The position numbers were made by a program, and so were the translations under genes. Positions 1 to 64,000 of a stretch of 64,000 nucleotides of DNA are shown here, in pieces. The DNA is from Nitrosomonadales bacterium (GTDB lineage: Bacteria; Pseudomonadota; Gammaproteobacteria; Burkholderiales; Gallionellaceae): assembly GCA_016214695.1 (NCBI GenBank), contig JACRNY010000005.1:80372-144371 (forward strand). The letters are read 5' to 3'. Position 1 is the first letter of the stretch. Each line of letters opens with the position of its first letter. The notes beneath the pieces are model-generated. The model worked only from the letters and a program-made list of their open reading frames with translations. It did no database searches and was not told the origin of the DNA.

Positions 1-222
1 GAGCGCCTGCACACCGCCGGCTTGGCGAAAGCGCTGTCCAGTCTGGATGAGCGTAGCCGTCGCATCGTTGAAGCACGCTGGTTGCGCGGGGAGGAAGAGC
101 ATGCCGCGACGCTGCACGAGTTGGCCGCGGAGTTCAATGTGTCGGCTGAGCGCATCCGCCAGATCGAGCAGAAGGCTTTGAGCAAGATGCAGGCTTTGCT
201 GGCGCTTCCCGCCAAAGCCTGA
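1..222 (+). CDS. rpoH: RNA polymerase sigma-32 factor, 3' part (runs off window start)
   Basis: Frame is open from base 1. Region-4 HTH reads LDERSRRIVEARWL...TLHELAAEFNVSAERIRQIEQKAL, and the ARWL/TLHELA pattern is typical of RpoH. Confidence 0.8.
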   Translation, partial: ERLHTAGLAKALSSLDERSRRIVEARWLRGEEEHAATLHELAAEFNVSAERIRQIEQKALSKMQALLALPAKA

Positions 223-269
223 GTCGCGATTCAGCAATGAAAAAGCCGCAGATCACTCTGCGGCTTTTT

Positions 270-671
270 TCATTTCACCACGCGAAGTGTGGGCCTGCCC
301 TGCGGCGGCGGATCTTCCGGCGTCTCGTCGCTCTTGCCGCTGCCGCCGACCGGCGTGGATTCCTGCCCCTGGAACACCAGCCCCTGCCCGGTCTCCTTGG
401 CGAAGATGCCGATCACCGCGGACATCGGGACGATGATCTGGTGTGCCACGCCGCCGAAACGGCCGCCGCAAGTGATGTCCTCGTTACCCAGATGCAGGTT
501 GCGCACCGCATCGACGCCGATGTTCAGCACGATCTTGCCGTCCTTGACGTAGGCCATCGGCACTTGCGTGTACTCGTCCACTTGCACCGCCAGATACGGT
601 GTGTATCCGGAATCGGCGCACCAGTCGAAGATCGCGCGGATCAGATAGGGCTTGGTGGACGGTTCGCTCAT
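270..671 (-). CDS. sspB: ClpXP protease specificity-enhancing factor SspB
   Basis: STKPYLIRAIFDWCADSGYTPYL and GGRFGG motifs, C-terminal PTLRVVK ClpX-binding tail, directly downstream of sspA. Confidence 0.95.
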   Translation of the reverse strand: MSEPSTKPYLIRAIFDWCADSGYTPYLAVQVDEYTQVPMAYVKDGKIVLNIGVDAVRNLHLGNEDITCGGRFGGVAHQIIVPMSAVIGIFAKETGQGLVFQGQESTPVGGSGKSDETPEDPPPQGRPTLRVVK

Positions 672-681
672 GCCAACGCTA

Positions 682-1281
682 TCACTTGCGCATCGCCTTC
701 TCGGCGGGCGTCATCGCCTCGATATAGGCGGGACGCGAGAACAGGCGCTCGGCATATTTCATCAGCGGTGCCGCTTCCTTGTCGAGCTGGATGCCATAGT
801 GATCCAGACGCCACAGCAGCGGCGCGATCGCCACGTCCAGCATGGAGAATTCGTCGCCCAGCATGAATTTCTGCTTGGCAAACACCGGGGCGATCTGGGT
901 GAGGTTCTCGCGCACGGCAGCACGCGCCTTTTCCGCGACTTTGGCGTTGCCGCTCTCCAGGCCGGGGATATGGCAGAACAGCTCATTCTCGAAACGGTGC
1001 AGGAACAGACGGGCGCGGGCGCGCATCACCGGATCGGGCGGCATCAGTTGCGGATGAGGGAAGCGCTCGTCGATATATTCGTTGATGATGTTGGCTTCGT
1101 ACAGGATCAGGTCGCGCTCGACCAGCACCGGCACGGTGTTGTACGGATTCATCACCGCCAGATCTTCCGGCTTGTTGAACACATCCACGTCGATGACCTG
1201 AAAGTCCATGCCCTTCTCGAACAGGACAAAACGGCAACGGTGGCTGTAGGGATCAGTCGTCCCCGAATATAGTGTCATCAT
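682..1281 (-). CDS. sspA: Stringent starvation protein A (GST fold)
   Basis: MTLYSGTTDPYSHRCRFVL...NPYNTVPVLVERDL...YIDERFPHPQLMP; conserved petC-sspA-sspB order. Confidence 0.95.
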   Translation of the reverse strand: MMTLYSGTTDPYSHRCRFVLFEKGMDFQVIDVDVFNKPEDLAVMNPYNTVPVLVERDLILYEANIINEYIDERFPHPQLMPPDPVMRARARLFLHRFENELFCHIPGLESGNAKVAEKARAAVRENLTQIAPVFAKQKFMLGDEFSMLDVAIAPLLWRLDHYGIQLDKEAAPLMKYAERLFSRPAYIEAMTPAEKAMRK

Positions 1282-1315
1282 AAGAACCGCCTACTTGAAA
1301 AAACGCTATGACAGA

Positions 1316-1345
1316 AAACCAAAAGGCGGAGCTGGTAGCTCCGCC
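1316..1345 (-). terminator. Intrinsic terminator after petC
   Basis: 9-bp stem ggcggagct/agctccgcc (1325-1345) followed on the minus strand by a T-rich tract. Confidence 0.7.
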
Positions 1346-1409
1346 GTTCGGCAATAGATGAAACGGGTGCGAAAAATACCACAAACGAACCGGTAAATTC
1401 AATCCGGTG

Positions 1410-2132
1410 TCAGTGGATATCCTTCCAGAACTCTTTCTTCAGGGCATAAGTCAGGATCAAGAGCAGGAACAGGAAGCCCAGCACGATATAACCAAGTTTA
1501 TAACGTACGAGCTTGGCCGGTTCAGCCATGAAATCGAGATAGTTCACCAGATCCGCGACTGTCGCATCGAACTCGGCTGCTGTCATGGAGCCTGGAGTGG
1601 TCAGCTTCAACACCTGCACTTCGTGGCCTTCGTGTTTCTCCACGTGCAGCGCCTGCTCACCCTGCATGCCGCCCAGAACATTGGGCATCGCCACCAGCGG
1701 GAACACCACGTTATTCACCCCGCTCGGGCGGGTGGCGTCCACGTAGAAACTGCGCAGATAGGTATACAACCAGTCAGTTCCGCGCGAACGTGCGATCACG
1801 CTCAGGTCGGGTGGTGCGACACCGAAGGCCATCTTTGCGGACTCCGCGTCCATGGCGGACTTCATGGTCGAACCCAGCTTGCTGCCTTCCGGCAGGAGCT
1901 TCTTGATGTCATCTTCACTCATGCCGATGTCCATCAGGCGGTTGTAACGCATGTAGGCTGCACCATGGCAAGCCAGACAATTGGCAGTGAACAACTGGGC
2001 TCCGCGCTGCAATGAAGCCTTGTCGCTCAGGTTGCCAGGAGCCTTGTCCAGATGAACTCCGCTGCTGGCGATTGCCATCGCCGGCACAGCCGCAAGCAGC
2101 ACCAGCACCCATATTTTCTTGATTAGTTTCAT
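1410..2132 (-). CDS. petC: Cytochrome c1
   Basis: Signal peptide, heme motif CLACH, PPDLS motif and C-terminal TM anchor. Confidence 0.95.
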   Translation of the reverse strand: MKLIKKIWVLVLLAAVPAMAIASSGVHLDKAPGNLSDKASLQRGAQLFTANCLACHGAAYMRYNRLMDIGMSEDDIKKLLPEGSKLGSTMKSAMDAESAKMAFGVAPPDLSVIARSRGTDWLYTYLRSFYVDATRPSGVNNVVFPLVAMPNVLGGMQGEQALHVEKHEGHEVQVLKLTTPGSMTAAEFDATVADLVNYLDFMAEPAKLVRYKLGYIVLGFLFLLLILTYALKKEFWKDIH

Positions 2133-2151
2133 ATCAACGAACCTCTCTCAA

Positions 2152-3387
2152 TTATTTGAACGTCAAGCGATCAGGCTCGGGTTTGCACTTGTCAATCTTG
2201 GTATACCACGGCATCAAGATGAAGAATGCAAAGTACACCACTGAGAGCACTTGAGAGATCACTGTGTATGTTGGAGTTGCGGGCATCAGACCCAGATAGC
2301 CCAGGCCGATGAAGCTCACCACGAAGGCCGCAAGGAATCCCTTGAAGATCGGGCCGCGATAGCGGATCGACTTGACCGGACCGCGATCCAGCCACGGCAG
2401 GAACAGGACAGCAACCGCAGCGACGCCCATCGCGATCACGCCGGGGAACTGCGAACCGAACATCGGCGGTACTGCGCGCAGGATGGCGTAGTACGGAGTG
2501 AAGTACCACACCGGAGCGATGTGCTCAGGCGTCTTCATCGGGTTGGCCGGCACGAAGTTGTTGGCCTCCAGGAAGTAACCGCCCATGTCCGGCGCAAAGA
2601 ACACGATCGCGCAGAACACGATCAGGAACAGCACCACGGCCACGATGTCCTTCACCACGATGTACGGGAAGAAGGGGATGCCATCCAGCGGGATGCCATT
2701 GGCGTCTTTTTTCTTCTTGATCTCGATACCATCCGGGTTGTTGGAACCGACCTTGTGCAATGCGACGAGGTGCACGAACACGATGCCAACCAGCAGCAAG
2801 GGGATCGCGATGACGTGCAAGGCGAAGAAGCGGTTCAGGGTAGCATCGGAGATCACGAAGTCGCCGCGGATCAGCACGGACAGTTCGTTGCCGACGAAAG
2901 GCACGGAAGAGAACAGGTTAACGATCACCTGCGCACCCCAGAACGACATCTGACCCCAAGGCAACAGATAGCCCATGAAGGCTTCGGCCATCAGCGCCAG
3001 ATAGATCACCACGCCGATGATCCACAGCAGCTCGCGCGGCTTGCGATAGGAACCGTAGATCATGCCGCGGAACATATGCAGGTACACCACGATGAAGAAC
3101 ATGGAAGCGCCGGTGGAGTGGATGTAGCGGATCAGCCAGCCCGACTGCACATCACGCATGATGTACTCGACCGAGGCGAAAGCGATCAGCGCGTCCGGCT
3201 TGTAGCTCATGGTCAGGAAGATGCCGCTGACGATCTGGATGACCAGCACCAGCAACGCCAGAGAGCCGAAGAAGTACCAGAAGTTGAAGTTCTTCGGCGC
3301 GTAATACTTGGAAAGGTGGAATTCCCAGGTCTCGATCAGCGGAAAGCGATCATCGACCCAACCCAGCAAATTTTTCAGATATTTCAT
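2152..3387 (-). CDS. petB: Cytochrome b
   Basis: RYIHSTGASMFF, GYLLPWGQMSFWGA and RFFALH motifs; PVWY variant of the PEWY motif. Confidence 0.97.
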   Translation of the reverse strand: MKYLKNLLGWVDDRFPLIETWEFHLSKYYAPKNFNFWYFFGSLALLVLVIQIVSGIFLTMSYKPDALIAFASVEYIMRDVQSGWLIRYIHSTGASMFFIVVYLHMFRGMIYGSYRKPRELLWIIGVVIYLALMAEAFMGYLLPWGQMSFWGAQVIVNLFSSVPFVGNELSVLIRGDFVISDATLNRFFALHVIAIPLLLVGIVFVHLVALHKVGSNNPDGIEIKKKKDANGIPLDGIPFFPYIVVKDIVAVVLFLIVFCAIVFFAPDMGGYFLEANNFVPANPMKTPEHIAPVWYFTPYYAILRAVPPMFGSQFPGVIAMGVAAVAVLFLPWLDRGPVKSIRYRGPIFKGFLAAFVVSFIGLGYLGLMPATPTYTVISQVLSVVYFAFFILMPWYTKIDKCKPEPDRLTFK

Positions 3388-3983
3388 TATGCGGCTCCCT
3401 TTTGCTTGTCATCACCGATCAGCAGCGTGGTGTCGCTGAGATACTGGTGCGGGGGGACGATCAGATTGGTCGGTGCAGGCGAACCCTTGTAGACGCGTGC
3501 GGACAGGTCGAAACGCGAACCGTGGCACGGGCAGAACCAGCCGCCGCCCCAGTCGGCGCCCAGATCGGCAGGCGCCACTTCCGGACGGTAGCTCGGCGAG
3601 CAGCCCAGGTGGGTGCAGATGCCGATCACGACGAAGATCTCGGGTTTGATGGAACGGTTGGGGTTGTTACAGTAATCGGGTTGCTGGGGAACGTTGCCGG
3701 CGGGGTCGGTCAGATCGCCGTCATGCTTGGACAGCAGATCGATCATTTCCTGGGTGCGGCGTACGATCCACACCGGTTTGCCCTGCCACTCGACGACCTT
3801 CATCGTACCCGGCTCGATGGCACTGATATCCACTTCCACCGGTGCACCGGCCGCCTTGGCGCGTTCGCTGGGCATGAAGCTCAGCACGAAAGGTGTTGCC
3901 ACCCCTGCTGCAGCGACACCGCCCGCTGCCGTAGTCGCGGCGAGTATCAGTCGCCGCTTGCTGCGATCAACATTGTCAGTCAT
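3387..3983 (-). CDS. petA: Rieske Fe-S subunit of the bc1 complex
   Basis: Tat-like KRRLIL leader; CTHLGC and CPCHGS boxes. Confidence 0.97.
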   Translation of the reverse strand: MTDNVDRSKRRLILAATTAAGGVAAAGVATPFVLSFMPSERAKAAGAPVEVDISAIEPGTMKVVEWQGKPVWIVRRTQEMIDLLSKHDGDLTDPAGNVPQQPDYCNNPNRSIKPEIFVVIGICTHLGCSPSYRPEVAPADLGADWGGGWFCPCHGSRFDLSARVYKGSPAPTNLIVPPHQYLSDTTLLIGDDKQKGAA

Positions 3984-4364
3984 AACATCTCATCCCTTCT
4001 TAATAAAAAACCGCAATATCCCCAGCCAGAATCCGGATCCGGGCTGTTAAATTTTTTAGTTACGCCAAGCAAGATTGTTGTTGTTACGGAAATCGAAACC
4101 GGAACTGGGTGGGCCCCACCTTATCCCAAAGCTGGCCTTACCCGCTCACCGCAACCATTAACAAACGCTGATATTACCCAGTAACACATCCTGCCGCAAG
4201 CATGGTCATTATGGCTCCGGAGAAAGCCATGCCGAACAGAAGGTTATGCGCTGTGGCGCCGGCGCCCACCTTGGGCCGTTATGAAACATCCAGTCACCGC
4301 TGCGGTAATACGCCCCCGATTCTTGTACACTGACAATCATGCGATGCCGCCAAAGGAATCAGGA

Positions 4365-5114
4365 ATGAACGAACTTTCGCTTGAGAACCTGTCGACATAT
4401 TGGGCAACGCCCGTGGTGGCGACCAACATCGTCGTTTTTCTCAATCTTCTGGGCGCCCTCATACTCGGCCTGATCGTCGGTTACGAACGTTCCTACCACG
4501 GACGTGCCGCAGGCATGCGTACCTATGGTCTTGTCTGCATGGCCGCCGCCGCACTGACGGTCATCGCCGGCTATCCGAACTACTGGTTCGGCGGACAGGT
4601 AAACAGCTATCTGGCGGGTGACCCCACCCGCGTCATCCAGGGCATCGTCACCGGCATCGGCTTCCTTGGCGCGGGCGTCATCATGCGCGACGGGCTCAAT
4701 ATCAGCGGCCTGACCACCGCCGCTTCCATCTGGGCATGCGCGGCCATCGGCATCATGGTGGGGGTAGGGTTCTATGTGTCCGCGATAATGCTCACCTTGC
4801 TCGCCGCGCTTTGCATGATGTGGGTGTCCAAGCTGGAAAGCTGGCTGCCCTCGCGCCCGGCCATCGCCGTCACTCTGGAGTTCCAGAAGAACTTCGTACC
4901 GCAGGAGAGCACGCTGCGTGAAGTCGTCTACAGCAACGGCTACGAAATCGCCACCGGCTCTTTCGCCATCCGCTCCAGCAACGAGAAGCTGCAATGGCAC
5001 TTCGTCGCCATCGCCCTCAGCAAGAGCAGCGGCGTACCGATGAATGAACTGGCCAGCGGCTTGAGCACCCTGGAAGGTGTGGAAGACTTTTCGCTCTCAC
5101 ACGCGCGAAACTGA
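4365..5114 (+). CDS. MgtC/SapB family membrane protein
   Basis: GYERSYHGRAAGMRTYGLV, QGIVTGIGFLGAGVI and GLTTAASIW motifs. Start placed at ATG 4365 after AGGA (the ORF track starts at 4281). Confidence 0.85.
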   Translation: MNELSLENLSTYWATPVVATNIVVFLNLLGALILGLIVGYERSYHGRAAGMRTYGLVCMAAAALTVIAGYPNYWFGGQVNSYLAGDPTRVIQGIVTGIGFLGAGVIMRDGLNISGLTTAASIWACAAIGIMVGVGFYVSAIMLTLLAALCMMWVSKLESWLPSRPAIAVTLEFQKNFVPQESTLREVVYSNGYEIATGSFAIRSSNEKLQWHFVAIALSKSSGVPMNELASGLSTLEGVEDFSLSHARN

Positions 5115-5117
5115 TCT

Positions 5118-5864
5118 TCAGACCGGGATATCCTGATCGAAAAAACGGTGTTCCAGATTGAAGCGGGCGGCGAGGTGCTCGCCCAGTGCCTGCACACCAT
5201 AACGCTCGGTCGCATGATGCCCGGCAGCGATGAAGGCGACACCGGTCTCCTGCGCGACATGCACGTTCTGTTCTGATATCTCCCCGGTCAGGAAGGCATC
5301 CACCCCCAACGCCACGGCCTGCTCGAAATAGCCCTGCGCTGCCCCGCTGCACCAGGCGATGCGTGCGATATTGGGATTGGCATGGCCGATGACCTGCGGC
5401 TCGTGCTGCAAGGCATGCTGGATATGACGGGCAAGCTGTTGCAACGTCTGCGGTTGCGCCAGGGTCCCATAGGCGGCGATATCCTGTTCGCCGAAGCGTC
5501 CCTGCTCGACGAAACCGAGCCGCTCGCCCAGCTGCGCGTTGTTGCCGAGAGCGGGATGGGCATCCAGCGGCAGGTGATATGCCAGCAGGCTGACATCGTG
5601 TTTCAGGAGGTGGGCGACACGCCGCTTCTTGATCCCGGTGATGGCGGCATCCTCGCTGCGCCAGAAATAGCCGTGGTGCACCAGAATGGCATCCGCACCC
5701 CAGGCAGTCGCAGCCTCCAGCACGGCTTGCGAGGCGGTGACGCCCGTGGCGATGCGGCGGACTTCCGCCCGGCCTTCGACTTGCACCCCGTTCGGGCAAT
5801 AGTCACGAAATCGGCTGACCGCCAGCTCGCTTTCGATATAATCCCGCAACTCGTTCAATCGCAT
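5118..5864 (-). CDS. Nif3/YbgI-like dinuclear metal protein
   Basis: DYCPNGVQVEG, LVHHGYFW, YHLPLDAHP and AGHHATE motifs. Confidence 0.92.
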   Translation of the reverse strand: MRLNELRDYIESELAVSRFRDYCPNGVQVEGRAEVRRIATGVTASQAVLEAATAWGADAILVHHGYFWRSEDAAITGIKKRRVAHLLKHDVSLLAYHLPLDAHPALGNNAQLGERLGFVEQGRFGEQDIAAYGTLAQPQTLQQLARHIQHALQHEPQVIGHANPNIARIAWCSGAAQGYFEQAVALGVDAFLTGEISEQNVHVAQETGVAFIAAGHHATERYGVQALGEHLAARFNLEHRFFDQDIPV

Positions 5865-5902
5865 TGGGCTCGTCCCATAAATTTAGCGGTTCAAATCATA
5901 AC

Positions 5903-7060
5903 ATGCGCAAATTCTGGCTCTTGTTCGCCCAAGCTACCACGGTCGGCCTCGCGATGCTGTTCGTCATCCACACGCTCAGGCCGTCCCTGCTGCCCAATGC
6001 GGCACGCAGCGGCGTGGTGACGCTGTACGAGAGTGCCACCGGCGACGGCGGCGACCTGCCTGCCGTGGGTTTCAGCCGCGCAGCCCAGAAAGTCATGCCC
6101 GCCGTGGTGAACATCTTCACCAGCAGCGAGATCAAGACACCGGCAGCCCCGTTCATGGACGACCCGCGCTTCCGCTTCTTCTTCGGCGACGAGTTCGAAG
6201 ATAACATGCCGCAGCAGAGCTCCAGTTTGGGTTCCGGCGTCATCGTCAGCCATGACGGCTACATCCTGACCAATCATCACGTGGTCGAGACGGCGGACGA
6301 GATCGAAGTCGCACTCGCCGACGGTCGCACCGCCAAGGGACATATCGTCGGCTCGGATCCGGAAACCGATCTTGCCGTCATCAAGGTCGATATCGGCAAC
6401 CAGCTGCCTGCCATCACCTTCGGTCAGTCGGAACAAGCTCATGTCGGCGACATCGTGCTGGCCATCGGCAATCCGTTCGGCGTCGGCCAGACCGTCACCA
6501 TGGGTATCGTCAGCGCGCTGAAGCGCAACCATCTTGGACTCAGCACCTTCGAGAACTTCATCCAGACCGATGCCGCGATCAACCCCGGCAACTCGGGCGG
6601 CGCGCTGGTGGATGTGGAAGGCAACCTGCTCGGCATCAACAGCGCGATCTACTCACCCAACGGCGGTTCGCTCGGCATCGGCTTCGCCATCCCGACCAGC
6701 ACGGCCAAAAAGGTGATGGAACAGATCATCCAGAGCGGCTCGGTGACGCGCGGCTGGGTGGGGATCGCGGTACAGGAACTCACGCCGGAACTGGCGGAAT
6801 CGTTCAAGCTGAAAGACACGCAAGGCGTGCTGATCGCGGAAGTGGTGCGCGGCAGCCCGGCTGACAAGTCCGGCATCAAGGCAGGTGACATCCTGGTCAG
6901 CATCGACGGCAAGCCGATGGTCGATTCCACCACCATGCTGGAGACCATCTCCTCCCTGCCTCCCGGCAAAGTGGCCCTGCTCAAGCTGATGCGCAACCAG
7001 TCCGAGGTCGCGATACAGGTCAAGGTGGGCAAGCGCCCCAAGCCCAAGGCTCAGGATTGA
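5903..7060 (+). CDS. HtrA/DegS-DegQ family serine protease with a single PDZ domain
   Basis: Catalytic triad motifs TNHHV, DLAV and GNSGG; N-terminal TM segment; C-terminal PDZ. Confidence 0.9.
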   Translation: MRKFWLLFAQATTVGLAMLFVIHTLRPSLLPNAARSGVVTLYESATGDGGDLPAVGFSRAAQKVMPAVVNIFTSSEIKTPAAPFMDDPRFRFFFGDEFEDNMPQQSSSLGSGVIVSHDGYILTNHHVVETADEIEVALADGRTAKGHIVGSDPETDLAVIKVDIGNQLPAITFGQSEQAHVGDIVLAIGNPFGVGQTVTMGIVSALKRNHLGLSTFENFIQTDAAINPGNSGGALVDVEGNLLGINSAIYSPNGGSLGIGFAIPTSTAKKVMEQIIQSGSVTRGWVGIAVQELTPELAESFKLKDTQGVLIAEVVRGSPADKSGIKAGDILVSIDGKPMVDSTTMLETISSLPPGKVALLKLMRNQSEVAIQVKVGKRPKPKAQD

Positions 7061-7079
7061 GGGACTGACTGAAAGAAAC

Positions 7080-7799
7080 TCAGTTGCTGCGCGGCGTGAT
7101 CCAGGCAGCGACCACGATGCCGGCTTCGTACAGCACCCAGAGCGGGATCGCCAGCATGAACTGCGAAACCACGTCGGGCGGAGTGAAGATCGCCCCGATG
7201 ACGAAGGCGCCGACGATGACATAGGAACGGATCTCGCGCAGCTTCTCCACCGACACCATCCCCATCCTCACCAGCACCACCACCGCCACCGGCACCTGAA
7301 AGGTGATGCCGAACGCCATGAACATGCCAAGCACGAAGCTGAGGTATTTGTCGATGTCGGTCATCACCGCCACCCCCTGCGGCGCGGCCGCGACGATGAA
7401 ACCGAACACCACCGGGAACACCACGAAATAGGCGAAGGCCATGCCGCAAAAGAACAGCAGCGTGCTGGCGACGATGAGCGGCAGTATCAACTTCTTCTCG
7501 TGGGCGTACAGCCCCGGCGCGACAAAACGCCAGCCCTGGTACAAGACATAGGGCAATGCGATCAGGAAGGCCGTCATCATCGTCACCTTGAGCGGCACGA
7601 AGAACGGTGTGGTCACATCGGTGGCGATCATCTGACCGCCCTCCGGCAGCTTGGCCAGCATCGGCTGCGCCAGCAAGGCATACAGATCGGATGCCCACGG
7701 AAACAGGCAGATGAATATCAGCAACAGCGCGATGACGACGTTCATCAGACGCGAGCGCAACTCGATCAGGTGCGCGATGAAGGTTTCTGTGGTGCTCAT
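7080..7799 (-). CDS. tatC: Tat translocase subunit C
   Basis: HLIELRSRL and FTPPDVVSQ motifs; multiple TM segments. Confidence 0.95.
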   Translation of the reverse strand: MSTTETFIAHLIELRSRLMNVVIALLLIFICLFPWASDLYALLAQPMLAKLPEGGQMIATDVTTPFFVPLKVTMMTAFLIALPYVLYQGWRFVAPGLYAHEKKLILPLIVASTLLFFCGMAFAYFVVFPVVFGFIVAAAPQGVAVMTDIDKYLSFVLGMFMAFGITFQVPVAVVVLVRMGMVSVEKLREIRSYVIVGAFVIGAIFTPPDVVSQFMLAIPLWVLYEAGIVVAAWITPRSN

Positions 7800-8203
7800 T
7801 TAGTCGGATCTTCGGGTGGTGCGGGCGTTGGTGCGGGCGGTGCGCCGGCTTCCGCCGCATCGGGTTTCTTGTAGCGCGCCTGCAGGATATGCTGCTCCAG
7901 CGTCAGGCCGTCCGCTTGCAGGTTGCGCTCGAGCTCCACGGCCTGCTGTTCCAGGGCGCGACTCCTCTCCTGTACGGACTGCTCGATCTCGACCGCCTGC
8001 TGTTCGAGGTCGCTCTTCAGCTTGCGTGCCTCTTCCAGCGCGAGATCGTTGTTGATGTCGTGCTTGACGTTGTTCACATAACGTTGCACGCGCCCCCACA
8101 GATGCCCCGCCGTGCGCGCCAGTTTCGGCAGGCGTTCAGGACCGACGACGATGAGCGCCACCAGTGCGACCACCACCAGTTCGGAGAATGCGATATCGAA
8201 CAT
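7796..8203 (-). CDS. tatB: Tat translocase subunit B
   Basis: MFDIAFSELVVVALVALIVVGPERLP N-terminus. Confidence 0.95.
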   Translation of the reverse strand: MFDIAFSELVVVALVALIVVGPERLPKLARTAGHLWGRVQRYVNNVKHDINNDLALEEARKLKSDLEQQAVEIEQSVQERSRALEQQAVELERNLQADGLTLEQHILQARYKKPDAAEAGAPPAPTPAPPEDPTK

Positions 8204-8219
8204 GAGTTACGCCGCTCGA

Positions 8220-8423
8220 TCAGCGTGTCTTGTCCTTGACTTCGCCTTCGATGACTTTGGGATCCTGCGGCTTGGATGCTTCTTCTTCGCCCTTCATGCC
8301 TTCCTTGAAACCCTTCACTGCACCGCCCAGGTCGCTGCCGATATTGCGCAATTTCTTGGTGCCGAAGATCAGCACCACGACCAACAACACGATCAACCAA
8401 TGCCAGATACTGAAAGAACCCAT
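8220..8423 (-). CDS. tatA: Tat translocase subunit A
   Basis: [33 protein letters not shown]; true start is ATG 8423. Confidence 0.95.
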
Positions 8424-8449
8424 TTTGCTCTCCTTGTTTAATCCCGTTT

Positions 8450-8592
8450 GCAGACTTGGCATTTGCCAAGTCTGCTCCCTCACCCCTGCCCTCTGATAAA
8501 ACCACTAGCCATTCGACTAAGTTGCAAGAGACCGCAACTAAGTCGCTGGTTATCCCGCTTGCGGGCGAGGAGGACAAAGTGTCGCTACGCGA
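8450..8592. repeat. Composite palindromic element: CCCTCACCC-CCCTCT/CCCG..CGGG family with a nested hairpin
   Basis: Perfect 12-bp hairpin at 8450-8475, then ccctcacccctgccctct, a ~60-nt hairpin insert (8495-8553), and cccgcttgcgggcgaggagg.caaa..tcgctacgcga. The tail is shared with 62486-62529. Confidence 0.7.
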
Positions 8593-8941
8593 CGTCCCTT
8601 TTAACCATGGGCGGGATGTTGCCGCCGCCGATGATATGAATGTGCAGATGAAACACTTCCTGCCCTCCGCCTTTGCCGCTATTGATGACGGTGCGAAAAC
8701 CGTTCTCCAGCCCCTGCTCGCGCGCCAGTTTGGGCGCCAGCAGCAACATCTTGCCCAGCAAGGCCGCGTGCGACTCGTCGGCATCCAGCAACGAAACCAG
8801 ATGCCGCTTGGGTACCAGCATGAAATGTACCGGAGCGACCGGATTGATGTCGTGGAATGCCAGCACTTCGGCATCTTCGTACACCTTTTTGCACGGTATC
8901 TCGCCGCGGACTATCTTGCAGAAAAGGCAGTTGTCGCTCAT
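8585..8941 (-). CDS. hinT: HIT family nucleotide hydrolase
   Basis: [12 protein letters not shown] and [12 protein letters not shown] histidine triad; usual hisE-hinT-tatA position. Confidence 0.9.
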
Positions 8942-9255
8942 TTCCGCCCCGCCTTCTCGGTGATGCCCGACACACCTTCACGGCGCGCCAGCTCGTTCAA
9001 TACATCGTCCGCACTGAGCCCCTTGTGCACCAGCAACACCATGCTGTGGAACCACAGATCGGCGACTTCGTATACCAGATGTTGCTTGTCTGCGTCCTTG
9101 GCCGCCAGCAGAACCTCGCCCGCCTCCTCGATGACTTTCTTCAGGATGGCATCATCGCCCTTGCTGTACAGCTTGGCGACATAAGACGAATCGGCGGCTG
9201 CGCCCTTGCGCGCCTCCAGAGTCTCCGTCAGCCGTTGCAATATATCGTTGTTCAT
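8938..9255 (-). CDS. hisE: Phosphoribosyl-ATP pyrophosphatase
   Basis: [21 protein letters not shown] and EVADLWFH motifs; start ATG 9255. Confidence 0.93.
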
Positions 9256-9641
9256 CTCTTGTAGATCTCGTCCGGATCCTTCAGCACCGCATCGGCGGCG
9301 ACCCACTCGCCGTTCTTGAGCTTGCTGTAGAAACAGCTCTCGCGTCCGGTATGACAGGCGATGCCGCCGTTCTGTTCCACTTGCAGCAGGACCACGTCGG
9401 CATCACAGTCGATGCGAATCTCTATCACCTTCTGCGTGTGGCCGGACTCTTCGCCCTTGTGCCACAGTTTCTTGCGCGAACGCGACCAGTATATCGCCTC
9501 GCCGGTCGCGGCGGTGCGCTTGAGCGCCTCGCGATCCATCCAGGCCACCATCAACACGCGCCCGGTCGCGGCATCCTGCGCGATGGCGGGGACGAGGCCG
9601 TCTGCCGACCAGTTCACCTTATTGAGCCAAGCTTCGGTCAT
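9252..9641 (-). CDS. hisI: Phosphoribosyl-AMP cyclohydrolase
   Basis: [22 protein letters not shown] and [10 protein letters not shown] motifs. Confidence 0.95.
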
Positions 9642-9656
9642 TGAAACCCCAATCTA

Positions 9657-9743
9657 GCCACAGAGAACGCAGAGCACACAGAGAAAACCCGCTGCACTCG
9701 GAAGCTTCGCTGCATTCTCTGTGAACTCTGTGTTCTCTGTGGC
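9657..9743. repeat. 87-bp CACAGAG-unit palindromic element, copy 1 (hisF-hisI spacer)
   Basis: Arms of three cacagag-like units flank a ~29-nt core; inverted near-copy at 42182-42267. Confidence 0.85.
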
Positions 9744-9759
9744 AAATTGTTTTTCATAC

Positions 9760-10518
9760 TCACAGTCGCACCTCGATACCCTGCTGCGCCATGTACTGTT
9801 TTGCCTGCTGCACGGTGTATTCGCCGAAATGGAAGATGCTGGCCGCCAGCACCGCATCGGCACCGCCGATCTTCACGCCGTCGGCGAGGTGCTGCAGGTT
9901 GCCCACGCCGCCGCTGGCGATCACCGGGATCTCCAGCGCATCGGTCACCGCGCGCGTCAGCGCGAGGTCAAAACCTTTTTTCTGTCCGTCCTGATCCATG
10001 CTGGTCAGCAGGATCTCGCCCGCGCCCAGGGTTTGCATCTTCTGCGCCCATTCCACCGCATCCAGCCCGGTGGCTTTGCGGCCGCCGTGAGTGAATACCT
10101 CCCATTTGCCCGGCTGGACCTGCTTGGCGTCGATGGCGACCACGATGCATTGCGAACCGTAACGCGCCGAGGCGTCGGCCACCAGCTGCGGATTGACCAC
10201 GGCGGAAGTGTTGATGCTCACCTTGTCCGCGCCCGCATTGAGCAGGTTGCGCACATCGCCGACTTCGCGCACGCCGCCACCCACGGTCAGCGGGATGAAC
10301 ACCTGCTCGGCCACTTTTTCGATGATGCGGAAGATGATGCCCCTGTCGTCGGAGCTGGCGGTGATATCGAGGAAGGTAAGTTCATCCGCACCCTGGTCGT
10401 CATAGCGTCTGGCGATCTCCACAGGATCGCCCGCGTCGCGCAGCTCGACGAAGCTGACGCCCTTGACCACCCGGCCGGCGGTCACATCGAGACAGGGGAT
10501 GATGCGCTTGGCCAGCAT
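9760..10518 (-). CDS. hisF: Imidazole glycerol phosphate synthase, cyclase subunit
   Basis: [12 protein letters not shown] and [13 protein letters not shown] motifs; true start 10518. Confidence 0.96.
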
Positions 10519-11279
10519 CAGATCACTTGGGGCGACAGTTCGTCCGCCAACGCCTGTGCCGCCCTGAAATCCAGCGTGCCTTCGTAGATCGCGCGGCCGG
10601 TGATGGCGCCGGTGATGCCCTCGTTGTGGACCGCGCACAATTTGCGCACGTCGTCGAGGTTGGTGATGCCGCCGCTGGCGATGACCGGCACATGCAAGGG
10701 CCGCGCCAGCTCCACGGTGGCTTCGATGTTCACGCCGGTCATCATGCCGTCGCGGCCGATGTCGGTATAGATGATCGCTTCCACGCCGTAACCCTCGAAA
10801 CGCTGCGCCAGATCGGCGACGTCGTGCCCGGTGAGCTTGGACCAGCCGTCCACCGCCACCTTGCCGCCCTTGGCGTCGAGGCCGACCATGATGTGGCCGG
10901 GGAAGGCGTCACAAGCCTCGTGCAGAAAGCCGGGCACTTTCACCGCAGCAGTACCGATGATGACGTAGCTGATGCCCAGATCGAGATAGCGCTCGATGGT
11001 CTCGAGGTCGCGAATACCGCCGCCCAGTTGCACCGGGATGTCGCTGCCGACAGCCTCGATGATGCTCTTCACGGCGGCTTCGTTCTTGGGCTTGCCGGCG
11101 AAAGCGCCGTTGAGGTCGACCAGATGCAGGCGGCGTGCACCCTGTGCCAGCCAGTGCTTCGCCATTGCGGCCGGATCGTCGGAGAACACGGTCGCGCCCT
11201 CCATCACACCCTGGCGCAGGCGCACGCATTGGCCGTCCTTCAGGTCGATTGCGGGAATGATCAGTGTTTTAGTATCCAT
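10518..11279 (-). CDS. hisA: ProFAR isomerase
   Basis: [23 protein letters not shown] and QLGGGIR motifs. Confidence 0.96.
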
Positions 11280-11302
11280 GATTTGTATGATGAATATGAA
11301 GA

Positions 11303-11941
11303 CTACAGTGGATTCCAGTTGACGAAATTCTGCAGCAGTTGCAAACCGGCTGCCGCACTCTTCTCCGGGTGGAACTGAACGGCGAACAAGTTATCACGCG
11401 CCACCGCGCAGACAAAGGGCTGCGGATAGTCACTGGTGGCCTGCACCAGCCCCGCATCGCGCGGTTGTACATGGTAGCTGTGCACGAAATAGAAGCGCGC
11501 GTCCTGGGCGATACCTGCCCAGAGAGGGTGGTCGCCATGATGCACCCGGTTCCAGCCCATGTGCGGCACCTTCAGCTTGTTGCCTTGCGCATCGAGCAGT
11601 CCGGAGGCGAAGCGTTTGACCGGCCCCTGGAACAGGCCGAGGCATGGCGTGTCGCCTTCCTCGCTGTGCTCGAACAGCACTTGCAGTCCCATGCAGATAC
11701 CCAGGAAGGGTTTGCCTTCGCGGACCACCCCCGCGATCACCCGGTCGAGGTGGCGGGCACGGATCTCGCGCATGCAGTCGGGGGCTGCCCCCTGGCCGGG
11801 GAATACTACTCTTGCGGCGGAGGCGATCACGTCGGGCTCGCCCGTCACGATGATGTTTGCACCCGGCGCGACCTTGCGCACGGCCTGCTGCACCGAGCGC
11901 AAATTGCCCATACCGTAATCGACGACTGCTATATCAACCAT
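11303..11941 (-). CDS. hisH: IGP synthase glutamine amidotransferase subunit
   Basis: [16 protein letters not shown] and QFHPEKS motifs. Confidence 0.96.
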
Positions 11942-11950
11942 GATGAGACG

Positions 11951-12538
11951 TTATAACGTTCCCTTGGTGGAAGGCATGACGCCCGCCATGCGCGGGTCGA
12001 GTTCCAGCGCCACGCGCAGCGCGCGCCCGAATGCCTTGAAGATGGTCTCGGCCTGGTGGTGGGCATTGTCGCCCGCCAGATTGTCGATGTGCAGCGTCAC
12101 CAGGGCATGGTTGACGAAGCCCTGGAAGAATTCGCGGATCAGATCGACCTCGAACTCGCCGACGTTGGCGCGCACGAACTCGGCGTTGAACACCAGACCG
12201 GGACGGCCGGAGATGTCCAGCACCACGCGCGACAAGGCTTCGTCCAGCGGCACGTAGGCGTGGCCGTAACGGCGCAGCCCCTTCTTGTCGCCGACCGCCT
12301 TGGTGAAGGCCTGACCCAGCGTGATGCCGATGTCTTCCACTGTGTGGTGTGCGTCGATGTGCAGGTCGCCCTTGGCGGCGATATCGAGATCGATCAGGCC
12401 GTGGCGCGCGATCTGGTCCAGCATGTGTTCGAGGAAGGGCAGGCCGGTATCCAGCTTGACCTTGCCCGTGCCGTCCAGATTTAGCTCGACGCTGATCTGG
12501 GTCTCCAGGGTGTTGCGACTGACTTTTGCGCTGCGCAT
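11951..12538 (-). CDS. hisB: Imidazoleglycerol-phosphate dehydratase
   Basis: DAHHTVED and NAHHQAE metal-binding motifs. Confidence 0.96.
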
Positions 12539-12546
12539 GGTTCGCC

Positions 12547-13641
12547 TTATGCGAGTTGGTTAATGGTGTCCTGCAATGCCGCGATGAACCGCGCGTCCTC
12601 TTCCGGCGATCCCACCGTGACGCGCAGACAATCGGCCAAGGCCGGATGACCGCCGCTGAGGCTCTTGATCAGCACGCCGCGCTGCTTCAGGCCTTCGAAT
12701 ATCTGTGTGGCTTTTGCCACGCGGAACAGGATGAAGTTGGCTTCGCTGGAGTAAGTCCTGATCCCGACGATGGCGTTCAATGCCGCCAGCAATCTGGCCC
12801 GTTCCTGCTTGATGCGTTCCGCCTGGGCCAGCAACACATCATGATGCTGCAACAACCTGGCTGCGACCAACTGCGGGAGAACGCCCACATTATACGGCAA
12901 GCGCAGTTTTTCCAACTGACTCAGCCAGGCCGCCGGGCCGGCCAGGAATCCCAACCGCAACCCCGCCATGCCCAGCTTGGAGAAGGTGCGCATGACCAGC
13001 AGGTTGTCGTATTTCGCCAGGTGCGGGATGAAGCTGTCGCGGGCGAAGGCATAGTAAGCCTCATCCACCACCACCAGGCCGGGAGCCGCCGCGATGATGC
13101 GCTTGATGGCCGCGGCATCGAACAGATTACCCGTGGGGTTGTTGGGATAGGCCAGGAACACCAGTGCCGGCTGTTCGCGCCGGATAGCATCCAGCATGGC
13201 TTTCGGATCAAGCGAGAAATCCTCGTCCAGCGGCACACCGACATATCTCATGCCCACGAAGGAGGCGATCATCCGGTACATGACGAAGGACGGCTCGACG
13301 CTCAGCAGCACCGCGCCCGGCTTGGCGACGGCCAGCGCCAGCAACTGGATGATCTCGTCGGAACCGTTGCCCAGCAGGACATCCATGCCGGGCGGCAGCT
13401 TGCTCACCCTGCGGATATCTTCCTTGAGCTGCTGCGCCCCGGCATCGGGATAGCGGTTGATGGCCGCATCCGCGACCAGTCGCGCGATCTCGTCGCGCAG
13501 ATCCTGCGGCAGCAGGTAGGGATTTTCCATCGCATCCAGCTTGACCATTCCCGCAGCAGGGGGAACGTGGTATGCATGAAGCGCCAACACCTCGGGCCGA
13601 AGCAGATTTTCTGGGGTTACGGGGGAGCTGGCGGAAGACAT
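12547..13641 (-). CDS. hisC: Histidinol-phosphate aminotransferase
   Basis: [26 protein letters not shown] and RTFSK motifs. Confidence 0.95.
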
Positions 13642-13660
13642 GATGGGGCGTGTTTGATAT

Positions 13661-15013
13661 TTGCCGGCATTCTACCGTAATCATATTCCGCGCCAAACGA
13701 ATTCTTGGGGAACGCGCAGCCCCGCTCGAACCCCGCCGCAACCGGCGCAAAGCAATTGCCCAAACCCTGCCGCGTGTAGTAACCTCGTTCGCGCAAGATC
13801 AGGATGCCGACCCGATAACCCACCGTTGGCACAACAGATCCGGCACTCCGTACAGCCAACCATCACAGAGAATAGACCCGTACAGATCGTGCCTGAAATC
13901 TCACAAAGACCGTTGCGGCTGGATAACTTCATCGCCAATCTGCCATGCATGGCATTTCAGCTGGTGTTGAATGACGATGGCACATTCTTCTTTTCCTATA
14001 TCGGCGATGGCAGCCAGGAATTGCTTGGCTTGAACCCCGCGCAGCTTCAGTCCGATATCGACTCCTTCCTGGCCCTCATTCCTGAGGAAGACTGCAGCAA
14101 TTTCCGCAGCAGCATGGCTCGCTCTGCGCAGAACCTGAGTTTCTGGAGCTGGGAAGGACGCGTCACGCTCGCCAATGGGGAATTGAAATGGCTGGCCCTC
14201 GGCTCCGCCCCGCAAGCCAGGCAAGACGGCTCCGTCGAATGGGAGGGGCTGATCGTCAACGTCACCAAGACCAAACTGGACGAACTCGAACTCATCCGCT
14301 CGCAGGAACAATTGCGCGAATTCTCTTCCCACATCCAGGATGCCAAGGAGCAGGAGCGCCTGCGCATCGCGCGCGAGGTCCACGACGAGATCGGCGGACT
14401 GCTGACCGCCATCAAGATGGACCTGGCCTGGATCAAGGAACGCCTGCCCAGGACAAAGAAGATGCTGACCGACAAGACCGTCACCATCGAGAATCTGGTG
14501 GACAAAGCCATCACTGCCGCCCGCAACCTCGCCCACAGCTTGCGCCCGGGCTACCTCGACAGCTTCGGCATCGTCGCCGCCATCGAAATGGAGGCGCACG
14601 AGTTCGCGCAGCGTACCGGCATCGATGTCCGGCTCACCCACAACGAAGAAGAGATGGAGATGGAACTCCATCCCGACGTTTCCATCGCCTTGTTCCGCAT
14701 CTTTCAGGAAACGCTGACCAACATCATGAAGCACGCGCAGGCCACGGAAGTGACAGTGCTGATCCTGAACAGCCCGGCGCACATCGAACTGACCATACGC
14801 GACAACGGCCGCGGCTTCAGCCAGGAGGCCCGCTCGAAGCCGCGTTCGTTCGGACTGCGCGGCATCCAGGAACGGGTCGCCCATTTCGGCGGCGAAGTCA
14901 GCTTCGTCAGCGCTCCCGGGCAGGGAACCACGGTCTCCGTAAAGGTCCCCCACCTTTCCGGGGACGCACCCGGTGGTGCTACACTTGGCAAATCACAACA
15001 GTCCCTGTTCTAA
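13661..15013 (+). CDS. PAS-domain sensor histidine kinase (HisKA_3 + HATPase); the true start is probably downstream of 13661
   Basis: [16 protein letters not shown]-box, [12 protein letters not shown]-box, DNGRGF and GLRGIQER boxes; PAS-like segment upstream. Confidence 0.85.
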
Positions 15014-15044
15014 AGGACATGCGCAAGCGCAACGGAGCGACACG

Positions 15045-15677
15045 ATGATCAAGATACTGATAGCAGACGATCACGCGCTTATCCGCAAAGGACTCAAACA
15101 GATCCTCGACGATTCCTCGGACATGCGCGTCACGGGGGAAGCCGAAAGCGGGATGCAGGCCATACAGATGTCGCAGCAGAACGATTACGACATGGTCCTG
15201 CTCGATATCAGCCTGCCCGACAAGAACGGGATAGACGTCCTCAAGCAGATCAAGGCCGTCAAACCCGACATGCCTGTGCTGATGCTCAGCATGCATCCCG
15301 AGGAGCAATATGCCGTACGCTCGATGAAGGCTGGCGCCGCCGGTTACCTGAACAAGCAAAGCGCCCCTGCACAACTGCTGACGGCCATACGCCAGGTAGG
15401 CGTCGGCAGGAAATACATCAGCAGCGAACTCGCCGAACAGCTCGCCGACGGCCTGTCGGAGGGGTACCAGGAGTTGCTGCACCAGACACTCTCCAATCGC
15501 GAATATCAGACCTTGTGCCTGATGGCCTCGGGCAAGAAACTCAGCGAGATGGCGGAGATCATGTCGCTCAGCCCGAAGACCGTCAGCGTGTACCGCTCGC
15601 GACTGCTGGAAAAGATGAAGCTCAAGAACAACGCCGAGGCGATCCACTACGCCATCAGCAACCACCTGATCGAGTGA
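15045..15677 (+). CDS. NarL/FixJ family response regulator (REC + LuxR HTH)
   Basis: IKILIADDH, LLDISLP and LSNREYQ...LSPKTVSVYRSR motifs; adjacent to the kinase. Confidence 0.92.
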   Translation: MIKILIADDHALIRKGLKQILDDSSDMRVTGEAESGMQAIQMSQQNDYDMVLLDISLPDKNGIDVLKQIKAVKPDMPVLMLSMHPEEQYAVRSMKAGAAGYLNKQSAPAQLLTAIRQVGVGRKYISSELAEQLADGLSEGYQELLHQTLSNREYQTLCLMASGKKLSEMAEIMSLSPKTVSVYRSRLLEKMKLKNNAEAIHYAISNHLIE

Positions 15678-15685
15678 TCACCAAT

Positions 15686-15744
15686 AATTGGGGCGATAAA
15701 CTGCCGCTATTCGCCGCTTCATCACCGAGCCGTTACCGGATAAT
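15686..15744 (+). promoter_or_regulatory. Candidate FlhDC-type class II promoter of the diguanylate cyclase gene
   Basis: ccgctattcgcc starts 35 nt before GATAAT (15739), the same spacing as upstream of fliF. Confidence 0.45.
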
Positions 15745-15777
15745 GCACAGCATGGACTCTCCCTGTAACATCCGCAT

Positions 15778-17427
15778 ATGAGCACCCCCAAGAACCCGTC
15801 GGACATCGCCCGCGAAACACTGATCGCCCTCGCCTCGCGCAAACTTGCGCCGACGCCGGAGAACTATGCGCGGATGTATCGCGAGATCGGCGGTGAACCC
15901 GCGGCAGAAGACATCGGCGCGACGACCAGCAAGGGCAAGCTCGTGCCGGCCTGGTCGGAACTGATCCGCGACCTGCTGCGCCAGCTGGAGACGCCGCACA
16001 AGGGCATCACCGTCACGCGCAAGAAAGAAGGCGTCGAGACGGTGCTGAGCCGCTTCGCCAACGATCCGGAAGTGCTGTTCGGCAAACTGCAGGGGCTGAT
16101 GCGCTCCTGGTCCAGTGCACCGACCGCCCCCAATCCGGACGAACTGCTTCCCGCGGTCGCTGCACCCGCGCAGACGCATGCCGCCGGCACCAAGGTCGCA
16201 GCGGCCGGCACGGCGCTGCCTTCCGCCGACAATCAGGAAATGTTGCAACAATTGCGCGAGTTGCTGGCGCAGACGCTGGAGAACACCCTCGCCAGCCAGC
16301 CCGAACTGGCCAGCGACATACAAGGCCTGCTGGTGCAGGTCCGCGCCACCGACAACAGCGATCGCCTGAACGACCTTGCCAAACAATTGCGCCAGTTCTG
16401 GCTCAAGCTCGAGCTGCGCGGCGGCGACAAGGCCAAGATACAGGAAGGACTGGTGCGCCTGCTGCGACTGCTGGTCGAGAACGTCAGCGAGATGGTGGAA
16501 GACGACAAATGGCTGCACGGCCAGATCGCCGCTCTGCAGGAGATCGTCGCCAAGCCGCTGGACCGGCGCGCCATCGCCGACGCCGAGCGCAGCCTGCGCG
16601 ATGCCGTCATCAAACAGGGCACGCTCAAGCAGAGCCTGACCGATGCCAAGGCCACGCTGAAGAGCCTGATGACCACCTTCATCGACCGCCTCGGCGAACT
16701 GACCGAAAGCACCGGCGAATACCACAACAAGATCGAGAACTACAGCCAGAAGATCGGCAAGGCCGACAACCTCGCCGAACTGGGTCATATCCTCAAGGAT
16801 GTGATGCACGACACCCGCATCATCCAGGCCAGCGCCATGCGTTCGCATGAGGAGTTGCTCAACCACAAAAAGCAGGCCGATGAAGCGGAGGCACGCATCA
16901 GGGAACTGGAGCACGAACTGGAAGAGGTCAGCGAACTGGTGCGCGAGGACCAGCTCACGGGAGCGCTCAACCGGCGCGGACTGGACGAAGCCATCGACAA
17001 GGAATTGAAACGTTCCGACCGCAGCAAGACGCCGGTCAGCATCGCCCTGCTCGATATCGACAACTTCAAACGCCTGAACGACACCCTCGGCCACCAGGCC
17101 GGCGACCTCGCCCTGAAGCATCTGACAAGAGTCATTAAAGAAACGCTGCGCCCTGCCGATACAGTGGGACGCTATGGCGGCGAGGAATTCCTCATCGTGC
17201 TGCCGGATACCGATCTGCAGGCCGGGATCGAAGCGATACAGCGCCTGCAGCGCGACCTGACCAAGAAGTTCTTCCTGCACAACAACGAGCGGGTCCTGGT
17301 CACCTTCAGCGCCGGCGTGGCCCTGCGCGGCAGCGAGGAAGATGCGGAAGACCTCATCGGTCGCGCGGACAAGGCCATGTACAAGGCCAAACAGACCGGC
17401 AAGAACAGGGTGGTGGCAGCAGAATGA
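15778..17427 (+). CDS. Diguanylate cyclase (helical/coiled-coil N-terminus + GGDEF domain)
   Basis: DQLTGALNRR, DIDNFKRLND, RPAD I-site and GGEEF active site. Confidence 0.92.
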   Translation: MSTPKNPSDIARETLIALASRKLAPTPENYARMYREIGGEPAAEDIGATTSKGKLVPAWSELIRDLLRQLETPHKGITVTRKKEGVETVLSRFANDPEVLFGKLQGLMRSWSSAPTAPNPDELLPAVAAPAQTHAAGTKVAAAGTALPSADNQEMLQQLRELLAQTLENTLASQPELASDIQGLLVQVRATDNSDRLNDLAKQLRQFWLKLELRGGDKAKIQEGLVRLLRLLVENVSEMVEDDKWLHGQIAALQEIVAKPLDRRAIADAERSLRDAVIKQGTLKQSLTDAKATLKSLMTTFIDRLGELTESTGEYHNKIENYSQKIGKADNLAELGHILKDVMHDTRIIQASAMRSHEELLNHKKQADEAEARIRELEHELEEVSELVREDQLTGALNRRGLDEAIDKELKRSDRSKTPVSIALLDIDNFKRLNDTLGHQAGDLALKHLTRVIKETLRPADTVGRYGGEEFLIVLPDTDLQAGIEAIQRLQRDLTKKFFLHNNERVLVTFSAGVALRGSEEDAEDLIGRADKAMYKAKQTGKNRVVAAE

Positions 17428-17460
17428 CAGGCCCCATCCATCTATCGCAACATTTCACCC

Positions 17461-17487
17461 TAAAGTTTTTCCGTAACTCTCCGATAA
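17461..17487 (+). promoter_or_regulatory. Sigma-28 (FliA) promoter of fliC
   Basis: TAAAGTTT-N11-TCCGATAA, near-consensus. Confidence 0.85.
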
Positions 17488-17580
17488 CTGGTTCAACGGC
17501 GGTTGCAAAGCTTCACAAAACGGCAGCCAATGTAAGCGATCGAAAAATCGCGTATGTGAACGAAGTTAAGGAGAACTAAA

Positions 17581-18297
17581 ATGGCACAAGTCATCAACAC
17601 AAACGTCTCGGCCCTGTTCGGTTCCGCAGCCCTGAATAAATCCAACCTGGCCCTGCAAACTGCCATGGCGCGCCTGTCTTCCGGCGTGCGCATCAACAGC
17701 GCGAAGGACGATGCCACCGGTATGGTGACTGCATCCGGTTACGAAAGCACGATGCGCGGCGCGCAGCAAGCAGCCCGCAACGCCAACGACGGTATTTCGA
17801 CCGCTCAGATCAACGACGGTTATCACCAGCAGGTTTATGAGAACCTGCAGCGCCTGCGCGAGATCGCGGTGCAGTTGGGTGGTACGGCCTCAGGTGCGGA
17901 AACAACAGCACTGGTCGCAGAGAACACCCGCATCTTGGGCTTGGCGACCGCGACCGGCGCTGTGGTGGTTGACTCCAGCGGCGGCACCGTGACTGGTGTT
18001 GGTGCTGTAGCCACGCTGGCAGGCACACTGACCATCGCGGGTATCGAAGCTGACATCACCGCAGTCACCAGTGCTCGTGCGACTTACGGTGCCGACATGG
18101 CAACCTTCCAGTCTGCCATTAACAACCTGTCGACTCAGGCAACCAATACCGCAGCGGCTTATAGCCGAGTGATGGATACCGACTATGCGGTAGAAACCAC
18201 CGCCATGACCCGCAACATGATTCTGCAACAAGCTGGTACGGCCATGTTGGCGCAGGCGAACCAAGTCCCGAACAACGTTCTGTCCCTGTTGCGTTAA
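17581..18297 (+). CDS. fliC: Flagellin (very short, 238 aa)
   Basis: MAQVINTN..RLSSGVRINSAKDDA N-terminus and DTDYA..ILQQAGTAMLAQANQVP..VLSLLR C-terminus. Confidence 0.95.
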   Translation: MAQVINTNVSALFGSAALNKSNLALQTAMARLSSGVRINSAKDDATGMVTASGYESTMRGAQQAARNANDGISTAQINDGYHQQVYENLQRLREIAVQLGGTASGAETTALVAENTRILGLATATGAVVVDSSGGTVTGVGAVATLAGTLTIAGIEADITAVTSARATYGADMATFQSAINNLSTQATNTAAAYSRVMDTDYAVETTAMTRNMILQQAGTAMLAQANQVPNNVLSLLR

Positions 18298-18311
18298 CTG
18301 AAGAGTAGGCC

Positions 18312-18340
18312 CCCCCCGGCCGCTAAACGACCGGGGGTTG
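18312..18340 (+). terminator. GC-rich stem-loop after fliC
   Basis: cccccggccg/cgaccggggg imperfect stem with a weak U tract. Confidence 0.45.
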
Positions 18341-18359
18341 TTGAATAAGGAGAGGCAAA

Positions 18360-18725
18360 ATGCTCATCCAGAACACTAGCAGCATGACGCAGGCTCCAGC
18401 GCCTGTCGGGCTCGCCAGCAATGGCGGGCCTGCCAGCGCTCAGGTCCATGAACCGCGAGTCGAAGTCAAACAAGAAGTTGCACAACAGCCTACGCCAGCC
18501 CAACTGCAAAGCGAAGTCGGCAAGATCAACTCCGCCCTGCAGCGCGGCAACAAGAATCTCGAATTGAGCATCAGCGTGGATGAGATCACCAAGAAGCAGG
18601 TGATCCGACTGACGGACAAGGATACTGGAGACATGCTCATGCAATATCCATCCGAAGCCGTGCTGGCGATCGCACGCAGCATCGACGAGTTCCAGCAAGG
18701 CATGTTGTTGAAACAACAAGCGTAA
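18360..18725 (+). CDS. flaG: FlaG family protein
   Basis: Located between fliC and fliD; LTDKDTGDMLMQYPSEAVL motif. Confidence 0.85.
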   Translation: MLIQNTSSMTQAPAPVGLASNGGPASAQVHEPRVEVKQEVAQQPTPAQLQSEVGKINSALQRGNKNLELSISVDEITKKQVIRLTDKDTGDMLMQYPSEAVLAIARSIDEFQQGMLLKQQA

Positions 18726-18740
18726 TCCGGGAGAAGGATC

Positions 18741-20144
18741 ATGGCAGTCACCTCGGCAACCTCAGGCGCAAGCGTAGACGTTGATTCCATCGTCAAGGGC
18801 CTGATGTCCCTTGAGCGTATCCCGCTGGATAAGCTCAACAGCAAGGAGACCAGCTATCAGGCCAAACTCACCGCCCTGGGCACCCTCAAGGGCAAGGTGG
18901 CTGCGTTGCAAACCGCCGCCCAGGCGCTGAACAGCTCCAGTTCGAGCACCTTGGCGGCTTTCAAGGCGACCTCCTCCGACACCAGCGTCCTTTCCGCCTC
19001 GGCCAGCAGCACGGCCGTCGCGGGTACTTATTCCCTGGCCGTGACCAGCTTGGCACAATCGCAAAAGCTGGTCGCTGCCGGACAAGTCAGCAGCACGGCG
19101 GCCATCGGCGATGGCACCTCCACCGTGGTCACCTTCGACTTCGGCACCATCAGCGGCGGCACATTGACCAACGGGGTCTATACCGGCGCGACTTTCAACT
19201 CTGGCGGGACCACCGCCAATATCACGATCAACTCAGGCAACAACACGCTGCAAGGCATCCGCGATGCGATCAATACGGCCAATATCGGCGTGACAGCGAC
19301 CATCGTCAACGATGGCAGCGGCACCCCCTATCGCTTGGCCCTGTCCTCGAACAACAGCGGCGTGAGCAACAGCATCAAGATCAGCACCGATGGCGCCAAT
19401 GCGGCGATCACCGGCCTGCTGGCCCACGACCCCGCCGGCACGCAGAATCTGGCCGAGACGGTGACGGCCAAGAATGCCGTATTCAGCGTGAACGGCATCG
19501 GCATCACCAAGACCAGCAACACGGTGACGGATGCCATCGAAGGGGTCACACTCACACTGAGCAAGGAATCGGCGACCGCCAACCTGACAGTGGAGCGCGA
19601 TACCACCGCCGTCAGTACCGCAGTCGCCAGTTTCGTCACCGCGTACAACGAGCTGTATACTGCGATGAAGAACTCGTTCGCCTACAAGTCCGGATCGGCT
19701 CTGGCGGGCGATACCACTTTGCGCTCGCTGCAATCGCAAATGCGCGAGATCGCCGCCACGGCGGCCAGCGGCGGCACCATGAGCAACCTGTTCGAGGTAG
19801 GCGTGAGTTCCAAAGCCGACGGCACACTGCAGCTGGACAGCGGAAAACTGAGCACGGCGATGTCGACCAGCTTCAGCGACGTTGCCAAGCTGTTCAATTC
19901 CACGACCGGCTTCGCGACCCGCTTCGACACCTGGTCCACCTCCGCGCTGGCCTTTGACGGCGCCTTTGCGAACCGCACCAACAGTATCAACCAGTCCATC
20001 AAGGCCATCGCCACACAGCGCACAGCCATGGAAGCCAGACTGGACAGTATCGAAAAACGCTACCGCACCATGTACAGCTCACTCAACGTCACACTGGCCA
20101 GCATGAACCAGACCAGCGCTTACCTGACCCAGCAACTCAAATAG
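18741..20144 (+). CDS. fliD: Flagellar filament cap
   Basis: VDVDSIVKGLMSLERIP, VTSLAQSQK and GVTLTL motifs; C-terminal RYRTMYSSLN. Confidence 0.92.
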   Translation: MAVTSATSGASVDVDSIVKGLMSLERIPLDKLNSKETSYQAKLTALGTLKGKVAALQTAAQALNSSSSSTLAAFKATSSDTSVLSASASSTAVAGTYSLAVTSLAQSQKLVAAGQVSSTAAIGDGTSTVVTFDFGTISGGTLTNGVYTGATFNSGGTTANITINSGNNTLQGIRDAINTANIGVTATIVNDGSGTPYRLALSSNNSGVSNSIKISTDGANAAITGLLAHDPAGTQNLAETVTAKNAVFSVNGIGITKTSNTVTDAIEGVTLTLSKESATANLTVERDTTAVSTAVASFVTAYNELYTAMKNSFAYKSGSALAGDTTLRSLQSQMREIAATAASGGTMSNLFEVGVSSKADGTLQLDSGKLSTAMSTSFSDVAKLFNSTTGFATRFDTWSTSALAFDGAFANRTNSINQSIKAIATQRTAMEARLDSIEKRYRTMYSSLNVTLASMNQTSAYLTQQLK

Positions 20145-20165
20145 GATTAACGAGGGGACACGACC

Positions 20166-20627
20166 ATGAACGCCAATACAGCAACCAAAGCCTATGCAGC
20201 CGTCGAGATCGAATCCGGCGTACACGCCGCGGATCCGCACAAGCTGATCGCCATGTTGTTCCAGGGTGCCCTGCTGGCGATCGCCAATGCCAGGAACAGC
20301 ATCCTGCGCAAGGATATTTCCGCCAAAGGCGCTGCGGTATCCAAAGCCATTATGATCATCGGCGACGGCCTCCAGGCCAGTCTGGACAAGAACGTGGGCG
20401 GCGAACTGGCTCAGAATCTGGATGCGTTGTACGGCTTTATGTGTACACGCCTGCTCAAGGCCAATCTGGAGAACGATATAGAATCGCTCGACGAAGTGGC
20501 TCGTCTGCTGGGCGAACTGAAGGGCGCCTGGGACAGCATCCGACCGACCGTCATGGCGCAGGAGTCAACCCCCATGCAGCCTCCGATGAGCAACAAGCAG
20601 CCCGCACTGGTTTATGGAAGGATGTAA
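20166..20627 (+). CDS. fliS: Flagellin chaperone
   Basis: ADPHKLIAMLFQGA and NLDALYGFM motifs. Confidence 0.93.
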   Translation: MNANTATKAYAAVEIESGVHAADPHKLIAMLFQGALLAIANARNSILRKDISAKGAAVSKAIMIIGDGLQASLDKNVGGELAQNLDALYGFMCTRLLKANLENDIESLDEVARLLGELKGAWDSIRPTVMAQESTPMQPPMSNKQPALVYGRM

Positions 20628-20630
20628 GCA

Positions 20631-20951
20631 ATGAGCATGATCGTTGAAGACTACGAGCGTCTTTCCACCATCACCGGCAAGATGCGCGAGGCCGCCGCCG
20701 CCGGCGAATGGGACGAACTCATCTCTCTGGAGAAGCGCTGTGCTGCGGAAGTGGCCGCGCTCAAACCGCGCGACGGCGTTCCCGCCGAAGAGACCGCGCG
20801 CCAGGCCAAATCGGCCCTGATCCGCAAGATGCTGGCGGACGACAAAGCCATTCGCGAGCAGGTCGAACCCTGGATGCGCCAGCTGGAAAGGATCATGCAA
20901 AGCTCGCGCAGCGAGCAGAAGCTGCAGCAGAGCTACCTGGCCAACTACTAG
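20631..20951 (+). CDS. fliT: FliT chaperone
   Basis: Follows fliS; GEWDELISLE and IRKMLADDKAIRE helical pattern. Confidence 0.8.
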   Translation: MSMIVEDYERLSTITGKMREAAAAGEWDELISLEKRCAAEVAALKPRDGVPAEETARQAKSALIRKMLADDKAIREQVEPWMRQLERIMQSSRSEQKLQQSYLANY

Positions 20952-20966
20952 GCTGCACCACGATGC

Positions 20967-22037
20967 ATGCTTCCCGCCAACCTCACCTCCACACTCAAGG
21001 CGCTCGCACTCACCGATAAGCCGCTCATCACGGCGACGCCGGACAAGAGCAACACCAATGCGGGCAAACAGCAATTCGAAATAGGCCAGAAACTTCAGGC
21101 CACAGTACAGGCGCAAGTCGCCCCCAACGTCTTCAAGGTTCGCATCGCCGACCAGCTGCTGCAGATGCAGCTGCCGGGCTTCATCCGCTCCGGCGACGTC
21201 ATCTCTCTGCAGGTCGTTTCGCTACAACCGCGCCTGACCTTTACCCTGGCCGCATCTTCCAACCCGGTCTCCACCCCGGAATCGCTCAGCGCCGCCTCGC
21301 GCCTGCTCTCGTCGTTGTCGCAACAGCCGCTGGAAAGAAGCCATGTGCGCCCCATCCAGAGTGCGCCGCTGTGGACGGGTGAACAGATGCAGCCCGACAC
21401 CGCGCAGCTCGCAAACAAGCTCCACGACGCCCTAAGTCATAGCGGGCTGTTCTACGAATCGCACCAGGCGCAATGGATCGCGGGGACACGCCCCACCACC
21501 CAATTGCTGCTGGAACCCCAGAACCAGCTCGCGCAGAACCTGCAGCCGCAAAAACCGCCAGCACAGAGTCCCGCCACACAGAGTGCGGGCACAAGGATGG
21601 CCGAGACCGCCGTGGGCAGCATGCCCCTCTTCCAGCCCGGCAGCGAACAACGCACCGCCAGTATCCCGGAACACTTGCAGACTCTGGTACAGCAACAGAT
21701 GAACGCGCTGGAGACGCGGCAAGTGCTGTGGCAAGGCCAGGTCTGGCAGGGGCAGGAGATGCGCTGGCAAGTGCGCGAGGAATCACCGCAGCGCAATGCC
21801 CAGGGCGAACAGGAAGGGCAATGGACCACCCGGATCGACCTGGACCTGCCCAGACTGGGCGGTATCTCCGCCAGACTCAGCTTCAACGGCAATGCGCTTA
21901 ACCTGAAACTCGAAGTATCCGACGAGCAGACGCGCACCATGATGGGCAATACCAGTTCACAGCTGGTCGCGGCACTGAGCGAGCGCGGCATCCCCGTTAT
22001 CCAGACACAGATCAGCCCAAATGAGCCTGCCCGATAA
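20967..22037 (+). CDS. FliK-like (hook-length control C-terminal domain) protein
   Basis: SGLFYESHQAQW and WTTRIDLDLPRLGGISARL motifs; paired with the FlhB-C-like gene. Confidence 0.7.
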   Translation: MLPANLTSTLKALALTDKPLITATPDKSNTNAGKQQFEIGQKLQATVQAQVAPNVFKVRIADQLLQMQLPGFIRSGDVISLQVVSLQPRLTFTLAASSNPVSTPESLSAASRLLSSLSQQPLERSHVRPIQSAPLWTGEQMQPDTAQLANKLHDALSHSGLFYESHQAQWIAGTRPTTQLLLEPQNQLAQNLQPQKPPAQSPATQSAGTRMAETAVGSMPLFQPGSEQRTASIPEHLQTLVQQQMNALETRQVLWQGQVWQGQEMRWQVREESPQRNAQGEQEGQWTTRIDLDLPRLGGISARLSFNGNALNLKLEVSDEQTRTMMGNTSSQLVAALSERGIPVIQTQISPNEPAR

Positions 22038-22353
22038 GCGCCAGTTGGCAGCCGCCCTCGCCTATCGCAACGGCGACGCCGCCCCCAAGGTCGTCGCCAG
22101 CGGACGCGGCCTGGTCGCCAAGGCCATCATCGAGCGCGCCCGCGCGAACGGCATCTATGTGCACGAATCGGAAGAACTGGTCGGCATGTTGATGCAGGTC
22201 GAACTGGACCAGCATATCCCGCCGCAGCTCTATCTGGCCGTGGCCGAGCTGCTGGCCTGGCTATACCGTTTGGAACGGGGTGAAAACGGCGCAATTCCGC
22301 GTACTGGCCCCGCGGCAAACCCGCTACAATCGTCACAAGTGAAACCACGTTGA
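22021..22353 (+). CDS. Stand-alone FlhB C-terminal-like (EscU/YscU/HrcU family) protein
   Basis: AAALAY..APKVVASGRG...IPPQLYLAVAELLAWLY. Confidence 0.88.
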   Translation: MSLPDKRQLAAALAYRNGDAAPKVVASGRGLVAKAIIERARANGIYVHESEELVGMLMQVELDQHIPPQLYLAVAELLAWLYRLERGENGAIPRTGPAANPLQSSQVKPR

Positions 22354-22363
22354 CGATTGCACC

Positions 22364-23131
22364 ATGCGCACCAAGGAAATCCCGCTAAAGATCGAGCTGT
22401 TCTCCAGTGACGAGGAGAACGACTACCTCATCACCAATCCCAAAGAGATCGTCGCCATCCTGCATACCATCGCACAGCGCAAATCGCGCGTTGCCCTGTA
22501 TTACAACGAGGGCAACAGCATGGTGCTGACCATGATCCTCGCCGCCGACGAGGACGGCCTGTGGATAGACGCCGCTTCCAATCCGCAGGACAACCGCCAC
22601 ATCGAACGCAGCAACCGCATCGTCTTCGTCAGCACGCACAACCAGGCCAAAGTGCAGTTCATCGCCAGCAGTGCCACGCTGGGAATGTACGAGAACGCCC
22701 CGGCCTTCAGCCTGCCCCTGCCCAGGAAACTGCTGCGCCTGCAACGGCGCGACTACTACCGCCTCGTCACACCGGAGACTCATGCCCTCAAATGCATCAT
22801 CCGTCCCGTTCCCGACAAGGCGCACATCCTGCACGAGATCACTGTCATGGATATCAGCATCGGCGGTGTGGCACTGGTATGCGAAGCGAGCGGGATCGAA
22901 TTGCAGCCCGGCATGGTTTACGAGCACTGCCAGATCGAACTGCCCGATGTCGGCACCGTGGAGACCACCATCGAGGTAAAGAACACTTTTGAAGTCACCG
23001 ACCGCAACGGCAACATCAAACGCCGCGCCGGCTGCGTGTTCGTCAAACCGAGCGGCCAGACCTCCATGCTGCTGCAACGCTATGTGGCGCAGATGCAGCA
23101 AGCCGCGATCAAAGCAGCAGAGAAGGTCTGA
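22364..23131 (+). CDS. ycgR: c-di-GMP-binding flagellar brake (YcgR-N + PilZ)
   Basis: PilZ motifs QRRDYYR (RxxxR) and DISIGG (DxSxxG). Confidence 0.88.
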   Translation: MRTKEIPLKIELFSSDEENDYLITNPKEIVAILHTIAQRKSRVALYYNEGNSMVLTMILAADEDGLWIDAASNPQDNRHIERSNRIVFVSTHNQAKVQFIASSATLGMYENAPAFSLPLPRKLLRLQRRDYYRLVTPETHALKCIIRPVPDKAHILHEITVMDISIGGVALVCEASGIELQPGMVYEHCQIELPDVGTVETTIEVKNTFEVTDRNGNIKRRAGCVFVKPSGQTSMLLQRYVAQMQQAAIKAAEKV

Positions 23132-23155
23132 TCCACTGAGGGAAAAGCAACGCAT

Positions 23156-23818
23156 ATGGATGTTTCCCATCTGATATTCGATCTGGACGGCACCCTGATC
23201 GACTCGGCGCCATCCATCCTTGCCTGCATGGAGAAAGTCATCGTCGATGCCGGGCATGCACCCGTCCTGCCATTGCAGGCCAGCCTGATCGGACCGCCAT
23301 TAAAGTCCACACTCGCCGCGATCACCGGATTGACGGACGACGATTTGCTTCAACCCCTGGCCGACGCCTTCAAGGAACGCTACGACCGTGAAGGTTTGTA
23401 CACAACCATGCCTTACCCGGAAATTCCCGATACGCTGCGGCAGCTCCATGCCCGGGGAATGAAGTTTCACCTGGCAACCAACAAACGGTCCCGCCCGACT
23501 CTCGCGATCCTGGAGATGCTGGGCTGGCGCGAGTTGTTTCTCTCGGTGACCTGTCAGGATAGCGTGACGCCCGGATATGCCCATAAAGCGGCCATGCTCG
23601 AACACCAATTGCCGGGATATGGCATCGCCCCATCCAGGGCCGTTTACATTGGCGATACCCGCGAAGACGGTTCGGCGGCAGCGGCGAACGGATTGCATTT
23701 CATCGCAGCCGACTGGGGATATGGCGATTTCTCTGACTGGAACAGTACCTTCTCCTGGTCGCGCGTTGCAAATCCAGCGGCCTTGATCAACCTGCTGCAC
23801 CAGCAGGCAAGGGCATGA
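23156..23818 (+). CDS. HAD-family phosphatase (Gph-like)
   Basis: IFDLDGTLIDS motif I, LATNK motif II and YIGDTRED motif IV. Confidence 0.85.
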   Translation: MDVSHLIFDLDGTLIDSAPSILACMEKVIVDAGHAPVLPLQASLIGPPLKSTLAAITGLTDDDLLQPLADAFKERYDREGLYTTMPYPEIPDTLRQLHARGMKFHLATNKRSRPTLAILEMLGWRELFLSVTCQDSVTPGYAHKAAMLEHQLPGYGIAPSRAVYIGDTREDGSAAAANGLHFIAADWGYGDFSDWNSTFSWSRVANPAALINLLHQQARA

Positions 23819-24858
23819 TGAACCGACTCCCCCCGCTTCCCCAGGATGATCTGCTTCATATCCTGGAGCATACCCGGCATCTTTGGCGGGATCTGGACGG
23901 GGAAAGGATATTCATCACCGGCGGGACAGGCTTTTTCGGCGTCTGGCTGCTGGAGACACTGGCGGCGGCCAATTCCCTTCTGAATATTCGTGTGGAAGCC
24001 ACCGTATTATCGCGTGACCCGGAAAGCTTCCAGGCGAAGCTCCCCCATCTGGCCGGAGCATGTTCGTGGTTGAAAGGCGACGTGCGGGACTTCCCCTTCC
24101 CGGCCGGGACCTTCAGCCATGTCATACATGCGGCATCATCGACGGATGCGCGCTTCAATGCGTCAGCCCCGGCGGAAGCGCTGGAAACCATCATCGGCGG
24201 AACTCGCCGCGTACTCGATTTCGCAGCCGCGGCGGGGACCGCCAAGCTGCTGCTCACCAGCTCGGGAGCGGTCTACGGGACACAATCCGCGGACATCCCG
24301 CACATGCCGGAAGCATACCTCGGCGGCCCCGACACAACATCGCCGGACTCCATCTATGCCGAAGGCAAGCGCGTGGCTGAATTGCAGATGTCCATCGCGG
24401 CAAGACACACCGGCCTGAGTGCCAAGATTGCGCGGTGTTATTGCTTCACCGGCCCCCATCTGCCGCTCGACTGGCACTTTGCCATCGGCAACTTCATGGG
24501 CGATGCCTTGGCCGGGCGGAAACTGACAGTACGGGGAGATGGTCGCCCGCTGCGTTCCTACCTGCACGCAGCAGACCTGGTCATATGGCTGCTTGGCATA
24601 TTGTCGAATGGCATCAGCATGCGCCCCTACAACGTGGGATCGGAAGAAGCGTGCAGCATCGCCGATCTGGCGAAACGGGTAGCGCGCATATCCGGACTGA
24701 AGGACGCGGTCTCGATCATGTCGCCCGAAGGGGATGGCCCCGCCCCCCGCTATGTGCCCGATACAAGCCGGGCACGGCAAGAGCTCGGCCTGCAACAGAC
24801 GATCGCGCTGGATGATGCCATCGCAAGGACGTTGGCATGGTGGAGGACAGCCGCATGA
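23815..24858 (+). CDS. NAD-dependent epimerase/dehydratase/reductase (extended SDR)
   Basis: GGTGFFG Rossmann motif, SSGAVYG, and YAEGK (YxxxK). Confidence 0.88.
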   Translation: MMNRLPPLPQDDLLHILEHTRHLWRDLDGERIFITGGTGFFGVWLLETLAAANSLLNIRVEATVLSRDPESFQAKLPHLAGACSWLKGDVRDFPFPAGTFSHVIHAASSTDARFNASAPAEALETIIGGTRRVLDFAAAAGTAKLLLTSSGAVYGTQSADIPHMPEAYLGGPDTTSPDSIYAEGKRVAELQMSIAARHTGLSAKIARCYCFTGPHLPLDWHFAIGNFMGDALAGRKLTVRGDGRPLRSYLHAADLVIWLLGILSNGISMRPYNVGSEEACSIADLAKRVARISGLKDAVSIMSPEGDGPAPRYVPDTSRARQELGLQQTIALDDAIARTLAWWRTAA

Positions 24859-26054
24859 AGCCTGACACCCCAGTACAGGTACGCTACCGCCCTTGCCCCA
24901 TCTGCGTCGGCAAGGACTGCTTGCTCCTGCACGACATGCGCTTCAGCCTGCCGTCCGGTTCGCCGCTTCCCGAGGCTTATACGGTGGTTGCCTGCTCATG
25001 TTGCGGCTTCGTCTATGCGGACACACCCGGGAGCGCCGCAAGCTATAACCGCTATTACGCCGAATTCTCCCATTACGAAGACCCGGCTATCGCCACAGGC
25101 GGGGGCGAGCAGGCTTTCGACAGACAGCGTCTGGCGGAAACTGCCCGCTGGATCGCCGGAAAGGTCGGACCCGATGCGCGCGTGCTCGATATCGGCTGCG
25201 GCAACGGCGGCCTGCTTCTGGCTTTGCGGGAACAGGGGTTCTCGCAGCTCACCGGAATGGATCCGTCCTCCGCCTGCGTGGCACACCTTCAAGAACGCGG
25301 TCTGGCAGCGATGCACGGATGTTTGGGCGATCCCCCGTCGGGCAGGGAGCGGTTCGATCTGATCATCCTGTCCCATGTTCTGGAGCATTTGCTCGATCCG
25401 CGCAGCGCCCTGTCGTCACTGCGGGAATTGCTGAACCCCGGCGGGCATATCTATGTGGAAACGCCGGACGCCGCGCGCTATGTCGAATTTCCAAGCGTGC
25501 CCTACTATTACTTCGATAGCGAGCATATCAACCACTTCGATCGCTTCGCATTGGCCAATCTGGCCAGGGCCGGCGGATTCCGAGTCGAACATTCCGGCAG
25601 CAAGACACTGCCCCTGATGGGAGGACACGCCTACCCGGCCGTATTCTCACTCCTGTCCCTCAACGACACTGCCGAGCCGCTCATCCCGGATTCGTCCGCA
25701 CGACATGCGGTGGCCGCCTATATAGCGCAATCTGCACAAGCATCCCGACTCTCCGAAGTGTTGCTGCTGGCACTGGCACAGAAACGTCCGATCGCGCTTT
25801 GGGGCGCCGGCTCCCAGGCCCAGCGCCTGTTGCTGGATGAAGCCATGGCCGGCGCACAGATCGTCGCGGTAGTGGATGGGGATCGCAGCAAACAGGGCGG
25901 CAGCTTCGCCGGTTGTACAATCGCCGCACCGGCCGTCGGACTCAGGGATCTGCCCGGGAACTGTCTGGTCGTGATCGCCGCCGCACTTGTAGCCGAACAA
26001 ATCCAGGCCGAGTACCATGCCCTCGGCTTGCCGTTCGAATGCGTCGTCAACTGA
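24855..26054 (+). CDS. Class I SAM methyltransferase with Zn-ribbon-like N-terminus and C-methyltransferase-like C-terminus
   Basis: CPIC...CSCCG, LDIGCGNGG, SHVLEH and ALWGAG motifs. Confidence 0.78.
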   Translation: MKPDTPVQVRYRPCPICVGKDCLLLHDMRFSLPSGSPLPEAYTVVACSCCGFVYADTPGSAASYNRYYAEFSHYEDPAIATGGGEQAFDRQRLAETARWIAGKVGPDARVLDIGCGNGGLLLALREQGFSQLTGMDPSSACVAHLQERGLAAMHGCLGDPPSGRERFDLIILSHVLEHLLDPRSALSSLRELLNPGGHIYVETPDAARYVEFPSVPYYYFDSEHINHFDRFALANLARAGGFRVEHSGSKTLPLMGGHAYPAVFSLLSLNDTAEPLIPDSSARHAVAAYIAQSAQASRLSEVLLLALAQKRPIALWGAGSQAQRLLLDEAMAGAQIVAVVDGDRSKQGGSFAGCTIAAPAVGLRDLPGNCLVVIAAALVAEQIQAEYHALGLPFECVVN

Positions 26055-26069
26055 AAGGAAACAACGCGC

Positions 26070-27164
26070 GTGCCAATCTCCATCGCTGAATTGATCAAGG
26101 CGGCAGGCATGACCCCGCCAGCATTCCCGCAGGAACTGCTGGTTTACGGTGCCGGCAACAAGGGGCACCAGATATGCGGGGAACTGCTGGCACGCGGCAT
26201 CGGAGTACCGGCAGTGCTCGATGCAGCCGCAACTCCCGGACAACGATGCAGAGGCATACCGGTATTCACGCCGGCAGCCTGGCTGGCGAATCACGATGCG
26301 GCGACGATGGCCGTCGTCGTCGCCATCCATAACGAGCACACACCCATCCCGCCAGTGCTGGACAGCCTCCGCAACACCGGTTTTGCCCGTGTGCTGACGC
26401 CCATCGATCTTTACGATGCGTTTCCCGATCTCGATCTCCATTACTGGCTGGCACCGCGCCGTTTCTATCTCCCGTTCGCCCAGGAACTTGAACGCCTTGC
26501 CGGAATGTTCGGGGACCGAAGCAGCCGGGAGTGGCTGGAAGCCGTACTGCGATTCCGCCTGAGCGGCGACTATGCCTGCCTGCCCGCGCCCGGACTGCAC
26601 GACCAGTATCATCCCGCCGATCTGCCGCGCTGGCCGGAGAAGTTGCGCTTCATCGACGGCGGCGCATTCACAGGCGACACCCTGCTGCAACTGGAAGCGG
26701 CCGGATATGCCTTCGATGCGATCGCCGCCTTCGAACCGGACCTGGGCAATTTCAAGGAACTGGTCCGCAACAGCGCGCGCTTCGGTTCGGCGATCTCGCT
26801 CCCCTGCGGCCTCGCCGAATGCACGAAACGGATCGGCTTCACCGAGGGCATGGGAGGCGGCAGCCACATCGACAGCAACGCGGCAGAACAGATCACCTGC
26901 GTCGCACTGGACGAGGCCCTGCCCGGCTTCCAGCCCAACCTGATCAAGCTGGATGTCGAGGGCGCCGAGCTGCAAGCGCTGCAAGGCGCGGCGCAGACCA
27001 TCGCACGCTACCGGCCGGCCCTCGCCGTCAGCCTGTACCACCATCCCGAACATCTCTGGCGCATCCCGTTCCTGATCGACAGCTGGAAACTCGGCTACCG
27101 CTTCCATCTGCGCGGCCATGCACAGTCTTCCTTCGACCTGGTCCTCTACGCCCTGCCCGCATAA
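26070..27164 (+). CDS. FkbM-family methyltransferase
   Basis: FIDGGAFTGDT, FEPD, IKLDVEGAE and VSLYH motifs. Confidence 0.85.
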   Translation: MPISIAELIKAAGMTPPAFPQELLVYGAGNKGHQICGELLARGIGVPAVLDAAATPGQRCRGIPVFTPAAWLANHDAATMAVVVAIHNEHTPIPPVLDSLRNTGFARVLTPIDLYDAFPDLDLHYWLAPRRFYLPFAQELERLAGMFGDRSSREWLEAVLRFRLSGDYACLPAPGLHDQYHPADLPRWPEKLRFIDGGAFTGDTLLQLEAAGYAFDAIAAFEPDLGNFKELVRNSARFGSAISLPCGLAECTKRIGFTEGMGGGSHIDSNAAEQITCVALDEALPGFQPNLIKLDVEGAELQALQGAAQTIARYRPALAVSLYHHPEHLWRIPFLIDSWKLGYRFHLRGHAQSSFDLVLYALPA

Positions 27165-27176
27165 CCAAGGAATATC

Positions 27177-28997
27177 ATGCCCATCAGAGTCTCCGAATAT
27201 ATTGCCGACTATCTTGCCCAGGCCGGCGTGCGCCACGTCTTTCTGGTGACCGGCGGCGGTGCGATGTTTCTGAACGATGCCTTCGGCTTCCACCCCGACA
27301 TCGAGGTGATATGCAATCACCATGAACAGGCCTCGGCGATGGCAGCGGAAGGCTATGCCCGGCTGAGCGGAATGCCGGGCGTGGTCAACGTCACCACCGG
27401 CCCCGGCGGCATCAATGCGCTCAACGGCGTGTTCGGCGCATGGACCGATTCCATCCCGATGCTGGTCATCTCCGGACAGGTCAAGCGCGAGACCTGCATG
27501 GCGGGCAAGCACCTGCCCGGTTTGCGTCAGCTCGGCGACCAGGAGGCGGATATCGTCGCCATGGCGCGCCCCGTCACAAAATATTGCGAAACCGTGCTCG
27601 ACCCTGCCGACATCGCCTGGCACCTCGACCAGGCATGGCATCTGGCCTCCAGCGGCAGACCGGGACCGTGCTGGCTGGACATCCCCATCGACGTGCAAGC
27701 AGCCATGATCGAACCCGATTCCCTGCGCCGCTATCAGCCGCCGCAGGAAAATGCCTGGCCGGATACCATCGTCGAGCGCCATAGCCGCTTCATCATGGAG
27801 CGCATCGCGCAATCAAAGCGCCCCGTCATCATGGCCGGAACCGGCATACGCGCGGGCAATGCGCTGGAAGAATTCGAGACTGCCGTGCACGCCCTCGGCC
27901 TGCCTGTGGTGACAGCGTGGACTCACGACCTGATCGCGAGCGACGATCCCTTGTATTGCGGCCGCCCCGGCACGATCGGAACGCGTGCCGGCAATTTCAC
28001 GGTGCAGAACGCCGATCTGCTGATCGTGCTCGGCAGCCGCCTGAACATCCGCCAGACCAGCTACAACTGGGCATCCTTCGCGCGCAACGCTTTTGTCATC
28101 CAGGTAGACATCGACCCGGCGGAACTGGACAAACCCACCTACCGCCCCGACCATGCGATCCATTGCGATGCCAAACCCCTGCTGGCGAAGTTGGCGGACA
28201 TGCTGGCTGCCGGCGGACACGAACCTGCCCACTGGAGCGGCTGGCTGGCTTGGTGTCGCCAGCGCATGACGGACTATCCGGTCGTCATGCCGCAGCAAAG
28301 GGAGACAAAGAACGGGCGCATCAACCCCTATCACTTCGTCGAACGCCTGTTCGAGTCGCTGGCGGAGGACGACATCGTCGCCTGCGCCAATGCGGCAGCC
28401 TGTATCGTGCCAGCCCAGGTCGCCCGACTGAAACGCGGCCAGCGCCTGTTCACGAATTCCGGCAGCGCGTCGATGGGCTACGACCTGCCCGCGGCCATCG
28501 GCGCCTGGTATGGCGCAGTGCGCGTGCGCGGGGATCAGGACAGGGTCATCTGCCTCGCCGGGGACGGCAGCCTGCAGATGAACATACAGGAACTGCAGAC
28601 AGTGGCGCACCACCGTCTGCCCATCAAGATCTTCGTGCTCAACAATCGCGGCTATCTTTCCATCAGGAGCTCCCAGGGCAACTTCTTCAAACGCCTGGTG
28701 GGGGAAAGCCCAGACAACGGCGTTTCCTTCCCGGACTACGTCAAGGTCGCCGCCGCTTACGGGATCCCCTCCTCGCGTATGGAAGCTAAAGATTTTGCGC
28801 AACATGCCGAAGAAGTACTCAGCGCCCCCGGCCCGCATCTGTGCGAGGTCATGCTCGACGAGACGCAGGGCTTTGAACCGCGCATGAGTTCGCGACAACT
28901 GGATGACGGCACGATCGTTTCCCCGTCTCTCGAGGACATGTATCCTTTCCTCGACCGGGATGAGCTGGCCAAGAATATGCTGGATAGCAGCGAGTGA
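27177..28997 (+). CDS. ThDP-dependent acetolactate-synthase-like enzyme (YerE-like)
   Basis: HHEQASAMAAEGYAR, TTGPG, SMGYDLPAAIG and GDGS...NN ThDP motif; glycan-cluster context. Confidence 0.85.
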   Translation: MPIRVSEYIADYLAQAGVRHVFLVTGGGAMFLNDAFGFHPDIEVICNHHEQASAMAAEGYARLSGMPGVVNVTTGPGGINALNGVFGAWTDSIPMLVISGQVKRETCMAGKHLPGLRQLGDQEADIVAMARPVTKYCETVLDPADIAWHLDQAWHLASSGRPGPCWLDIPIDVQAAMIEPDSLRRYQPPQENAWPDTIVERHSRFIMERIAQSKRPVIMAGTGIRAGNALEEFETAVHALGLPVVTAWTHDLIASDDPLYCGRPGTIGTRAGNFTVQNADLLIVLGSRLNIRQTSYNWASFARNAFVIQVDIDPAELDKPTYRPDHAIHCDAKPLLAKLADMLAAGGHEPAHWSGWLAWCRQRMTDYPVVMPQQRETKNGRINPYHFVERLFESLAEDDIVACANAAACIVPAQVARLKRGQRLFTNSGSASMGYDLPAAIGAWYGAVRVRGDQDRVICLAGDGSLQMNIQELQTVAHHRLPIKIFVLNNRGYLSIRSSQGNFFKRLVGESPDNGVSFPDYVKVAAAYGIPSSRMEAKDFAQHAEEVLSAPGPHLCEVMLDETQGFEPRMSSRQLDDGTIVSPSLEDMYPFLDRDELAKNMLDSSE

Positions 28998-29011
28998 ATG
29001 GGAGACATGAG

Positions 29012-30097
29012 ATGAGTGTGAACAACAGGGTCTTCGAGGATCTTTTCGTCCTCGAAATGGCGAACAACCACTGGGGCGACCTCAAGCGGGCACTCCGGAT
29101 CGTGACCGACTATTCACGCATCGTCCGCTTCAATAACGTCAGAGCCGCCATCAAGGTGCAATTCCGCGATGTGGATGCTTTCATCCACAAGGACTTCCGT
29201 GACCGCTCCGATATCCGTTACATCAAGAAGACGCTGGATACCCAGCTTGGCTGGAACGACTATGCCAAGATAGTGCAGGCAGTGCGCAAGGGCGGCTGCA
29301 TCCCGATGGCCACCCCGTTCGACGAACATTCGGTCGGCATGTGCGTCCAGCTCGGGATCGACATCATCAAGCTGGCCAGTTCCGACATCAACGACTGGGT
29401 GCTGATCGACCGCATCGCCGCGACCAGGAAACCCGTGATCGTGTCGACCGGCGGCTCATCGCTGAAGAACATCGACGACCTGGTCTCGTTCTTTTCGAAG
29501 CGCAGCATCCCCCTGGCCATCAATCACTGCGTTTCCATCTACCCTTCCGAGGACAGGGAGCTTGAACTGAACCAGGTGGACTTCCTGAAGAATCGCTACC
29601 CGAATCACGTCATCGGATTCTCCACCCATGAATACGGGGACTGGGCCACTTCCATCACCATCGCCTACGCCAAGGGTGCCAGGACTTTCGAAAGACATAT
29701 CGACATCAAGCACGAGGAACATCCGGTCTCGCCCTATTGCAGCCTTCCGCACCAGATCGACCAGTGGTTCAAGGCATACAAGAAAGCTGTCGAGATGTGC
29801 GGCTCCCCCGGCACCCAGAAGCGCATTCCGCCCGAAAAGGAAAAGACATATCTTGATTCTCTCGTTCGGGGCGTCTACGCAAGACACGACATCAAAAAAG
29901 GGGAGAAACTCACGGGGGATGCCGTCTACCTGGCCATCCCGCTCCAGAAAGGGCAGATATCGTGCCGGGAATGGATGAACGGCGAAGTGGCGCAGAACGA
30001 CATCAGCGCACACCAACCCGTCATGATCGAGATGATCGACAGCCCATACGCGGAGAACGATCAGCTCAAATCGCTCATCTACTCCCGCGGCATCTGA
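29012..30097 (+). CDS. NeuB/SpsE-family nonulosonate synthase-like protein with SAF domain
   Basis: EMANNH, KLASSD, STGG, HCVSIYP, GFSTHE and ERH motifs. Confidence 0.85.
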   Translation: MSVNNRVFEDLFVLEMANNHWGDLKRALRIVTDYSRIVRFNNVRAAIKVQFRDVDAFIHKDFRDRSDIRYIKKTLDTQLGWNDYAKIVQAVRKGGCIPMATPFDEHSVGMCVQLGIDIIKLASSDINDWVLIDRIAATRKPVIVSTGGSSLKNIDDLVSFFSKRSIPLAINHCVSIYPSEDRELELNQVDFLKNRYPNHVIGFSTHEYGDWATSITIAYAKGARTFERHIDIKHEEHPVSPYCSLPHQIDQWFKAYKKAVEMCGSPGTQKRIPPEKEKTYLDSLVRGVYARHDIKKGEKLTGDAVYLAIPLQKGQISCREWMNGEVAQNDISAHQPVMIEMIDSPYAENDQLKSLIYSRGI

Positions 30098-30112
30098 GCG
30101 GAGGGACCCCGG

Positions 30113-31015
30113 GTGGATGCGCTACAGGCCAACCTGATGCAGCAAGCGGACCTGGCACGGGCGCAGGGAATCGCCATCAGCTTGCATGACGCATACATAG
30201 AATTGCGCAAAAGAGACGCTGTCGTCCGCATGAACCGGCAGCATGCGGTCTATCTGCGCGGCATGCTGCTCAGGTTCGACTATTATTTTTCCGCGGTCGA
30301 ACCGGACCTCGACGGCACGCTCGCCGTGGCAGACTACTCGGTGCCACGCCACCATCGGCTGAGCGGATTCGATGACTTCCCGGCCTTCTTCCACTCGTAC
30401 CCGGAACCGATGCGCTCGACCGAGGCCTATCTGGATTTCGCCGGCATCCGGCCCGGACATGTAGTCCTGGATCTGGGCGCCTATGCAGGCATGGCTTCCA
30501 TACTGTTCTCCAAGCAGGTCGGCGCGAGCGGCCTTGTGGTTTCCTTTGAGCCGGACCCGCACAACTTCGCAGCGGCGCGCATGAACACCGGGATGCATGC
30601 GCAAGTATCCGGTCTGAACAACATCCGCCTTCACCAGCGCGCGGTCTGGAATGACTGCAACGGCCTCGAATTCTCCTGCGACGGCAACATGGGCTCAAGC
30701 GCATCCCGGATCGTGGGCAAAAGAGGCCAGGTCAGGCAAGTCGAGACCACCACGCTCGCCAACATCCTGGATGAGGAGGGGCTTGAGCGGATCGATTTCA
30801 TCAAGGTCGACATCGAGGGGGCCGAGATCGCGGTGTTCGAGCAGGCGCTCGACCTGTTGGGATCGATGCGTCCTGCCATCGTGATGGAATCCCATCGGGT
30901 CAATAACGTGCATTCGGCAACGGAATGCGAAAGGTTGCTGCGCAGCATCGGCTATGAGACGTGGACATCGACCGGCAACGACCAGTTCTCGGACTATCTC
31001 CTCTTTGCCCGCTAG
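30113..31015 (+). CDS. FkbM-family methyltransferase
   Basis: VLDLGAYAG, FEPDP and IKVDIEGAE motifs. Confidence 0.85.
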   Translation: MDALQANLMQQADLARAQGIAISLHDAYIELRKRDAVVRMNRQHAVYLRGMLLRFDYYFSAVEPDLDGTLAVADYSVPRHHRLSGFDDFPAFFHSYPEPMRSTEAYLDFAGIRPGHVVLDLGAYAGMASILFSKQVGASGLVVSFEPDPHNFAAARMNTGMHAQVSGLNNIRLHQRAVWNDCNGLEFSCDGNMGSSASRIVGKRGQVRQVETTTLANILDEEGLERIDFIKVDIEGAEIAVFEQALDLLGSMRPAIVMESHRVNNVHSATECERLLRSIGYETWTSTGNDQFSDYLLFAR

Positions 31016-31054
31016 CGGGAGGCAATACAGGCATTCATCTGTAATATTCGAAAC

Positions 31055-31906
31055 ATGGACAAGATAACCCGCCCCGCCGTTTCCAGACTGCCCTTCGATC
31101 CGATTTTCGTATGCGGCGCCCCGAGATCGGGAACGACATTGCTGCTCAGCCTGATCTGCACCTCGCGCGCGGCCAATCCGCTTTCCGCCGAGTGTGACTA
31201 TCTCACTGCGCTCGTGCATCCCTACATCGTCGGCCGCAACCGCTTCGACCTGCACACCAATTGCTATTTCGCCAGCCTGGGCGATTTCGAGCACTACCAT
31301 GCGGACATCATGCGCGGCGTATTGGCCGACATGTGGGAATTCCTCGAACGTCCGGCAAAGCTGGTACTCAAGGACCCCGGCATGACGCGATATGCCAACA
31401 TCATCCTCAGACTCCTGCCCGAGAGCCGGATGATCGTCTCGATACGCGACCCCAAGGATGTGGTCGCATCCCGCGTCTCCATCGAGATGCGGCGCCTGGG
31501 CAGCGACGATCCCGGCGACATCGGCAACGATTTCATCGAAGCGATCTGTCGCGAATACAACGCGGTGCATGAATACGTACTTACCCTGGACGAGAATGCG
31601 TTGCAGCGAGTGAAGCTGGTTCGTTACGAGCAACTGGTGAACGGCATCGGCCTGCCCGAGCTGTCCGCTTTCATCGGCGTCACCGACATCGACACCGAAT
31701 TCCTCTGGCAGCGCTCGCTCAAGATGGGCGAACGCAAGAGCCACAGCGAATGGCTTTCGCCGCTGTACGGAAAGAAGATGTCCGGAGATTCGATCGGCCG
31801 TTACCGGAAAGTGCTGGGCGAAACCGCGATCGCACTGATCGACGATGCCTGCATGCCCACTTACAACAAACTGCTGGATATCGGTGGATGGAATGAACAA
31901 GCCTGA
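31055..31906 (+). CDS. Sulfotransferase family protein
   Basis: 5'-PAPS motif GAPRSGTT and 3'-PB motif IRDPKDVVAS. Confidence 0.8.
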   Translation: MDKITRPAVSRLPFDPIFVCGAPRSGTTLLLSLICTSRAANPLSAECDYLTALVHPYIVGRNRFDLHTNCYFASLGDFEHYHADIMRGVLADMWEFLERPAKLVLKDPGMTRYANIILRLLPESRMIVSIRDPKDVVASRVSIEMRRLGSDDPGDIGNDFIEAICREYNAVHEYVLTLDENALQRVKLVRYEQLVNGIGLPELSAFIGVTDIDTEFLWQRSLKMGERKSHSEWLSPLYGKKMSGDSIGRYRKVLGETAIALIDDACMPTYNKLLDIGGWNEQA

Positions 31907-32939
31907 AGTCGACATCATCGTTCCCGTCTATAACTACGGGCGCTTTCTGGACGGATGCCTGCAATCGGTCGCCGACCAGACCTTCGGCAACTTCAGTGTC
32001 ATCGTCATCGACAACGCATCCACGGACGACACCGAAGAGATCGCCACAGCATGGTGTGCACGCGACCAGCGCATCCGCTATGTCCGCAACGACAGCAACA
32101 TCGGCTCCTCCAAATCGTGCATCAAGGCCTACCGCATGGGCGCTGCACCCTACGCCATGTTCCTCGCCGCCGACGACCAGCTGCTGCCGACCTTCCTGGA
32201 GAAAACGGCACATGGACTGGATGCCAACCCCGACTGCTCGTTCGCCTATTCGCTTTGTTCGCGCCTGGTAGACGAACGCCCCGTTTTCGGCCAGAACCTT
32301 TTCCTCCCCCTGCTCCCGACCGGCCCGCACAACATCCTGAACTATCTCGCATTCACGAACTGGATCTATCCCTCGTTCAGCCTTGTCCGCCGTGCCGCGC
32401 AAGGAAAATCCGGCGTGTTCGACATCTACGAGACGGCGAAACCGGAGATGCTGCTGCAGGGACTGGGCGACCATTTCATGTGGGTCAACCTCAGCAAGAC
32501 CGGCAACGCCTATGTCGTGAACGAAAGGCTGGGGAGATACCGCATCCATGGCGACAGCGAAACCTCCAAGTTCCGCAAAGGGCGCCGGGACATCGTCGAA
32601 CTCACTTTCCTGAACGATTACATATTCAGGTACGAAACCGATTTCGGCCTCGTTCCCCGCCTGTTGTCCAAGGCCAACAGCATGGGACGTCTGGCGACCA
32701 ATTTCGGCGTCGTCCGCATGGCGCTGGAAATGGCACACAGCGACAAATTCAGGGAGGTCGTCGAACCGGTCAAGCGGGAATTCCTCGAAGCATTGCGCCA
32801 GGTCCTGTCCGATTTCAGATACGACGTCGCCGAATCGGATCCCATGGGTTCGAGGAAGATGGATAGCATCGAACATATCCGCCTGCTGGATGAATATCTG
32901 GCCGCAGGCGACCCCGCGATACTGAAAAGATTCGACTGA
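31893..32939 (+). CDS. GT2 glycosyltransferase
   Basis: IIVPVYNYGRFL, IDNASTDDT and LAADD (DxD) motifs. Confidence 0.88.
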   Translation: MNKPEVDIIVPVYNYGRFLDGCLQSVADQTFGNFSVIVIDNASTDDTEEIATAWCARDQRIRYVRNDSNIGSSKSCIKAYRMGAAPYAMFLAADDQLLPTFLEKTAHGLDANPDCSFAYSLCSRLVDERPVFGQNLFLPLLPTGPHNILNYLAFTNWIYPSFSLVRRAAQGKSGVFDIYETAKPEMLLQGLGDHFMWVNLSKTGNAYVVNERLGRYRIHGDSETSKFRKGRRDIVELTFLNDYIFRYETDFGLVPRLLSKANSMGRLATNFGVVRMALEMAHSDKFREVVEPVKREFLEALRQVLSDFRYDVAESDPMGSRKMDSIEHIRLLDEYLAAGDPAILKRFD

Positions 32940-32959
32940 CCCCGGAAACGAGCGCGACC

Positions 32960-33631
32960 ATGAAATTCTCGTATGCACCCATCCGCCCCATCGCCGGCTA
33001 CAGCCCCTGGGCAGCCGACACCGACTTCATGGAGATCCACGAGGCCGTCAGGGAAAACACCATGGTGGACATCTATCGCCTGCACGAACTCTATTCATTG
33101 GTTCGGCAGCTGGGCAAACTTCCGGAGGGCGATATCCTGGAAGTGGGCGTCTGGCGCGGAGGATCCGGCGCATTGCTGGCCCGCACTGCAGCACTTGCCG
33201 GTTTGTCGAGCAGGGTCTTCCTGGCCGACACTTTCCGGGGAGTCGTCAAGGCGGGGAGCCGGGACTCGAAATATACGGGCGGCGAGCATGCCGACACCAG
33301 CCTCGACATCGTCGAGAACCTGCTCGGGGAAAAGTTGAAACTGGAGAATTTCTCGATACTGCAGGGCGTCTTCCCCGAACAGACCGGCGCAGAGATCGCC
33401 GGGCGCTCCTTCCGTCTCTGCCATATCGATGTGGACGTCTACGAATCGGCCAGGGATGTGAACGAATGGGTATGGCCCCGCCTGGTGCCGGGCGGCATGG
33501 TGGTCTACGACGACTACGGCTTCGAACCCTGCGTCGGCGTCACGCGCTATGTCAATGAACAGCTCGCTCTTGAAGACCGCCTCATCCTGCACAACCTGAA
33601 CGGGCATGCGCTTGTGATCAAACTGTATTGA
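32960..33631 (+). CDS. TylF/MycF-family O-methyltransferase
   Basis: LEVGVWRGGS, HIDVDVYES and GGMVVYDDY motifs. Confidence 0.88.
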   Translation: MKFSYAPIRPIAGYSPWAADTDFMEIHEAVRENTMVDIYRLHELYSLVRQLGKLPEGDILEVGVWRGGSGALLARTAALAGLSSRVFLADTFRGVVKAGSRDSKYTGGEHADTSLDIVENLLGEKLKLENFSILQGVFPEQTGAEIAGRSFRLCHIDVDVYESARDVNEWVWPRLVPGGMVVYDDYGFEPCVGVTRYVNEQLALEDRLILHNLNGHALVIKLY

Positions 33632-33644
33632 GCGACCGGCGCAC

Positions 33645-34586
33645 ATGAAACTGCTTGATGCATATCCGCCGCAGCTGTCAGTCGCGATAGGGGAGACGCG
33701 ATACAAGACCCATGCCGAGCTGGCAGCCCGCCACGGTGTCGATGTGGAGTTCAGCTCCGCGCACATCGAGGTACATCGGAGCGGCCGCACCCTGCGCATC
33801 CACAAGGGACACATCATCTACCTGAACGCGCTCATACGCTTCTTCGATTTTTACTGGGAATCGGTGGAGCCGGTCAACGAGTTCGGGAAACCGGTGTGCG
33901 ACTTCTCGCCCGAACGTTATCATCGTGTCATCGGCTTCGATCTGATGCCGGTCCTGTTCCCCTCCCTTGCCGAACCCGTCTCCACCATCGCCCAGTATCT
34001 CGAGTTCGCCCGCCTGGAGAAAGGCCACACGGTCCTCGACCTTGGCGCCTATGCCGGACTTTCCGCCATGCTGTTCAAACTGAAGGTGGGCGAGGGTGGC
34101 CGCGTGATCGCACTCGAACCGGACCCGCACAACCACCGTTGCATGAAGATCAATCTGGACCTGTTCCGGCGACTGACCGGGCTGGACATCGAAACAGTGG
34201 GCTCCGCATTGTGGACGGATGATGCGGGAGTCGACTTTTCCGCCGATGGCTGCATGGGTTCGAGTGCCGTCGAGTATGTCGGCATCAGGGGAGACCATCT
34301 CCGCGTCCCTTCCGTGACGCTGGACCAGCTGCTGGCACGCAACAAGGTCGGGATGGTCGATCTGCTGAAGTGCGATATCGAAGGCGCCGAAGACAAGGTC
34401 TTCAGGGATTCCGGCTTGCTGCGCGAGACGGTGAAACGCATGGTGGTCGAGATACACAATCCCCCCGCCGGCCTCACCTCGAACGCATTGATCCCCCAGC
34501 TGGAGGCGGCCGGATTCGAATGCGAACTGGGTGAGCAATACGGCGTCGATCTCCCTCTGCTCTATGCAAGCAATACGAAGCTATAG
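33645..34586 (+). CDS. FkbM-family methyltransferase (paralogue of 30113-31015)
   Basis: VLDLGAYAG, LEPDP and LKCDIEGAE motifs. Confidence 0.85.
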   Translation: MKLLDAYPPQLSVAIGETRYKTHAELAARHGVDVEFSSAHIEVHRSGRTLRIHKGHIIYLNALIRFFDFYWESVEPVNEFGKPVCDFSPERYHRVIGFDLMPVLFPSLAEPVSTIAQYLEFARLEKGHTVLDLGAYAGLSAMLFKLKVGEGGRVIALEPDPHNHRCMKINLDLFRRLTGLDIETVGSALWTDDAGVDFSADGCMGSSAVEYVGIRGDHLRVPSVTLDQLLARNKVGMVDLLKCDIEGAEDKVFRDSGLLRETVKRMVVEIHNPPAGLTSNALIPQLEAAGFECELGEQYGVDLPLLYASNTKL

Positions 34587-34684
34587 GAGATCGCTGATTC
34601 CATGCAAGCCAATGCCGAATCTGTCACCATAACCGGCGCAACCGCACGATCCACGTTCACACCTTACAGAACAGCCACTTTCAA

Positions 34685-35587
34685 ATGATCCATCTACCCC
34701 GCAGTTTCTACAAGTCAGGCCATGCCCCCTATTACATCGTGGCACTGGACTACATCCAGCAGTCGGCCGGCATCCGTGCACTGCATTATCTGTGTCATGC
34801 GCTGAACGAGAGCGGCGCAGAAGCCTATCTGACTTGCCAGGTGACTGCGCCGCACCTGCGCACCCCGGTGCTGGACGGGAATATTCTGCAACGGCACCAT
34901 CTGGCGGGCAGAAAACCGATCGTGATCTATCCCGAGATCGTGTCGGGCGATCCGATGGGGGCTGGAGGACTGGTCGTGCGTTGGCTGCTCAATCAACCGG
35001 GACATATCGCGGGCGATCTTTCATTCCCGGACAGCGACCTGATCTTCGCTTATAGCCCGATGTACCTCCCGTCCGGGATGCAGGGCAGGATCTTGCATGT
35101 GCCGACATGCGATCTGGCCTTGTTCAACAATGACGACAATCCGCATGACGCTGCGCGCGACCAGGTTTGTTTTTATGCCCACAAGTATCTTGTCAATGGC
35201 GGAACACTCACCCGGCACGCAAACGACGCCGTCAGCCTGTGCAAGGACCGTAAGCTGACACATGCGGAAATCGCCGCCGTGCTGCGCCGTTCCAGACTGC
35301 TCTACGTCTACGAGCCGACCGCGCTGATCACGGAAGCTTTGCTCTGCGGCTGTGCGGTGGCGATCGTCGAAACGGATTACTGGCGGGACAACGTGGGAAG
35401 TTTCTCCTGCCCGGTGGAAGACGGCATGACCATGGATCTCGGCCCCGATGCGATAGCTTGTGCACAGAAGAATGCCCGCAACTTCCGCACGAAATACGAG
35501 AACAGCGTCATGCGCGAGGCCTGGCTGCAACTGGACCGGTTCGTCAATTACACGCAAGCCGTCTTCAAGGAACGCACAGGCCGCTGA
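34685..35587 (+). CDS. Putative glycosyltransferase-like protein (WavQ-like)
   Basis: YIVALDY..SAGIRALHYLCHALN, VIYPE and VVRWLLN pattern; GT-B-like C-terminal EALLCGC. The family call is from recollection, not a search. Confidence 0.45.
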   Translation: MIHLPRSFYKSGHAPYYIVALDYIQQSAGIRALHYLCHALNESGAEAYLTCQVTAPHLRTPVLDGNILQRHHLAGRKPIVIYPEIVSGDPMGAGGLVVRWLLNQPGHIAGDLSFPDSDLIFAYSPMYLPSGMQGRILHVPTCDLALFNNDDNPHDAARDQVCFYAHKYLVNGGTLTRHANDAVSLCKDRKLTHAEIAAVLRRSRLLYVYEPTALITEALLCGCAVAIVETDYWRDNVGSFSCPVEDGMTMDLGPDAIACAQKNARNFRTKYENSVMREAWLQLDRFVNYTQAVFKERTGR

Positions 35588-35668
35588 TCCGGGGATAACG
35601 GGGTGATGCGACACGCACCGGCCGGGGCGACCAGATCTCCGTCCTTGATCTGCAACGCACTCACAAGA

Positions 35669-38254
35669 TCATTGCCCGTGACTCTCGCACCATACCCGCC
35701 ACATATCTGTCAGCGCCGCAGCGAAATGGTTCGCAAAGCGCTTTCCGTCCATGATCGGCGATCTCTCCAATCGCTGGCGCAGACCGCTGCGCAATGTCGC
35801 CAAACCTTGCCTGTCGGCCGCATACGAAACAGCCCACGCCACGTATTCTTCCTGGCTGTTGGCGACCCATTCCGGCAACCCCGCATTGCTCAGAAAACCC
35901 GCCCCCTGCCTGAACAGGAATGACTCGCCGCTCAGATTCAGCACCGGCACACCCATCCACAGGCTCTCCACCGTGGTAGTGCCGCCGGGATAGGGGAATG
36001 GATCGAGGGCGATATCGACCCGGTGGTAGGCCTCAAAATACTTCGCTCGCGATTCCGCGCCTTCAAGAATCAAACGCTCCGCCGGAATGCCGTGCACAGC
36101 AAAACGATCCATCGTACGCAGCCGAACCGAGTCCTCACCAAGCTGCCTGGACTTGAGGAACAGACGACTGTCCGGCACTGCCGTCAGCACCCGCGACCAT
36201 AATGCAACGACGTCGTCGTTCATCTTGGCCAGATTGTTGAAACAAGCGAAAGTGACATGACCGTTGGCGAGCGCGGGGAGCGGCGAGACCTCCACCCCGA
36301 CATCGGGTGGTGTGAAACATAGCCGCGTCTCCGGCAGCCGCCAGATCTTTTCCGTGAAATTGCGCTCTTCCGATTCCGGCAACGTGACCGGATCGGCGAT
36401 GAGATAGTCTACCGCGGCGACGCCGGTGGTGGCGAAGTAACCCAGCCATGCCACTTGTACCGGAGCAGGCTTCCATGCGAACACCGGCAGACGGTTGTAA
36501 CGCGAGTGGCCGGAAAGGTCGATCAGCACATGGACGCCATCGCCATGCATCAGGCGTGCGGCGGCTTCATCGCTCAGGCCGACCAGCGGCTTCCATGCGG
36601 AGAAATACGGTTTGATGCGTGCCGTGAGCTCATCCGTCCATGGATCTGTCGGATAGGCGATCAACTCGAACGCTGTGCGGTCGAGATGCCTCAGCAGGTT
36701 CTCCAGAAAATAGCCGACCGGATGGTTCCTGAAGTCACCCGATACGAATCCGATGCGCAGACGCGCGGGCTGCTTCACGCATGACCACTGCATAAAACGC
36801 GAGGGGACTTCGCCCGCCACTTTCCGGCCATATTCGCACGCTTCGGCAAAAGCTGCCGCGGGAGCGACGGCGGGGTTGTAATTCAACAGGAACAGCAGAT
36901 TGCTGTGCGCCTTGTGATAATCCGGCTTGAGTCGCAGCGCCTGCCGGTAGCAGGCCTCGGCTTGCTCCAGGGCACCCAACTCCTGCAGCAGGATGCCGAG
37001 ATTGTTGTGCGCTTCGGCCAGATCCGGCTTCAGTTCCAGCGCCTTCCGGTAACTGAGCTCCGCCTCGGCCAGCCGCCCCAGTTCCTTGAGCGTGTTGCCC
37101 AGATTGCTGTGGGCTTCGGTGTAATCCGGCTTGAGTTCCAGCGCACGCCGCAGGATCGTTTCAGCCTCAGCGGGCAAACCCTGATCATTGAGCACAGCCC
37201 CCAGATTGCAGCAGGCCTGGACATAGGCGGGCTTGATATGCAGTGCATTGCGGTAACTATCTGCGGCTTCCGCCGGACGCCCCTGCTCCCTCAGGGTATT
37301 ACCGAGGTTATAGTGCGCCTCGGCCAGATCCGGTTTGATCCTGAGCGCCCGGCGATGGCAGGCTTCCGCCTCTTGCAGTCGCCCCATATCCTGAAGCATC
37401 GTACCCAGGTTGCAGTATGCATCGGCATAATCCGGCTTGATCTTCAACGCGCGCCGGTAACTGGCTTCGGCTTCATCCAGTCGTCCCATATCCTGCAAGG
37501 CAACGCCCAGATTGCTGTGTGCATCCGCTTCGTTCGGCGACAGTGCCGCTGCCCGTTGCAGTGGAAGCAGCGACTCTGCATTCCTTCCCATCTGTTTCAA
37601 CACCGTCCCCAGCGCTTTCCAGCCGAATCCGTGCTGGGGGAAGTGCTCCGTCATCGACCGTGCCAGAGTTTCCGCTTCTGCCAATCGCCCGGAATTGAAA
37701 AGCGCCACCAGTGCATCGGTCTCCCGGGCACCGGGACTGTTGCCCTTGTGCGCGTGCGTCCTGGCTTTTGCATTCTTCCTGATGCTTTGCGCGTCTGCCG
37801 ACGGAGAGGGCGATTGCCGGGATCCTGGATCTGGCGGCCTGGCAGGCTGAGTGGTCGCTCCCAAACGCGCAGCCAAGGCCTCGATTCCCGCCCCCTGCAA
37901 GCCCTGTCGCCGGGCAAGCGCAAGTACCTCCTGCGCGGCTTTGACCTGACCGGCCTGGAATAAACAATCGATATAACTCAGCCAGTATTGTCCGTTTGCC
38001 GGGTCGGCATCCAGGGCGGCGACAAGATGTGACAGTCCGCTCGCCGGCTGATTCTGCTGTGAATACAGCACCCCCAGGTTGTGGTTGGCCTTCGGCTGAT
38101 GCGGCTCGATCTGCAAGATGGCCAGGTAGCGCTTCTCGGCTTCCTGCAAGTCGCCCGACTGATGCAGTGCCGCAGCCTCGATCAATGCCTGTTCTGTCGT
38201 TTGCGGCTTGGGGCCCAGCAAGGGCTCATCAAGATTCATTTGCCTGCCACTCAT
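35669..38254 (-). CDS. TPR-repeat O-GlcNAc-transferase/SPINDLY-like protein (GT41)
   Basis: Tandem TPRs (AHSNLG, AHYNLG, AHNNLG) followed by RIGFVSGDFRNHPVGYF, DLSGH, FNNLAK and LDPFPYPGGTTTVESLWMGVPV. Confidence 0.88.
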   Translation of the reverse strand: MSGRQMNLDEPLLGPKPQTTEQALIEAAALHQSGDLQEAEKRYLAILQIEPHQPKANHNLGVLYSQQNQPASGLSHLVAALDADPANGQYWLSYIDCLFQAGQVKAAQEVLALARRQGLQGAGIEALAARLGATTQPARPPDPGSRQSPSPSADAQSIRKNAKARTHAHKGNSPGARETDALVALFNSGRLAEAETLARSMTEHFPQHGFGWKALGTVLKQMGRNAESLLPLQRAAALSPNEADAHSNLGVALQDMGRLDEAEASYRRALKIKPDYADAYCNLGTMLQDMGRLQEAEACHRRALRIKPDLAEAHYNLGNTLREQGRPAEAADSYRNALHIKPAYVQACCNLGAVLNDQGLPAEAETILRRALELKPDYTEAHSNLGNTLKELGRLAEAELSYRKALELKPDLAEAHNNLGILLQELGALEQAEACYRQALRLKPDYHKAHSNLLFLLNYNPAVAPAAAFAEACEYGRKVAGEVPSRFMQWSCVKQPARLRIGFVSGDFRNHPVGYFLENLLRHLDRTAFELIAYPTDPWTDELTARIKPYFSAWKPLVGLSDEAAARLMHGDGVHVLIDLSGHSRYNRLPVFAWKPAPVQVAWLGYFATTGVAAVDYLIADPVTLPESEERNFTEKIWRLPETRLCFTPPDVGVEVSPLPALANGHVTFACFNNLAKMNDDVVALWSRVLTAVPDSRLFLKSRQLGEDSVRLRTMDRFAVHGIPAERLILEGAESRAKYFEAYHRVDIALDPFPYPGGTTTVESLWMGVPVLNLSGESFLFRQGAGFLSNAGLPEWVANSQEEYVAWAVSYAADRQGLATLRSGLRQRLERSPIMDGKRFANHFAAALTDMWRVWCESHGQ

Positions 38255-38299
38255 CCATTTATTTCAAGGCCCCCTGCCGCAAGCAGACGGTGATTCCAA

Positions 38300-38626
38300 T
38301 CACACCTGCATGTTCATGATGTCATTGTAGGCGGACACCATCTTGTTGCGCACCTGCACGGCGGTCTGGAACGAGATATTAGCCTTTTGCATGGCGATCA
38401 TGGTGTCGGAAAGACTGACCTTGTCGTCGCCCATCACGAAAGCCTCCTGCATCGCCTCGGCCTGGCGCTGGGTCTGGTTGACGCCGTCCAGCGAGGACTT
38501 CAGCACCTTGGAGAAATCCACCCCGCCCGTTGCCGCGGGCGCCTGCGCCGGCTGACCCTGGGCCGCCGCCATTGCAGCGCGCATCTGGGTCAACAGGCTA
38601 TCCACATTGGTCACGTTCATGCTCAT
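38300..38626 (-). CDS. fliE: Hook-basal body protein FliE
   Basis: MIAMQKANISFQTAVQVRNKMVSAYNDIMNMQV. Confidence 0.95.
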   Translation of the reverse strand: MSMNVTNVDSLLTQMRAAMAAAQGQPAQAPAATGGVDFSKVLKSSLDGVNQTQRQAEAMQEAFVMGDDKVSLSDTMIAMQKANISFQTAVQVRNKMVSAYNDIMNMQV

Positions 38627-38671
38627 GGCACACCTCCAAATATCTTAAATCCTGCTTTGCATCCACCTGTA

Positions 38672-38710
38672 CCCCTCTCCCACTGGGAGAGGGGGAACGG
38701 GGGTGAGGGA
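38672..38710. repeat. Uninterrupted CCCTCTCCC-N3-GGGAGAGGG...GGGGTGAGGG palindromic repeat
   Basis: 10-bp stem; same family as 8477-8592 and 62416-62529, in the opposite orientation. Confidence 0.7.
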
Positions 38711-38780
38711 ACGGATGGCCTGCACCGCCGTCCGTTATCCATGGCGGCACTCTACGCGCGCGCGCAAGCCTTCTAGCACC

Positions 38781-38841
38781 TGAAAAGCAGCCGAATTCCC
38801 CCGCTTTTCGGCATACTGAACTTGTCCGGCAGGCAGATAAT
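38781..38841 (+). promoter_or_regulatory. Candidate FlhDC-type class II promoter of fliF
   Basis: ccgcttttcggc (38801) lies 35 nt before GATAAT (38836). Confidence 0.5.
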
Positions 38842-38860
38842 GCCCAGTGTGAACAAATGA

Positions 38861-38939
38861 AGTGCTGAGTCGCGAGTTCTGAGTGCAGAGTACTCGTGAT
38901 CACCCGCTCAGGACTCGGCACTCGATACTCGGGACTCGA
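38861..38939. repeat. Heptamer (AGTGCTG-type) inverted-arm element in the fliF 5' UTR
   Basis: Five agtgctg-like units, a 9-nt spacer, then five gactcgg-like units; ends 3 nt before ATG 38943. Confidence 0.8.
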
Positions 38940-38942
38940 AAT

Positions 38943-40583
38943 ATGGCTGATACAGACACCAATACCAACCCGTCGCTGGCCCGCATGCTGTTCGGCATGC
39001 CCAGCCAGCAGAAGCTCGGCCTCATCGTGGCCGTGGCCTCCACGGTCGCGCTGCTGACCGGACTGTTCATGTGGGGCCAGACCCCGGATTACCGTGTGCT
39101 CTACGCCAACATGTCCGAACGCGACGGCGGCGCGGTCATCGAGGCGCTGCAGCAGCAGAACGTCCCCTACAAGTTCTCCGAGGGCGGCACGCTCATGGTC
39201 CCCGCCGACAAGGTGCACGAGATGCGCCTGCAGATGGCCGCCAAGGGCCTGCCCAAGGGCGGCGCGGTCGGTTTCGAACTGATGGAGAACCAGAAATTCG
39301 GCACCAGCCAGTTCCTCGAACAGGTGAATTACCAGCGCGCGCTGGAGGGTGAACTGGCGCGCTCGGTCGAGACCATGGCATCGGTATCGAGTGCCCGCGT
39401 GCACCTGGCCATCCCCAAACCTTCGGTGTTCGCCCGCGAACAGCAGAAACCCAGCGCCTCGGTGGTGCTGGCCCTGCACGCCGGACGCACGCTTGAGCCC
39501 GGACAGGTCAGCTCCATCGTGCACCTGATCTCCAGCAGCATCCCCAACATGCCGTCGCAGGCCGTCACCGTGGTCGACCAGACCGGCACCCTGCTGAGTT
39601 CCGCGCGCGACAGCGGTGCCGAACAGCTGATGGATGCGACCCAGCTCAAATACATACGCCAGATCGAGCAGGACTATGTCAAACGCATCGAGGACATCCT
39701 GATCCCCATCACCGGGGTGCAGAACGTGCGCGCGCAAGTCACGGCGAACATCGACTTCTCGCAGACCGAACAGACCGCCGAGTTGTACAAACCCAACCAG
39801 CCGCCCAACCAGGCCGCCGTGCGCAGCCTGCAGACGCTGGAGACGACCAGCGGCACCACTACCACGGGCGGCGTGCCCGGTGCCTTGTCCAACCAGCCGC
39901 CGGTCCCGGCCACTGCGCCCATCACCACACCGGCCGCGACCGCCGCGACGGGCGCAACTGCCGCCCCGAGCAACGCGCACAAGGAACTGACCACCAACTA
40001 CGAAGTGGACCGCACCATCCAGCACACCAAGATGCCGACCGGAAACATCCAGCGCCTGTCCATCGCCGTGGTGGTGAACAACCCGTCCAGCACCGACGCG
40101 GACGGCAAGGTCACTTCGCGCCCCTACACCGATGCCGAAAAGGCGCAGATCACCGCCCTGGTGAAAGAGACCGTCGGCTTCGACGAGAAGCGCGGCGACA
40201 GCCTCAACCTGCTCAACAGCGCCTTCAACAATGAACAGGTCACAATCCCCGAGACGCCGATCTGGAAACAGCCCGACACCATCGCGATGGCCAAGGATGC
40301 CTTCAAGTTCCTGCTCATCGCCGGCGGCATCGGTTTCCTGCTGTTCGGCGTCATCAAACCCGCGTTCAAAACCATTGTCCAACAAAACGAGGCTCAGGAA
40401 GAGGCATGGGCCACGATGCAACACAGCCCGGTAGCGCACCATGCGGGCGGCGCGACCGGACAATATGCCGCGCAGCAGGCGTCCAACTCGTATGAGGACA
40501 ACCTGCAGCTCGCCAAACAACTGGCCAAGGAAGATCCCAAGATCGTCGCCACCGTGGTCAAGGAATGGGTGAACAAAGAATGA
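38943..40583 (+). CDS. fliF: MS-ring protein
   Basis: GFELMENQKFGTSQFLEQVNYQRALEGELARS, ARVHLAIPK and VPGALSNQPP motifs. Confidence 0.96.
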   Translation: MADTDTNTNPSLARMLFGMPSQQKLGLIVAVASTVALLTGLFMWGQTPDYRVLYANMSERDGGAVIEALQQQNVPYKFSEGGTLMVPADKVHEMRLQMAAKGLPKGGAVGFELMENQKFGTSQFLEQVNYQRALEGELARSVETMASVSSARVHLAIPKPSVFAREQQKPSASVVLALHAGRTLEPGQVSSIVHLISSSIPNMPSQAVTVVDQTGTLLSSARDSGAEQLMDATQLKYIRQIEQDYVKRIEDILIPITGVQNVRAQVTANIDFSQTEQTAELYKPNQPPNQAAVRSLQTLETTSGTTTTGGVPGALSNQPPVPATAPITTPAATAATGATAAPSNAHKELTTNYEVDRTIQHTKMPTGNIQRLSIAVVVNNPSSTDADGKVTSRPYTDAEKAQITALVKETVGFDEKRGDSLNLLNSAFNNEQVTIPETPIWKQPDTIAMAKDAFKFLLIAGGIGFLLFGVIKPAFKTIVQQNEAQEEAWATMQHSPVAHHAGGATGQYAAQQASNSYEDNLQLAKQLAKEDPKIVATVVKEWVNKE

Positions 40584-41569
40584 GTGACGAAGGCATAAAC
40601 AAGAGCGCCATCCTGCTCATGACGCTGGGCGCCGACGAGGCCGCCGACGTGATGAAGTATCTGGAGCCGAAGGAAGTGCAGAAGATCAGCGCCGCCATGG
40701 TGGCACTGAAGAACCTGTCACGCGAACAGATCGGCAACGTGTTCGACGAGTTCCACCAGCTCGCCGCCGAAAAGACCACCATCGGCATGGACTCCAGCGA
40801 TTACATCCGCGACATGCTGACCAAGGCGCTGGGCGACGACAAGGCCGCCGGCCTGCTCGACCGCATCCTGCACAACAGCGACACCAGCGGCATCGAAAGC
40901 CTGAAGTGGATGGACCCGGCGTCCGTCGCCGACCTGATCGCCAACGAACACCCGCAGATCATCGCCACCATCATGGTGCACCTGGAGCCGGACCAGGCCG
41001 CCAGCGTGATGGCGCTGATGACGGAGCGCGTGCGCAACGACGTGATGCTGCGCATCGCCACGCTGGACAGCGTGCAACCGACCGCCCTGCAGGAATTGAA
41101 CGACGTGCTGATCAAGCTGCTCTCCGGCAACGCCGTCGGCAAGAAGAGCATACGCGGCGGTATCAAGACCGCGGCCGAGATCCTCAACTACATGGGCAAC
41201 CAGGAAGCGGTGCTGGATTCCGTGCGCACCCACGACGCCGATCTGGCGCAGAAGATGATGGACGAGATGTTCGTGTTCGAGGATCTGCTCGAAGTGGAGG
41301 ACCGCGGCATCCAGCTGGTGCTGCGCGAGGTGCAGTCCGAATCGCTCATCGTCGCGCTCAAGGGCGCCAGCGAGGAACTGCGCGAGAAGATATTCAAGAA
41401 CATGTCGCAACGCGCCGCCGAGATGCTGCGCGAGGATCTGGAAGCCAAGGGCCCGGTCAAACTCAGCGATGTGGAATCCGAACAGAAGGAGATCCTCAAG
41501 ATCGTGCGCCGCCTGGCCGACGAAGGCCAGGTCGTGATCGGCGGCAAGGGAGAGGAAGCGTATGTCTGA
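40580..41569 (+). CDS. fliG: Motor switch protein FliG
   Basis: KSAILLMTLG, EHPQIIA and MFVFEDL motifs. Confidence 0.96.
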   Translation: MSDEGINKSAILLMTLGADEAADVMKYLEPKEVQKISAAMVALKNLSREQIGNVFDEFHQLAAEKTTIGMDSSDYIRDMLTKALGDDKAAGLLDRILHNSDTSGIESLKWMDPASVADLIANEHPQIIATIMVHLEPDQAASVMALMTERVRNDVMLRIATLDSVQPTALQELNDVLIKLLSGNAVGKKSIRGGIKTAAEILNYMGNQEAVLDSVRTHDADLAQKMMDEMFVFEDLLEVEDRGIQLVLREVQSESLIVALKGASEELREKIFKNMSQRAAEMLREDLEAKGPVKLSDVESEQKEILKIVRRLADEGQVVIGGKGEEAYV

Positions 41570-42170
41570 TCTCATCACCGAACCGGAGAAACTCACCGCC
41601 TGGCAACGCTGGGAACTGCCCAACTTCGAGGCCGGCGGCTTGCGTGCGGGCGATGCCGCACTGCCCACCGCTTCGCAGATCGAGGAGATCCAGCGCCTGG
41701 CGCGCGAGGAAGGTTTCCGCAACGGTTATGCCGAAGGACTGCAGAAGGCCGCCCAGGAGAACCAGCGTCTGGCGACCCTGATCGAATCGACGGCGCAACA
41801 GGTAGACACGCAGGTCGCACAGGAACTGCTCGACCTGTCGCTGGACATCGCACGCCAGATGCTGCACCAGGCGCTCAAGGTGAATCCGGAGCTGCTGCTC
41901 GGCGTGGTGCGCGAGGCCATCGGCACGCTGCCGCACTTCAACCAGGGTGCGCACCTGGTGCTGCATCCCGACGATGCCGTGCTGGTGCGCACGCGCATGG
42001 GAGAGCAACTCTCCCACTCGGGCTGGAAGATATTCGAGGATGCCCGCATCGAACGCGGCGGCGCCCGCATCGAGACGGCCAACAGCCAGATCGATGCCTC
42101 GCTGGAGACACGCTGGAAGCGCGTGGTCGCGGCACTGGGGCAGGACGCTTCATGGTTGATAAAAGAATGA
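41562..42170 (+). CDS. fliH: Export protein FliH
   Basis: [20 protein letters not shown] and LHPDD motifs. Confidence 0.92.
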
Positions 42171-42181
42171 ATCAATACTTA

Positions 42182-42267
42182 GCCACAGAGAACACAGAGT
42201 TCACAGAGAATGCAGCGAATCTCTCTCGTGCAGCAGTTTTCTCTGTGTGCTCTGTGAACTCTGTGGC
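42182..42267. repeat. CACAGAG-unit palindromic element, copy 2 (fliH-fliI spacer)
   Basis: First 38 nt are identical to the reverse complement of 9657-9743. Confidence 0.85.
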
Positions 42268-42285
42268 AAAAAAGGTTTTTTCAAA

Positions 42286-43686
42286 ATGAACCTCCACCAC
42301 CAGAACTGGCAGAACGTGCTTCACCTGAACCGCGACATGGTCGCGCAGAGCAGCCCCTTGCAGGTGAGTGGTCGGCTGACCAAGGTCACCGGCCTGGTGA
42401 TGGAAGCGGTCGGCCTGCGCATGGCGGTCGGCAGCACCTGCTGGATCGAACTCCCGAACAACCGCATCGAGGCCGAAGTGGTCGGCTTCGCCGGCGACAA
42501 ACTCTTTCTGATGCCGGAGAACGATGTGCAGGGACTGGTGCCCGGCGCACGCGTCATCCCCGCCGAACCGCTGCGCTCCCCCGCCGCCATCGGCCAGCGC
42601 CAGCTACCGCGCCGCCGCACCTCCGATCTGGCGCGCCACCTGCCGGTCGGCGAGCATCTGCTCGGTCGCGTGCTGGACGGCGCCGGCCGCCCGCTCGACC
42701 AGTACGGCGCGCTGCTGGAAAGCACCAGCGCGCCGCTGCAAAGCCGCCCCATCAACCCGCTGGAACGCGCCGCCATCAAGGATGCGCTGGATGTCGGCGT
42801 GCGCTCCATCAACAGCCTGCTCACCGTCGGCCGCGGCCAGCGCATGGGCCTGTTCGCCGGCTCCGGCGTCGGCAAGAGCGTGCTGCTCGGCATGATGGCG
42901 CGCTACACCAGCGCCGACGTGATCGTGGTCGGCCTGATCGGCGAACGCGGCCGCGAAGTGAAGGAATTCATCACCGACATCCTCGGCAAGGAAGGCATGA
43001 AGCGCTCGGTGGTGGTCGCCGCCCCGGCCGACACCAGCCCGCTGATGCGTCTGCAGGGTGCAGCCTACGCCACCACCATCGCCGAATATTTCCGCGACCA
43101 GGGCCGCAACGTGCTGCTGATCATGGATTCGCTCACCCGCTACGCCATGGCGCAACGCGAGATCGCGCTGGCCATCGGCGAGCCGCCCGCGACCAAGGGC
43201 TACCCGCCCTCGGTGTTCGCCAAATTGCCGCAACTGGTGGAGCGCGCCGGCAACGGCGCCGAAGGCGGCGGCTCCATCACCGCTTTCTACACCGTGCTGA
43301 CCGAGGGCGACGACCAGCAGGACCCGATCGCCGATTCCGCGCGCGCCATCCTCGACGGCCACATCGTGCTGTCGCGCCGCCTCGCCGAACAGGGCCACTA
43401 CCCGGCCATCGACATCGAGGCCTCGATCAGCCGCGCCATGAACCATCTGGTCAGCCCGCAGCATTTCCAGCAGGTGCAGCGCTTCAAGCACCTGTACGCG
43501 CACTACCAGCGCAACCACGACCTGATCAGCGTGGGCGCCTATGTGCAGGGCAGCGACCCTTTGCTGGACAGGGCTATCGCGCTGTACCCGCACATGGAAC
43601 ATTTCCTGAAACAGGGCATGTACGAATCGGAGGCATATACTTCCAGCATGGGAAAGTTCTCCGAACTGTTCCCGAACGAGAGTTGA
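42286..43686 (+). CDS. fliI: Flagellar export ATPase
   Basis: Walker [19 protein letters not shown] and [10 protein letters not shown] motifs. Confidence 0.97.
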
Positions 43687-43695
43687 TGAACGAAC

Positions 43696-44157
43696 ATGAT
43701 CAAGCCATTCTCACTGCAACCCCTGGTCCACCTGGCGCAACAGAAGAACGATGCCGCCGCGAAGAAGCTCGGCCAGCTCAACCAGCAGCAGCAAAGCGCG
43801 CAGGCCAAGCTGGATGCCCTGCTGCAGTACCGCAAGGACTATCAGGCGCAGTTCCAGGAAGCCGCCCGCAACGGCATGCCCCCCGCCGAGATGAAGAACT
43901 TCCAGGACTTCATCGAGCGTCTCGACCAGGCCGTCAAGCAGCAGACCGCTGCCATCGAAAGAGCCAAGGCCGGCGTGCAGACCGGGCGCAATGAACTGAT
44001 GGATACCACGCGCAAGATGAGATCGTTCGACACGCTGGAACAACGCCATATCGAGGCAGAGAAGAAGCTGGAAGCGAAATCCGAACAGCGCACGCAGGAC
44101 GAACTCACCGGCCGTTTCGCCGCCCATCGCGCGGCGGAAAAAGACGCCGAGCAATGA
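43696..44157 (+). CDS. fliJ: Export chaperone FliJ
   Basis: Coiled coil following fliI; FQDFIERLDQA and EQRTQDE motifs. Confidence 0.9.
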   Translation: MIKPFSLQPLVHLAQQKNDAAAKKLGQLNQQQQSAQAKLDALLQYRKDYQAQFQEAARNGMPPAEMKNFQDFIERLDQAVKQQTAAIERAKAGVQTGRNELMDTTRKMRSFDTLEQRHIEAEKKLEAKSEQRTQDELTGRFAAHRAAEKDAEQ

Positions 44158-45311
44158 TCACAGGAGAGAACACCATGACCAACCTGCCCATCACCGCCAG
44201 CACGCCGCAGACCTCCGCCCCCGGCAAGAAACCGTCCGGCAGCGCCGAGACCGCCGATGCCCAGAACAGCCAGCCCTTCGGCGCAGTGCTGGCCCGCCAG
44301 ATCGGCACACCGGCACTGAAAGGGGCGAAAGCAGACGACCGCCTCGCCGTCGAACTGGCCGCACAGACCGTTGCCGAGGCGACCGATGTCAGGAAAGAAG
44401 ACAAGACTGCGGCAGAAGCCGCCTTCGATTTGCGCGCCGCCCCGCCGACCGATCTGCCGAGCGAAATGCTGGCTGCGCTGATGCCGCAAGCCTTGAATAC
44501 GGCTGTCACCACTTCCGCGCCTGCGGGCACCAGGACTGACGGCCCGGCAAGCGCCCCGGCCGACGTCAGCGGCATCCCGCCCCGCAAACCGGATCTTGCC
44601 GCCGGCATCCAGACTGCAGCCACAGCGCAAACCGCGCCGCCCGCAGTCGCCGAACCCCAGGGAGGGGAGCGGGCGGCCTTCGCCGCCGCGCTGGTGCAGG
44701 CGGGCACCGCGGCAAGCCAGGAAACGGGGGCAGTCCTGCGCGAAGCGGGCATCGCCGCGGCCGCAACCAGCGCAGCGGCGGTCTCTGCCGCCGCACAGCA
44801 AGCGAACACAGCCGTGCCGGCCGCGGTGCAAAGCGCCGTCGCCAGCATCGTCGCACCGGCGCTGCAAACCTCCCAGTTGACGGTCAGCACACCGGTCAAC
44901 CAGGCTCGCTGGGGCGACGAGTTCAGCCAGAAGATCACCTGGCTGGCCTCCGGCAAAGTCGATCAGAGCGCCGAGCTGCACCTGAATCCGCCCCAGCTGG
45001 GTCCGCTGGACGTCGTGCTCAAGGTCAGCGGCGACCAGGCCACCGCGCTGTTCACCTCGCCGCATGCGGCCGTGCGCGACGCGATCGAACAGGCTTTGCC
45101 CAGGCTGCGCGACATGCTGGCCGACAACGGCATCACACTGGGTAACACCACGGTCAGCGACCAGGCACCGCGCGAGCAGGGCAAACCCGACGCGCAACGC
45201 AGCCCCGGCAGCGCCGATAACGACCAGCGTGACACTGCGGCGACTGGCGGCACTGCAACCCGGGTATCCCCAATCTCGCGCCATAACGGTATAGTGGACA
45301 CATTCGCCTGA
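44154..45311 (+). CDS. fliK: Hook-length control protein
   Basis: Ala/Pro-rich N-terminus; AELHLNPPQLGPLDV and LPRLRDMLADNG motifs. Confidence 0.92.
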   Translation: MITGENTMTNLPITASTPQTSAPGKKPSGSAETADAQNSQPFGAVLARQIGTPALKGAKADDRLAVELAAQTVAEATDVRKEDKTAAEAAFDLRAAPPTDLPSEMLAALMPQALNTAVTTSAPAGTRTDGPASAPADVSGIPPRKPDLAAGIQTAATAQTAPPAVAEPQGGERAAFAAALVQAGTAASQETGAVLREAGIAAAATSAAAVSAAAQQANTAVPAAVQSAVASIVAPALQTSQLTVSTPVNQARWGDEFSQKITWLASGKVDQSAELHLNPPQLGPLDVVLKVSGDQATALFTSPHAAVRDAIEQALPRLRDMLADNGITLGNTTVSDQAPREQGKPDAQRSPGSADNDQRDTAATGGTATRVSPISRHNGIVDTFA

Positions 45312-45317
45312 CTGGGG

Positions 45318-45377
45318 AATTGGGGTCGGATTACGCGCTTATTCCCCCGATACCCGGCGATGGGGACGCACGATAAT
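45318..45377 (+). promoter_or_regulatory. Candidate FlhDC-type class II promoter of fliL
   Basis: aattggggtcgg...gcgcttattccc followed by GATAAT at 45372. Confidence 0.5.
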
Positions 45378-45403
45378 CCAACCTGACAAAAGGAATCTCT
45401 CAA

Positions 45404-46054
45404 ATGGCAACAAAACCGACCAAACCCGCCGCACCCGCCGCCAAGGAAGAATCTCCGGCTGCAGCTGCGCCCAAAAGCAAGAAGATGCTGATCATCATCA
45501 TCGTCCTGCTGCTGTTGATCGTCGGCGGAGGTGCGGCCTGGTTCTTCACCAAGGGGAAAGCGCCGGAAGGCGAGCATGCCGAAGAACACAAGGAAGAAGT
45601 GGTGCTCGAGGCCAAGTTCGTGCCGCTGGGGGAGAACTTCACCGTCAACCTGCAACGCGAGGAAGGCGACCAGTATCTGCAGGCCGGCATCACGCTGAAG
45701 ATCCTGCAGCCGGAACTGGAAGAGAAGATCAAGGCCACCATGCCCGAGATCCGCAGCAAGCTGCTGTTCCTGCTCTCCGGCAAATATCCTTCCGAACTGC
45801 AGACCGCTGAAGGCAAGAAGAAACTGATCGCCGAGATCATCGCAGAAACCGATGCCGTGCTCGGCCTGGCTCCGGCACCTGCCGCGGCCGCACATGCCGC
45901 ACCTGTTGCAACCGCCGCCCATGATGCACATAACGCAGGGCATGAAGCAGCCGCTTCCGCCGCTGCCTCCGCACCGGCAGCGACCGCTCCAGCGCCCGCA
46001 CCGAAAACCAAGGGCGTGGTGGACGTATTGTTCACCTCATTCATCATCCAGTGA
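45404..46054 (+). CDS. fliL: FliL with an Ala/Pro/His-rich C-terminal insertion
   Basis: N-terminal TM segment, FTVNL, MPEIRSKLL and terminal VVDVLFTSFIIQ. Confidence 0.9.
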   Translation: MATKPTKPAAPAAKEESPAAAAPKSKKMLIIIIVLLLLIVGGGAAWFFTKGKAPEGEHAEEHKEEVVLEAKFVPLGENFTVNLQREEGDQYLQAGITLKILQPELEEKIKATMPEIRSKLLFLLSGKYPSELQTAEGKKKLIAEIIAETDAVLGLAPAPAAAAHAAPVATAAHDAHNAGHEAAASAAASAPAATAPAPAPKTKGVVDVLFTSFIIQ

Positions 46055-46069
46055 CCATGAGCTGATGCC

Positions 46070-47074
46070 ATGAGCAATGAATTCCTCTCCCAGGACGAAG
46101 TCGACTCGCTGCTGCGGGGCGTCACCGGCGAAGCCGAAGAAAGCAAATCGGATGCGCCGGAGGGGGGAGTGCGTCCCTACAACATGGCGACGCAGGAACG
46201 CATCGTGCGCGGGCGCATGCCCACGATGGAGATCATCAACGAGCGCTTCGCGCGCCAGTTCCGCATCGCGCTGTACAACTTCATCCACCGCTCCTCCGAG
46301 GTCTCGGTAGGCCCGGTGAAGGTGATGAAGTTCTCCGAATTCATCCGCAACCTGCCCGTTCCCGCCAACCTGAACCTGGTGCAGGTCAAGCCGCTGCGCG
46401 GCAACGCCCTGTTCATCTTCGACCCCAACCTGGTGTTCATGGTGGTCGACAGCCTGTTCGGCGGCGACGGACGTTTCCACACCCGCGTGGAAGGCCGCGA
46501 ATTCACCCAGACCGAGCACCGCATCATCCAGAAACTGCTGGACGTGGTGTTCCAGGCCTACGGCAAATCCTGGGAGACGGTGCAGAAACTCGATTTCGAG
46601 TTCCAGCGCTCCGAAGTGAACCCGCAGTTCGCCAACATCGCCACGCCGAACGAGGTGGTGGTGGTGACCACCTTCGAGGTGGAGTTCACCGGCGTCGGCG
46701 GCTCCATCCACATCTGCATGCCTTACGCGATGATCGAACCGATCCGCGAACTGCTCTACAGCACCATGCAGGGCGACCATGTCATCGCCGACAAGCGCTG
46801 GCTGCACATGCTGTCCAAACAGATCCAGTCGGCCGAGATCGAGCTCACCGCCGTGCTCGGACATGCCCAGACCAACCTGGAACATGTGTTGCGGATGCGT
46901 GTCGGCGACGTCATCCCGCTGGAGGTGGAAGACAACATCCAGGTACTGGTCGACGGCGTGCCGGTGATGGAATGCAAATACGGCGTATCGAACAGTCAAT
47001 ACGCACTGAAAGTGGAAAAGATGCTGGCTACCGAGGCCGGCGAGCCGCTAATGGGAGGAAAGAATCATGGCTGA
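46070..47074 (+). CDS. fliM: Motor switch protein FliM
   Basis: LSQDEVDSLL CheY-binding motif and RGRMPTMEIINERFAR. Confidence 0.96.
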   Translation: MSNEFLSQDEVDSLLRGVTGEAEESKSDAPEGGVRPYNMATQERIVRGRMPTMEIINERFARQFRIALYNFIHRSSEVSVGPVKVMKFSEFIRNLPVPANLNLVQVKPLRGNALFIFDPNLVFMVVDSLFGGDGRFHTRVEGREFTQTEHRIIQKLLDVVFQAYGKSWETVQKLDFEFQRSEVNPQFANIATPNEVVVVTTFEVEFTGVGGSIHICMPYAMIEPIRELLYSTMQGDHVIADKRWLHMLSKQIQSAEIELTAVLGHAQTNLEHVLRMRVGDVIPLEVEDNIQVLVDGVPVMECKYGVSNSQYALKVEKMLATEAGEPLMGGKNHG

Positions 47075-47468
47075 AGAGACCAAAGAACAGATCAGCGCGG
47101 ACGATTGGGGCGCTGCCATGGCGGAGCAGGCCTCTGCCGAACCCACACCCGCGGCACAACCGCACGTATTCGAGCAGTTCGGCGGCGCCGGCGGCGCGAC
47201 CGCGCACAACGACCTCGACATGATCCTCGACATCCCGGTGCAACTCACCGTGGAGCTCGGCCATACCAAGATGCCGATCAAGAACCTGCTGCAACTGGCA
47301 CAGGGCTCGGTGGTGGAACTGGCCGGCATGGCGGGCGAACCGCTGGACGTGCTGATCAACGGCTTCCTCATCGCGCAGGGCGAAGTGGTGGTGGTGAACG
47401 ACAAGCTGGGCATCCGCCTCACCGACATCATCACCCCGTCGGAACGCCTGCGTCGCATCAACAAGTAG
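47067..47468 (+). CDS. fliN: Motor switch protein FliN
   Basis: ILDIPVQLTVELG and AQGEVVVVNDKLGIR motifs. Confidence 0.96.
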   Translation: MAEETKEQISADDWGAAMAEQASAEPTPAAQPHVFEQFGGAGGATAHNDLDMILDIPVQLTVELGHTKMPIKNLLQLAQGSVVELAGMAGEPLDVLINGFLIAQGEVVVVNDKLGIRLTDIITPSERLRRINK

Positions 47469-47502
47469 GAAAACCACTGCGCTCGGCATGGCGTTGTTGC
47501 TC

Positions 47503-47610
47503 AATGGCTCAGGATGCTCATTTATTCAAGTAAACTCCGCTCCTTCACCATCTCGCGCCTAACCTTGCCTTCGCACGCTACGTTTTCCGCGATCATTATC
47601 TGGAGCCATT
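47503..47610. mobile_element. MITE-like element between fliN and fliO
   Basis: Terminal inverted repeat aatggctc/gagccatt; 108 bp; non-coding; internal short stem. Confidence 0.5.
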
Positions 47611-47614
47611 TGAA

Positions 47615-48052
47615 ATGTTGAAACGCCTTACCTTAGTCTCGGCGCTACTCTTCTCCCCGTTCGCCCTCGCTGCAGATGCAACACGCCCGGCCTACACCCC
47701 GCCCGCTCCGGCACTCACCTCGGGCAGCATCCTGCAAGTGATCTTCAGCCTGCTGCTGGTGCTGGCCGCCGTGGTGGTCGTGGCCTGGGTGCTCAAGCGC
47801 ATCAACCAGCCGCTGCAAGGCGCGGGCAATGCGCTCAAGATCGTCAGCGGCGTCGCAGTCGGTCAGCGCGAGCGCATCGTGCTGGTCGAGGTGAACGACA
47901 CCTGGCTGGTGGTGGGCGTTGCCCCCGGACAGGTGAATGCGCTGCACAGCATGCCGAAAGGCCAACTGCCTTCGACCCCGCGTGCGCCGAACGGCGACGA
48001 CAACAAATTCCAGGGCTGGCTGAAGCAGATGATGGAGAAGCGCAATGCGTGA
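47615..48052 (+). CDS. fliO: Export protein FliO
   Basis: TM segment followed by [21 protein letters not shown]. Confidence 0.9.
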
Positions 48053-48950
48053 TGCTGCAACAAAAATGTTTCGCGCCCACCTCCCCCTTTGGCAAAGGGG
48101 GATTGAGGGGGATTTTGCGAACGGCGTCACCTCAACAGGCTGCAAATCCCCCCTGCCCCCCTTTTGCAAGGGGGGGTGGTTAAGCCGGTTTTCATCCGTG
48201 TCTATCCGTGTTCATCCGTTGCTGATGATTCTGGCCTTGTTCGCTTTCGCTGCACCAGCACAAGCCGCCGAGACCGGCATGCTCGCGCTCACCAGCACCC
48301 CTGCCCCCGGCGGCGGCCAGACCTATACGCTGAGCCTGCAGACGCTGATCCTGATCTCGTCGCTCACCTTCATCCCCGCCATCCTGCTGATGATGACCAG
48401 CTTCACCCGCATCATCATCGTGCTCGGCCTGCTGCGTTCGGCCATCGGCACACCGTCCTCGCCGCCGACCCAGGTGCTGGTCGGCCTGTCGCTGTTCCTC
48501 ACCTTCTTTGTGATGTCGCCGGTGCTCGACAAGATGTATACCGAAGCCTACGTGCCCTTCAGCCAGAACAAGATCACGCTGGAACAGGCATATGAAAAAG
48601 GCAGCGCACCGCTCAAGGCTTTCATGCTGCGGCAGACACGCGAGGCCGACCTCGCCCTGTTCGTGCGCATCTCGGACAGCCCGCAACTGGAAAGCGCGGA
48701 GGATGTGCCGCTCAAGATACTGGTGCCCGCCTATGTGACCAGTGAGCTGAAGACCGCCTTCCAGATCGGCTTCGTGGTGTTCATCCCCTTCCTCATCATC
48801 GACATGGTGGTGGCCAGCGTGCTGATGTCGATGGGTATGATGATGCTGTCGCCCGCCGTCATCTCGCTGCCGTTCAAGATCATGCTGTTCGTGCTGGCCG
48901 ACGGCTGGAATCTGCTGATCGGCTCGCTCGTGCAGAGCTTCTACACGTAA
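48045..48950 (+). CDS. fliP: Export gate FliP with an extended N-terminus (alternative start ATG 48225)
   Basis: [22 protein letters not shown] and [14 protein letters not shown] motifs; the ATG overlaps the fliO stop. Confidence 0.93.
48077..48220. repeat. Double-hairpin CCCCCTTT..AAAGGGGG element plus ATCCGTGT tandem units inside the fliP 5' region
   Basis: 48077-48179 is bounded by ccacc/ggtgg, with two inner hairpins and a gggggattt/aaatccccc stem; 48190-48220 holds three atccgt units. Confidence 0.8.
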
Positions 48951-48960
48951 GGAAAGCATC

Positions 48961-49230
48961 ATGACGCCAGAATCGGTAATGACCATCGGACAACAGGCGC
49001 TGGAGCTGACGCTCATGGTGTCGGCGCCGCCGCTGCTCACCGCCCTCATCATCGGCCTGGTCGTCAGCATCTTCCAGGCCGCGACACAACTCAACGAAAT
49101 GACGCTGTCGTTCATCCCCAAGCTGATCGGCATATTCGTGGTGCTCATCATCACCGGCCCGTGGATGATCGGCATCCTGCTGGACTACATGATCCGGTTA
49201 TTCAGCAGCATCCCTTACATGGTGGGCTGA
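48961..49230 (+). CDS. fliQ: Export gate FliQ
   Basis: FQAATQLNEMTLSFIPK motif. Confidence 0.96.
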   Translation: MTPESVMTIGQQALELTLMVSAPPLLTALIIGLVVSIFQAATQLNEMTLSFIPKLIGIFVVLIITGPWMIGILLDYMIRLFSSIPYMVG

Positions 49231-49234
49231 TTTG

Positions 49235-49380
49235 GGTCACCTTTAGAAAATCCATTTTTCTGGATGAAACACTAGGAGCCGCGCAGCGAATGACGAGACA
49301 TACCAAATGGGTAGGCGAGGAATGAGCGAGCACGCGACAACGTGGTTCGCCAGAACAATGGATTTAATAAAGGTGTTACC
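49235..49380. mobile_element. ~146-bp MITE-like element between fliQ and fliR
   Basis: Imperfect ~35-bp TIRs: ggtcacctttagaaaatccatttttctgg versus reverse complement ggtaacacctttattaaatccattgttctgg. Confidence 0.7.
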
Positions 49381-50169
49381 GTGATCAGCTTCACCAGCGC
49401 GCAACTTCTAGCCTGGTTCGCCGCCTTCATCTTCCCGCTCGCCCGCATCCTCGCGCTCATCGCCAGCGCCCCGGTACTCGGCAACCGGCAGATCCCCGTC
49501 CGCATCAAGGTCGGACTGGCAGTGGCCATCACCATGATCGTCGCACCCACGCTGGACATCCCCACCGATCTCGACCCCGCATCCGCGCAAGGCGTGCTTG
49601 TCCTGATACAGCAGATCGTCGCCGGGCTGACCATGGGTTTCGCCATGCGTCTCGTCTTCACCGCCGTGGAGATGGCGGGCGACCTCGCCGGCATGCAGAT
49701 GGGCCTGGGTTTCGCCACATTCTACGACCCGCAGAACGCCACCTACCTGCCCGTGATCGCACAGTTCCTCGGCATCATCGCCGCGCTCACCTTCCTCGCC
49801 ATGGATGGTCATCTGTACATGCTGGCGGCGCTGGTGGAAAGCTTCCATTCCTTCCCCATCGCCGTGGGCACGCCCTCTGCCGGAGCATTCCGTACCCTGG
49901 TGGAATGGGGCGGCGCCATGTTCAGCCACGCGCTGCAACTCTCGCTCCCCCTGATCGGCGCGCTGCTCATCACCAATCTGGCGCTCGGCATCCTCACCCG
50001 CAGCGCACCGCAGCTCAACATCTTCGCGGTCGGCTTCCCGGTCACACTGGCGGTCGGCTTCATCGCACTGATGCTGGTGCTGCCTTTCCTCGCACCATTG
50101 CTGGGAACCTTCGTACGTGAAGGCCTGGATGTGATTGCGCGGGTGATGCAGCAGGCGGGGGGGCGTTAA
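49381..50169 (+). CDS. fliR: Export gate FliR
   Basis: GTG start; AGMQMGLGFA, DGHL and RSAPQLNIFAVGFP motifs. Confidence 0.95.
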   Translation: MISFTSAQLLAWFAAFIFPLARILALIASAPVLGNRQIPVRIKVGLAVAITMIVAPTLDIPTDLDPASAQGVLVLIQQIVAGLTMGFAMRLVFTAVEMAGDLAGMQMGLGFATFYDPQNATYLPVIAQFLGIIAALTFLAMDGHLYMLAALVESFHSFPIAVGTPSAGAFRTLVEWGGAMFSHALQLSLPLIGALLITNLALGILTRSAPQLNIFAVGFPVTLAVGFIALMLVLPFLAPLLGTFVREGLDVIARVMQQAGGR

Positions 50170-50228
50170 CGTGCAGCTAAGGGCGTCCCGGCGTCCTAAG
50201 GGAGCGAACTTGAGTGCAAGGATTAGGC
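50164..50228 (-). other. Terminal degenerate attC (65 bp)
   Basis: 78-bp family with an internal ~14-nt deletion and a mutated R'' (GCCTAAT); R' GTTAACG overlaps the fliR stop. Confidence 0.75.
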
Positions 50229-50516
50229 GTATTTGAACTCGATCTTATGGATCTTTTTTAGATCCACAGTCTGCTTGGCTTGCCATAGATCGTAATTGTC
50301 TTGCATCATCAACCAGCTTTCGGGGGTGCGTCCCAATGCCTTGGAAAGACGAAGAGCCATCTCAGGGCTCAAACCACTGGTTTCGTTCAAAACGCGATTA
50401 AGAGTCGAGGCGGCAACGCCCAATTTGAGGGCGAGCTCCCTGCAGCTGATTTCGTTCGGCGCAAGATAAACCTCTTGAATAAATGCGCCGGGGTGTGGCG
50501 GATTGTGCATAGCCAT
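50223..50516 (-). CDS. higA: HigA-family antitoxin (HTH_3)
   Basis: MAMHNPPHPGAFIQE, SPEMALRLSKALG and PESWLMMQDNYDL motifs. Confidence 0.92.
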   Translation of the reverse strand: MAMHNPPHPGAFIQEVYLAPNEISCRELALKLGVAASTLNRVLNETSGLSPEMALRLSKALGRTPESWLMMQDNYDLWQAKQTVDLKKIHKIEFKYA

Positions 50517-50590
50517 TAGTGATAATCCTCGTAATCTAAAACAAATGCGTTGCCGTTCTCAAATTCAAACGTGACGCGCCAATTACCATT
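50516..50590 (-). pseudogene. higB: 3' remnant of a HigB toxin gene
   Basis: Minus frame reads NGNWRVTFEFENGNAFVLDYEDYH*, and the TAA overlaps the higA ATG. The 5' part is replaced by the transposase element. Confidence 0.85.
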
Positions 50591-50599
50591 CGAAAAACC

Positions 50600-51409
50600 G
50601 GGGACAGACCACGGTTTCTCTCCTACTCCAAATCCAGTTCCCCCGATTCCGGCATTCCCGATTTTCGCGGACGCCCGGATTGACCCGGTGCAGCGCGCCT
50701 GCCGATCGTTTCGCTCACCGCTGATGCAAAGCGCTCACTCCCCAGCGCAAAGTTGCCATTAGTCGCCCGACGAATCTCATCCACCAGCCCTGGCTCCAAC
50801 TCATAACGAAAGAGATCGCGGTAAGCCGCCTGACGGGACACCGCGTCGCTACCCAGCGAGGTGTATAGCAGATGCGGTTGCACCAAGGCATCCATCTCCC
50901 CCTGCGCATTGGCCCGGTAGCTGGACCAGCGATACTCCGCTGGATGCGTCACCATATTCGCACGCACGGGGTTCAACTCGATGTAACGCTGGCATCCCAA
51001 AAGGTAATCTTCCTCTTGCACCGGGCACGACCGAAAGCGTCCTTCCCACAAAGTGCCGCTGCGCCGATAGACGCGATTCACATACTGCACATAACGCTGC
51101 CCCAGCGACTTCATCAAAGCACCGCCCGCATCAGCGCGCTCTGAAGAAATCAGCAGGTGAACATGATTCGTCATCAGCACATAAGCATGAATCCGGCAAC
51201 TGGACTTGCTGGCGTACTCGGAAAGCCAATCCAGATAGCGGCGATAGTCCTCATCGGCGAAAAAACAGGGCTGGCGATTATTGCCACGCTGGATAAGGTG
51301 GATAGGTACATTCGGCAATGCGATGCGGGCGCGGCGCGGCATGGCGAACTCCGACTGCGGAAGGACGAAGGGCAGTCTATCAAAGATCAGGAAACCGTGG
51401 TCTGTCCCC
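50600..51409. mobile_element. REP-flanked Y1 transposase element (RAYT/REPtron-like)
   Basis: Perfect 19-bp inverted ends ggggacagaccacggtttc (50600-50618) and gaaaccgtggtctgtcccc (51391-51409). Confidence 0.8.
50623..51342 (-). CDS. HUH Y1 transposase (REP-associated tyrosine transposase family)
   Basis: HLIQRGNNRQ, MTNHVHL (HUH), LWEGRF, YIELNPVRA and WSSY motifs. Confidence 0.92.
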   Translation of the reverse strand: MPRRARIALPNVPIHLIQRGNNRQPCFFADEDYRRYLDWLSEYASKSSCRIHAYVLMTNHVHLLISSERADAGGALMKSLGQRYVQYVNRVYRRSGTLWEGRFRSCPVQEEDYLLGCQRYIELNPVRANMVTHPAEYRWSSYRANAQGEMDALVQPHLLYTSLGSDAVSRQAAYRDLFRYELEPGLVDEIRRATNGNFALGSERFASAVSETIGRRAAPGQSGRPRKSGMPESGELDLE

Positions 51410-51482
51410 TATTATTAGTAAAAGAATAGAGCAAGGGCGAAACAAATTATGGCGCCTATGTGCATGGCTTGGTGCTCTCTAA
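51410..51482 (-). pseudogene. Truncated cassette: 5' end only (MHIGAIICFALALFFY*), no attC
   Basis: Begins at R' GTTAGAG; ATG at 51465; sequence breaks at the REP end. Confidence 0.6.
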
Positions 51483-51551
51483 CGTGAAGGTAAGGGGCTG
51501 CGCTTTAGCGCAGTCCCAGCCCGAAGGGCGAACTTGACCGCAGGGTTAGGG
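51477..51551 (-). other. attC (75 bp)
   Basis: CCCTAAC...GGTCAAG...CTTAC...GTTAGAG; related to the 78-bp family. Confidence 0.88.
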
Positions 51552-52094
51552 GTTTTCTTTGTATTGAGCAACAAGTTTTTCATATGCACTTCCGGTTGCA
51601 TCAAAACCAGCCTTTGAGCGCGAGCTGACTGTGAAAATGAGAAAGAATTCGCCTTCTTCACCATATGTCACACGTTCCCAGTTACCCGAACCTTTCGGAA
51701 AGAAAGTAAACGATTTGAATTTCTTTCCATCTGCCGTGACAAGTGGATTTACTTCTTGAATCTCAATACCGGGTGATTCCTTTAAAAAAATGTTTTTATC
51801 CCTCGCAATAAGCATTTCGAGTGTTTTGATCTCAGGGTCGCGAGGCTTGAAGATGGCCTTTGCGTACATAACGGTCTCGGCATTTGCAAAAGTAGCATTG
51901 TCGGGTGCCAATGCATTAACTTTGAAGTTGAAGCACTGTTCACGGTCTTGGTGCCACCCCGAAATCATAGCCAACTTGGGCCACCAGTAAAAATGCAAAC
52001 CCTGTTCACCAGGGACTGCAATTTTTTCTATCTCGGCTTGCGCAGTTGGCACAAGACTCAAAGCTGCAATGATGAGTAGTGAAAGAGTACGCAT
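51546..52094 (-). CDS. Cassette gene: secreted hypothetical protein (182 aa)
   Basis: True start ATG 52094; signal peptide MRTLSLLIIAALSLVPTAQA; stop lies in R''. Confidence 0.8.
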   Translation of the reverse strand: MRTLSLLIIAALSLVPTAQAEIEKIAVPGEQGLHFYWWPKLAMISGWHQDREQCFNFKVNALAPDNATFANAETVMYAKAIFKPRDPEIKTLEMLIARDKNIFLKESPGIEIQEVNPLVTADGKKFKSFTFFPKGSGNWERVTYGEEGEFFLIFTVSSRSKAGFDATGSAYEKLVAQYKENP

Positions 52095-52099
52095 ATAAC

Positions 52100-52168
52100 T
52101 CCTAACGTTCGAGGTAAGGGGCAATTTGCGGCCTGCCGCAAATTGTCCCATTGACTGATGGGTTAGGT
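52100..52168 (-). other. attC (69 bp)
   Basis: ACCTAAC...GTCAAT..caatttgcggc/gccgcaaattg..CTTAC...GTTAGGA. Confidence 0.88.
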
Positions 52169-52522
52169 GTCGCCTTTGCGAAGGGCAGCATTGAGTACCT
52201 CCTGGATGACTGCGGCACCGACAAGACGAGAGCCCTCTTGAACAGTGAAGCGAAAGCCGGGGAAGAGGCGACCGGCTTGGTATTCGGGGACCTGCAGCCA
52301 CACATTCGCAAGGACTGTCTCTCCCGGCGCCGCGGAGTCCTGACCGATGTACTCATGTGCAGCGTCATTCAGTGTGCCGGGCAGCCCGAAGTCGTGGCTC
52401 GGCCTGTAGCCAGACTGCGCCGGATGGGAGCGACCGCCGCGCTCTGTAGCCAAGAACTCAATCCTGGCCACGAGATCCGGCGGACGGACAGTTATGCGGG
52501 GAATTCTGGGCTCGGGCGACAT
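52163..52522 (-). CDS. Cassette gene: stand-alone EF-Tu domain III-like beta-barrel protein
   Basis: ARIEFLATERGGRSHPAQSGYRP...PGET...GFRFTVQEGSRLVGAAVIQEV resembles the EF-Tu C-terminal domain. Confidence 0.65.
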   Translation of the reverse strand: MSPEPRIPRITVRPPDLVARIEFLATERGGRSHPAQSGYRPSHDFGLPGTLNDAAHEYIGQDSAAPGETVLANVWLQVPEYQAGRLFPGFRFTVQEGSRLVGAAVIQEVLNAALRKGDT

Positions 52523-52570
52523 TGGAAGCTTTCGAGTGGGCAGGCGATGCTGCGCAACGGTTGCTGCGAC

Positions 52571-52648
52571 ACCTAACGTGCAGCTAAGGGGCGCGCCGAA
52601 GGCGCGTCCCAGCGACCAAAGGGAGCGAACTTGAGCGTAAGGTTAGGG
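52571..52648 (-). other. attC (78-bp signature family)
   Basis: CCCTAAC-CTTAC-GCTCAAG...CTTAG-CTGCAC-GTTAGGT. Confidence 0.92.
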
Positions 52649-53005
52649 GCCATCTACTGCCCCGACATCCATGCCATCATAGTCAAGAACTCCAAAGTGT
52701 TCGGCTACTTTATAGAGCTCCTGATTTCTCTGATTCAATGAATCAACAGAATGGGTTTCAATGCGATCTGCGCGTAGAAAAATTGTCTCTTGGTCTTCGT
52801 CTTCTGGAGCTGGCTCCAAAAAACCTATTACTTCATACCCGTTGTTTTCAAGATGGTGACCAATCTGAGTTAGTTTTTCTTTGTCACTATCCACAAAGAA
52901 AAATGACCACCTGCACGAATCGTCAATATCAAAGGGAGCTTTCCCCTCCTTATAAAGTTGCCGGGTGTGATCAAAGAACTCTTGTAATGTTTCGACTGTA
53001 ATCAT
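52643..53005 (-). CDS. Cassette gene: acidic RraB-like (DUF695-associated) protein
   Basis: WSFFF..LENNGYEV and terminal LDYDGMDVG pattern resemble RraB-like proteins. Confidence 0.55.
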   Translation of the reverse strand: MITVETLQEFFDHTRQLYKEGKAPFDIDDSCRWSFFFVDSDKEKLTQIGHHLENNGYEVIGFLEPAPEDEDQETIFLRADRIETHSVDSLNQRNQELYKVAEHFGVLDYDGMDVGAVDGP

Positions 53006-53011
53006 TGTGGC

Positions 53012-53070
53012 CTCTAACGTAAAGGTAAGGGGCGCGCGTTAGCGCGTCCCGCTTGACCGACGGGTTAGGC
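53012..53070 (-). other. attC (59 bp)
   Basis: GCCTAAC-CCGTC-GGTCAAG...CTTAC-CTTTAC-GTTAGAG. Confidence 0.9.
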
Positions 53071-53398
53071 TTGGGTCAAAAAGCAGAAACGCACGCCATG
53101 AACCCCAGCCCAGCAACACGGCGAAAATTAGTGAATAAACTTCCTGCCCAGAAACCATGCCGTAATCGAGAGACGCGGCGAGTGCCAAGACGGGAACAGC
53201 CCAACAAAGCAATTTCATTGCAACGTGCCCCCAAGACGGAAGGCGCTTAACTCGCGCTGCAACCAAGAGCACGCCGATTGCGGCAAACAATGCCGACACA
53301 ACAAAACCAACAATATCACCCTCGAACATACTGGGCGCAAACGCAGCGATCACAGCGCAATTAACAAGCAACGCGATAAGCCAGCCGAGTGTGCGCAT
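53039..53398 (-). CDS. Cassette gene: 4-TM membrane protein
   Basis: Four hydrophobic segments; the C-terminus extends into the attC. Confidence 0.75.
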   Translation of the reverse strand: MRTLGWLIALLVNCAVIAAFAPSMFEGDIVGFVVSALFAAIGVLLVAARVKRLPSWGHVAMKLLCWAVPVLALAASLDYGMVSGQEVYSLIFAVLLGWGSWRAFLLFDPSLTRRSSGTR

Positions 53399-53403
53399 AA
53401 GAA

Positions 53404-53485
53404 GCCTAACGTTTCGAGTTAAGCGACATCACGCATGACTGCTCGTTGCGCTCTGCCGCACTGTTTGCGTGATGTCTGCTTGAAC
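53404..53485 (-). other. Truncated attC (lacks R''): 75-bp attC-only unit
   Basis: 53411-53485 is identical to 55280-55354 and 55856-55930; it starts at the L'' box GTTCAAG. Confidence 0.85.
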
Positions 53486-53556
53486 GTGCAGCTAAGGGGC
53501 GCGCCGAAGGCGCGTCCCAGCGACCAAAGGGAGCGAGCTTGAGCGTAGGGTTAGCG
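53479..53556 (-). other. attC (78-bp family)
   Basis: CGCTAAC...GTTCAAG (non-canonical R' contributed by the downstream remnant). Confidence 0.9.
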
Positions 53557-53566
53557 GACATGTGCA

Positions 53567-53866
53567 TCATCGAGAATCAAAGAGGAAGACACCGAGAACA
53601 ATGATGCACAAAATCGCAAGCACGACACCAAGCCCTCGAACAACCCAGCCCGTGATAACCGCATACCTTGGGGTGTTCGTTCCATCGGGGTTGTTGAACC
53701 CCCCAGGCAAATCGTCTTCCAGCGTAGCCACCCAACCATTGATCAAAATTGCCTCCGCAACAATTAAGAATGCCCACCAAAACTTCAAACCTGAGATTGA
53801 AGAGAGGCCTGCTGCAAGCAACGTTATAACCAGCAACCAGATCGATGGCAAGAGCACTCGTTTCAT
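53567..53866 (-). CDS. Cassette gene: small 3-TM membrane protein
   Basis: Hydrophobic 99-aa ORF filling the cassette. Confidence 0.75.
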   Translation of the reverse strand: MKRVLLPSIWLLVITLLAAGLSSISGLKFWWAFLIVAEAILINGWVATLEDDLPGGFNNPDGTNTPRYAVITGWVVRGLGVVLAILCIIVLGVFLFDSR

Positions 53867-53869
53867 GTT

Positions 53870-53947
53870 CGCTAACGTGCAGCTAAGGGGCGCGCCGAAG
53901 GCGCGTCCCAGCGACCAAAGTGAGCGAACTTGAGCGTAGGGTTATGC
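53870..53947 (-). other. attC (78-bp family)
   Basis: GCATAAC...GTTAGCG. Confidence 0.92.
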
Positions 53948-54304
53948 CTAGTGTGAGACATATGCTTCTGTTCTGAGAAACCTGCAAAATTCATCTCGAA
54001 GGTCATCGTCTTCTTTGCCAAATTCCTTTTTGTGCTCCGCTAAATAAGCGAGATAAAGGTGGCCCTTGATTATCTTTAACTCGTTTTCGATGAGGAAGTC
54101 TCTACCTTTCACTCCATTATTAACCTGGTTGCTCAGCTCCTTTAGCGCTTCGTTCGCGGCCTTTTTAGTGAATGCTGATTCTGGAATATACCAAGCATCT
54201 TCTTCTGTTTTTGGTTTAGGCATGGGCTCGCAATAGTTTTTAGCGATTGCGAAATTACTTACAAGGAGCAGCGCAAGCCAACAGCAAATAACTCGTGACC
54301 TCAT
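53948..54304 (-). CDS. Cassette gene: secreted hypothetical protein
   Basis: Signal-peptide-like MRSRVICCWLALLLVSNFAIA; fills the cassette. Confidence 0.78.
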   Translation of the reverse strand: MRSRVICCWLALLLVSNFAIAKNYCEPMPKPKTEEDAWYIPESAFTKKAANEALKELSNQVNNGVKGRDFLIENELKIIKGHLYLAYLAEHKKEFGKEDDDLRDEFCRFLRTEAYVSH

Positions 54305-54835
54305 TTAATTTCTCCAAGAGGCATAACGTGGAGCTAAGGGGCGCGCCGAAGGCGCGTCCCAGCGACCGGAGGGAGCGAACTTGAGCGCAGGGTTAGGTGG
54401 TTCTCCAGCATTGATAGTTCTTTGCACCTCAGCCTCGTCGGATATATAGAAAATGGGTTCCATTTTTTTATGTTCTATTACCTCGGTTGCCCCATTGATA
54501 GTTACATTCACATAGCCGGGATGAGCTCTGGCGGGCCAATCATGTTGTGCCCATTCCCAGTATTGCGGATGATTCGTACTTCTGCCCGTTGCCTCGAATA
54601 GAGTTCTTCCGTGCTTACCTTTAACAATTAGAACCGTATCATCTACATCAAAAAGAGGGCTGTAATATCGTAGTTCAATAGTTACGTCCTCTCTCTGATA
54701 TCCGGTAGGTAGCGTTGGATACCAAACCGGTAATCTTGATGCTGGTGATAGCGTGAAGTCGGACTCCAATAACCCTCGTATCGGAGAACAGGCTGAGAAC
54801 AATACCAAGAATAGAAGGCCGGTGATAATCCTCAT
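54305..54835 (-). CDS. Cassette gene: putative lipoprotein that reads through its attC
   Basis: Lipobox LFSAC; the last ~31 codons come from the attC and the next cassette's leader. Confidence 0.75.
   Translation of the reverse strand: MRIITGLLFLVLFSACSPIRGLLESDFTLSPASRLPVWYPTLPTGYQREDVTIELRYYSPLFDVDDTVLIVKGKHGRTLFEATGRSTNHPQYWEWAQHDWPARAHPGYVNVTINGATEVIEHKKMEPIFYISDEAEVQRTINAGEPPNPALKFAPSGRWDAPSARPLAPRYASWRN
54321..54398 (-). other. attC (78-bp family)
   Basis: ACCTAAC...GTTATGC. Confidence 0.92.
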
Positions 54836-54841
54836 AACTTC

Positions 54842-54901
54842 ACCTAACGTCTGACATGAGGGGCCGCCGATAGGCGGTCCCTCTCGATGGATGGGTTGGG
54901 C
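54842..54901 (-). other. attC (60 bp, distinct type)
   Basis: GCCCAAC-CCATC-CATCGAG-AGGGACCGCC...GGCGGCCCCT-CATGTCAGAC-GTTAGGT. Confidence 0.88.
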
Positions 54902-54904
54902 ATC

Positions 54905-55267
54905 TTAGCCAAGACTGAGGCCCTTTTCTTTGGCTAGGCTGCGTGGGGATTGGCCAAATTCGGACACGATATCGGTTCGTGCCCCGGCCGCCAAAATGGC
55001 TTGTATGGCCTTTATGTTTTCTTGACGAATGGCAACGTGAAGAGGGGTTTCACCCATGTCGCCAACAGCATTGACGTCTGCGCCATGTTGAATAAGCAGA
55101 AGCGCTCCGTCAGTGTCCTTGCGCCAAAGAAGCACATGAAGCGGTGTATCGCCATCAACGTCAGTGCTACCAATATCAACCGCTTGATTCCCCAAATGCT
55201 CAGGAAACAGACAGTCAGAGGTCGATTGCAAAACCTCGTTTAGTGATCGGGCTGGCGTTTTACTCAC
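54905..55267 (-). CDS. Cassette gene: ankyrin-repeat protein
   Basis: GDTPLH, GETPLH and GQSP ankyrin motifs. Confidence 0.88.
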   Translation of the reverse strand: MSKTPARSLNEVLQSTSDCLFPEHLGNQAVDIGSTDVDGDTPLHVLLWRKDTDGALLLIQHGADVNAVGDMGETPLHVAIRQENIKAIQAILAAGARTDIVSEFGQSPRSLAKEKGLSLG

Positions 55268-55272
55268 GAGAT

Positions 55273-55366
55273 GCCCAACGTTTCGAGTTAAGCGACATCA
55301 CGCATGACTGCTCGTTGCGCTCTGCCGCACTGTTTGCGTGATGTCTGCTTGAACGAGGGGTTCGAC
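55273..55366 (-). other. attC (94 bp, aadA-like L boxes GTTCAAGC/GCTTAAC)
   Basis: GTCGAAC-CCCTC-GTTCAAGC..gacatcacgca/tgcgtgatgtc..GCTTAAC-TCGAAAC-GTTGGGC. Confidence 0.9.
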
Positions 55367-55482
55367 GTGAGAGATTGCGGCCTGGCTGTGATAAATGAAG
55401 CAGCGCGTTCATCTCTAAAAGCGCGGACATTTGATGTACCGCTTCTTCTCATTCATCCTTCGCCGCGATCTATCGCGTTGAA
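55279..55482 (-). mobile_element. 204-bp cassette with no conventional gene (only a 54-aa attC-overlapping ORF, 55288-55452)
   Basis: Bounded by crossover points GTTCAAC and GTTGGGC. Confidence 0.8.
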
Positions 55483-55554
55483 CGTGCAGCTAAGGGGCGC
55501 GCCGCAGGCGCGTCCCAGCGACCGCAGGGAGCGAACTTGAGCGTAGGGTTAGAG
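55477..55554 (-). other. attC (78-bp family)
   Basis: CTCTAAC...GTTCAAC. Confidence 0.92.
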
Positions 55555-55845
55555 TACATCAAGCTTTGACAAATGTTCTTTGTACCTAGCGGCATGTTCC
55601 AATAGCTCCATGTTCTCTGCTGCGAATAGAAGTTCTTGCCAAAAAAGATGCTCTTCTGCGTACCCACTATGACTTTCACCAATGCCTTCTAATGAATCTA
55701 AAGCAAGCTCAAATTCGGTATGGTGAAGATACTCGATGTATTGCTCTTCCCACTCCGCAGGTGTGCTGAGCACGACCGGCAGAAAATATCTTGCTGCTGC
55801 AAGATGACGCAACGAAGTTTTGAGTTCATCGGGGTATGGTCTCAT
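55549..55845 (-). CDS. Cassette gene: small acidic helical hypothetical protein (immunity-protein-like)
   Basis: 98 aa, Glu-rich (EYLHHTEFELALDSLEGIG); stop lies in R''. Confidence 0.7.
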   Translation of the reverse strand: MRPYPDELKTSLRHLAAARYFLPVVLSTPAEWEEQYIEYLHHTEFELALDSLEGIGESHSGYAEEHLFWQELLFAAENMELLEHAARYKEHLSKLDVL

Positions 55846-55848
55846 AAA

Positions 55849-55942
55849 CTCTAACGTTTCGAGTTAAGCGACATCACGCATGACTGCTCGTTGCGCTCTG
55901 CCGCACTGTTTGCGTGATGTCTGCTTGAACGAGGGGTTCGAC
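55849..55942 (-). other. attC (94 bp) of the first cassette
   Basis: Same sequence as 55273-55366 apart from the cassette-dependent R' (GTTAGAG). Confidence 0.9.
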
Positions 55943-56017
55943 GTGAGAGATTGCGGCCTGGCTGTGATAAATGAAGCAGCGCGTTCATCTCTATTCGCCG
56001 CGATCTATCGCGTTGAA
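55855..56017 (-). mobile_element. First cassette (163 bp): copy of 55279-55482 with a 41-nt deletion
   Basis: Identical except for loss of the segment at 55418-55458. Confidence 0.85.
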
Positions 56018-56040
56018 CGTAAAGTAGACACCCTAAAAAA
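56012..56040 (-). other. Putative attI site
   Basis: Last GTT crossover (G/TTCAAC) before intI, preceded by a 5-nt spacer and degenerate L box TGTCTAC; no attC palindrome upstream. Confidence 0.55.
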
Positions 56041-56116
56041 TGCCGAGAAAGGCACCTTCGAGACGTACAATCTGGCATCAACTCTGCAATGCCTTGTTTT
56101 TGTTGAAGGAGAAATT

Positions 56117-57112
56117 ATGGTAACCCCTAAAATTTCCGATAAAAGCACCACGGCGCAACCTCCCAAATTATTGGATCAAGTCCGCGATAAGTTGCGGGTG
56201 AAGCACTACAGCATTCGCACCGAACAAGCCTATACGGGCTGGATTAAACGCTATATCTATTTTCACGGCAAGCGCCACCCCAAAGACATGGGCGCGGCAG
56301 AGATAGAGGCTTTTCTGACAAATCTGGCTGTCGAGGGCAATGTTTCCGCGTCCACACAAAACCTGGCCAAGAGTTCATTGTTATTCCTCTATCGCGAGGT
56401 TCTTGAAATTGAATTGCCCTGGCTGGATAACGTGACACAGGCCAAAGTACCAAAGCGCTTGCCGGTTGTCCTGACGGTATCGGAAGTTCAGAGCGTGTTG
56501 TCGCAATTGAATGGCACGCATTTGTTGATCGCATCGTTACTGTACGGCGGCGGGATGCGTTTGATGGAGGCGGTGCGCTTGCGCGTCAAGGATGTGGATT
56601 TCGAGCGGCGCGAGATTCTGGTACGCGAGGGCAAGGGGTTCAAGGACAGGGTGACGATGTTGCCGGAAACGATCATCGATTCGCTCAAGGCGCACATGGC
56701 AAGGGTCAAAGCATTGCATGCGGAAGATCTGGCGCAGGGCTATGGTGAGGTGTACATGCCATTCGCGCTGGACAAGAAATATCCAACAGCCGGAAGAGAC
56801 TGGAGCTGGCAGTATGTTTTCCCGTCAAAGAATCTGTCGGTCGATCCGCGTTCGGGCAAAACGCGCCGCCATCATGTGGATGAAAAAGGTGTACAGCGTG
56901 CGGTGAAGCAGGCCGTGCGCGATGCAGAGCTCACCAAACCCGCCACGCCGCACACGCTGCGCCATTCCTTTGCCACGCATCTGTTGCAATCGGGCTACGA
57001 CATCCGCACCGTGCAGGAGCTGCTCGGCCATTCCGATGTTTCCACCACCATGATCTACACGCATGTGCTGAACAAGGGCGGCAGAGGTGTGGTGAGTCCG
57101 CTGGACAGGTGA
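56117..57112 (+). CDS. intI: Integron integrase (331 aa)
   Basis: RBS GAAGGAGA; [32 protein letters not shown] and TTMIYTH motifs; integron-specific insert [29 protein letters not shown]. Confidence 0.97.
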
Positions 57113-57140
57113 AGCGGAGAGTTCGCTCAAAGATTCTCCA

Positions 57141-57180
57141 AAAAAAACGGCGCGCAATCCCTTGCGCGCCGTTTTTGTTT
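57141..57180. terminator. Bidirectional intrinsic terminator between intI and flgL
   Basis: aaaaa-cggcgcgcaa-tccc-ttgcgcgccg-ttttt. Confidence 0.88.
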
Positions 57181-57194
57181 GTTGATGAATCTTG

Positions 57195-58403
57195 TTACAG
57201 GTAGTCGAACAGCGACATCTGTGACACTTTCGCGAACGACTGCTGTGCTGCCTGCAGCGTCATCTGCTCCACGGCGAGTTCGCTGATGGCTTTGTTGTAG
57301 TCGGTGTCCTGGACCTTGGACAGGGTCTGCTTGAGTTGCAGCCCGACTTCTTCGCCGGTGGCCTGCAGGGCATCCAGTTCGCGCAGTCGCGCTCCCATGG
57401 TGGCGCGGACGTTCAGGACATTGCCGAGCCCCTGATCGATCGCGCCGAAGGCGTCGTTCAGTCCCTGACGGTAGGCTGCCGAGTTCATGGCGTTGGTCGA
57501 GGGGATGGAGGCATTCAGCGTCGCGATGAGGTCGCTGAGGGTGGTGAACAGGCTCTGGTTGGTGCTGGGGGTGATATCGAAGGTGTCGCCGGCGACGGGG
57601 GCGCCCCTGATCTCGACCTGCACGCCGTTGAAGCCGATCGTCTGTCCGCTCACGTAGGTGCCGGAGCTTACCGGCACGGGCGGCCCGGCGGTCACATCGT
57701 TGATGTCGTAGGTGGTGGCACTGGTGAAGACGATCTGGTAGCTGTTGTTGTTGTACAGCGCCGGATCGATCACCGCGCCCTGGGTGATGGATCCGGTGCC
57801 GGTGTTGCCTGCGCCGGGTGCGGCCTGGAACAGGCCATTGCCGTTGCGGATGCGCATGAAGATGTCGGCACCGGAGTCGGTGGTGGTGATCTGGCGCGAT
57901 GCGGCAGCCTGTACTTTGCGCTGCACGTCGTCGCCCTGGTAGGCGACGCCGCCGGCGGTATCCACGAACGGTTGCACAGTGCCCTGCGACCCGGAGAACA
58001 GGAAGTTACCTGCACCGTCGCTGCTGTTGGCCAACCCCAGCAATTCCTGCAGGCGGCCCTGCAGTTCGGTCGCCAGTGATTTGCGGCTGGTGTCGTTGAG
58101 GATGCCATTGCCGGCATCCACCGCGATGACGCGCACATCCTGCAGCAGTGACGTCACGCTTTGCATGACACCTTCCGCCAGGCCCAGCGTGTTCATCGCC
58201 GCTGTGCGATTGACGCCGTATTGGGTGTTCGCCGAATCCGACTGGGTGAGTTCCACCGCGCGTGCCGCGCCGGCAGGATCATCGGCGGGATTGAGGATGC
58301 GGCGCCCGGTCGCGATCTGCTGCTGCGTCTTGGCAACCTGCGACTGCAGGTTGTTCATGGTGGTGATGTTCTCGTTATAGAGTGTGCTGGTACTGATGCG
58401 CAT
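57195..58403 (-). CDS. flgL: Hook-filament junction protein FlgL
   Basis: MRISTSTLY..QIATGRRILNPADDPAGA, FLFSGSQ and DTDYNKAISEL motifs. Confidence 0.93.
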   Translation of the reverse strand: MRISTSTLYNENITTMNNLQSQVAKTQQQIATGRRILNPADDPAGAARAVELTQSDSANTQYGVNRTAAMNTLGLAEGVMQSVTSLLQDVRVIAVDAGNGILNDTSRKSLATELQGRLQELLGLANSSDGAGNFLFSGSQGTVQPFVDTAGGVAYQGDDVQRKVQAAASRQITTTDSGADIFMRIRNGNGLFQAAPGAGNTGTGSITQGAVIDPALYNNNSYQIVFTSATTYDINDVTAGPPVPVSSGTYVSGQTIGFNGVQVEIRGAPVAGDTFDITPSTNQSLFTTLSDLIATLNASIPSTNAMNSAAYRQGLNDAFGAIDQGLGNVLNVRATMGARLRELDALQATGEEVGLQLKQTLSKVQDTDYNKAISELAVEQMTLQAAQQSFAKVSQMSLFDYL

Positions 58404-58410
58404 GATAGTC

Positions 58411-60342
58411 CTAGCCTCCCAGTTGCAATAAGGTGTCGAACATGTTGTTGGCGATCGACATCGCCTTTGCCGCCGCCTGATAGGCCTGCTGGTAGCGCAG
58501 CAGGTTCGCCGCTTCCTCGTCCAGGTTGACACCGGATACCGCCTGCTGCGACTTGGTCACCTGGTCGAGCATGCTGGTCTGCGCCCGGCTGGTGACTTCG
58601 AGTTCGCGCGTCTGGGTGCCGACCTGGCTGATCAGTTGCCCATAGGCGCCCTGATAGCTGGTGGTGCCGTTCGCCATGGTATTGGCGGTCTGCAGCAGCG
58701 CCAGTTTGAGCACGTTGCTGCCGTCGGTGGTGGCATTGGTGTTGGCGGTGACGGTGAACACGTCGCCGGCAGCCGGCGTCCCGCTGATCTGCGTGGTCCA
58801 GCCGTTGATGGTGATCGCGCTGCCCGAGGTATATGCCTGCGGCCCCGCCGGTGCACCGGTGCCGGTGGCGGTGTAGGTGGTGGGCGGATTGTTGAAAGTG
58901 ATGGTGATCGGCTGCTGCAGGTTGGCATCCAGCGGCAGACCGGGCACCACCGTCGCTGCCGCGATGAGGCCTGTGCCCAAATTGCTTATCTGTGCATTGG
59001 AACGCACGGGCGAAGCGGCCGCGATCCTGGCGGGGTCGGTGATGCCGAGCGCGATGGCGCTGGCGCCGCTCACCGTGGGGCGAACCAGGAAGGAGTCGCC
59101 CGCCGCATTCGCCACCATTCCCGGCGTCAGTTGCAGGGTGATGCCGGTGCCAGTGAGCGTCTGTCCGGCAGTAAGCTGCGCCGTGGTGAATGTCTGCAGC
59201 AGCGTGTTGTCGGAGGTGTCGTAGACGTTGTAGTTGGTGCCGTCGAACTGCACGTTGTAATCCTTGCCGGTCAGCGCCGCTGTGCTGCTGATGCTGGCCG
59301 CCAGCGAGCTGTCGCCGACGTTGCTGGTGGAGGCCGTCACGCGCGGGGTCGCGGAAGAGAAGAACGTCCCGCCCAAGGCCCCCTTGAGATCCATGCCCTG
59401 CTGGTGTTGCTGGTTGAAGGTGTCGGCCAGGCCGAGCGCGATGCGGCCCAGCGCATTGACGGCGGGGTCGAGTTCGTTCTGGCGGAAGTCGAGATAGCCG
59501 CCGAGATTACCGCCCTGCAAAGCGTCCTGGCGGATGCGGCTGACATTGCCATTGTTCAGGTAGGCGACCTCCAGCGAGGTCGGATCGGTGGTGGAAGCGA
59601 CCGCCTGCAGGGTGGAGACACGGTTGCCGACCACCAGCGACTGGCCGCTGCCGATGAACACGTCCACCGAGCCGTCCGACTGCTTCACTGTGGAAACGCG
59701 GATCTCCTGGCTCAACTGGTTGATCAGCTGGTCGCGCTGGTCGAGCAGGTCGTTGGGCGGTTGTCCCGGCGTCTTGGACTGGAGCAGCACGATGTTATCG
59801 TTCAGCGCGGCGATCTGTTTCGCGTAGCTGTTGACCGAGGTCACGCTGTTCTGGATCTGGCCGTTGAGTCCGTCGCGGATCTGGTTCATGCGCAGGTCCA
59901 GCGCCTGCAGGCGGTTCACCAGCGTCTGGGCGCTGCCGATCATGCCTTGTCGCGCGGAAACGGATTCGGGCGCGTTGGCCACGCCGTTCACTGCGTTGAA
60001 GAAGTCCTGCAGGGTCGGGGTGAGGCCGCCGCTGGAATCGCCGAACAGGTTGCTCAGCTGCTGCGACAGTTCGTAGCGGGCGTTCAGGTTGGATGACTGG
60101 GTCTGCGCTTCCAGCACCTGCGCGCCAAGGAACTGGTCGTAGCGGCGCAACACGGTGGTGACATCGGCCCCCTGCCCCAGATAGCCGGCGCCGGTATTCT
60201 GCGGCTGCTCGGCGGTCTGGATGATCTCCTGGCGCGAATAGCCGGGGGTGTTCACGTTGGCGATGTTGTGCGAGGTCGCGGCGATGCCCGCCTGAGCCGC
60301 CCGCAATGCACTTACCCCGATACCGTATATTCCTGTGCCCAT
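58411..60342 (-). CDS. flgK: Hook-associated protein FlgK
   Basis: SHNIANVNTPGYSRQ, PNDLLDQRDQL and SGVNLDEEAANLLRYQQAYQA motifs. Confidence 0.95.
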   Translation of the reverse strand: MGTGIYGIGVSALRAAQAGIAATSHNIANVNTPGYSRQEIIQTAEQPQNTGAGYLGQGADVTTVLRRYDQFLGAQVLEAQTQSSNLNARYELSQQLSNLFGDSSGGLTPTLQDFFNAVNGVANAPESVSARQGMIGSAQTLVNRLQALDLRMNQIRDGLNGQIQNSVTSVNSYAKQIAALNDNIVLLQSKTPGQPPNDLLDQRDQLINQLSQEIRVSTVKQSDGSVDVFIGSGQSLVVGNRVSTLQAVASTTDPTSLEVAYLNNGNVSRIRQDALQGGNLGGYLDFRQNELDPAVNALGRIALGLADTFNQQHQQGMDLKGALGGTFFSSATPRVTASTSNVGDSSLAASISSTAALTGKDYNVQFDGTNYNVYDTSDNTLLQTFTTAQLTAGQTLTGTGITLQLTPGMVANAAGDSFLVRPTVSGASAIALGITDPARIAAASPVRSNAQISNLGTGLIAAATVVPGLPLDANLQQPITITFNNPPTTYTATGTGAPAGPQAYTSGSAITINGWTTQISGTPAAGDVFTVTANTNATTDGSNVLKLALLQTANTMANGTTSYQGAYGQLISQVGTQTRELEVTSRAQTSMLDQVTKSQQAVSGVNLDEEAANLLRYQQAYQAAAKAMSIANNMFDTLLQLGG

Positions 60343-60382
60343 TTCGATTCCTTTTGCCGGTAGACAGCATTACATGGCTTGG

Positions 60383-60409
60383 CTATCGGCACCTTTCGGG
60401 AAAACTTTA
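60383..60409 (-). promoter_or_regulatory. Sigma-28 promoter of flgKL
   Basis: Minus strand TAAAGTTT-N11-GCCGATAG. Confidence 0.85.
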
Positions 60410-60417
60410 GGATTTTC

Positions 60418-61302
60418 CTATGCCCGCACCCTGACGCTGCCGATGACGCTGGTCAATTTGTCCGCATAGCGCGGGTCGGTGGCGTAGCCGGCCTTTTGCA
60501 AAGCCTGTGCGAACGCCTTGCCATCGCTCTGCTCCAGTACCGCAGCATAGCGCGGATCGTCGCTCAGGAACCGGGCGTAATCCCGGAATGCCTCGGTATA
60601 GCTGCCGTAGGCGCGGAAGCGCTCCACCTGTTTACTTGCCACGCCATTGTGGTATTCGGTGGTGGTCACTTCGGCGACCTTGCCGTTCCAGCCCTTGTTC
60701 GCCTTGATGCCGAACAGGTTATGGCTGTTGCTGCCGTCCGCATTCATGATCTCGCGCTTGCCCCAGCCGCTCTCCAGCGCCGCCTGACCCATGATGAGAT
60801 GGGCGGGGATGCCGGTGCTGCGGCTGGCCGCCTCGGCATGCGGGCGCATCCTGTCGACGAATGCCTGCTGGAAATCGGCACTGTAGGCTGAGGGCAGCCC
60901 CTTAGTGCTGAGTGCCGAGTGCTGAGTACCGAGTACTGAGTGCTGAGTGTTGAGTGCGGGGGGCGGAGAACTCGACGCTCCGGACTCGGGAGTCGGTACT
61001 TGCTGGCGGGAGAGTTGCCGCACCATGATGTCGGCCAGGCCGACACCGCGGTCGGCCATGCTCTGCGCCAGTTGCTGGTCGAGCATGCCGGTGAACATCC
61101 TGGTCTGCTCGCTATCGAACACGCCGTCCTGCGGGGTCGCCTCGCGCATGCTCTTGAGCATCATGTTGAGGAACACGGTCTCGAACTGCTGCGCCACCGT
61201 CTTCAGCGCCTGGTCGGGCGCCTGCTTGGCCTGCAGTTTGAGTCTGTCGAGGTTCTGGCCGTCAACGGCCAGACCGCCGACATCCATGCCGGAGAGTGAC
61301 AT
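60418..61302 (-). CDS. flgJ: Peptidoglycan hydrolase FlgJ
   Basis: QQFETVFLNMMLKSMR rod-binding domain; QAALESGWG, NLFGIKA and GYATDP glucosaminidase motifs. Confidence 0.94.
   Translation of the reverse strand: MSLSGMDVGGLAVDGQNLDRLKLQAKQAPDQALKTVAQQFETVFLNMMLKSMREATPQDGVFDSEQTRMFTGMLDQQLAQSMADRGVGLADIMVRQLSRQQVPTPESGASSSPPPALNTQHSVLGTQHSALSTKGLPSAYSADFQQAFVDRMRPHAEAASRSTGIPAHLIMGQAALESGWGKREIMNADGSNSHNLFGIKANKGWNGKVAEVTTTEYHNGVASKQVERFRAYGSYTEAFRDYARFLSDDPRYAAVLEQSDGKAFAQALQKAGYATDPRYADKLTSVIGSVRVRA
60904..61003. repeat. In-frame heptamer element inside the flgJ linker
   Basis: Eight agtgctg-like units (60904-60959) plus a degenerate opposite arm (60969-61003); encodes ...ALNTQHSVLGTQHSALSTK. 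Confidence 0.82.
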
Positions 61303-62402
61303 CAGATCACCTCTAACTCTGCGCGCAATGCCCCTGCCGACTTCATCGCCTGCAGGATCGCCAGCATGTCCTGCGGCGTCGCGCCGATGGAGTTGAGCGC
61401 CTTGATGACGTCGCCCAGTGCCACACCCTGTTTCAGATGCAGCAGGTTGCCGGGGGCCGCATTGATTTCGATATTGGCGTTGCTCACCGGCGTGGTCGCG
61501 CCCTGTGACAGCGGCGCCGGCTGGCTCACCGCGTTGTCCGCACTGATGACCACCGTGAGGTTGCCGTGCGCGACCGCGCAATCGCCCAGCGTGACCTTCT
61601 GGTTCATCACGACCGAACCGGTGCGTGCATTGATGATGACCTTGGCGCTGGCCGCCGCGGCGTCGAGCGAGAGGTTCTCGATGCGCGAGAGGAAGGCGAC
61701 GCGTGCGCTGCCTTCCGGCGCGCGGACCTGGATGGTGCGGCTGTCCAGCGCCTGGGCGATCTCGGTATCGGGAGAGATGTCGCGATTGATGGTGTCGGCC
61801 AGACGCGTGGCCGTGGTGAAATCGGCATTCACCAGTTCAAGGTGGACGAACTCGCCCTGCCCCAGCACCGTCGGCACGGAACGCTCCACAGTCGCGCCGC
61901 CGGGGATGCGGCCCACGCTCAGGTGGTTGATGACGGTCTTGGAACCGCCGGCCGCGGCGCCGGCGCCGCTGACCAGCAGGTTGCCCTGCGCCATCGCGTA
62001 CACCTGGCCGTCGGCGCCTTTCAGCGGCGTCATCAGCAGCGTGCCGCCGCGCAGGCTCTTGGCGTTACCGATGGACGACACGGTGATGTCGATGACCTGG
62101 CCGGGACGCGAGAACGGCGGCAGCGAGGCCGTCACCGTCACGGCGGCGAGGTTCTTCAATTGCAGACTGGTGCCGGGCGGCAGGGTCACGCCCATCTGCG
62201 CCAGCATGGTGATGGTGCTCTGTACCGTGAACGGGGTCTGCGTGGTCTGGTCGCCGCTGCCGTCGAGACCCACCACCAGGCCGTAGCCGAGCAACTGGTT
62301 CTCGCGCACGCCGAGCACGGTGGCCAGGTCCTTGACGCGTTCGGCGGATGCCGCCAGCGACAGCGTCATCAACAACGCGAAGACGAGTGATTTGATGTTC
62401 AT
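61302..62402 (-). CDS. flgI: P-ring protein
   Basis: RENQLLGYGLVVGLDGSGD, SLRGGTLLMTPL and LQAMKSAGAL motifs. Confidence 0.96.
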   Translation of the reverse strand: MNIKSLVFALLMTLSLAASAERVKDLATVLGVRENQLLGYGLVVGLDGSGDQTTQTPFTVQSTITMLAQMGVTLPPGTSLQLKNLAAVTVTASLPPFSRPGQVIDITVSSIGNAKSLRGGTLLMTPLKGADGQVYAMAQGNLLVSGAGAAAGGSKTVINHLSVGRIPGGATVERSVPTVLGQGEFVHLELVNADFTTATRLADTINRDISPDTEIAQALDSRTIQVRAPEGSARVAFLSRIENLSLDAAAASAKVIINARTGSVVMNQKVTLGDCAVAHGNLTVVISADNAVSQPAPLSQGATTPVSNANIEINAAPGNLLHLKQGVALGDVIKALNSIGATPQDMLAILQAMKSAGALRAELEVI

Positions 62403-62415
62403 GTTGTTACCTCTT

Positions 62416-62529
62416 CCCTCTCCTGTGCGTGGATGTTGCCGCTTCAGCGGCTTTACATCCACGGCCTACTCCTTGCGGGTGCAATCCTCTCCCGCAAGCG
62501 GGCGAGGAGGCAAACGAATCGCTATGCGA
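62416..62529. repeat. CCCTCTCCCG..CGGG family element with a nested hairpin (flgH-flgI spacer)
   Basis: cctctcc is duplicated around a hairpin insert (cgtggatgt/acatccacg); tail gcgggcgaggagg.caaa..tcgcta.gcga as at 8560-8592. Confidence 0.7.
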
Positions 62530-62537
62530 ACTCTTCA

Positions 62538-63215
62538 TCAGAAGGGCAGGATCGACATGAAGAAGCGGTTGAACATGGTGGTCACCGCTGCCGTATCGAG
62601 GTTCTGCGCGCCCTTGTATTCGACGTGCACATCCGCGACCTGCGTGGATTGCACGGTATTGCTGCTGCTGATGTTGGACGGATTCACCACGCCGGAGAAG
62701 CGCACGTATTCTTCCGAGTGTTTGATCGCCACCTGCTTCTCGCCGGCGACGCGCAGGTTGCCGTTGGGCAACACCTCGATCACGGTCACGGTGATCGCGC
62801 CGGAGAAACTGTTGCTGCCGGAGCTGTCGGTCTTGCTGGCCGATTTGACCGCGGTGTCGGCCGCGACGCCGAGCGGGAACTGGGTGGTAGTGCCCGCCGC
62901 GCCCGAGGTGACGGTCGGGGTACTCATGCCGATGCTGCCGCTGTTGTCCGCGCTGCTGCCCGATTTGCCCGAAGCAGAGGTCGTCTCGACGATGTTGATG
63001 ATGAGCACGTCGCCGATGTTGCGCGCGCGCCGGTCTTCGAACATCGGACGTTCGTTCACACCGGCCTGGAAGATCGCGCCGTTGTTTTCCGCGGCTTGTG
63101 TCGATTTCGGCACCGGACGCGCGGTCAGCGGCTGCTTGATGCTGGTGGAGGGCACACAGGCGCTCAGCGATGCCGCCAGCGCCACGAACCACATCAGATG
63201 GAAAACCTTATTCAT
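62538..63215 (-). CDS. flgH: L-ring lipoprotein
   Basis: Lipobox LSAC; FEDRRARNIGD and VLPNGNLRVAGEKQV motifs. Confidence 0.95.
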   Translation of the reverse strand: MNKVFHLMWFVALAASLSACVPSTSIKQPLTARPVPKSTQAAENNGAIFQAGVNERPMFEDRRARNIGDVLIINIVETTSASGKSGSSADNSGSIGMSTPTVTSGAAGTTTQFPLGVAADTAVKSASKTDSSGSNSFSGAITVTVIEVLPNGNLRVAGEKQVAIKHSEEYVRFSGVVNPSNISSSNTVQSTQVADVHVEYKGAQNLDTAAVTTMFNRFFMSILPF

Positions 63216-63223
63216 GATGCACC

Positions 63224-64000
63224 TCATATCTGCGACAGTTTCTGCAACATCTGGTCCGAGGTGGTGATCGCCTTGGAGTTGATCTCGTACGCGCGCTGCG
63301 TCTGGATCATGTTCACCAGCTCTTCCACCACGTTGACGTTGGATGTCTCGACATAGCCCTGGCTCAGGGTGCCGGTGCCGTTGGTGCCCGGCACGTTGGT
63401 GCTGGGCGTGCCCGACGATCCGCTCTCCAGATACAGGTTCTGGCCCATGCTTTCGAGTCCGGAGGCGTTGACGAAGGTCGCCAGTTGCAGGCTGCCGACC
63501 TGCACCGGCGCGGCTACGCCGGCCTGGGTGACGCTGACCACGCCGTCCTGGCCGATGGTGATACTGGTGGTGTTGGCCGGGATGGTGATGGCGGGTTGCA
63601 CCACGAAACCGTTGGCGGTGACGATCTGCCCCTGGCTGTCGGTCTGGAAGGAGCCGTCGCGGGTGTAGGCCGTGCTGCCGTCCGGCATCAGTACCTGGAA
63701 GAAGCCGTTGCCCTGGATCGCCACATCCAGCTTGTTGCCGGTCTGTTGCAGGTTGCCCTGGGTGTGGACGCGTTCGGTGGCGACCGGACGCACGCCGGTA
63801 CCGATCTGCAGACCGGAGGGCACTTGCGTCTGCTGTGACGACTGTGCGCCGGGCTGGCGCAGGTTCTGGTACAGCAGGTCCTCGAACACCGCGCGCGAAC
63901 GCTTGAACCCCGTCGTGCTGACGTTGGCGAGGTTGTTGGAGATGACATCCATCTGGGTCTGTTGCGCTTCCAGACCGGTCTTCGATATCCAGAGTGAGCG
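63224..64000 (-). CDS. flgG: Distal rod protein FlgG (start just beyond the window end)
   Basis: [34 protein letters not shown] and [22 protein letters not shown] motifs. Confidence 0.96.

Follow-up and report, generated by a model that had tools for sequence, protein, structure and literature searches.

The described systems closest to the element analysed here are the superintegron of Vibrio cholerae, the class 1 integrons and the integrons of Xanthomonas, the last of which occupy one fixed site next to ilvD. According to established integron biology, from which the working steps considered here are drawn, IntI, which belongs to the tyrosine recombinases and has an additional domain specific to integrons, would bind attC sites as single-stranded bottom-strand hairpins in which the R and L boxes are paired and L'' has an extrahelical base. 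Recombination by IntI between attC and double-stranded attI would place a new cassette first in the array, recombination between two attC sites would excise a cassette as a circle, and transcription of the cassettes, all oriented away from intI, would start at a promoter within the attI-intI region, 100 bp of conserved DNA. A complete integron has been defined as an integron integrase accompanied by at least one attC, and sedentary integrons as those present in 100% of the genomes of a species or containing more than 19 attC sites (Cury et al. 2016, PMC4889954).

An element of this kind is found in the window, i.e., the whole 64,000-nt stretch of DNA analysed, which comes from an uncultured, Sideroxyarcus-like iron-oxidiser from groundwater that belongs to the Gallionellaceae. 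With a probability of about 0.9, it is a complete chromosomal integron of a Gallionellaceae bacterium, located in the convergent gap between a fliLMNOPQR-type operon and flgL. Elements of this kind are well known, and the present one is a new, well-formed member; all the parts that an earlier note had placed between fliR and flgL were recovered at the following positions:

49342–50169, plus strand: fliR, left flank (TIGR01400 fliR, 237 bits)
50164–50228, minus strand: terminal attC, of cassette M (R'' is AAT, not AAC; inner stem shortened; covariance score 48 bits)
50223–50516, minus strand: higA antitoxin gene of cassette M, intact (TIGR02607 HigA, 104 bits, cutoff 47.7)
50516–50590, minus strand: remnant of the higB toxin gene, the last ~24 codons only (PF05015 positions 68–91 of 91, E 0.0018)
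50593–51416, minus strand: putative REP-RAYT-REP unit; inverted REP arms (50593–50618, 51391–51416) flank a transposase gene
51477–52105, minus strand: cassette L; ORF 51546–52094, signal-peptide-like N-terminus, no family match; attC 51477–51551
52100–52576, minus strand: cassette K; ORF 52163–52522, weakly similar to EF-Tu domain 3; attC 52100–52168
52571–53017, minus strand: cassette J; ORF 52643–53005, RraB family (PF06877, 49 bits); major-type attC 52571–52648
53012–53409, minus strand: cassette I; ORF 53039–53398, multi-pass membrane protein, no family match; attC 53012–53070
53404–53484, minus strand: unit H; 75 nt, no ORF; truncated attC, the 3' part of the odd type, without R''
53479–53875, minus strand: cassette G; ORF 53567–53866, membrane protein; major-type attC 53479–53556
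53870–54326, minus strand: cassette F; ORF 53948–54304, signal-peptide-like; major-type attC 53870–53947
54321–54847, minus strand: cassette E; ORF 54305–54835, lipoprotein-like N-terminus; attC 54321–54398
54842–55278, minus strand: cassette D; ORF 54905–55267, ankyrin repeats (PF00023, PF12796); attC 54842–54901
55273–55482, minus strand: cassette C; 204 nt, no ORF; odd-type 94-nt attC 55273–55366
55477–55854, minus strand: cassette B; ORF 55549–55845, 98 aa, no family match; major-type attC 55477–55554
55849–56017, minus strand: cassette A; 163 nt, no ORF, first in the array; attC 55849–55942
56016–56116, no strand assigned: putative attI and attI-intI promoter region; crossover GTT (minus strand) at 56018–56016
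56117–57112, plus strand: intI, integron integrase, 331 aa, intact
57140–57179, no strand assigned: two-way intrinsic terminator (A8, 15-bp stem, T-run)
57195–58421, minus strand: flgL, right flank (TIGR02550, 331 bits)

As in the V. cholerae superintegron, all cassettes of the array have one orientation and intI diverges from them, a near-identical attC type, common to related species, is dominant, there is a toxin-antitoxin cassette, the cassette genes are mostly of unknown function, and the element is chromosomal, between core genes. Unlike the superintegron, with its ~180 cassettes, the array contains 13, about half of its attC sites are heterogeneous, the attI-intI platform is found at different loci in the family, no LexA box was found near intI, and the toxin-antitoxin module is inactivated. 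Class 1 integrons, whose IntI1 is the closest of the well-studied integrases, share with it the catalytic residues and the intI/attI/cassette layout, whereas a Tn402 tni module, 3' conserved segment and resistance cassettes are missing here, the element is not on a plasmid, and one lineage-specific type prevails among its attC sites. It falls outside mobile integron classes 1–5, since IntI is 56% identical to IntI1, a plasmid search returned only distant relatives (best IntI match 61.5% identical), and the flanks are fliR and flgL. In contrast to the one fixed site in Xanthomonas, at least five chromosomal contexts were found within one family, and intI of the window is intact. Common features with Xanthomonas integrons and CALINs are the lineage association, the chromosomal location and the decay in relatives, here L010 and L029 (PMC4889954; bioRxiv 10.1101/2025.06.18.660453).

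The term sedentary, used in the earlier note, fits in part. The integron is a chromosomal resident of a flagellar cluster, its site is also occupied in the representative of one other species (L005), and high attC similarity within the array together with a lineage-specific attC type is as in sedentary integrons. However, the platform is also present at other loci, and 13 attC sites fall short of the threshold of more than 19, in a species known from metagenome-assembled genomes only. Our literature search found no paper describing integrons in iron-oxidising Betaproteobacteria, for which this locus offers a cleanly and completely resolved case of a small chromosomal integron from the environment, with no clinical or resistance relevance.

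Integrase gene, attI and attC sites

The intI gene starts with ATG at 56117, with GGAG just upstream; a longer ORF from 55880 was rejected as a stop-free run-in. The product matches the 'integron integrase' family TIGR02249 with 494 bits (cutoff 265) and VchIntIA (PDB 2A3V) with an E-value of 1.5e-92, and aligns with IntI1 over 97% of the sequence at 56–57% identity, scoring below the IntI1-type equivalog cutoff (402 versus 435 bits). In the alignment with IntI1, the additional domain (residues 215–253) is ungapped and the catalytic set R148, K173, H279, R282, H305 and Y314 is kept, consistent with the previous description of intI as intact. Comparison with four orthologues (dS 0.5–1.3) yielded dN/dS of 0.04–0.09, about 0.05; thus, purifying selection on intI is strong. 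A search near the gene for a LexA box (CTGT-N8-ACAG, one mismatch allowed) gave no match.

The putative attI adjacent to intI measures 100 bp and is conserved across five genomes far above neutral DNA: of the final 110 columns of the five-genome alignment, which run from AAC to the start of intI, 86 are invariant. Homology breaks exactly at AAC/GTT 56016–56018, and the first cassettes beyond this point are unrelated, a different one in each genome. Within 56016–56400 there was no match to a sigma-70 consensus promoter, only weak hexamers seen by eye.

The 13 attC sites reported earlier persist as 13 ACGTT crossover junctions, all on the minus strand, with the G of R' at 55855, 55483, 55279, 54848, 54327, 53876, 53485, 53410, 53018, 52577, 52106, 51483 and 50170 and a spacing of 75–1313 bp; one site is truncated, leaving 12 complete sites, and the terminal one is degraded. 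The complete sites are 59–94 nt long and contain R'', L'', L' and R' boxes, a lone unpaired base is located in L'' in 12 of 12, and their bottom strands fold into the canonical shape. Of the helix pairs, 88% are paired, compared with 21–58% in slid controls, and the L-box pair 15–80 covaries (CG, GC, UA, AU). Hence, boxes, GTT, extrahelical base, single strand and spacing below 4 kb are all as in the attC arrays of complete integrons. A covariance model made here from the 12 complete sites identified nothing beyond the array in the 64-kb window at E ≤ 0.01, and its sole extra match up to E = 1 overlaps attC of cassette F on the opposite strand. The same model detects arrays beside intI in relatives left out of its construction. 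Five major-type sites are 83–93% identical over 82 nt and recur, with 93–99% identity, in L005 and L010, whereas the other seven sites are more diverse. Fold z-scores are −5.5 for attC of cassette K and 0.07 for the degraded terminal site; in L005, a truncated attC occupies the same fliR junction as the latter.

Cassettes and their turnover

The array holds 13 cassettes, rather than the about 14 units estimated before, and three of these units are without an ORF. The cassette products are mostly small exported or membrane proteins with no function assigned, and no resistance or known defence genes were found among the cassettes. The ORF of cassette E runs through its own attC and has its stop codon in the next cassette. 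Cassette A reproduces cassette C (141 + 27 nt, both stretches 100% identical) except for a deletion of 41 nt, and the repeat shared by the two is at double depth in three independent metagenome runs. Unit H, unmatched by the covariance model, is joined at an internal GTTCAAG to R' of attC of cassette G; a joint at GTT inside the L'' box is what is expected of a secondary-site event. These two features, a 100% copy of C at attI and the joining of unit H at GTT of L'', are signs of recent recombination.

Cassette M is a higBA addiction module in which the toxin gene has been destroyed by the putative REP-RAYT-REP unit, and does not qualify as a HigBA type II toxin-antitoxin system, in which a whole toxin gene precedes and overlaps that of the antitoxin, as higA is whole and higB is reduced to its C-terminal codons. 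The unit stands in place of the 5' part of higB and the preceding attC. Its arms are 88% complementary with 19-nt perfect inverted cores, and the RAYT gene (50623–51342) encodes a 239-aa Y1 (HUH) transposase (PF01797, 49 bits, above cutoff; NF047646, 68 bits, below the cutoff of 80). A RAYT system would comprise a Y1 HUH transposase in single copy between inverted REPs and, at other places in the genome, REP doublets. As noted earlier, neither resistance genes nor a flanking transposon are present, the transposase gene lying inside this last cassette. HigA is 91% identical to that of the higBA cassette in L029, in which higB is near full length, yet frameshifted near its 3' end. The integron of another genome (L053) carries the same unit from arm to arm with 80% nucleotide identity. 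As it is present in arrays of two genomes at different loci, one might speculate, with considerable doubt, that this single-stranded-DNA REP-RAYT unit has a preference for integron arrays as targets or moves together with them.

Among relatives with identical junctions the nearest is L005, whose IntI is 96% identical. It agrees with the window in the fliR/attC junction and in the segment of attI, intI and terminator, but has not a single cassette in common with it; cassette turnover between the two species has been complete. This bears on the possibility, allowed for in the earlier note, that the integron is a frozen relic, once active, with immobile cassettes and an intI kept by chance or for another role. 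The degraded terminal attC, the truncated site in unit H, the broken higBA cassette, the failure to find a LexA box near intI or a recognisable Pc, and the identity of the array in four samples of one study would all be in line with such a relic. Nevertheless, we consider it unlikely: intI has evolved at dN/dS of about 0.05 over dS of 0.5–1.3 with a complete catalytic set, conservation of attI far exceeds that of neutral DNA, the cassettes of L005 are wholly different despite identical junctions, and a perfect cassette duplicate sits exactly at attI. The sequences show the anatomy, the exact insertion with respect to empty sites, selection on intI, the attI breakpoint, the turnover of cassettes and the duplication at attI; present-day recombination activity, the cassette promoter and any phenotype are inferred.

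Insertion junctions and other loci of the platform

The bounds proposed earlier for the integron proved accurate. The stop codon of fliR (TAA, 50167–50169) falls inside R' of the last attC (GTTAACG, 50164–50170), and the intI-side end is 27 bp short of the terminator shared with flgL. In two relatives with empty sites, L008 and L009, the fliR stop is followed by about 20–45 bp, the same terminator and then flgL; the alignment to L008 runs to window position 50159 and picks up again at 57144. The terminator, conserved in both empty-site loci and in L005, is ancestral to the fliR-flgL gap and now serves intI and flgL. Thus, the empty-site relatives define both insertion junctions to the base and, since they hold only spacer and terminator, the integron alone (~7 kb) is the insert.

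The variability of the gap in the family, with unrelated accessory genes in many relatives, the Y1 transposase gene inside the array and the occurrence of the same platform at other loci in other genomes might suggest that the integron arrived as a passenger of a larger mobile element, such as a genomic island, transposon or ICE, a scenario also raised in the earlier note. We find this very improbable: compared with the empty sites, the insert begins at R' of the last attC and ends 27 bp beyond the stop codon of intI, with nothing more, there are no tni, conjugation or other integrase genes, the RAYT unit is confined by its own REP arms within one cassette, and no IntI returned by the plasmid search exceeded 61.5% identity.

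In other Gallionellaceae, the attI-intI platform (85–93% IntI identity) is found beside glmU, beside ndk-rlmN, inside or beside an ABC-transporter operon and at other sites, in at least five different chromosomal contexts. Relatives closer than or as close as L005 have empty or different sites at the fliR-flgL gap. In L010 the integron material there is inverted, with a truncated intI and at least 17 attC sites, and L029 has a two-attC CALIN with only a higBA cassette left; together with the window and L005, integron material at the gap thus shows at least three junctions or orientations. The array end of the window is fused to fliR at G|TT, with TT within the fliR stop, whereas ancestral-type ends read ...CATTAAG. 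Given this exact fusion, the multiple junctions and the other platform sites, one could argue, tentatively and with considerable doubt, that the gap is a recurrent docking site in Gallionellaceae and that whole integrons relocate by their own recombination chemistry. Integration of a circular, integron-bearing molecule by recombination between attC and a secondary site would fit this scheme.

The flagellin-glycan island mentioned in the earlier note does exist at ~23–38 kb and encodes NeuB, FkbM and TylF methyltransferases, a sulfotransferase and a GT41-TPR protein. However, it is 12 kb away from the integron, with the fliF-fliR genes in between, and nothing functionally links it to the cassettes; the co-location of surface variation with cassette-borne functions, as proposed earlier, is unsupported. 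The association looks incidental because the same platform occupies several unrelated loci in other Gallionellaceae, and the closeness to flagellar genes has so far shown no functional meaning.

The Gallionellaceae IntI family is abundant: at least 8,000 proteins were scored at E ≤ 1e-30, the best 120 of which are 84–100% identical. Given its presence at several chromosomal sites, the family might provide a natural system for studying the relocation of 'sedentary' integrons and their decay into CALINs.

Metagenome support for the array

The array is present, in the same form, in four metagenome runs, all from one study, the assembled contigs of which were examined. For cassettes with near-identical 78-nt attC sites and for the 141-nt perfect repeat, the internal order is that given by metagenome assembly. 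That cassettes of several community members were stitched together via shared attC repeats is extremely improbable, even in a groundwater metagenome with many related Gallionellaceae, five attC sites of 83–93% identity, the perfect repeat and low-depth alternative joints in the deepest run, because in each of the four runs cassette pieces do not differ in depth from fliR, intI and flgL beside them, repeats are at approximately integer multiples of that depth, and 94–97% of the 31-mers of the region are present. Both outer junctions are spanned by independent contigs from the four runs; one contig runs from fliR through three cassettes and another from attI to flgL. Among the assembled contigs of the four runs, no joint could be read as excision or rearrangement; every joint had sides of ≤31 nt or lay in repeats. 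The RAYT unit is at approximately single-copy depth, and a REP doublet with a 14-nt spacer is found elsewhere in the same metagenomes.

The integron between fliR and flgL

Under the Cury et al. 2016 definitions (PMC4889954), the 50164-57112 segment is a complete integron, with the textbook parts, intI, attI and an attC array, all present. The feature is real and was correctly read by the earlier note, which had called it complete, and it is a known kind of element. Our literature searches turned up no description of an integron from Gallionellaceae or from a flagellar junction. The features are as follows, with cassettes lettered from attI (A) to the fliR end (M) and all on the minus strand.

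50164-57112, whole integron: intI, attI and 13 cassette units
56117, conserved ATG start of intI (331 aa), 8 bases after GGAG
57140-57179, two-way terminator: hairpin with A8 and a T-run, 27 bp past the intI stop
Cassette B, minus strand, 98-aa ORF without a family match
Cassette D, minus strand, ankyrin repeats
Cassette E, minus strand, lipoprotein-like; the ORF runs through its own attC
Cassettes F and L, minus strand, signal-peptide-like
Cassettes G and I, minus strand, membrane proteins
Unit H, minus strand, 75 nt, junction at 53410: 3' portion of an odd-type attC without R'', a defective site
Cassette J, minus strand, RraB family
Cassette K, minus strand, weak similarity to EF-Tu domain 3
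Cassette M, minus strand, intact higA (TIGR02607) and the last ~24 codons of higB
50164-50228, minus strand, terminal attC, degraded: R'' is AAT and the inner stem is shorter

The intI gene is intact, as had been claimed. Its conserved start lies within a long ORF (55880-57112), the 5' part of which is a stop-free run-in. The product scores 494 bits against the NCBIfam model TIGR02249 'integron integrase' (cutoff 265) and 402 bits on the IntI1-type equivalog (cutoff 435); the integron is not one of classes 1-5. The product has Phage_int_SAM_4 and Phage_integrase domains, matches VchIntIA (2A3V; E 1.5e-92) and is 56% identical to IntI1 across 97% of its length. Aligned to IntI1 and three orthologues, it keeps the catalytic residues R148, K173, H279, R282, H305 and Y314, and its integron-specific additional domain is gap-free. 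The best matches listed (84-96% identical) are from Sideroxyarcus, Gallionella, Gallionellales and Nitrosomonadales MAGs, and homologues are already automatically annotated as 'integron integrase' in public records.

To examine the putative attI, the 150-bp region preceding intI in the window was aligned with those of four relatives (L005, L003, L004 and L001). Between the intI start and an AAC that reads GTT on the cassette strand, the alignment has 86 invariant columns out of 110, and past this AAC the five sequences are unrelated, placing the crossover point at 56016-56018. The first cassette is different in each of these genomes. This homology break argues for the attI assignment.

The minus strand has 13 ACGTT junctions, all downstream of that of attI at 56018. 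The 13 attC sites of the earlier note thus stand as junctions, but only 12 are complete sites (59-94 nt), one lacking R''; its count of about 14 cassette units is to be lowered to 13. The sites are ordered as R'' (YYTAAC), a 5-nt spacer, L'' (NNTCAAG), a variable stem-loop, L' (CTTANC), a spacer and R' (GTT...). Since RNAalifold on the attC alignment gave three pairs only, the structure was set by hand and then tested by pair counts: 88% of cells are paired, versus 21-58% with slid partners, and the covariation score was reached by 0 of 500 shuffles. The L-box pair 15-80 occurs as CG, GC, UA and AU among the sites. An extrahelical base is expected in L'' of attC sites. Column 17 (top C, bottom-strand G), unpaired in all 12 complete sites, matches this expectation and can be assigned as that base. 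Five sites of the major type share 83-93% identity across 82 nt. A covariance model built from the 12 complete sites detected no further attC in the 64-kb window at E<=0.01, and it picks up arrays adjoining intI in relatives outside its training set. In the defective unit H, the internal GTTCAAG of the odd type is joined to the R' of attC G, and the unit may have arisen by recombination at a secondary GTT. The fold of the terminal attC is no better than that of shuffled sequences.

Cassette contents

Ten of the 13 units carry ORFs, whereas A, C and H are ORF-less. The products of cassettes B, E, F, G, I and L match no family in Pfam or NCBIfam. The statement that resistance genes are missing holds for the cassettes by Pfam and NCBIfam, and no known defence system was detected among the cassette proteins using Pfam, NCBIfam and PADLOC, the last giving generic ankyrin matches only. 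On our reading of the sequence, the TAA inside R'' is the stop of five ORFs (B, J, K, L and higA). Cassette E has an ORF that lacks its own stop: at 54305-54398 it continues through the attC, gaining about 30 attC-encoded residues, and terminates 17 nt into F. In translated searches, this attC-encoded peptide recurs in every related array.

Cassettes A and C are identical over 141 + 27 nt save for a 41-nt deletion. The sequence of C absent from A occurs in a longer homologue from L003, making A the derived copy. Depth over the A/C repeat is twice that of the flanks in three metagenome runs. The textbook route to a cassette duplicate is excision followed by re-insertion at attI, and cassette A would be a copy of C that was excised and re-inserted at attI. 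These units form a conserved ORF-less family, comprising window segments 55855-56017, 55279-55482 and 53410-53484 and L003 ~290-640. Its members share a common 5' end, GTTCAACGCGATAGATCGCGGCGAA, with the palindrome CGCGAT-AG-ATCGCG, and the 94-nt attC. The L003 homologue is 89% identical and internally longer, with one compensatory change, A-T to G-C, in the attC stem. This family may represent a regulatory or sRNA cassette.

In cassette M, a REP-RAYT-REP unit (50593-51416), which contains a REP-associated Y1 transposase (RAYT), is found in place of the remaining higB and the preceding attC. A 'WSV' in the REP arm was considered as part of higB and rejected as a coincidence, its spacing misfitting the higB of L029. 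The same unit, arm to arm, is also present at the distal end of the L053 integron (5120-5954, 5980-6435), which adjoins ndk, not flgL; the two units share 80% nucleotide identity, with 89.5% amino acid identity between the RAYTs, and the L053 unit has partial copies of its own 5' end in tandem behind it. The REP-RAYT-REP of the window's genome has a copy number of about one, and elsewhere there is a REP doublet whose spacer is 14 nt. L029 carries a two-attC array without intI (CALIN) between fliR and flgL (10876-11621), with higBA as the sole cassette. Its HigA is 91% identical to that of the window and its higB has a 1-nt frameshift near the 3' end; in both cases the toxin is disabled and the antitoxin retained.

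The fliR-flgL gap in relatives

The fliR stop codon is overlapped by R' (GTTAACG) of the last attC, the plus strand reading ...GGG CGT TAA C. The FliR relatives are Gallionellaceae MAGs, and the fliR-flgL gap is empty in six of them (L008, L009, L038 and L043-L045), with a spacing of ~75-110 bp. In L008 (FliR 81% identical), homology to the window extends to 50159 and resumes from 57144, and the GC-rich terminator stem is also found in L008 and L009. An Rfam scan of 49-58 kb gave sub-threshold chance matches on the terminator only. Comparison with the empty sites shows that the extra DNA is the integron alone, ~6.98 kb. The junction check proposed by the earlier note thus reveals no larger element, and its statement that no transposon flanks the integron is borne out: mobility genes are absent around it, and the RAYT unit lies only inside cassette M. 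The G+C content of the array is 45-58%, versus 57-65% in the flanks.

Other relatives have different contents in this gap. L007 contains three extra genes and then three attC sites. In L010 (10931-20792), fliR is followed, in this order, by a GGDEF-EAL gene, an intI cut to ~55 N-terminal codons and at least 17 plus-strand attC sites, an integron remnant in the same gap and the opposite orientation. A simple inversion of an L005-like block is not established, the GGDEF-EAL proteins being just 54% identical. In L005, the closest relative, the intI terminator and flgL are separated by a 1075-aa PAS-GGDEF-EAL gene, and the final 76 bp of flgL are directly duplicated on either side of it (15778-15853, 19471-19546). 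In L036, L037, L034, L016 and L041, the genes after fliR are of the types GGDEF, MHYT-PAS-GGDEF-EAL, HD-GYP-type with hemerythrin, or PAS-MCP. Since genes for c-di-GMP turnover or chemotaxis occupy it in many Gallionellaceae, the gap is a general variable spot and not just an integron site.

The platform (the attI-intI segment) is found at other loci in other genomes, with homology that begins at the attI crossover and extends to the intI stop. The platform adjoins glmU in L003 and ndk-rlmN in L053, adjoins or lies within an oligopeptide-type ABC transporter operon in L004, L051 and L052, and has another context in L055. Hence, the flagellar location is specific to one lineage, and most simply reflects a permissive convergent gap. 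In L051 (6936-11097), the integron is within the transporter operon, with 8 bp separating the intI stop from the ATPase gene and, next to attI, a ParE/antitoxin cassette. In L004 (783-6030), three IS110-family transposase genes of identical length are interleaved with cassettes.

Activity, sedentary status and the flagellin-modification island

Several observations were counted in favor of integron activity. These are the low dN/dS of intI (0.04-0.09 versus four orthologues), the putative re-insertion of cassette C, the possible secondary-site origin of unit H, the strong attI conservation and the turnover seen in L005. The latter shares both junctions with the window (at the fliR stop it has a truncated attC, and its attI-intI-terminator segment has 89% nucleotide identity) and has no cassette in common with it, attC sequences alone matching. 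On the other side, we counted the two damaged attC sites, the lack of a LexA box near intI (hits across the window are at chance level), the lack of a match to a sigma-70 consensus promoter in a scan of the attI-intI region, and the identical array in all four metagenome runs with window sequence, which come from one groundwater study. A search of k-mer-graph contigs from these runs for excision or shuffling gave no interpretable joint, as all had sides of <=31 nt or lay inside repeats. A contig over higA (50361-50499) in two runs, X3 and X4, has 9-11 differences in 140 bp with identical neighbours, reflecting strain variation or, alternatively, a higA paralogue of a different genome.

The integron had been described as sedentary. 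Like typical sedentary integrons, it has homogeneous attC sites, an attC type specific to its lineage and a TA cassette, but its 13 attC sites are below the >19 of Cury et al. 2016, and by these thresholds it is not demonstrably sedentary.

The flagellin-glycan island of the earlier note is confirmed, while the proposed co-location of surface variation with cassette functions is unsupported. A 15-kb flagellin-modification island (23156-38254) is present after the flagellin, fliD and ycgR-like genes and encodes a HAD hydrolase, an epimerase, several methyltransferases, a TPP enzyme, NeuB, a sulfotransferase, TylF and GT41-TPR; however, the fliF-fliR genes intervene between island and integron, and nothing ties the island to cassette functions. 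Four of the methyltransferases are FkbM/TylF-type. The flagellin (17581-18297) is short, 238 aa, with N- and C-terminal helical domains only, and is followed by fliD, a fliK-like gene, a ycgR-like PilZ gene and then the island.

Follow-up and report, generated by a model that had tools for sequence, protein, structure and literature searches.

Organization of the locus

The window, the 64-kb stretch of DNA that was analyzed, contained a chromosomal integron in which the integrase gene intI adjoined attC-separated cassettes in a single orientation (Table 1). The host is a groundwater betaproteobacterium, probably from Gallionellaceae or a different Nitrosomonadales lineage. The window IntI showed 85% identity with the IntI of a related locus (L004), and its true start is probably near codon 80–97 of the open reading frame at 55880–57112. 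Besides the two attC sites in Table 1, attC-like repeats were located at approximately 52573–52649 and 53012–53069, and more were found further on. The last attC directly adjoined the fliR stop codon. The outermost cassette position was occupied by an element that had a transposase gene between two inverted repeats and pointed the same way as the cassettes. A truncated higB toxin gene and an intact higA antitoxin gene lay on its downstream side, and a stub of a different cassette on its upstream side.

Table 1. Features at and near the distal end of the integron (positions in the window)
Feature	Position	Strand	Remarks
fliR	49342–50169	+	Pfam Bac_export_1, 243 bits
attC of the last (higBA) cassette	50167–50236	-	Shares blocks TAACGTG.AG.TAAGGG and GCGAACTTGA with attC 51479–51550
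higA antitoxin gene, intact, 97 aa	50223–50516	-	TIGR02607 antidote_HigA, 103.7 bits (cut-off 47.7)
higB remnant, last 24 codons and stop	50516–50590	-	Pfam HigB-like_toxin, profile positions 69–91 of 91
Outer extension, downstream (right) end	50591–50599	-	GGTTTTTCG in gene orientation
Downstream terminal inverted repeat, 19 bp, GGGGACAGACCACGGTTTC	50600–50618	+	Exact match
TIRYT gene, 239-aa Y1/HUH tyrosine transposase, TnpA-Y1 subclass 2.1	50623–51342	-	Pfam Y1_Tnp
Leader between upstream repeat and ATG	51343–51390	-	Conserved block ..TGATAGACT; CTGCTAGACT in relatives
Upstream terminal inverted repeat, 19 bp	51391–51409	-	Exact reverse complement of 50600–50618
Outer extension, upstream (left) end	51410–51417	-	TAATAATA in gene orientation
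Stub of a different cassette	51418–51483	-	Core GTTAGAG, ATG, and 16 codons; small hydrophobic peptide
attC of the next cassette (gene 51546–52097, -)	51479–51550	-	97% identical to L004 attC
Integron integrase gene intI	55880–57112	+	TIGR02249, 493 bits (cut-off 265), aligned from residue 97

Truncated higB and the cassette stub

As an earlier note on this DNA had described, only the last 24 codons of higB (50519–50590) remained, translating to NGNWRVTFEFENGNAFVLDYEDYH, and the higB stop codon (50516–50518) overlapped the higA ATG by 1 base. The N-terminal 66 codons of higB were found nowhere else in the window. Five contigs from runs X3, X4, X7, and X8 matched the window up to 50590 and then continued with intact higB codons (..GRWSIWV/NGNW, the slash marking this limit), and the intact higB copies diverged exactly between 50590 and 50591. 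The window HigA showed 95% identity with a protein (P0121) that adjoins an intact 90-aa HigB in L132, and the DNA of this intact higB–higA pair was 91% identical over the retained part. These five contigs and L132 set the higB breakpoint, as the earlier note had hoped intact higBA loci would do; no ancestral array, with the complete stub cassette ahead of higBA, came to light. In the window the toxin was truncated and HigA was complete, so that the full-length HigB of a HigBA pair was absent. This leaves a dead toxin gene beside a complete but orphaned antitoxin gene. In a separate locus (L133), an orphan higA was present without any higB.

The 16-codon cassette stub lacking an attC, which had also been noted before, was found on the other side of the element. 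It consisted of the core GTTAGAG (51477–51483), an ATG (51463–51465), and 16 codons, MHIGAIICFALALFFY, on the minus strand; its TAA was supplied by the element's own end (51410–51417), and no attC followed the open reading frame. L004 cassettes began much like the stub (GTTAGAGCGCACCCCATG). The attC at 51479–51550 recurred in many contexts in run X2, and other contigs shared it only to 51479/51481, which indicated a cassette boundary there; the alternative junctions fell exactly at the attC core. The stub without the element was never seen in the four metagenomes that contained this locus, and among 213 loci the stub DNA had no match other than the window's own contigs.

Transposase gene and assignment to the TIRtron class

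The transposase contained intact NHVH (residue 59), LWEGRF (98), and YIELNP (120) motifs. The Pfam Y1_Tnp match (48.9 bits, cut-off 23) spanned residues 11–122, leaving approximately 115 aa beyond it, and residues 136–239 had no Pfam match even at E ≤ 10. The best NCBIfam match was NF047646 (REP_Tyr_transpos) with 68.2 bits, under its equivalog cut-off of 80, and NF033573 (IS200-type TnpA) scored 20.5 bits, under its cut-off of 55. A PDB sequence search with the single transposase protein gave no match at E ≤ 0.01. The transposase had more than 8000 homologues, and the nearest ones, with 75–95% identity, were from Nitrosomonadales, Gallionella, and Rhodocyclales MAGs. Sequencing depth of the gene equaled that of its flanks, indicating a single copy in this genome. 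The leader was conserved in L004, L005, and L008; a sigma-70 consensus scan of 51343–51390 found no promoter, and a promoter role of the leader is therefore putative.

TIRtrons encoding TIRYTs were described by Di Nocera, De Gregorio, and Rocco in 2013 (PMC3733652), and the TIRYT clade corresponds to TnpA-Y1 subclass 2.1 of Quentin et al. 2018 (PMC6006769) and to RAYT group 1 of Bertels et al. 2017 (PMC5581495). The class is defined by terminal inverted repeats (TIRs) in place of REP hairpins (PMC3733652; PMC6006769). Subclass 2.1 is characterized by NHVH (or NH[YF]H), W[EQ], and YIELNP motifs and a median length of 238 aa (Table 1 of PMC6006769); the window transposase had NHVH, WE, and YIELNP (Y---NP), 239 aa, and a C-terminal extension, and the repeat head GGGGACAG fitted the class signature GGGGWSAS (PMC3733652). 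On these sequence features, the region 50591–51417 is a TIRtron, a one-gene element with a TIR-associated Y1/HUH transposase, and belongs to a known class rather than to a new system. The combination of a Y1 enzyme with terminal inverted repeats, which the earlier note had regarded as anomalous, is thus that of a published class (PMC3733652; PMC6006769). The element resembled other TIRtrons in its motifs, protein length, TIRs with GGGGWSAS instead of GTAG hairpins, and low gene copy number, and also in the moderately abundant solo, dimeric, and grouped repeat copies in some genomes. The architecture was the same; the window protein had no Pfam match to the HTH-like C-terminal domain (Bac_DnaA_C, HTH_23, or HTH_28) reported for the class. 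Subclass 2.1 elements occur in approximately 15% of sequenced strains, and average 1.9 copies per genome, which are 49% identical to one another (PMC6006769). In the literature searched, TIRYTs and TIRtrons were mentioned only in the 2013 and 2018 surveys, neither of which has an activity test. Compared with the TIRtrons described there, the location in an integron array with an adjoining toxin-truncating deletion is new, as are the exact unit ends and the 18-nt core kept across beta- and gamma-proteobacteria.

With IS200/IS605 elements (IS608 and ISDra2) the element shared the HUH/Y1 catalytic core, and a target-site duplication is not expected in either. Those elements have same-strand subterminal hairpins and no inverted repeats, a Y---Q motif, and a protein of approximately 150 aa, and are usually multicopy, often with tnpB, whereas the window element had a perfect inverted repeat, YIELNP, and 239 aa. 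Like ISHahl1, the window element occupies the far end of a cassette array; the ISHahl1 paper remarked that elements dependent on single-stranded DNA tend to cluster.

Inverted repeats and exact ends of the element

The 64-kb window contained two exact copies of GGGGACAGACCACGGTTTC, at 50600–50618 (+) and 51391–51409 (-), and there was no third copy with up to 3 mismatches; none of 100 shuffles gave any match. In a repeat search of the window, the arms lengthened to 26 nt at 88% complementarity. The perfect 19-bp inverted repeats around an intact HUH/Y1 gene (a 239-aa open reading frame) were therefore as the earlier note had stated. It had called them REPs, a term that in its canonical sense does not fit: the element flanks contained no GTAG-headed hairpin, the repeat lacked a GTAG head, and it was neither self-complementary nor self-palindromic.

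The conserved element extended slightly beyond the arms, to approximately 50591–51417 (approximately 827 bp), and the 9 bases on the higB side (cgaaaaacc) and 8 on the stub side (tattatta) were common to homologous elements elsewhere. The extension GGTTTTTCG was kept beside the downstream repeat in L008–L011, L086, and L100, and AATA or AATAATA preceded GGGGAC at the upstream end in L004, L008–L011, L019, L086, and L100; truncated copies in L004 began with NAAWAATA-GGGG. In blastn comparisons with L004, L005, L008, and L100, which represent unrelated contexts, similarity stopped at 50591–50595 and 51413–51424. Similarity to L008 stopped at 50591, that to L005 and to one run X7 contig stopped at 51417, and related elements in runs X5 and X7 terminated at 50594 and 51414/51417.

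The hairpin formed by the downstream outer extension together with its repeat was weak (-6.3 to -7.7 kcal/mol, z -1.6 to -2.9), and folding of the upstream end did not exceed that of shuffled sequences (z +0.3 to +0.5). Among the repeat copies listed, inspection by eye gave no consistent covariation of the repeat's inner GG/GA dinucleotide with the outer flank. The 18-nt repeat core was kept across beta- and gamma-proteobacteria, and the same 18-mer was retained in homologues down to approximately 58–60% protein identity. Because the core is conserved in the family, perfect identity of the arms is no evidence of age, and its use as a clock was rejected. A literature search with the motif GGGGACAGACC returned only unrelated eukaryotic primers.

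Soundness of the junctions

Independent contigs from four groundwater metagenomes covered both junctions, and all had the same junctions. The spanning contigs were 3326 bp (X1), 2068 bp (X3 and X4), and 1004 bp (X2), with 0 differences and even depth. Run X2 contigs broke in higA/higB and in attC, and none broke at the element ends. Logan contigs, which cannot show rare variants, contained neither an empty site nor a circle, and their junctions were not polymorphic. Apparent joints skipping 771–774 bp were considered as excisions and rejected, because each was a distinct doublet of two repeats that had flanks of its own and a spacer of 13–40 nt. The insertion had been called recent in the earlier note, a dating that the family-wide conservation of the 18-mer, the same junctions in four metagenomes, and the absence of an empty site among these contigs do not support.

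Relatives and dispersed repeats

The genes flanking the element differed among L004, L005, and L008, and a Halieaceae isolate (L116) carried three repeat-to-repeat copies with 94–97% identity and different flanks. In L145, a cassette gene seemed to have been interrupted within its first few codons by a simple insertion. The repeat was found at 120 or more loci in the genomes scanned, as solo copies and doublets, and was widespread in beta- and gamma-proteobacteria; a tblastn match to the Y1 gene was present at only approximately one-quarter of the loci listed, most of which were gene-less. A contig with a repeat doublet had the same depth as this genome (39.1 vs 37.7) in the same metagenomes. 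The search for copies and solo repeats elsewhere, which the earlier note had proposed, thus yielded repeats in the same population and the three full copies in L116. That note would have abandoned its reading for an element fixed at this position in all relatives with no other copies; the relatives at other sites, the repeat copies, and the L116 triple are the opposite of that situation.

Integrons held a minority of the relatives, and most were outside integrons. There was no general attC enrichment near TIRYTs, with 0.92 sites per 10 kb at 100 TIRYT loci versus 0.72 at control loci, as counted with a crude detector (core pairs plus folding) that recovers approximately half of the window's own attCs.

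Origin of the truncated array

We consider it probable (roughly 0.77) that a TIRtron came to occupy the last integron slot, that higB and a second cassette were cut and the adjoining DNA lost, and that HigA was left as an orphan. The downstream end of the element abuts higB codon 67, the upstream end abuts another, unrelated cassette gene at its codon 16, and both breakpoints are the exact ends of the unit conserved between genomes. The flanks of the element are not neighbors in any intact higBA locus, which indicates that DNA was lost beside the element. The earlier note's adjacent deletion was upheld in this respect, since the flanks come from different cassettes and HigB is cut exactly at the element end. 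Judged against intact loci, the missing DNA comprises the first approximately 66 higB codons with the upstream region, where the promoter normally lies, one or more attC sites, and whatever followed codon 16 in the stub gene.

In such a course of events, the element would have inserted into one of the two cassettes, and the DNA from the insertion site to the other breakpoint would then have been lost, either by a transposase-mediated deletion from an element end or by homologous recombination between two directly oriented element copies. Following the IS200/IS605 and TnpA-REP paradigm, the repeat ends would be cleaved and rejoined as single-stranded DNA through the HUH metal site and Tyr120; since the ends have little single-strand structure, hairpin chemistry on single-stranded DNA is an extrapolation here. 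This transposase is probably also responsible for the spread of the repeat doublets that lack the gene at other places in the genome. The TIRtron class is generally treated as mostly sedentary, and a single-copy gene is what would be expected of it.

The most serious competing explanation is that the element is a canonical RAYT/REP locus, domesticated, immobile, and vertically inherited, and that the cut genes arose by unrelated integron or illegitimate recombination. The element shares with the RAYTs of E. coli (YafM) and P. fluorescens SBW25 a Y1/HUH enzyme encoded by a single-copy gene, the Y---NP motif, inverted short-repeat copies flanking the gene, and gene-less doublets across the genome; its repeat is scattered as solos and doublets in many genomes like REPs and REPINs, REP_Tyr_transpos is its best NCBIfam match, and the clade is RAYT group 1 of Bertels et al. 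However, the window protein is approximately 75–90 aa longer (239 vs 151–165 aa) and misses the equivalog cut-off, the repeats have no GTAG tetranucleotide and the repeat unit itself forms no hairpin, and the repeat is conserved across orders whereas canonical RAYT repeats are species-specific. Moreover, close homologues lie in non-homologous contexts, L116 has three near-identical full copies, and both breakpoints lie precisely where the conserved unit ends, which an unrelated deletion would not produce. We therefore regard a canonical RAYT/REP locus as improbable.

Alternatively, an earlier element-independent deletion could have killed higB, the second case that would have overturned the earlier note's reading, and the element could have inserted cleanly into the resulting stub–higB fusion. 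Y1 elements leave no target duplication, so that a simple insertion cannot be recognized from its junctions and a prior fusion leaves no contrary mark; the orphan higA of L133 also represents toxin loss without the element. Such an insertion, however, must have struck the one phosphodiester bond of the old junction, and no element-free fusion contig was found despite word depth of up to approximately 1200x in run X2, which makes an older fusion highly improbable. An assembly or binning chimera, in which a transposase contig was wrongly joined to integron cassettes through repeats, is scarcely credible even though the window is probably from a metagenome-assembled genome and attC repeats do break run X2 contigs, because the independent X1–X4 contigs span both junctions and the X2 breaks lie away from the element ends.

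Implications for integrons and for the TIRtron class

Toxin-antitoxin cassettes are thought to stabilize chromosomal integrons. This locus is a concrete case in which such a cassette was disarmed without cell death, the toxin having been lost and the antitoxin kept, and it also shows that arrays collect HUH-type elements. A deletion is survivable only if the toxin goes first, and this explains the asymmetry. The earlier note's broader claim, that such elements can remove addiction modules, went too far for a single case in which the toxin alone was lost; as loss of the antitoxin first is lethal, the toxin-only pattern reflects survivorship as much as a property of the element.

The window and its relatives provide base-exact ends for one clade and the same unit in unrelated contexts, and the joining of both ends to broken genes is the footprint expected of an active or recently active element. 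Current concepts are unchanged by this locus, and its main use is as a good substrate for the first TIRYT biochemistry, with defined 27–28-nt ends and an intact gene.

A more general reading, that TIRtrons of the GGGGACAGACCACGGTTT clade are active, integron-preferring transposons eroding arrays (cassettes, toxin genes, and intI) from their own ends, appears doubtful. If it were true, chromosomal integrons and their supposedly stabilizing toxin-antitoxin cassettes would regularly be pruned by a class generally treated as sedentary. Insertion would take place near attC cores in the orientation of the cassettes, where a folded attC perhaps exposes single-stranded DNA. Four integrons (the window, L004, L108, and L145) had an attC core within approximately 20–95 nt of the element's upstream end, and only the last approximately 40 codons of intI were kept close to the element or a solo repeat in L019, L108, and L076. 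IS1111-attC elements and group IIC-attC introns likewise have a fixed orientation in cassette arrays near attC cores, but their enzymes, a DEDD transposase and that of a retro-element, are unrelated to TIRYT.

Classification of the element as a TIRtron

The features of the window and the integron-associated relatives (L-numbers denote loci fetched from other genomes) are listed in the table. The 19-mer GGGGACAGACCACGGTTTC occurred exactly twice in the 64-kb window, as an inverted pair; no further copy was found in the window with three mismatches allowed, and 100 shuffles gave 0 matches. The transposase encoded between the two arms had the motifs NHVH at residue 59, LWEGRF at 98, and YIELNP at 120. 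With 68.2 bits for canonical RAYT (cut-off 80) and 20.5 bits for IS200 (cut-off 55), it scored below both NCBIfam thresholds, and it shared NHVH, WE, and YIELNP with TnpA-Y1 subclass 2.1, whose key motifs are NHVH, W[EQ], and YIELNP and whose median length is 238 residues (Quentin et al. 2018, Table 1, PMC6006769). RAYT group 1 of Bertels et al. is given in the same Table 1 as the equivalent of this subclass, and Quentin et al. (PMC6006769) regard subclass 2.1 as the probable counterpart of the TIRYT proteins described by Di Nocera et al. 2013 (PMC3733652). TIRYTs are Y1 transposases whose gene lies between terminal inverted repeats, without REP hairpins, in a structure named the TIRtron, and many TIRtron repeats start with GGGGWSAS (PMC3733652); the head of the window repeat, GGGGACAG, fits this consensus. 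The window locus is a TIRtron, a class already described, and the combination of a Y1 enzyme with inverted repeats, which the earlier note had regarded as anomalous, is the defining trait of that class (PMC3733652, PMC6006769).

Features of the window and of integron-associated relatives
Feature	Position	Strand	Remarks
fliR	49342-50169		stop codon abutted by attC of higBA
Cassette array of chromosomal integron	~50170-55850		
higA, intact	50223-50516	-	TIGR02607, 103.7 bits
higB remnant	just before higA	-	last 24 codons, NGNWRVTFEFENGNAFVLDYEDYH; HigB profile positions 69-91 of 91
Downstream repeat	50600-50618	+	
Y1 transposase ORF	50623-51342	-	sole ORF between arms; 239 aa; Pfam Y1_Tnp 48.9 bits (cut-off 23)
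Upstream repeat	51391-51409	-	
Stub ORF	ATG at 51463-51465	-	16 hydrophobic codons, then TAA supplied by element end
Stub cassette core GTTAGAG	51477-51483	-	cassette start
attC	51479-51550		
Putative lipoprotein	51546-52097		
intI	55880-57112	+	TIGR02249, 493 bits (cut-off 265)
L004			element directly after R'' core of cassette attC
L108	2413-4552		element after R'' core, as L004; upstream end abuts GTTAGGC/GCCTAAC core; beyond element, cassettes with attC sites, then 111-bp intI remnant
L019	1-522		only last ~40 codons of intI left
L076	7018-7237		only last ~40 codons of intI left
L109			70-residue internal intI fragment ~2 kb from truncated element copy
L145	6300-9714		different integron, IntI 51% identical; element ~45-95 nt after attC core GTTAGAT
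L151			fragment of IntI; strong attC-like sites close by
L191			element adjoins 3' end of intI
Stacked partial end copies, L008	3770-3960, 4710-4860		
Stacked partial end copies, L145	7895-7950, 8745-8810		
Stacked partial end copies, L108	2395-2415, 3205-3250		

In homologous elements from unrelated contexts (L004, another integron; L005, between tonB and a cyclase gene; L008-L011, between pgm and hemY; and L100), similarity to the window was confined to 50591-50595 through 51413-51424, and related elements from two further metagenomes ended at 50594 and at 51414/51417. Beyond the 19-bp core, one end was unlike the other, yet each was conserved among the homologues: AATA or AATAATA adjoined GGGGAC at the end upstream of the transposase gene, and GAAAACC (GGTTTTTCG in gene orientation) lay at the downstream end. 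Because the homologues end there and each end is conserved separately, the conserved unit extends over about 50591-51417 (827 bp). Single-strand structure at the ends was slight: the hairpin at the downstream end was weak (-6.3 to -7.7 kcal/mol; z -1.6 to -2.9), and folding of the upstream end did not surpass that of shuffled sequence.

Many relatives had additional repeat sequence outside each end, either two to four stacked short pieces from its outermost 10-14 nt (AATAGGGGAC.. / ..GTCCCCTATT) or entire further repeats; the window's element had none. Repeated cleavage at the ends, or slippage, could have left these copies behind.

Loss of the toxin gene at the element ends

The cassettes of the array were all on the minus strand, with attC-like repeats recurring along it, and higBA was the most distal cassette. 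The attC at 51479-51550 was common to other contigs of a deep metagenome, which diverged exactly at 51479/51481, the recombination point. The closest integron was that of L004, a Nitrosomonadales MAG (IntI 85% and attC 97% identical), and the window sequence was found in groundwater metagenomes; a host of Gallionellaceae or Nitrosomonadales type is therefore likely. The other cassettes (51546-55850) encoded the putative lipoprotein, an RraB-like protein, an ankyrin-repeat protein, an EF-Tu domain-3-like protein (weak match), and several ORFs without a Pfam match; their GC content was 44-55%, against 60-65% in the flanking chromosome. The mechanical intI ORF comprised 410 residues, but alignment to the integrase profile began only at residue 97, and the homologue in L004 has 331 residues; the true start probably lies some 80-95 codons downstream, leaving more room for attI and Pc.

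Each item reported in the earlier note, namely the repeats, the Y1 gene, the higB remnant with higA, and the stub, was present in the sequence. The higB stop codon overlapped the higA ATG. Five contigs from four other metagenome runs (X3, X4, X7, and X8) matched higA and the higB remnant to exactly 50590 and continued past it into intact higB codons (...GRWSIWV|NGNW...). An intact 90-residue HigB also stood in L132 beside a HigA 95% identical to that of the window, with 91% DNA identity over the retained part. The N-terminal 66 codons of higB were absent from the rest of the window, and the other side of the element adjoined codon 16 of a gene starting at a cassette boundary. Judged from these alignments, the two flanks are parts of different cassettes; therefore, the missing DNA comprises at least one attC, the remaining part of the stub gene, and the first ~66 codons of higB with everything upstream, normally including the promoter. 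Since both breakpoints were termini of the conserved unit, the loss is tied to the element. An assembly artefact was ruled out, because independently assembled contigs from four samples spanned the junctions with 0 differences and even depth. As depth was even over element and junctions, the transposase gene is single-copy in this population.

The locus itself displays the architecture and exact ends of the element, catalytic motifs that are intact, a broken gene on each side, and an orphan antitoxin. By analogy with IS200/IS605 and TnpA-REP, the HUH site and Tyr120 would cleave single-stranded DNA at the repeat ends and rejoin it, and the same enzyme would spread repeat doublets. The adjoining DNA may then have been lost by deletion from an element end after insertion, or by recombination of two directly oriented copies; an insertion in either cassette, higBA or the stub, would be equally compatible with the data. 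The toxin is gone and the antitoxin kept because losing higA first would be lethal, and selection allows only this asymmetry. The value of the locus is as a well-defined natural substrate and as an example of a toxin disarmed within an integron.

The earlier note had also called the insertion recent. Among independent homologues with both flanks available, the 18-nt core of the repeat, with at most three mismatches, was present on both sides of the gene in 7/7 loci at 75-85% protein identity to the window, 12/15 at 65-75%, 15/22 at 58-65%, and 3/27 below 58%. By this comparison the repeat core is under functional constraint, and because such a core is held constant, identical arms are uninformative on insertion age. 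All four samples with the locus had the same junctions, and their contigs, which cannot show rare variants, contained no empty site or fusion lacking the element. These data do not support a recent date.

Two further loci concern higBA. L133 (2150-2520) had an orphan higA, 93% identical to the window HigA, with neither higB nor a TIRtron, and unrelated sequence upstream of ATGGCTATG; here, independently, the toxin was lost and the antitoxin retained. In L132 (1620-1850), a 75-residue ORF beside the intact higBA lay between a different inverted repeat (aaaaGGGGACAGAtttatttt / aaaataaaTCTGTCCCCtttt) sharing the head GGGGACAG, with no Y1 gene inside.

Dispersal and mobility of the class

A repeat scan with GGGGACRGACCACGRTTT against one genome per species gave at least 120 loci. 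Hosts among the matches listed included Janthinobacterium, Massilia, Duganella, Pseudomonas, Gallionella, Sideroxydans, Accumulibacter, Aromatoleum, Chromatiaceae, Halieaceae, and tubeworm symbionts. Only about one quarter of the matches listed had a Y1 gene (any tblastn match); the remainder were solo repeats or, very often, inverted doublets 23-58 nt apart, with the geometry of the gene-bearing unit and a short spacer replacing the gene. The window's own metagenomes contained a separate contig with such a doublet, composed of repeat, 14 nt, repeat, and then TATTA, at a depth matching the genome's (39.1 vs 37.7).

In the Halieaceae isolate WMMBA4 (L116, 1-6290), a 967-bp repeat-to-repeat unit was present three times within 8 kb, with 94-97% mutual identity, different flanks, and a protein 60% identical to that of the window; the class is here multicopy and IS-like. 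In L004 (3400-4860), the complete element was preceded by two truncated 5' copies, each consisting of an upstream end of its own, NAAWAATA-GGGGAC, followed by 22-72 codons. As comparative evidence, these copies support, for the class, the earlier proposal that the whole unit moves. By reading of the sequence, a 3' remnant of a putative IS3-type transposase gene lay downstream of the L004 element; this remnant and the truncated copies may reflect a real local rearrangement or MAG assembly noise.

The exact 18-mer also occurred once each in L023, L029, L045, L056, L083, L093, L106, and L107, MAGs or genomes labelled Acidobacteria, Phycisphaerae, Microlunatus, Streptomycetaceae, Saccharibacillus, Saccharibacteria, and Ruminococcus; these may be real transfers, chance matches, or binning contamination.

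Association with integrons

Loci with a relative, or its repeat, next to an integron integrase or a remnant of one were a minority, roughly 5-10% of ~100 loci, and no overall attC enrichment was obtained with a crude attC detector (0.92 vs 0.72 sites per 10 kb). Cassette arrays are known to collect insertion sequences. An IS200/IS605 element has been reported at the end of a Halorhodospira array (PMC7923331). The association of the element class with integrons is suggestive, and attC-proximal targeting with erosion of arrays by these elements seems unlikely. The element was in cassette orientation in the window, L004, L108, and L145. The intI remnants of L019, L108, and L076, from two Gallionella MAGs and one gammaproteobacterial MAG, each covered the last ~40 codons, with 78-95% protein identity to the window IntI over the remnant, and their distance to a TIRtron end or solo repeat was 65 bp to 1.2 kb. 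The TIRtron of L145, whose protein was 69% identical to that of the window, lay between ATGAAGGTTCTTGGGATT and an ORF with a product starting ..LFLFGAGASFGSG (weak SIR2_2 match, 23.4 bits); it resembles a simple insertion into a cassette gene, a few codons from the start of that gene.

Follow-up and report, generated by a model that had tools for sequence, protein, structure and literature searches.

Most cassettes of environmental integrons encode protein products of unknown function. The ORFans among them, such as Hfx_Cass5 and the cassette proteins studied by structural genomics, share a short, promoterless, single-ORF format in which the stop codon lies within the attC site. The gene described here has the same format, and at one locus (L030) Hfx_Cass5-type ORFan families adjoin its homologue, the setting being environmental chromosomal integrons; it stands out among cassette ORFans, however, in that its ancestry can be traced clearly to a core translation factor, namely to domain III of EF-Tu (hence EF-Tu-D3), which is not so for most of them. 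This makes the EF-Tu-D3 cassette an unusually tractable entry, with a clear origin, a confident model, a large family and a conserved surface motif. A second described group, the orphan and polyvalent immunity proteins of polymorphic toxin systems (PMC3482391), offers a resemblance in its small solo proteins encoded in heterogeneous arrays of unrelated small genes; in the present family, there are also occasional fusions to immunity domains (Barstar, Tri1-type), each a single example. The Imm families of Zhang et al. 2012 do not include the present one, and EF-Tu is mentioned 0 times in that work (PMC3482391). With EF-Tu domain III itself (PF03143), the 119-aa protein shares the barrel and the GGR, GYRP, PG(D/E) and (R/Q)EG.R.VG motifs; it differs from it in that its family is free-standing (105-125 aa), has Thr382 replaced, and carries a helical insertion and a DAxH motif. 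EF-Tu genes lie in str/tuf operons, whereas this homologue sits on a mobile cassette. Our literature search found no paper on a stand-alone EF-Tu domain III or on the name that the family bears at NCBI.

The gene lies within a stretch of 64,000 nucleotides (the window). The attC sites were mapped by blastn with known attC copies, by folding, and by eye, and the relevant features are the following.

50167..55850, minus strand: cassette array of about 11 units/ORFs, all co-oriented, with about 10 attC sites in 50167-55552
Distal end of the array: IS200-like Y1 transposase and HigA-like HTH protein
50167-50214: attC remnant
51478-51550, 52101-52167, 53013-53069 and 54843-54900: divergent attC sites
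52101..52167, minus strand: own attC of the EF-Tu-D3 cassette, a 67-nt imperfect hairpin, -25.9 kcal/mol
52106..52576, minus strand: EF-Tu-D3 gene cassette, 471 bp, single ORF, promoterless
52163..52522, minus strand: ORF of the EF-Tu domain III homologue, ATG start, 119 aa, TAA stop
Residues 1-16 of the 119-aa protein: N-terminal tail, low model confidence
Residues 17-109 of the 119-aa protein: EF-Tu-domain-III-like beta-barrel, by sequence, profile and model
52572..52647, minus strand: attC of the preceding RraB-like cassette, fold of -25.8 kcal/mol; its R' is the 5' boundary of the EF-Tu-D3 cassette
52643-53005: neighboring cassette, RraB-family protein
53483-53554, 53872-53944, 54324-54397 and 55481-55552: attC copies of the main family, 93-97% identical
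54905-55267: neighboring cassette, ankyrin-repeat protein
Other neighboring cassettes: two small membrane proteins and two secreted or lipoprotein-like proteins
56114..57112, plus strand: intI integron integrase, TIGR02249, 493.9 bits (cutoff 265), E=2e-148

The first-pass annotation, which gave no strand for the ORF, had placed it in an integron cassette, and the attC hairpins on both sides, the co-oriented array and the integrase gene bear this out. The intI product is a tyrosine recombinase with Phage_int_SAM_4 and Phage_integrase domains, and its gene is divergent from the array, which forms a low-G+C island between fliR and intI (about 0.50-0.53, versus about 0.60 in the flanks). The cassette begins at 52576 with the TT of the upstream R' (GTTAGGT) and ends at 52106 with the G of the R' of its own attC. 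In the latter site the cores are CCTAACC (R'') and GTTAGG (R'), with AAC and GTT paired, and the TAA stop of the ORF lies inside R''. The CCTAAC and GTTAGG cores are paired in the upstream attC as well, and both sites have the imperfect hairpin with RYYYAAC / GTTRRRY cores that defines an attC. The upstream attC belongs to the main repeat family of the array, whose members are 72-76 nt long. A consensus scan of the minus strand upstream of the ORF found no sigma-70-like site within the cassette, which would make its expression dependent on transcription reading through from upstream; the cassette is about the ninth from intI, at some 3.5 kb. The sequencing runs searched for expression data contained groundwater metagenome DNA only, and no RNA. 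With near certainty, the EF-Tu-D3 ORF is the only gene of a cassette that lacks a promoter and belongs to a chromosomal integron.

The motifs that the first-pass annotation had read as those of EF-Tu domain III are real and in register with it. In the HMMER alignment to Acinetobacter EF-Tu (6mij), the segment FLATERGGRSHP..SGYRP of the ORF is paired with LSKEEGGRHTP..NGYRP, PGET with PGDN, and FTVQEGSRLVG with FAIREGGRTVG, and residues 17-109 correspond to EF-Tu 307-394, i.e., to domain III only, with about 30% identity over some 93 residues. When the single sequence was compared with the PDB by phmmer, EF-Tu was found at E=6e-7 and accounted for 59 of the 60 matches listed (E<=0.13); the remaining one was an unrelated reductase at 0.71, a chance match. 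The Pfam model GTP_EFTU_D3 (PF03143) covered residues 17-109 with E=1.1e-4 and 22.9 bits, just under its gathering score of 27, a value exceeded by the relatives P0140 (33.8) and P0168 (37.5). Moreover, a profile built from 78 diverse family members recovered EF-Tu from the PDB with E=4e-20 and 75 bits. Its matches there were bacterial and mitochondrial EF-Tu only, with EF-1A, SelB and CysN absent from them, indicating that the family descends from bacterial EF-Tu. In the NCBIfam EF-Tu models, only the terminal 90 or so positions (306-393 of 394) covered the ORF. Neither a G domain nor domain II is present in the 119-aa ORF, and the entire cassette between the two attC sites measures 471 bp; the protein is therefore not an EF-Tu, and the absence of a GTPase domain that had been claimed for it holds. 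The alignment also places Leu100 at the position of EF-Tu Thr382, as had been stated before.

The first-pass annotation had made its reading depend on an EF-Tu-like barrel, and such a barrel was predicted. The AlphaFold2 model computed from the family alignment (pLDDT 91.5, pTM 0.83) was an all-beta barrel over residues 17-109, and the best 50 Foldseek matches in the PDB were all EF-Tu, aligned on domain III with a probability of 1.0. Superposition of this model on the six-stranded barrel of EF-Tu domain III (about 300-393) gave an rmsd of 1.3-2.3 Å over 97-99 residues. With respect to EF-Tu, there is an insertion of four residues (PE..Q, residues 80-83), which was modelled as a short helix at 79-82. 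Collectively, these data make it almost certain that the protein is soluble and is made up solely of a beta-barrel whose ancestor was domain III of a bacterial EF-Tu.

The protein belongs to a large family. A word-indexed search gave 30 close relatives of 69-148 aa with 54-88% identity and no additional domains (subfamily A1), and when 1.84 billion representative proteins were searched exhaustively with a profile, 1,874 clusters matched at E<=1e-3, of which 484 did so at E<=1e-10. With clusters defined at 50% identity, the family thus numbers no fewer than 1,874. Among the 150 best profile matches, the majority had the typical length of 105-125 aa, and the relatives start exactly at the boundary between domains II and III of EF-Tu. 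In JGI, NCBI and UniRef they are labelled 'translation elongation factor EF-Tu-like GTPase', 'elongation factor Tu' or 'EF-Tu C-terminal domain-related protein'. The proteins with the last of these names (P0221 of Planctomicrobium, P0232 of Zhouia, P0246 of Saccharospirillum) are of the same family, with 36-44% identity to the 119-aa protein, the same length and solo genes, and the database name comes without a function attached; the protein of the window belongs to the integron-borne subfamily A1, which is tighter than these named relatives. We are thus dealing with a known domain in a free-standing mobile form, whose family is already named in databases. The gene is real and under purifying selection: dN/dS was 0.09 for the least diverged pair (L005/L008; dN 0.016, dS 0.166), with a median of 0.12 over 13 genes by the Nei-Gojobori method. 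It could be objected that the ORF is spurious or a decaying fragment of tuf, as its single-sequence Pfam score falls under the gathering threshold and a promoter is missing from the cassette. This explanation is hardly credible in view of the hundreds of diverse relatives of the same length, the confident model and the intact attC on both sides, and we rejected it on the dN/dS of about 0.1 and the breadth of the family.

Conservation was computed over the 78 diverse members, and positions are given as in E. coli, with T382 of GRTVG as the fixed point. The best-conserved positions were those identical to EF-Tu, each kept in 72-100% of the members: A306, L311, G316, G317, R318, G325, Y326, R327, P328, P352, G353, P365, G371, F374, E378, G379, V383 and G386. 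That these are exactly the residues held in common with EF-Tu is consistent with a protein that works by resembling it. The 119-aa protein would then be a stoichiometric binding module, neither an enzyme nor a GTPase, presenting in trans that face of EF-Tu domain III which bears the conserved GGR, GYRP and EG loop. The exposed face would capture a factor that otherwise docks on domain III of the cellular EF-Tu, for which an incoming antibacterial toxin, a phage protein or the kinase of a toxin-antitoxin system (Doc, for example) would qualify; the outcome would be an orphan, immunity-like decoy protecting translation. Such a decoy might be expressed by read-through from the integron promoter or upon reshuffling of the cassette towards attI. 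We prefer this stoichiometric, decoy-like surrogate of domain III to the other readings, but with low confidence. Should it be right, integrons would trade in host-protein decoys, and the family would offer a handle on the toxins or phage factors that dock on domain III.

What has been reported about the attackers of EF-Tu bears on this decoy in both directions. Interbacterial toxins, and Doc as well, are known to act on EF-Tu or to use it as a co-factor: CdiA-CT, a CDI toxin from E. coli NC101, exploits it (PMC5737660), TreTu modifies it (PMC9825190), Serratia Rhs2 is an antibacterial toxin targeting or exploiting it (bioRxiv 10.1101/2025.10.28.685041), and Doc phosphorylates Thr382 on a loop of its domain III (PMC7180214). 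However, the NC101 toxin binds domain 2 in its published structure (PMC5737660) and TreTu acts on the P-loop (PMC9825190), not on domain III. Thr was found at position 382 in only 6% of the 78 members, with Leu, Val or Ile in its place, and a Doc decoy that lacks the phospho-acceptor in 94% of its members would be a competitive binder at best. The lack of an own promoter and the distance of about 3.5 kb from intI also count against the decoy, as does the high number of Gly and Pro among the conserved residues, since these may be mere determinants of the fold.

This last point leads to a different explanation, in which the barrel has been exapted for a new, unrelated ligand, the EF-Tu-like residues being fold determinants and the function residing in the family-specific features. 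Most of the invariant positions identical to EF-Tu are indeed Gly, Pro or Phe, and the family has conserved positions that are absent from EF-Tu: besides the insertion at residues 80-83, S37 is kept in 78% and L86 in 81% of the members, and the motif D53-A54-x-H56-x-Y58 (DAxH) shows D53, A54 and H56 in about 59% each. In the close subfamily this motif takes the form LNDAAHEY, and H43/D44 are found in the close family as well. Yet the charged surface residues R318, R327 and E378 are more conserved than the family-specific motif, and in the broad family none of the motifs peculiar to it is invariant; we therefore regard exaptation for an unrelated ligand as rather unlikely.

R318 and E378 would also fit a module in which the barrel alone binds the T-arm or acceptor region of tRNA, shielding or sequestering tRNA from tRNA-directed toxins or recruiting it to a fused or partner enzyme. 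The equivalents of R318, E378 and G379 (Thermus R330, E390, G391) are kept in 90-96% of the members, and these residues lie on the domain III face that meets the tRNA T-stem and domain I. EF-Tu does recognize the T-stem (PMC8565323). On the other hand, EF-Tu does not bind uncharged tRNA even with all three of its domains (PMC8565323), so that the isolated domain III should bind very weakly. Furthermore, the other positions that presumably contact the T-stem are poorly kept, with Q329 in 29%, T338 and R377 each in 22%, T382 in 6% and H319 in 3% of the members, and the family, with a median net charge of -1, is not basic. Binding of tRNA is accordingly a doubtful function for this protein; if true, no smaller tRNA-binding module derived from EF-Tu would be known.

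Resistance to elfamycins (kirromycin/enacyloxin class) was considered too, with the free domain III soaking up antibiotics of the domain I/III interface. G316 and E378, which we take to be positions of kirromycin-resistance mutations, are both conserved, and integron cassettes often bring resistance genes. Elfamycins, however, bind only where domains I and III are both present, and on the ribosome it is the sensitive EF-Tu that dominates. That a cassette with weak expression should sequester them stoichiometrically is implausible, and nothing related to antibiotics was seen in the gene contexts, which makes an elfamycin decoy very improbable.

Additional information came from the longer members of the family. 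Among 179 family proteins, 44 had at least 160 aa, and among 270 there were 46 non-D3 extensions of at least 55 residues, almost all of them unrelated to each other. When 47 longer relatives were scanned with Pfam, NCBIfam and PADLOC, most partner regions gave no match, and recognized partners were found in about 4-6 of the 47:

P0045: Barstar
P0033: Cys_rich_CPCC
P0140: ADP-ribosylglycohydrolase, best match Tri1 immunity hydrolase NF041672, 1.7e-56
P0135: AbiEii nucleotidyltransferase
P0095: MafI, below threshold, 20 bits versus a cutoff of 31
P0055: L7/L12 C-terminal domain, below threshold, E=0.0045

In the fusion proteins, the AbiEii domain of P0135 was the only consistent PADLOC match, next to one marginal REase_II (E=0.0094). 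Some of the long members may be gene-calling artefacts. The joining of unrelated immunity domains in 'polyimmunity proteins' is a described pattern (PMC3482391), and the fusions to Barstar, Cys_rich_CPCC, the Tri1-type ADP-ribosylarginine hydrolase and AbiEii hint at a conflict or immunity role, each recognizable one being a single case. They speak for the domain III decoy, although the small share of long members with recognized partners speaks against it. They could also be read in favor of tRNA binding, since one partner is an AbiEii-type nucleotidyltransferase and another, Barstar, is an RNase inhibitor. MenT toxins, which are related to AbiEii, modify the acceptor ends of tRNA.

The AbiEii fusion brings in a more specific form of the decoy, in which the integron-borne free domain III would be a bait that intercepts EF-Tu-directed toxins or phage factors, or senses them when fused, as with AbiEii. 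This bait or sensor, which we liken to the integrated decoys of plant immune receptors, is more speculative and, in our judgment, improbable as it stands; if correct, it would represent a new class of molecular-mimicry defence built on a translation-factor domain. The weak L7/L12-like fusion of P0055 hints instead at partners among the translation factors, and domain III contributes to the contact between EF-Tu and EF-Ts in the solved complexes 1aip, 1efu and 4pc1, all three of which were among the Foldseek matches. A free domain III might hence bind EF-Ts, or the domain I/II body of EF-Tu, and damp nucleotide exchange or ternary-complex formation, in which case it would act as a growth brake or a persistence-type cassette. 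Against such a modulator, the L7/L12 match is below threshold, and selection would act against a growth inhibitor that travels alone with no antidote, yet the family is found widely and evolves under purifying selection. Nor did the neighborhoods examined show an antitoxin-like partner, and both the modulator and its action as a growth brake seem distinctly unlikely to us.

The gene neighborhoods were compared at 25 loci from species-representative genomes, found with the tight alignment A1, and on contigs encoding selected relatives; 43 loci were fetched and about 20 distinct neighborhoods were examined. Canonical attC hairpins flanked the homologues in L002/L003, L004, L005, L007, L008, L010, L011, L017 and L027, and flanking attC sites were also recognized by eye in L014, L016, L030-33, L036 and L042. 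At several of these loci the stop codon lay inside R'', as in the window, and L004, L007, L017 and L042 had an IntI homologue upstream on the opposite strand. The neighbors varied at every locus, with no conserved partner gene, and the families found among them included DMP19, DUF4304, DUF2199, DUF4844, TIR_2, SLATT_2, DUF3024, BamE, Hfx_Cass5, LysE and Cupin. There was no conserved two-gene operon of the kind formed by type II toxin-antitoxin pairs, only the single-ORF cassette with neighbors that change by locus. Copies in phages were found neither in the viral contigs scanned nor in the BFVD fold search; the only matches were giant-virus translation GTPases. With neighbors varied everywhere, recurrent attC flanks and no phage contig, the family is therefore a solo, self-sufficient unit, and the close subfamily is strongly associated with integrons.

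For the domain III decoy, these neighborhoods gave a divided answer. The first-pass annotation, which had suggested a decoy or sensor against toxins or phage, or else a tRNA-binding module, had proposed a neighborhood survey as a check, and the solo cassettes do stand in arrays rich in conflict-type genes (ankyrin, TIR, SLATT, DMP19, DUF4304), in agreement with a decoy. A toxin gene adjacent to a family member was, however, found in none of the approximately 20 distinct neighborhoods (window, L001-L004, L030-L043), and the 119-aa protein matched neither the PADLOC defence models nor PHROGs, both of which weigh against it, as does the lack of phage copies in the viral contigs and the fold search. 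This also sets the family apart from the immunity genes of polymorphic toxins, as no member examined lies directly downstream of a toxin gene and the arrays are integron cassette arrays bounded by attC. Of the more distant members, those at L034 and L037 were isolated genes, and the one at L035, in Bacteroidota, stood in an array of small co-oriented genes. In one sample, the identical gene was present on two contigs, L038 and L039, with different neighbors on each.

The mobility of the unit carrying the stand-alone EF-Tu domain III protein (EF-Tu-D3) was apparent from two contigs of one sample, L038 and L039, where an identical gene for a 107-aa relative (P0269) occupies positions 5001-5324 in each. 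About 140 bp upstream of the gene are alike in the two contigs, whereas the neighbouring genes are different, and on both contigs the repeat 'GCTACGAAA(A)CCTAAC' flanks the unit on both sides. This comparison is direct evidence that the P0269 unit moves independently. The commonest close relative, P0184, was listed in 116 blocks of the searched collection, and the integron array that bears it in L030-L033 (1677-3668) also has adjoining TIR_2 and SLATT_2 cassettes, a pairing typical of abortive-infection and conflict systems.

Several relatives (P0055, P0101 and P0088) have an N-terminal module of about 60-80 aa that is similar to the L7/L12 C-terminal domain, the part of this ribosomal stalk protein by which EF-Tu is recruited. 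For P0055 this was a weak Pfam match (E=0.0045), and P0101 and P0088 were judged by eye only. If the module is real, one protein unites two mimics of the translation machinery.

In the window, the following features accompany EF-Tu-D3 in the array:

50223-50516 (-), HigA-like HTH gene
50623-51342, IS200-like Y1 transposase of the RAYT type
54905-55267, ankyrin-repeat cassette
53398-53480, 55277-55349 and 55851-55925, three copies of a hairpin-forming repeat of 83 bp

The first cassette (55549-55845) encodes a 98-aa helical protein with no match in NCBIfam; its 'EFELALDSL' motif is reminiscent of MafI-type immunity proteins. The cassette immediately upstream of EF-Tu-D3 (52643-53005) encodes a 120-aa protein of the RraB family (PF06877, E=9e-13), RraB being regulator of ribonuclease activity B; here too a cassette supplies a small protein of the mimic or inhibitor type, in this case one acting in RNA metabolism. 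Ankyrin repeats, as in the cassette at 54905-55267, are counted among the classes of immunity proteins in PMC3482391.

On the integrase side, the repeat copy at 55851-55925 and the next ~90 bp, just upstream of intI and presumably attI, are duplicated within the array at 55277-55480 (55350-55480 compared with 55926-56016). The ORF at 55304-55540 and the long reading of intI at 55880-57112 therefore begin alike, with their first ~37 codons in common. The arrangement looks as if part of the 5' region of attI/intI had been duplicated, or as if the array had attC-like elements of a second class.

At the distal end, only the C-terminal ~35 codons of a toxin-like ORF (50516-50656, ending in NGNWRVTFEFENGNAFVLDYEDYH before the stop) were found upstream of the HigA-like gene. 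We take this remnant to resemble a HigB/RelE-type toxin, and the rest of its gene appears to have been displaced by the IS200-like transposase. The segment 50223-51342 thus looks like a toxin-antitoxin cassette with a truncated, putatively HigB, toxin. Beyond it, an attC remnant matching the main attC family of the array (50167-50214) directly adjoins the stop codon of fliR (49342-50169), and therefore the cassette array ends flush with the flagellar export operon.

Follow-up and report, generated by a model that had tools for sequence, protein, structure and literature searches.

A duplicated 339-bp integron cassette as a candidate portable leader for translational coupling

A small cassette without an ordinary gene was found to be repeated in a chromosomal integron within the 64,000-nucleotide stretch of Nitrosomonadales DNA analysed here, which is referred to as the window (GenBank assembly GCA_016214695.1, contig JACRNY010000005.1). 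Sequence comparison places it in a conserved family of 339-344 bp that has not been named. Considering its layout and its analogy with a known leader of class 1 integrons, the chances appear to be about even that this 339-bp cassette, duplicated by copy and paste, is a portable translational-coupling leader of the ORF-11 type. A broader reading by analogy is considerably more tentative. According to it, there may be widely shared mobile "leader cassettes" that combine a hairpin, perhaps a circularly permuted attC, with a mini-ORF that initiates on its own and runs through the attC of its cassette, and that would be moved by IntI to the head of the array or between cassettes and would switch on translation of the next gene. 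Taken jointly with this reading, and held just as tentatively, they would be a position-independent counterpart of ORF-11 in Gallionellaceae-like betaproteobacteria, and related hairpins would occur in the arrays of gammaproteobacteria. The repeat had been noticed in a sequence-only reading as a gene-less cassette present in three states. That original finding is half artefact, since two of the three states were absent from reads; the underlying family is mobile, gene-poor and conserved.

The cassette array lies on the minus strand and extends to approximately position 50183. Cassette limits were set by the G/TT boundaries (the slash marks the crossover or a junction throughout), and the following features were used in the analysis.

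56117-57112, plus strand: intI, integron integrase of 331 aa, an ORF with GAAGGAG 7 nt upstream
56018-56075, minus strand: attI, a block GTAAAGTAGACACCCTAAAAAATGCC...GGCACCTTCGAG kept beside intI in L001, L003, L006, L086, L087 and L089
55855-56017, minus strand: cassette 1, a copy of the family cassette, 163 nt in the record and 339 nt in reads, with 176 nt absent at 55993/55994
55483-55854, minus strand: cassette 2, with a 98-aa ORF at 55549-55845 that matched no Pfam family
55279-55482, minus strand: cassette 3, the second copy, 204 nt in the record and 339 nt in reads, with 135 nt absent at 55417/55418
54848-55278, minus strand: cassette 4, with an ankyrin-repeat ORF (Pfam) at 54905-55267
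53410-53484, minus strand: cassette 8, a 75-nt stump from L'' to the G of R', without R'' and body
53018-53409, minus strand: cassette 9, delimited by G/TT boundaries

Cassettes 5-7 lie between cassettes 4 and 8. The attI crossover was placed at 56017/56018, which reads G (56018)/TT (56017-56016) on the cassette strand. The IntI of the window was 92.7% identical to that of the related contig L087, whose product matched PF13495 and PF00589, and 588 intI relatives were found in genome contigs. Most attCs of the array belong to one family of approximately 76 nt, from which the attC of the repeated cassette differs. In this main family (five attCs, 52572-55559), one frame is open (..NPTLKFAPxGRWDAPSARPLAAR) and also ends with CGT TAG at the junction; examples of its ORFs are 53872-54021 and 53406-53570, both on the minus strand. 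Several cassette ORFs of the array continue through their own attC, e.g., 54305-54835.

Cassettes 1, 3 and 8 are the repeat copies. Alignment within the window recovered all three copies where they had been reported, with lengths of 204 nt, 163 nt (lacking 41 nt) and 75 nt and zero substitutions in the common sequence; such exact sharing of 141 and 75 nt is far beyond chance. The record was then compared with Logan contigs from four runs of a single groundwater study (metagenomes). These contigs were identical to the window over 20 kb, and the sole exception was the repeated cassette. Here, a 344-nt contig (294 nt in run X4) contained 55277-55417, then 135 extra letters and then 55418-55485, and the depth of this long-form contig was 2.1-2.2x the single-copy depth in all four runs. 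The depth across 55417->55418 as in the record was zero in each of the four runs, including X4 at ~1200x, as was the depth at 55418-55426 in all runs (the stretch being cut just past the junction). Sampled 31-mers over 55417/55418 were absent from every indexed run. Likewise, no Logan contig of the four runs crossed 55993/55994, and the contig on the attI/intI side began with 30 nt of the long context (55456-55485 type) and not with the "tcta/ttcgcc" of the short copy. Because the long form was present at 2x depth and the junctions of the record had no read support, it may be concluded that the two copies with a body are the same 339-bp cassette. Most likely, the 204- and 163-nt forms of the record reflect gaps left by consensus/gap-closing or assembly defects. 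On the plus strand, the ends of the missing piece are GTCCCCTCGGAGTTTAGGCACAGCACCGTT ... CGCACGCTATCACATCCCAGCCTGGTTCAT; 30 + 30 letters of it were read, and the 75 nt at its centre were filled in from L087 and not from reads.

The stump was borne out by the depth in X4. The attC part was covered ~3700 times (~3x) versus a single-copy depth of 1285, and this coverage was divided between the stump junction contig (55 nt, over 53484/53485) at 1026 (1x) and the long form at 2417 (2x). Thus, the 75-bp stump is real. Of the three states described earlier, therefore, the stump stood, with its 1x junction in X4, while the 204- and 163-nt forms did not. The caveat that the copies could be an assembly artefact was half justified: the record has gaps of 135 and 176 nt, and the two 339-bp copies and the stump are real. 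Exact look-ups of four window proteins (IntI and the 98-aa, 120-aa and 118-aa ORFs) revealed no second assembly of the organism, and a search for RNA runs came back empty.

Relatives of the cassette were found in at least five other assemblies (339-344 bp; one truncated copy of 167 bp). The modules of the family are a canonical attC, a 5' block facing a block before R'', a central hairpin of ~75 nt and a 45-codon ORF that is preceded by a Shine-Dalgarno site. When the body was searched for as an exact pattern, GTDB genomes and JGI metagenomes yielded 0 matches, and blastn of the 204-nt form yielded none against 80 intI-relative loci or against plasmids; these early searches were empty because the truncated form in the window concealed the family. 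A 21-mer from the attC identified three contigs (L082, L083 and L085) of one JGI metagenome, Ga0224495. Each of them begins ~127 nt into a homologous cassette and enters a different downstream cassette; therefore, the cassette is multi-copy there too. Two further 21-mer matches (L081 and L084) were rejected as chance matches in unrelated DNA. With a degenerate pattern, L086 was found. In this contig, attI is directly followed by a copy of 167 nt that is truncated at its 5' end, and intI has been lost. A protein search with the 45-codon frame gave P0001, P0002 and P0004 and then their contigs; P0001 and P0002 are 45 aa long and 80% and 78% identical, respectively, to the leader ORF of the window. 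L087 is the closest relative, and its integron occupies a different chromosomal site. The cassette of L087 is exactly 339 nt long and is the fourth of its array (by count). It aligned with the window cassette from end to end, including both known ends of the missing piece. In L089, L090 and L091, a 344-nt cassette is the first after attI in a two-cassette integron, and the copy in L088 is cut by the contig end. Hence, the family cassette is the first after attI in two other integrons, in one of them as the 167-bp truncated copy. A search for the body in other integrons had been suggested earlier, with lack of conservation among the reasons to abandon the idea of a functional cassette; the family is conserved elsewhere, so this reason does not apply. 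It was also observed that the assemblies of relatives (L002-L004, L009, L010, L013, L015, L017 and others) often break at attI or the first cassette, as judged by an intI match beginning <400 nt from the contig end. Consequently, the arrays are mostly unseen, and first-position statistics are biased.

The recombination site of the repeated cassette and the block that pairs with it are composed of the following elements.

55279-55366, minus strand: attC of cassette 3, identical in cassette 1 (55855-55942), recognised by its boxes, fold and inverted repeat
55360-55366, minus strand: R'' box, GTCGAAC
55347-55354, minus strand: L'' box, GTTCAAGC, separated from R'' by a 5-nt spacer
55335-55345 and 55294-55304, minus strand: 11-bp stem, a perfect inverted repeat with a 30-nt loop
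55287-55293, minus strand: L' box, GCTTAAC
55279-55286, minus strand: 7-nt spacer and G, the latter opening R' (G/TTCAAC)
55462-55482, minus strand: 5' block, TTCAAC-GCGATAGATCGCGGC, which pairs with 55360-55381 (GCCGCAATCTCTCAC-GTCGAAC)

The copies are bounded by G/TT and lie beside intI and the conserved attI, as integron cassettes do. In each of the three, TTCAAC or TTCAAGC comes directly behind the G of the preceding site, and the last letters ahead of the next TT are ...AAACG. In the circle, R'' GTCGAAC and R' GTTCAAC pair at 7/7 positions on the bottom strand, one pair being G-T. The core sites had been called non-canonical; each is indeed off consensus (RYYYAAC / GTTRRRY) at position 4, but AAC and GTT are kept and the pairing is complete. 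An extrahelical G (GCTT-G-AAC, bottom strand) is present in the L boxes, and the spacers are 5 and 7 nt long. We take these L boxes to be those of the aadA7 attC. The DNA fold of the bottom (plus) strand of the attC had a z of approximately -3, with a slightly different outer register in the minimum-energy fold. From its sequence features, the attC of the repeated cassette is canonical.

In addition, GCCGCAATCTCTCAC, which lies directly before R'', pairs with the 5' block at 14/15 positions on the plus (bottom) strand in a fixed register beside the R box; the chance of this was estimated at ~1e-5. This outer pairing adds ~15 bp to the attC stem in the excised circle. The 5' block and its partner are kept in L087 and partly co-changed in L089. 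The small palindromes noted earlier in the body did not hold up as features, since 5-bp arms occur at the chance level of ~2 per 200 nt.

The presence of an identical copy at attI and of the same family across arrays and positions suggests that the cassette is mobilised by IntI. The integrase would excise the cassette from one sister chromosome and re-insert it at attI ("copy and paste"), and an identical first-position copy is the expected outcome of this process. Duplication of a cassette by "copy and paste" is a known outcome (PMC8024014). As in the described cases of this process at attI (Loot 2012; Escudero 2015; Souque et al. 2021, aadB), an identical extra copy is found at the first position and the original stays in place. 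In duplication of the aadB type, however, antibiotic selection acts on the duplicated cassette, whereas the cargo here has no known selectable function. The view of the repeat as a small cassette that carries its own attC and was re-integrated repeatedly, also at the attI-proximal position, was supported. The stump is joined to the preceding attC at G/TTCAAGC. It could have arisen by recombination at the L'' box G/TTCAAGC used as a secondary site, which is near-identical to the cassette's own R' (GTTCAAC). From the stump and L086, we infer that internal GTT sites may serve as secondary sites.

The only coding content retained in the true sequence is a short frame.

55278-55412, minus strand (copy 3), and 55851-55988 with the stop TAG, minus strand (copy 1): leader ORF of 45 codons, with homologues P0001, P0002 and P0004

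This ORF spans the entire attC and the crossover, and the core site of the next cassette supplies its stop TAG (positions 3-5). In the window, its Shine-Dalgarno site, GAGGGG, is located 7 nt upstream of the ATG, within the missing 135 nt; the corresponding sites of the relatives are GGAGAGG (L087), GGGGAG (L088) and AGGGAG (L089 and L086). Despite diverged flanks, GGAG, GGGAG or GAGG was present 6-8 nt before the ATG in all five close members, and all five had exactly 45 codons with zero indels, with the loop sequence diverged. The ORF stopped at the junction TAG in 6 of the 7 contexts of the five close members, and the ending CG/T TAG was found in window copy 1, the stump, L086, L087, L088 and L089. 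In window copy 3, the frame runs to a TAA that overlaps the next start; here, the last letters of the leader ORF and the GTG start of cassette 4 share sequence (GTGAGTAA). The ATG of cassette 2 is located 5 nt past the TAG of the leader ORF of cassette 1. Overall, downstream starts were 5, 7, 8, 10 or 16 nt past the leader stop or overlapped it, and most of them had weak ribosome-binding sites. The pN/pS was 0.63 in the leader frame versus 0.92 and 1.13 in the other two frames. In L012, which has an unrelated attC, the same layout was observed (GAGGAG-N5-GTG ... GGT TAG); L041 had no clear start or Shine-Dalgarno site.

The 54-aa ORF proposed earlier for this cassette is not genuine. It was made by the gap, the true sequence closes its frame after 12 codons, and the frame had no homologue among 5.8 billion proteins. 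The MNEKK frame, too, is shut after 19 codons once the known part of the missing piece is included. An antisense ORF (78 aa in the window and at most 123 aa in the long form) was rejected as a gene since it had no homologue. A gene-less cassette was defined as one with no annotated gene and no ORF >70 aa. The known frames of the window cassette are 45-50 aa, and the frame derived from the hairpin is shut by a TAA before the leader (the central 75 nt being unread). The earlier statement that the repeated cassette holds no ordinary gene was supported. In L087 and L089, there are open frames of 83-86 codons from the hairpin into the leader, and these cassettes would therefore fail the 70-aa cut-off.

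The layout resembles that of ORF-11 (ORF-17/18) of the class 1 attI1. The logic of ORF-11 comprises a translation initiation region (TIR), an ORF over the crossover and a TAG formed by core positions 3-5, the sequence of the peptide being unimportant (PMC8876359). Each of these four points has a counterpart here. The leader has a Shine-Dalgarno site 6-9 nt before its ATG and an ORF over the crossover, and its stop, usually TAG, comes from positions 3-5 of the next GTTRRRY core, which would place terminating ribosomes beside the downstream start. Unlike ORF-11, which lies in attI and has 11 codons, the leader is borne on a mobile cassette, spans an attC and has 45 codons. It is not encoded in the class 1 attI1 and is therefore an analogue of ORF-11 and not a member; being cassette-borne, it would be able to act at any array position. 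There would also be a likeness to the short ORFs internal to attCs, which overcome the obstacle that the stem-loop poses to translation (Jacquier et al. 2009, reviewed in PMC8876359), in that translation through the attC hairpin permits re-initiation at the following cassette. Those ORFs depend on the ribosomes of the upstream gene, whereas the leader has its own initiation region and is the sole coding content of its cassette.

In the proposed mechanism, ribosomes would load at the strong initiation region of the leader, melt the attC hairpin while translating and terminate within 0-10 nt of the next cassette's start codon. Downstream genes with weak ribosome-binding sites would then be translated by coupling, and the polycistronic mRNA would be protected. 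It was shown that translation of the upstream cassette governs downstream expression (PMC11511950), and the coupling model fits this finding. A role as a translation enhancer, one of several suggested in the sequence-only reading, is consistent with the conserved Shine-Dalgarno site of the relatives and the short ORF through the attC. Thus, from these sequence features, a translational role of the cassette family is plausible. Gene-less cassettes have so far been known as promoters. If the reading is true, a Shine-Dalgarno-led ORF over its own attC is a mobile translational device, which would suit the recent view that expression of an array depends on translation of upstream cassettes.

Several findings speak against coupling. 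The overlapping attC forces much of the conservation of the leader ORF, and the ordinary attCs of the array are equally open in the CGT TAG frame, so the property is not unique to the repeated cassette. In one member, represented by the three contigs of Ga0224495, the ORF carries a frameshift, and a TAA within L' ends it. Moreover, the most conserved part of the cassette is the hairpin, which is superfluous to the model.

The central hairpin has a length of ~75 nt and ~30 bp. Across L087, L088 and L089, its stem shows 2 compensatory and 3 wobble changes, and its z reached -4.1. It is the best-conserved module, with ~95% identity between L087 and L088 amid diverged flanks. On the sense strand, its z was -3.7 to -6.8 in 4 of the 5 hairpins tested, and that of L087 was -1.8. 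A covariance model of the hairpin found sense-oriented relatives in arrays of a Methylobacter MAG (L041), a Contendobacter MAG (L012) and a Gallionella MAG (L003, first cassette). These distant hairpins lie in small cassettes and have z values of -5.4 to -6.8.

2949-3039 of L041, minus strand: distant hairpin
6039-6134 of L012, minus strand: distant hairpin
96-188 of L003, minus strand: distant hairpin

Their stems differ yet stay complementary under a kept apex, CGCATAAC-NN-GTTNATGCGATCA (in L003, GCTTAAC..GTTGAAGC). As an idea only, the apex could be read as L'-spacer-L'' turned inside out, that is, as a circularly permuted attC. The central hairpin was rejected as a second attC since its base is without AAC/GTT boxes. 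The hairpin may serve to stabilise the 5' end, to provide a processing site or, as folded DNA, to aid mobility.

The main rival of the leader model, with which it is compatible, is that the cassette is selfish and hyper-mobile: its nested hairpins, namely the attC with its 15-bp outer stem and the central hairpin, would make the folded bottom strand an unusually good substrate of IntI, the cassette would spread and keep landing at attI regardless of cargo, and the ORF would be incidental. This is a serious possibility, although a minority one. It is favoured by the multiple copies in the window (2 copies and the stump), by the three contexts in Ga0224495 and by the first position after attI in the window, L086 and L089-91, to which the related hairpin cassette at the first position in L003 may be added. 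Owing to G-T pairs, the outer stem is more complete on the bottom strand, which is the one that recombines, the truncated derivatives end at internal GTT sites, and the apex of the distant hairpins resembles L'-spacer-L'', as in a circularly permuted attC. Selfish mobility leaves unexplained the conservation of the Shine-Dalgarno site and ATG and the strict 45-codon length; in addition, L086 retains the leader and has lost the 5' block and the hairpin.

Alternatively, the cassette could encode a structured RNA, with the hairpin as the functional product (an sRNA or a processing or protein-binding site) that acts in cis or in trans on array expression. The compensatory pairs in the conserved hairpin, the co-variation of the stems of L041 and L012 beneath the conserved apex and the A-U to G-U changes that retain pairing on the sense strand are all in line with an RNA function; L041 and L012 were left out of the formal pair count because their MAFFT alignment was inconsistent with the structure. 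Nevertheless, this alternative is unlikely. Rfam scans of the window region, L086, L087 and L088 gave no match to the cassette, with E up to 1-10, and no promoter or terminator was found around the hairpin. The sense and antisense strands fold almost equally well, and L086 persists without the hairpin.

The gaps of the record delete the central hairpin and the Shine-Dalgarno site of the leader. They have a common left breakpoint, and neither has microhomology. Microhomology-mediated deletion, replication slippage and a k-mer/de Bruijn-graph join were rejected as the origin of the gaps because the junctions are without shared bases, which both microhomology-mediated deletion and a de Bruijn-graph join need. 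That the 204- and 163-nt forms are true deletion variants of the sequenced clone, for example, provoked by the hairpin, was judged quite unlikely. All absent bases lie inside the loop of the outer stem and include a long hairpin, a classic deletion substrate, and natural truncated derivatives are known (L086 and the stump). Still, such variants had zero support in four runs of the same population, one of them at ~1200x, and the sampled words over 55417/55418 were in no indexed run; the single shared breakpoint without microhomology also argues against them, and the full 2x depth is explained by the long form. A further consequence of the gaps is a 410-aa ORF (55880-57112, plus strand), which owes its existence to the 176-nt gap alone and connects the inside of cassette 1, via attI, in frame with intI. 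In the long form, its frame meets a TAG in attI. Thus, in the public assembly, a hairpin-rich repeat was shortened in two ways, which gave rise to an ORF, a "deletion series" and an in-frame intI fusion that are all false. Repeats in arrays need read checks before interpretation.

Finally, it is highly doubtful that the family is a promoter cassette, like the gene-less ones of the Vibrio superintegron or the ORF-less ones of Treponema, that drives downstream cassettes (or intI, if antisense). Sense promoters are present in most of the Vibrio gene-less cassettes that were tested, and promoters are not predicted reliably in silico (PMC11014356). In our reading of the alignment, the hairpin is directly preceded by a weak conserved GGTACA-N16/17-TATGAA. 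On the other side, promoter/terminator scans of the window and L087 showed no sigma-70-like site, none was present even at 8/12 matches on both strands of the 264 known bases, and the GC content of the cassette (0.53) is like that of its neighbours and not AT-rich. The promoter role considered in the sequence-only reading thus found no support in these scans. The lone predicted "terminator" was the L' region of the stump. Small size, a normal attC and the lack of an ordinary gene are traits that the family shares with the gene-less cassettes described in Vibrionaceae superintegrons (Blanco et al. 2024) and with those lacking ORFs in oral Treponema (Tansirichaiya et al. 2019). Those cassettes were proposed or shown to be regulatory and act as promoters, whereas the family described here has a hairpin and a predicted translated leader and no promoter signal.

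Some observations were made on the surroundings of the array. The integron of the window is flanked by fliR (49342-50169) and a flgL-like gene (57195-58532). Elsewhere, the neighbours of related integrons were glmU-glmS (L087, 138-4493), gyrB, with intI deleted (L086), and ispG (L089); these varied neighbours indicate that related platforms occupy different chromosomal sites. Other cargo with Pfam matches included an RraB-family regulator of RNase activity (52643-53005, minus strand) and an HTH_3 (HigA-like) protein (50223-50516, minus strand), and the remaining cassette ORFs tested matched no Pfam family. Near the distal end of the array, an ORF for an IS200-like Y1 transposase (PF01797, RAYT-like) was found at 50623-51342 on the minus strand. 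Contigs of X2 and X4 join 50618->51390 via 14 other letters (AAATACATTGCAGT) at approximately single-copy depth; this joint is probably either another locus with the same flanking repeats or an insert-free form. In the gap between intI and the convergent flgL-like gene (57097-57232), there is a GC-rich hairpin between A and T runs (GGCGCGCAATCCCTTGCGCGCC). Only weak matches to sRNA models were obtained at this position, and the hairpin is probably a bidirectional terminator.
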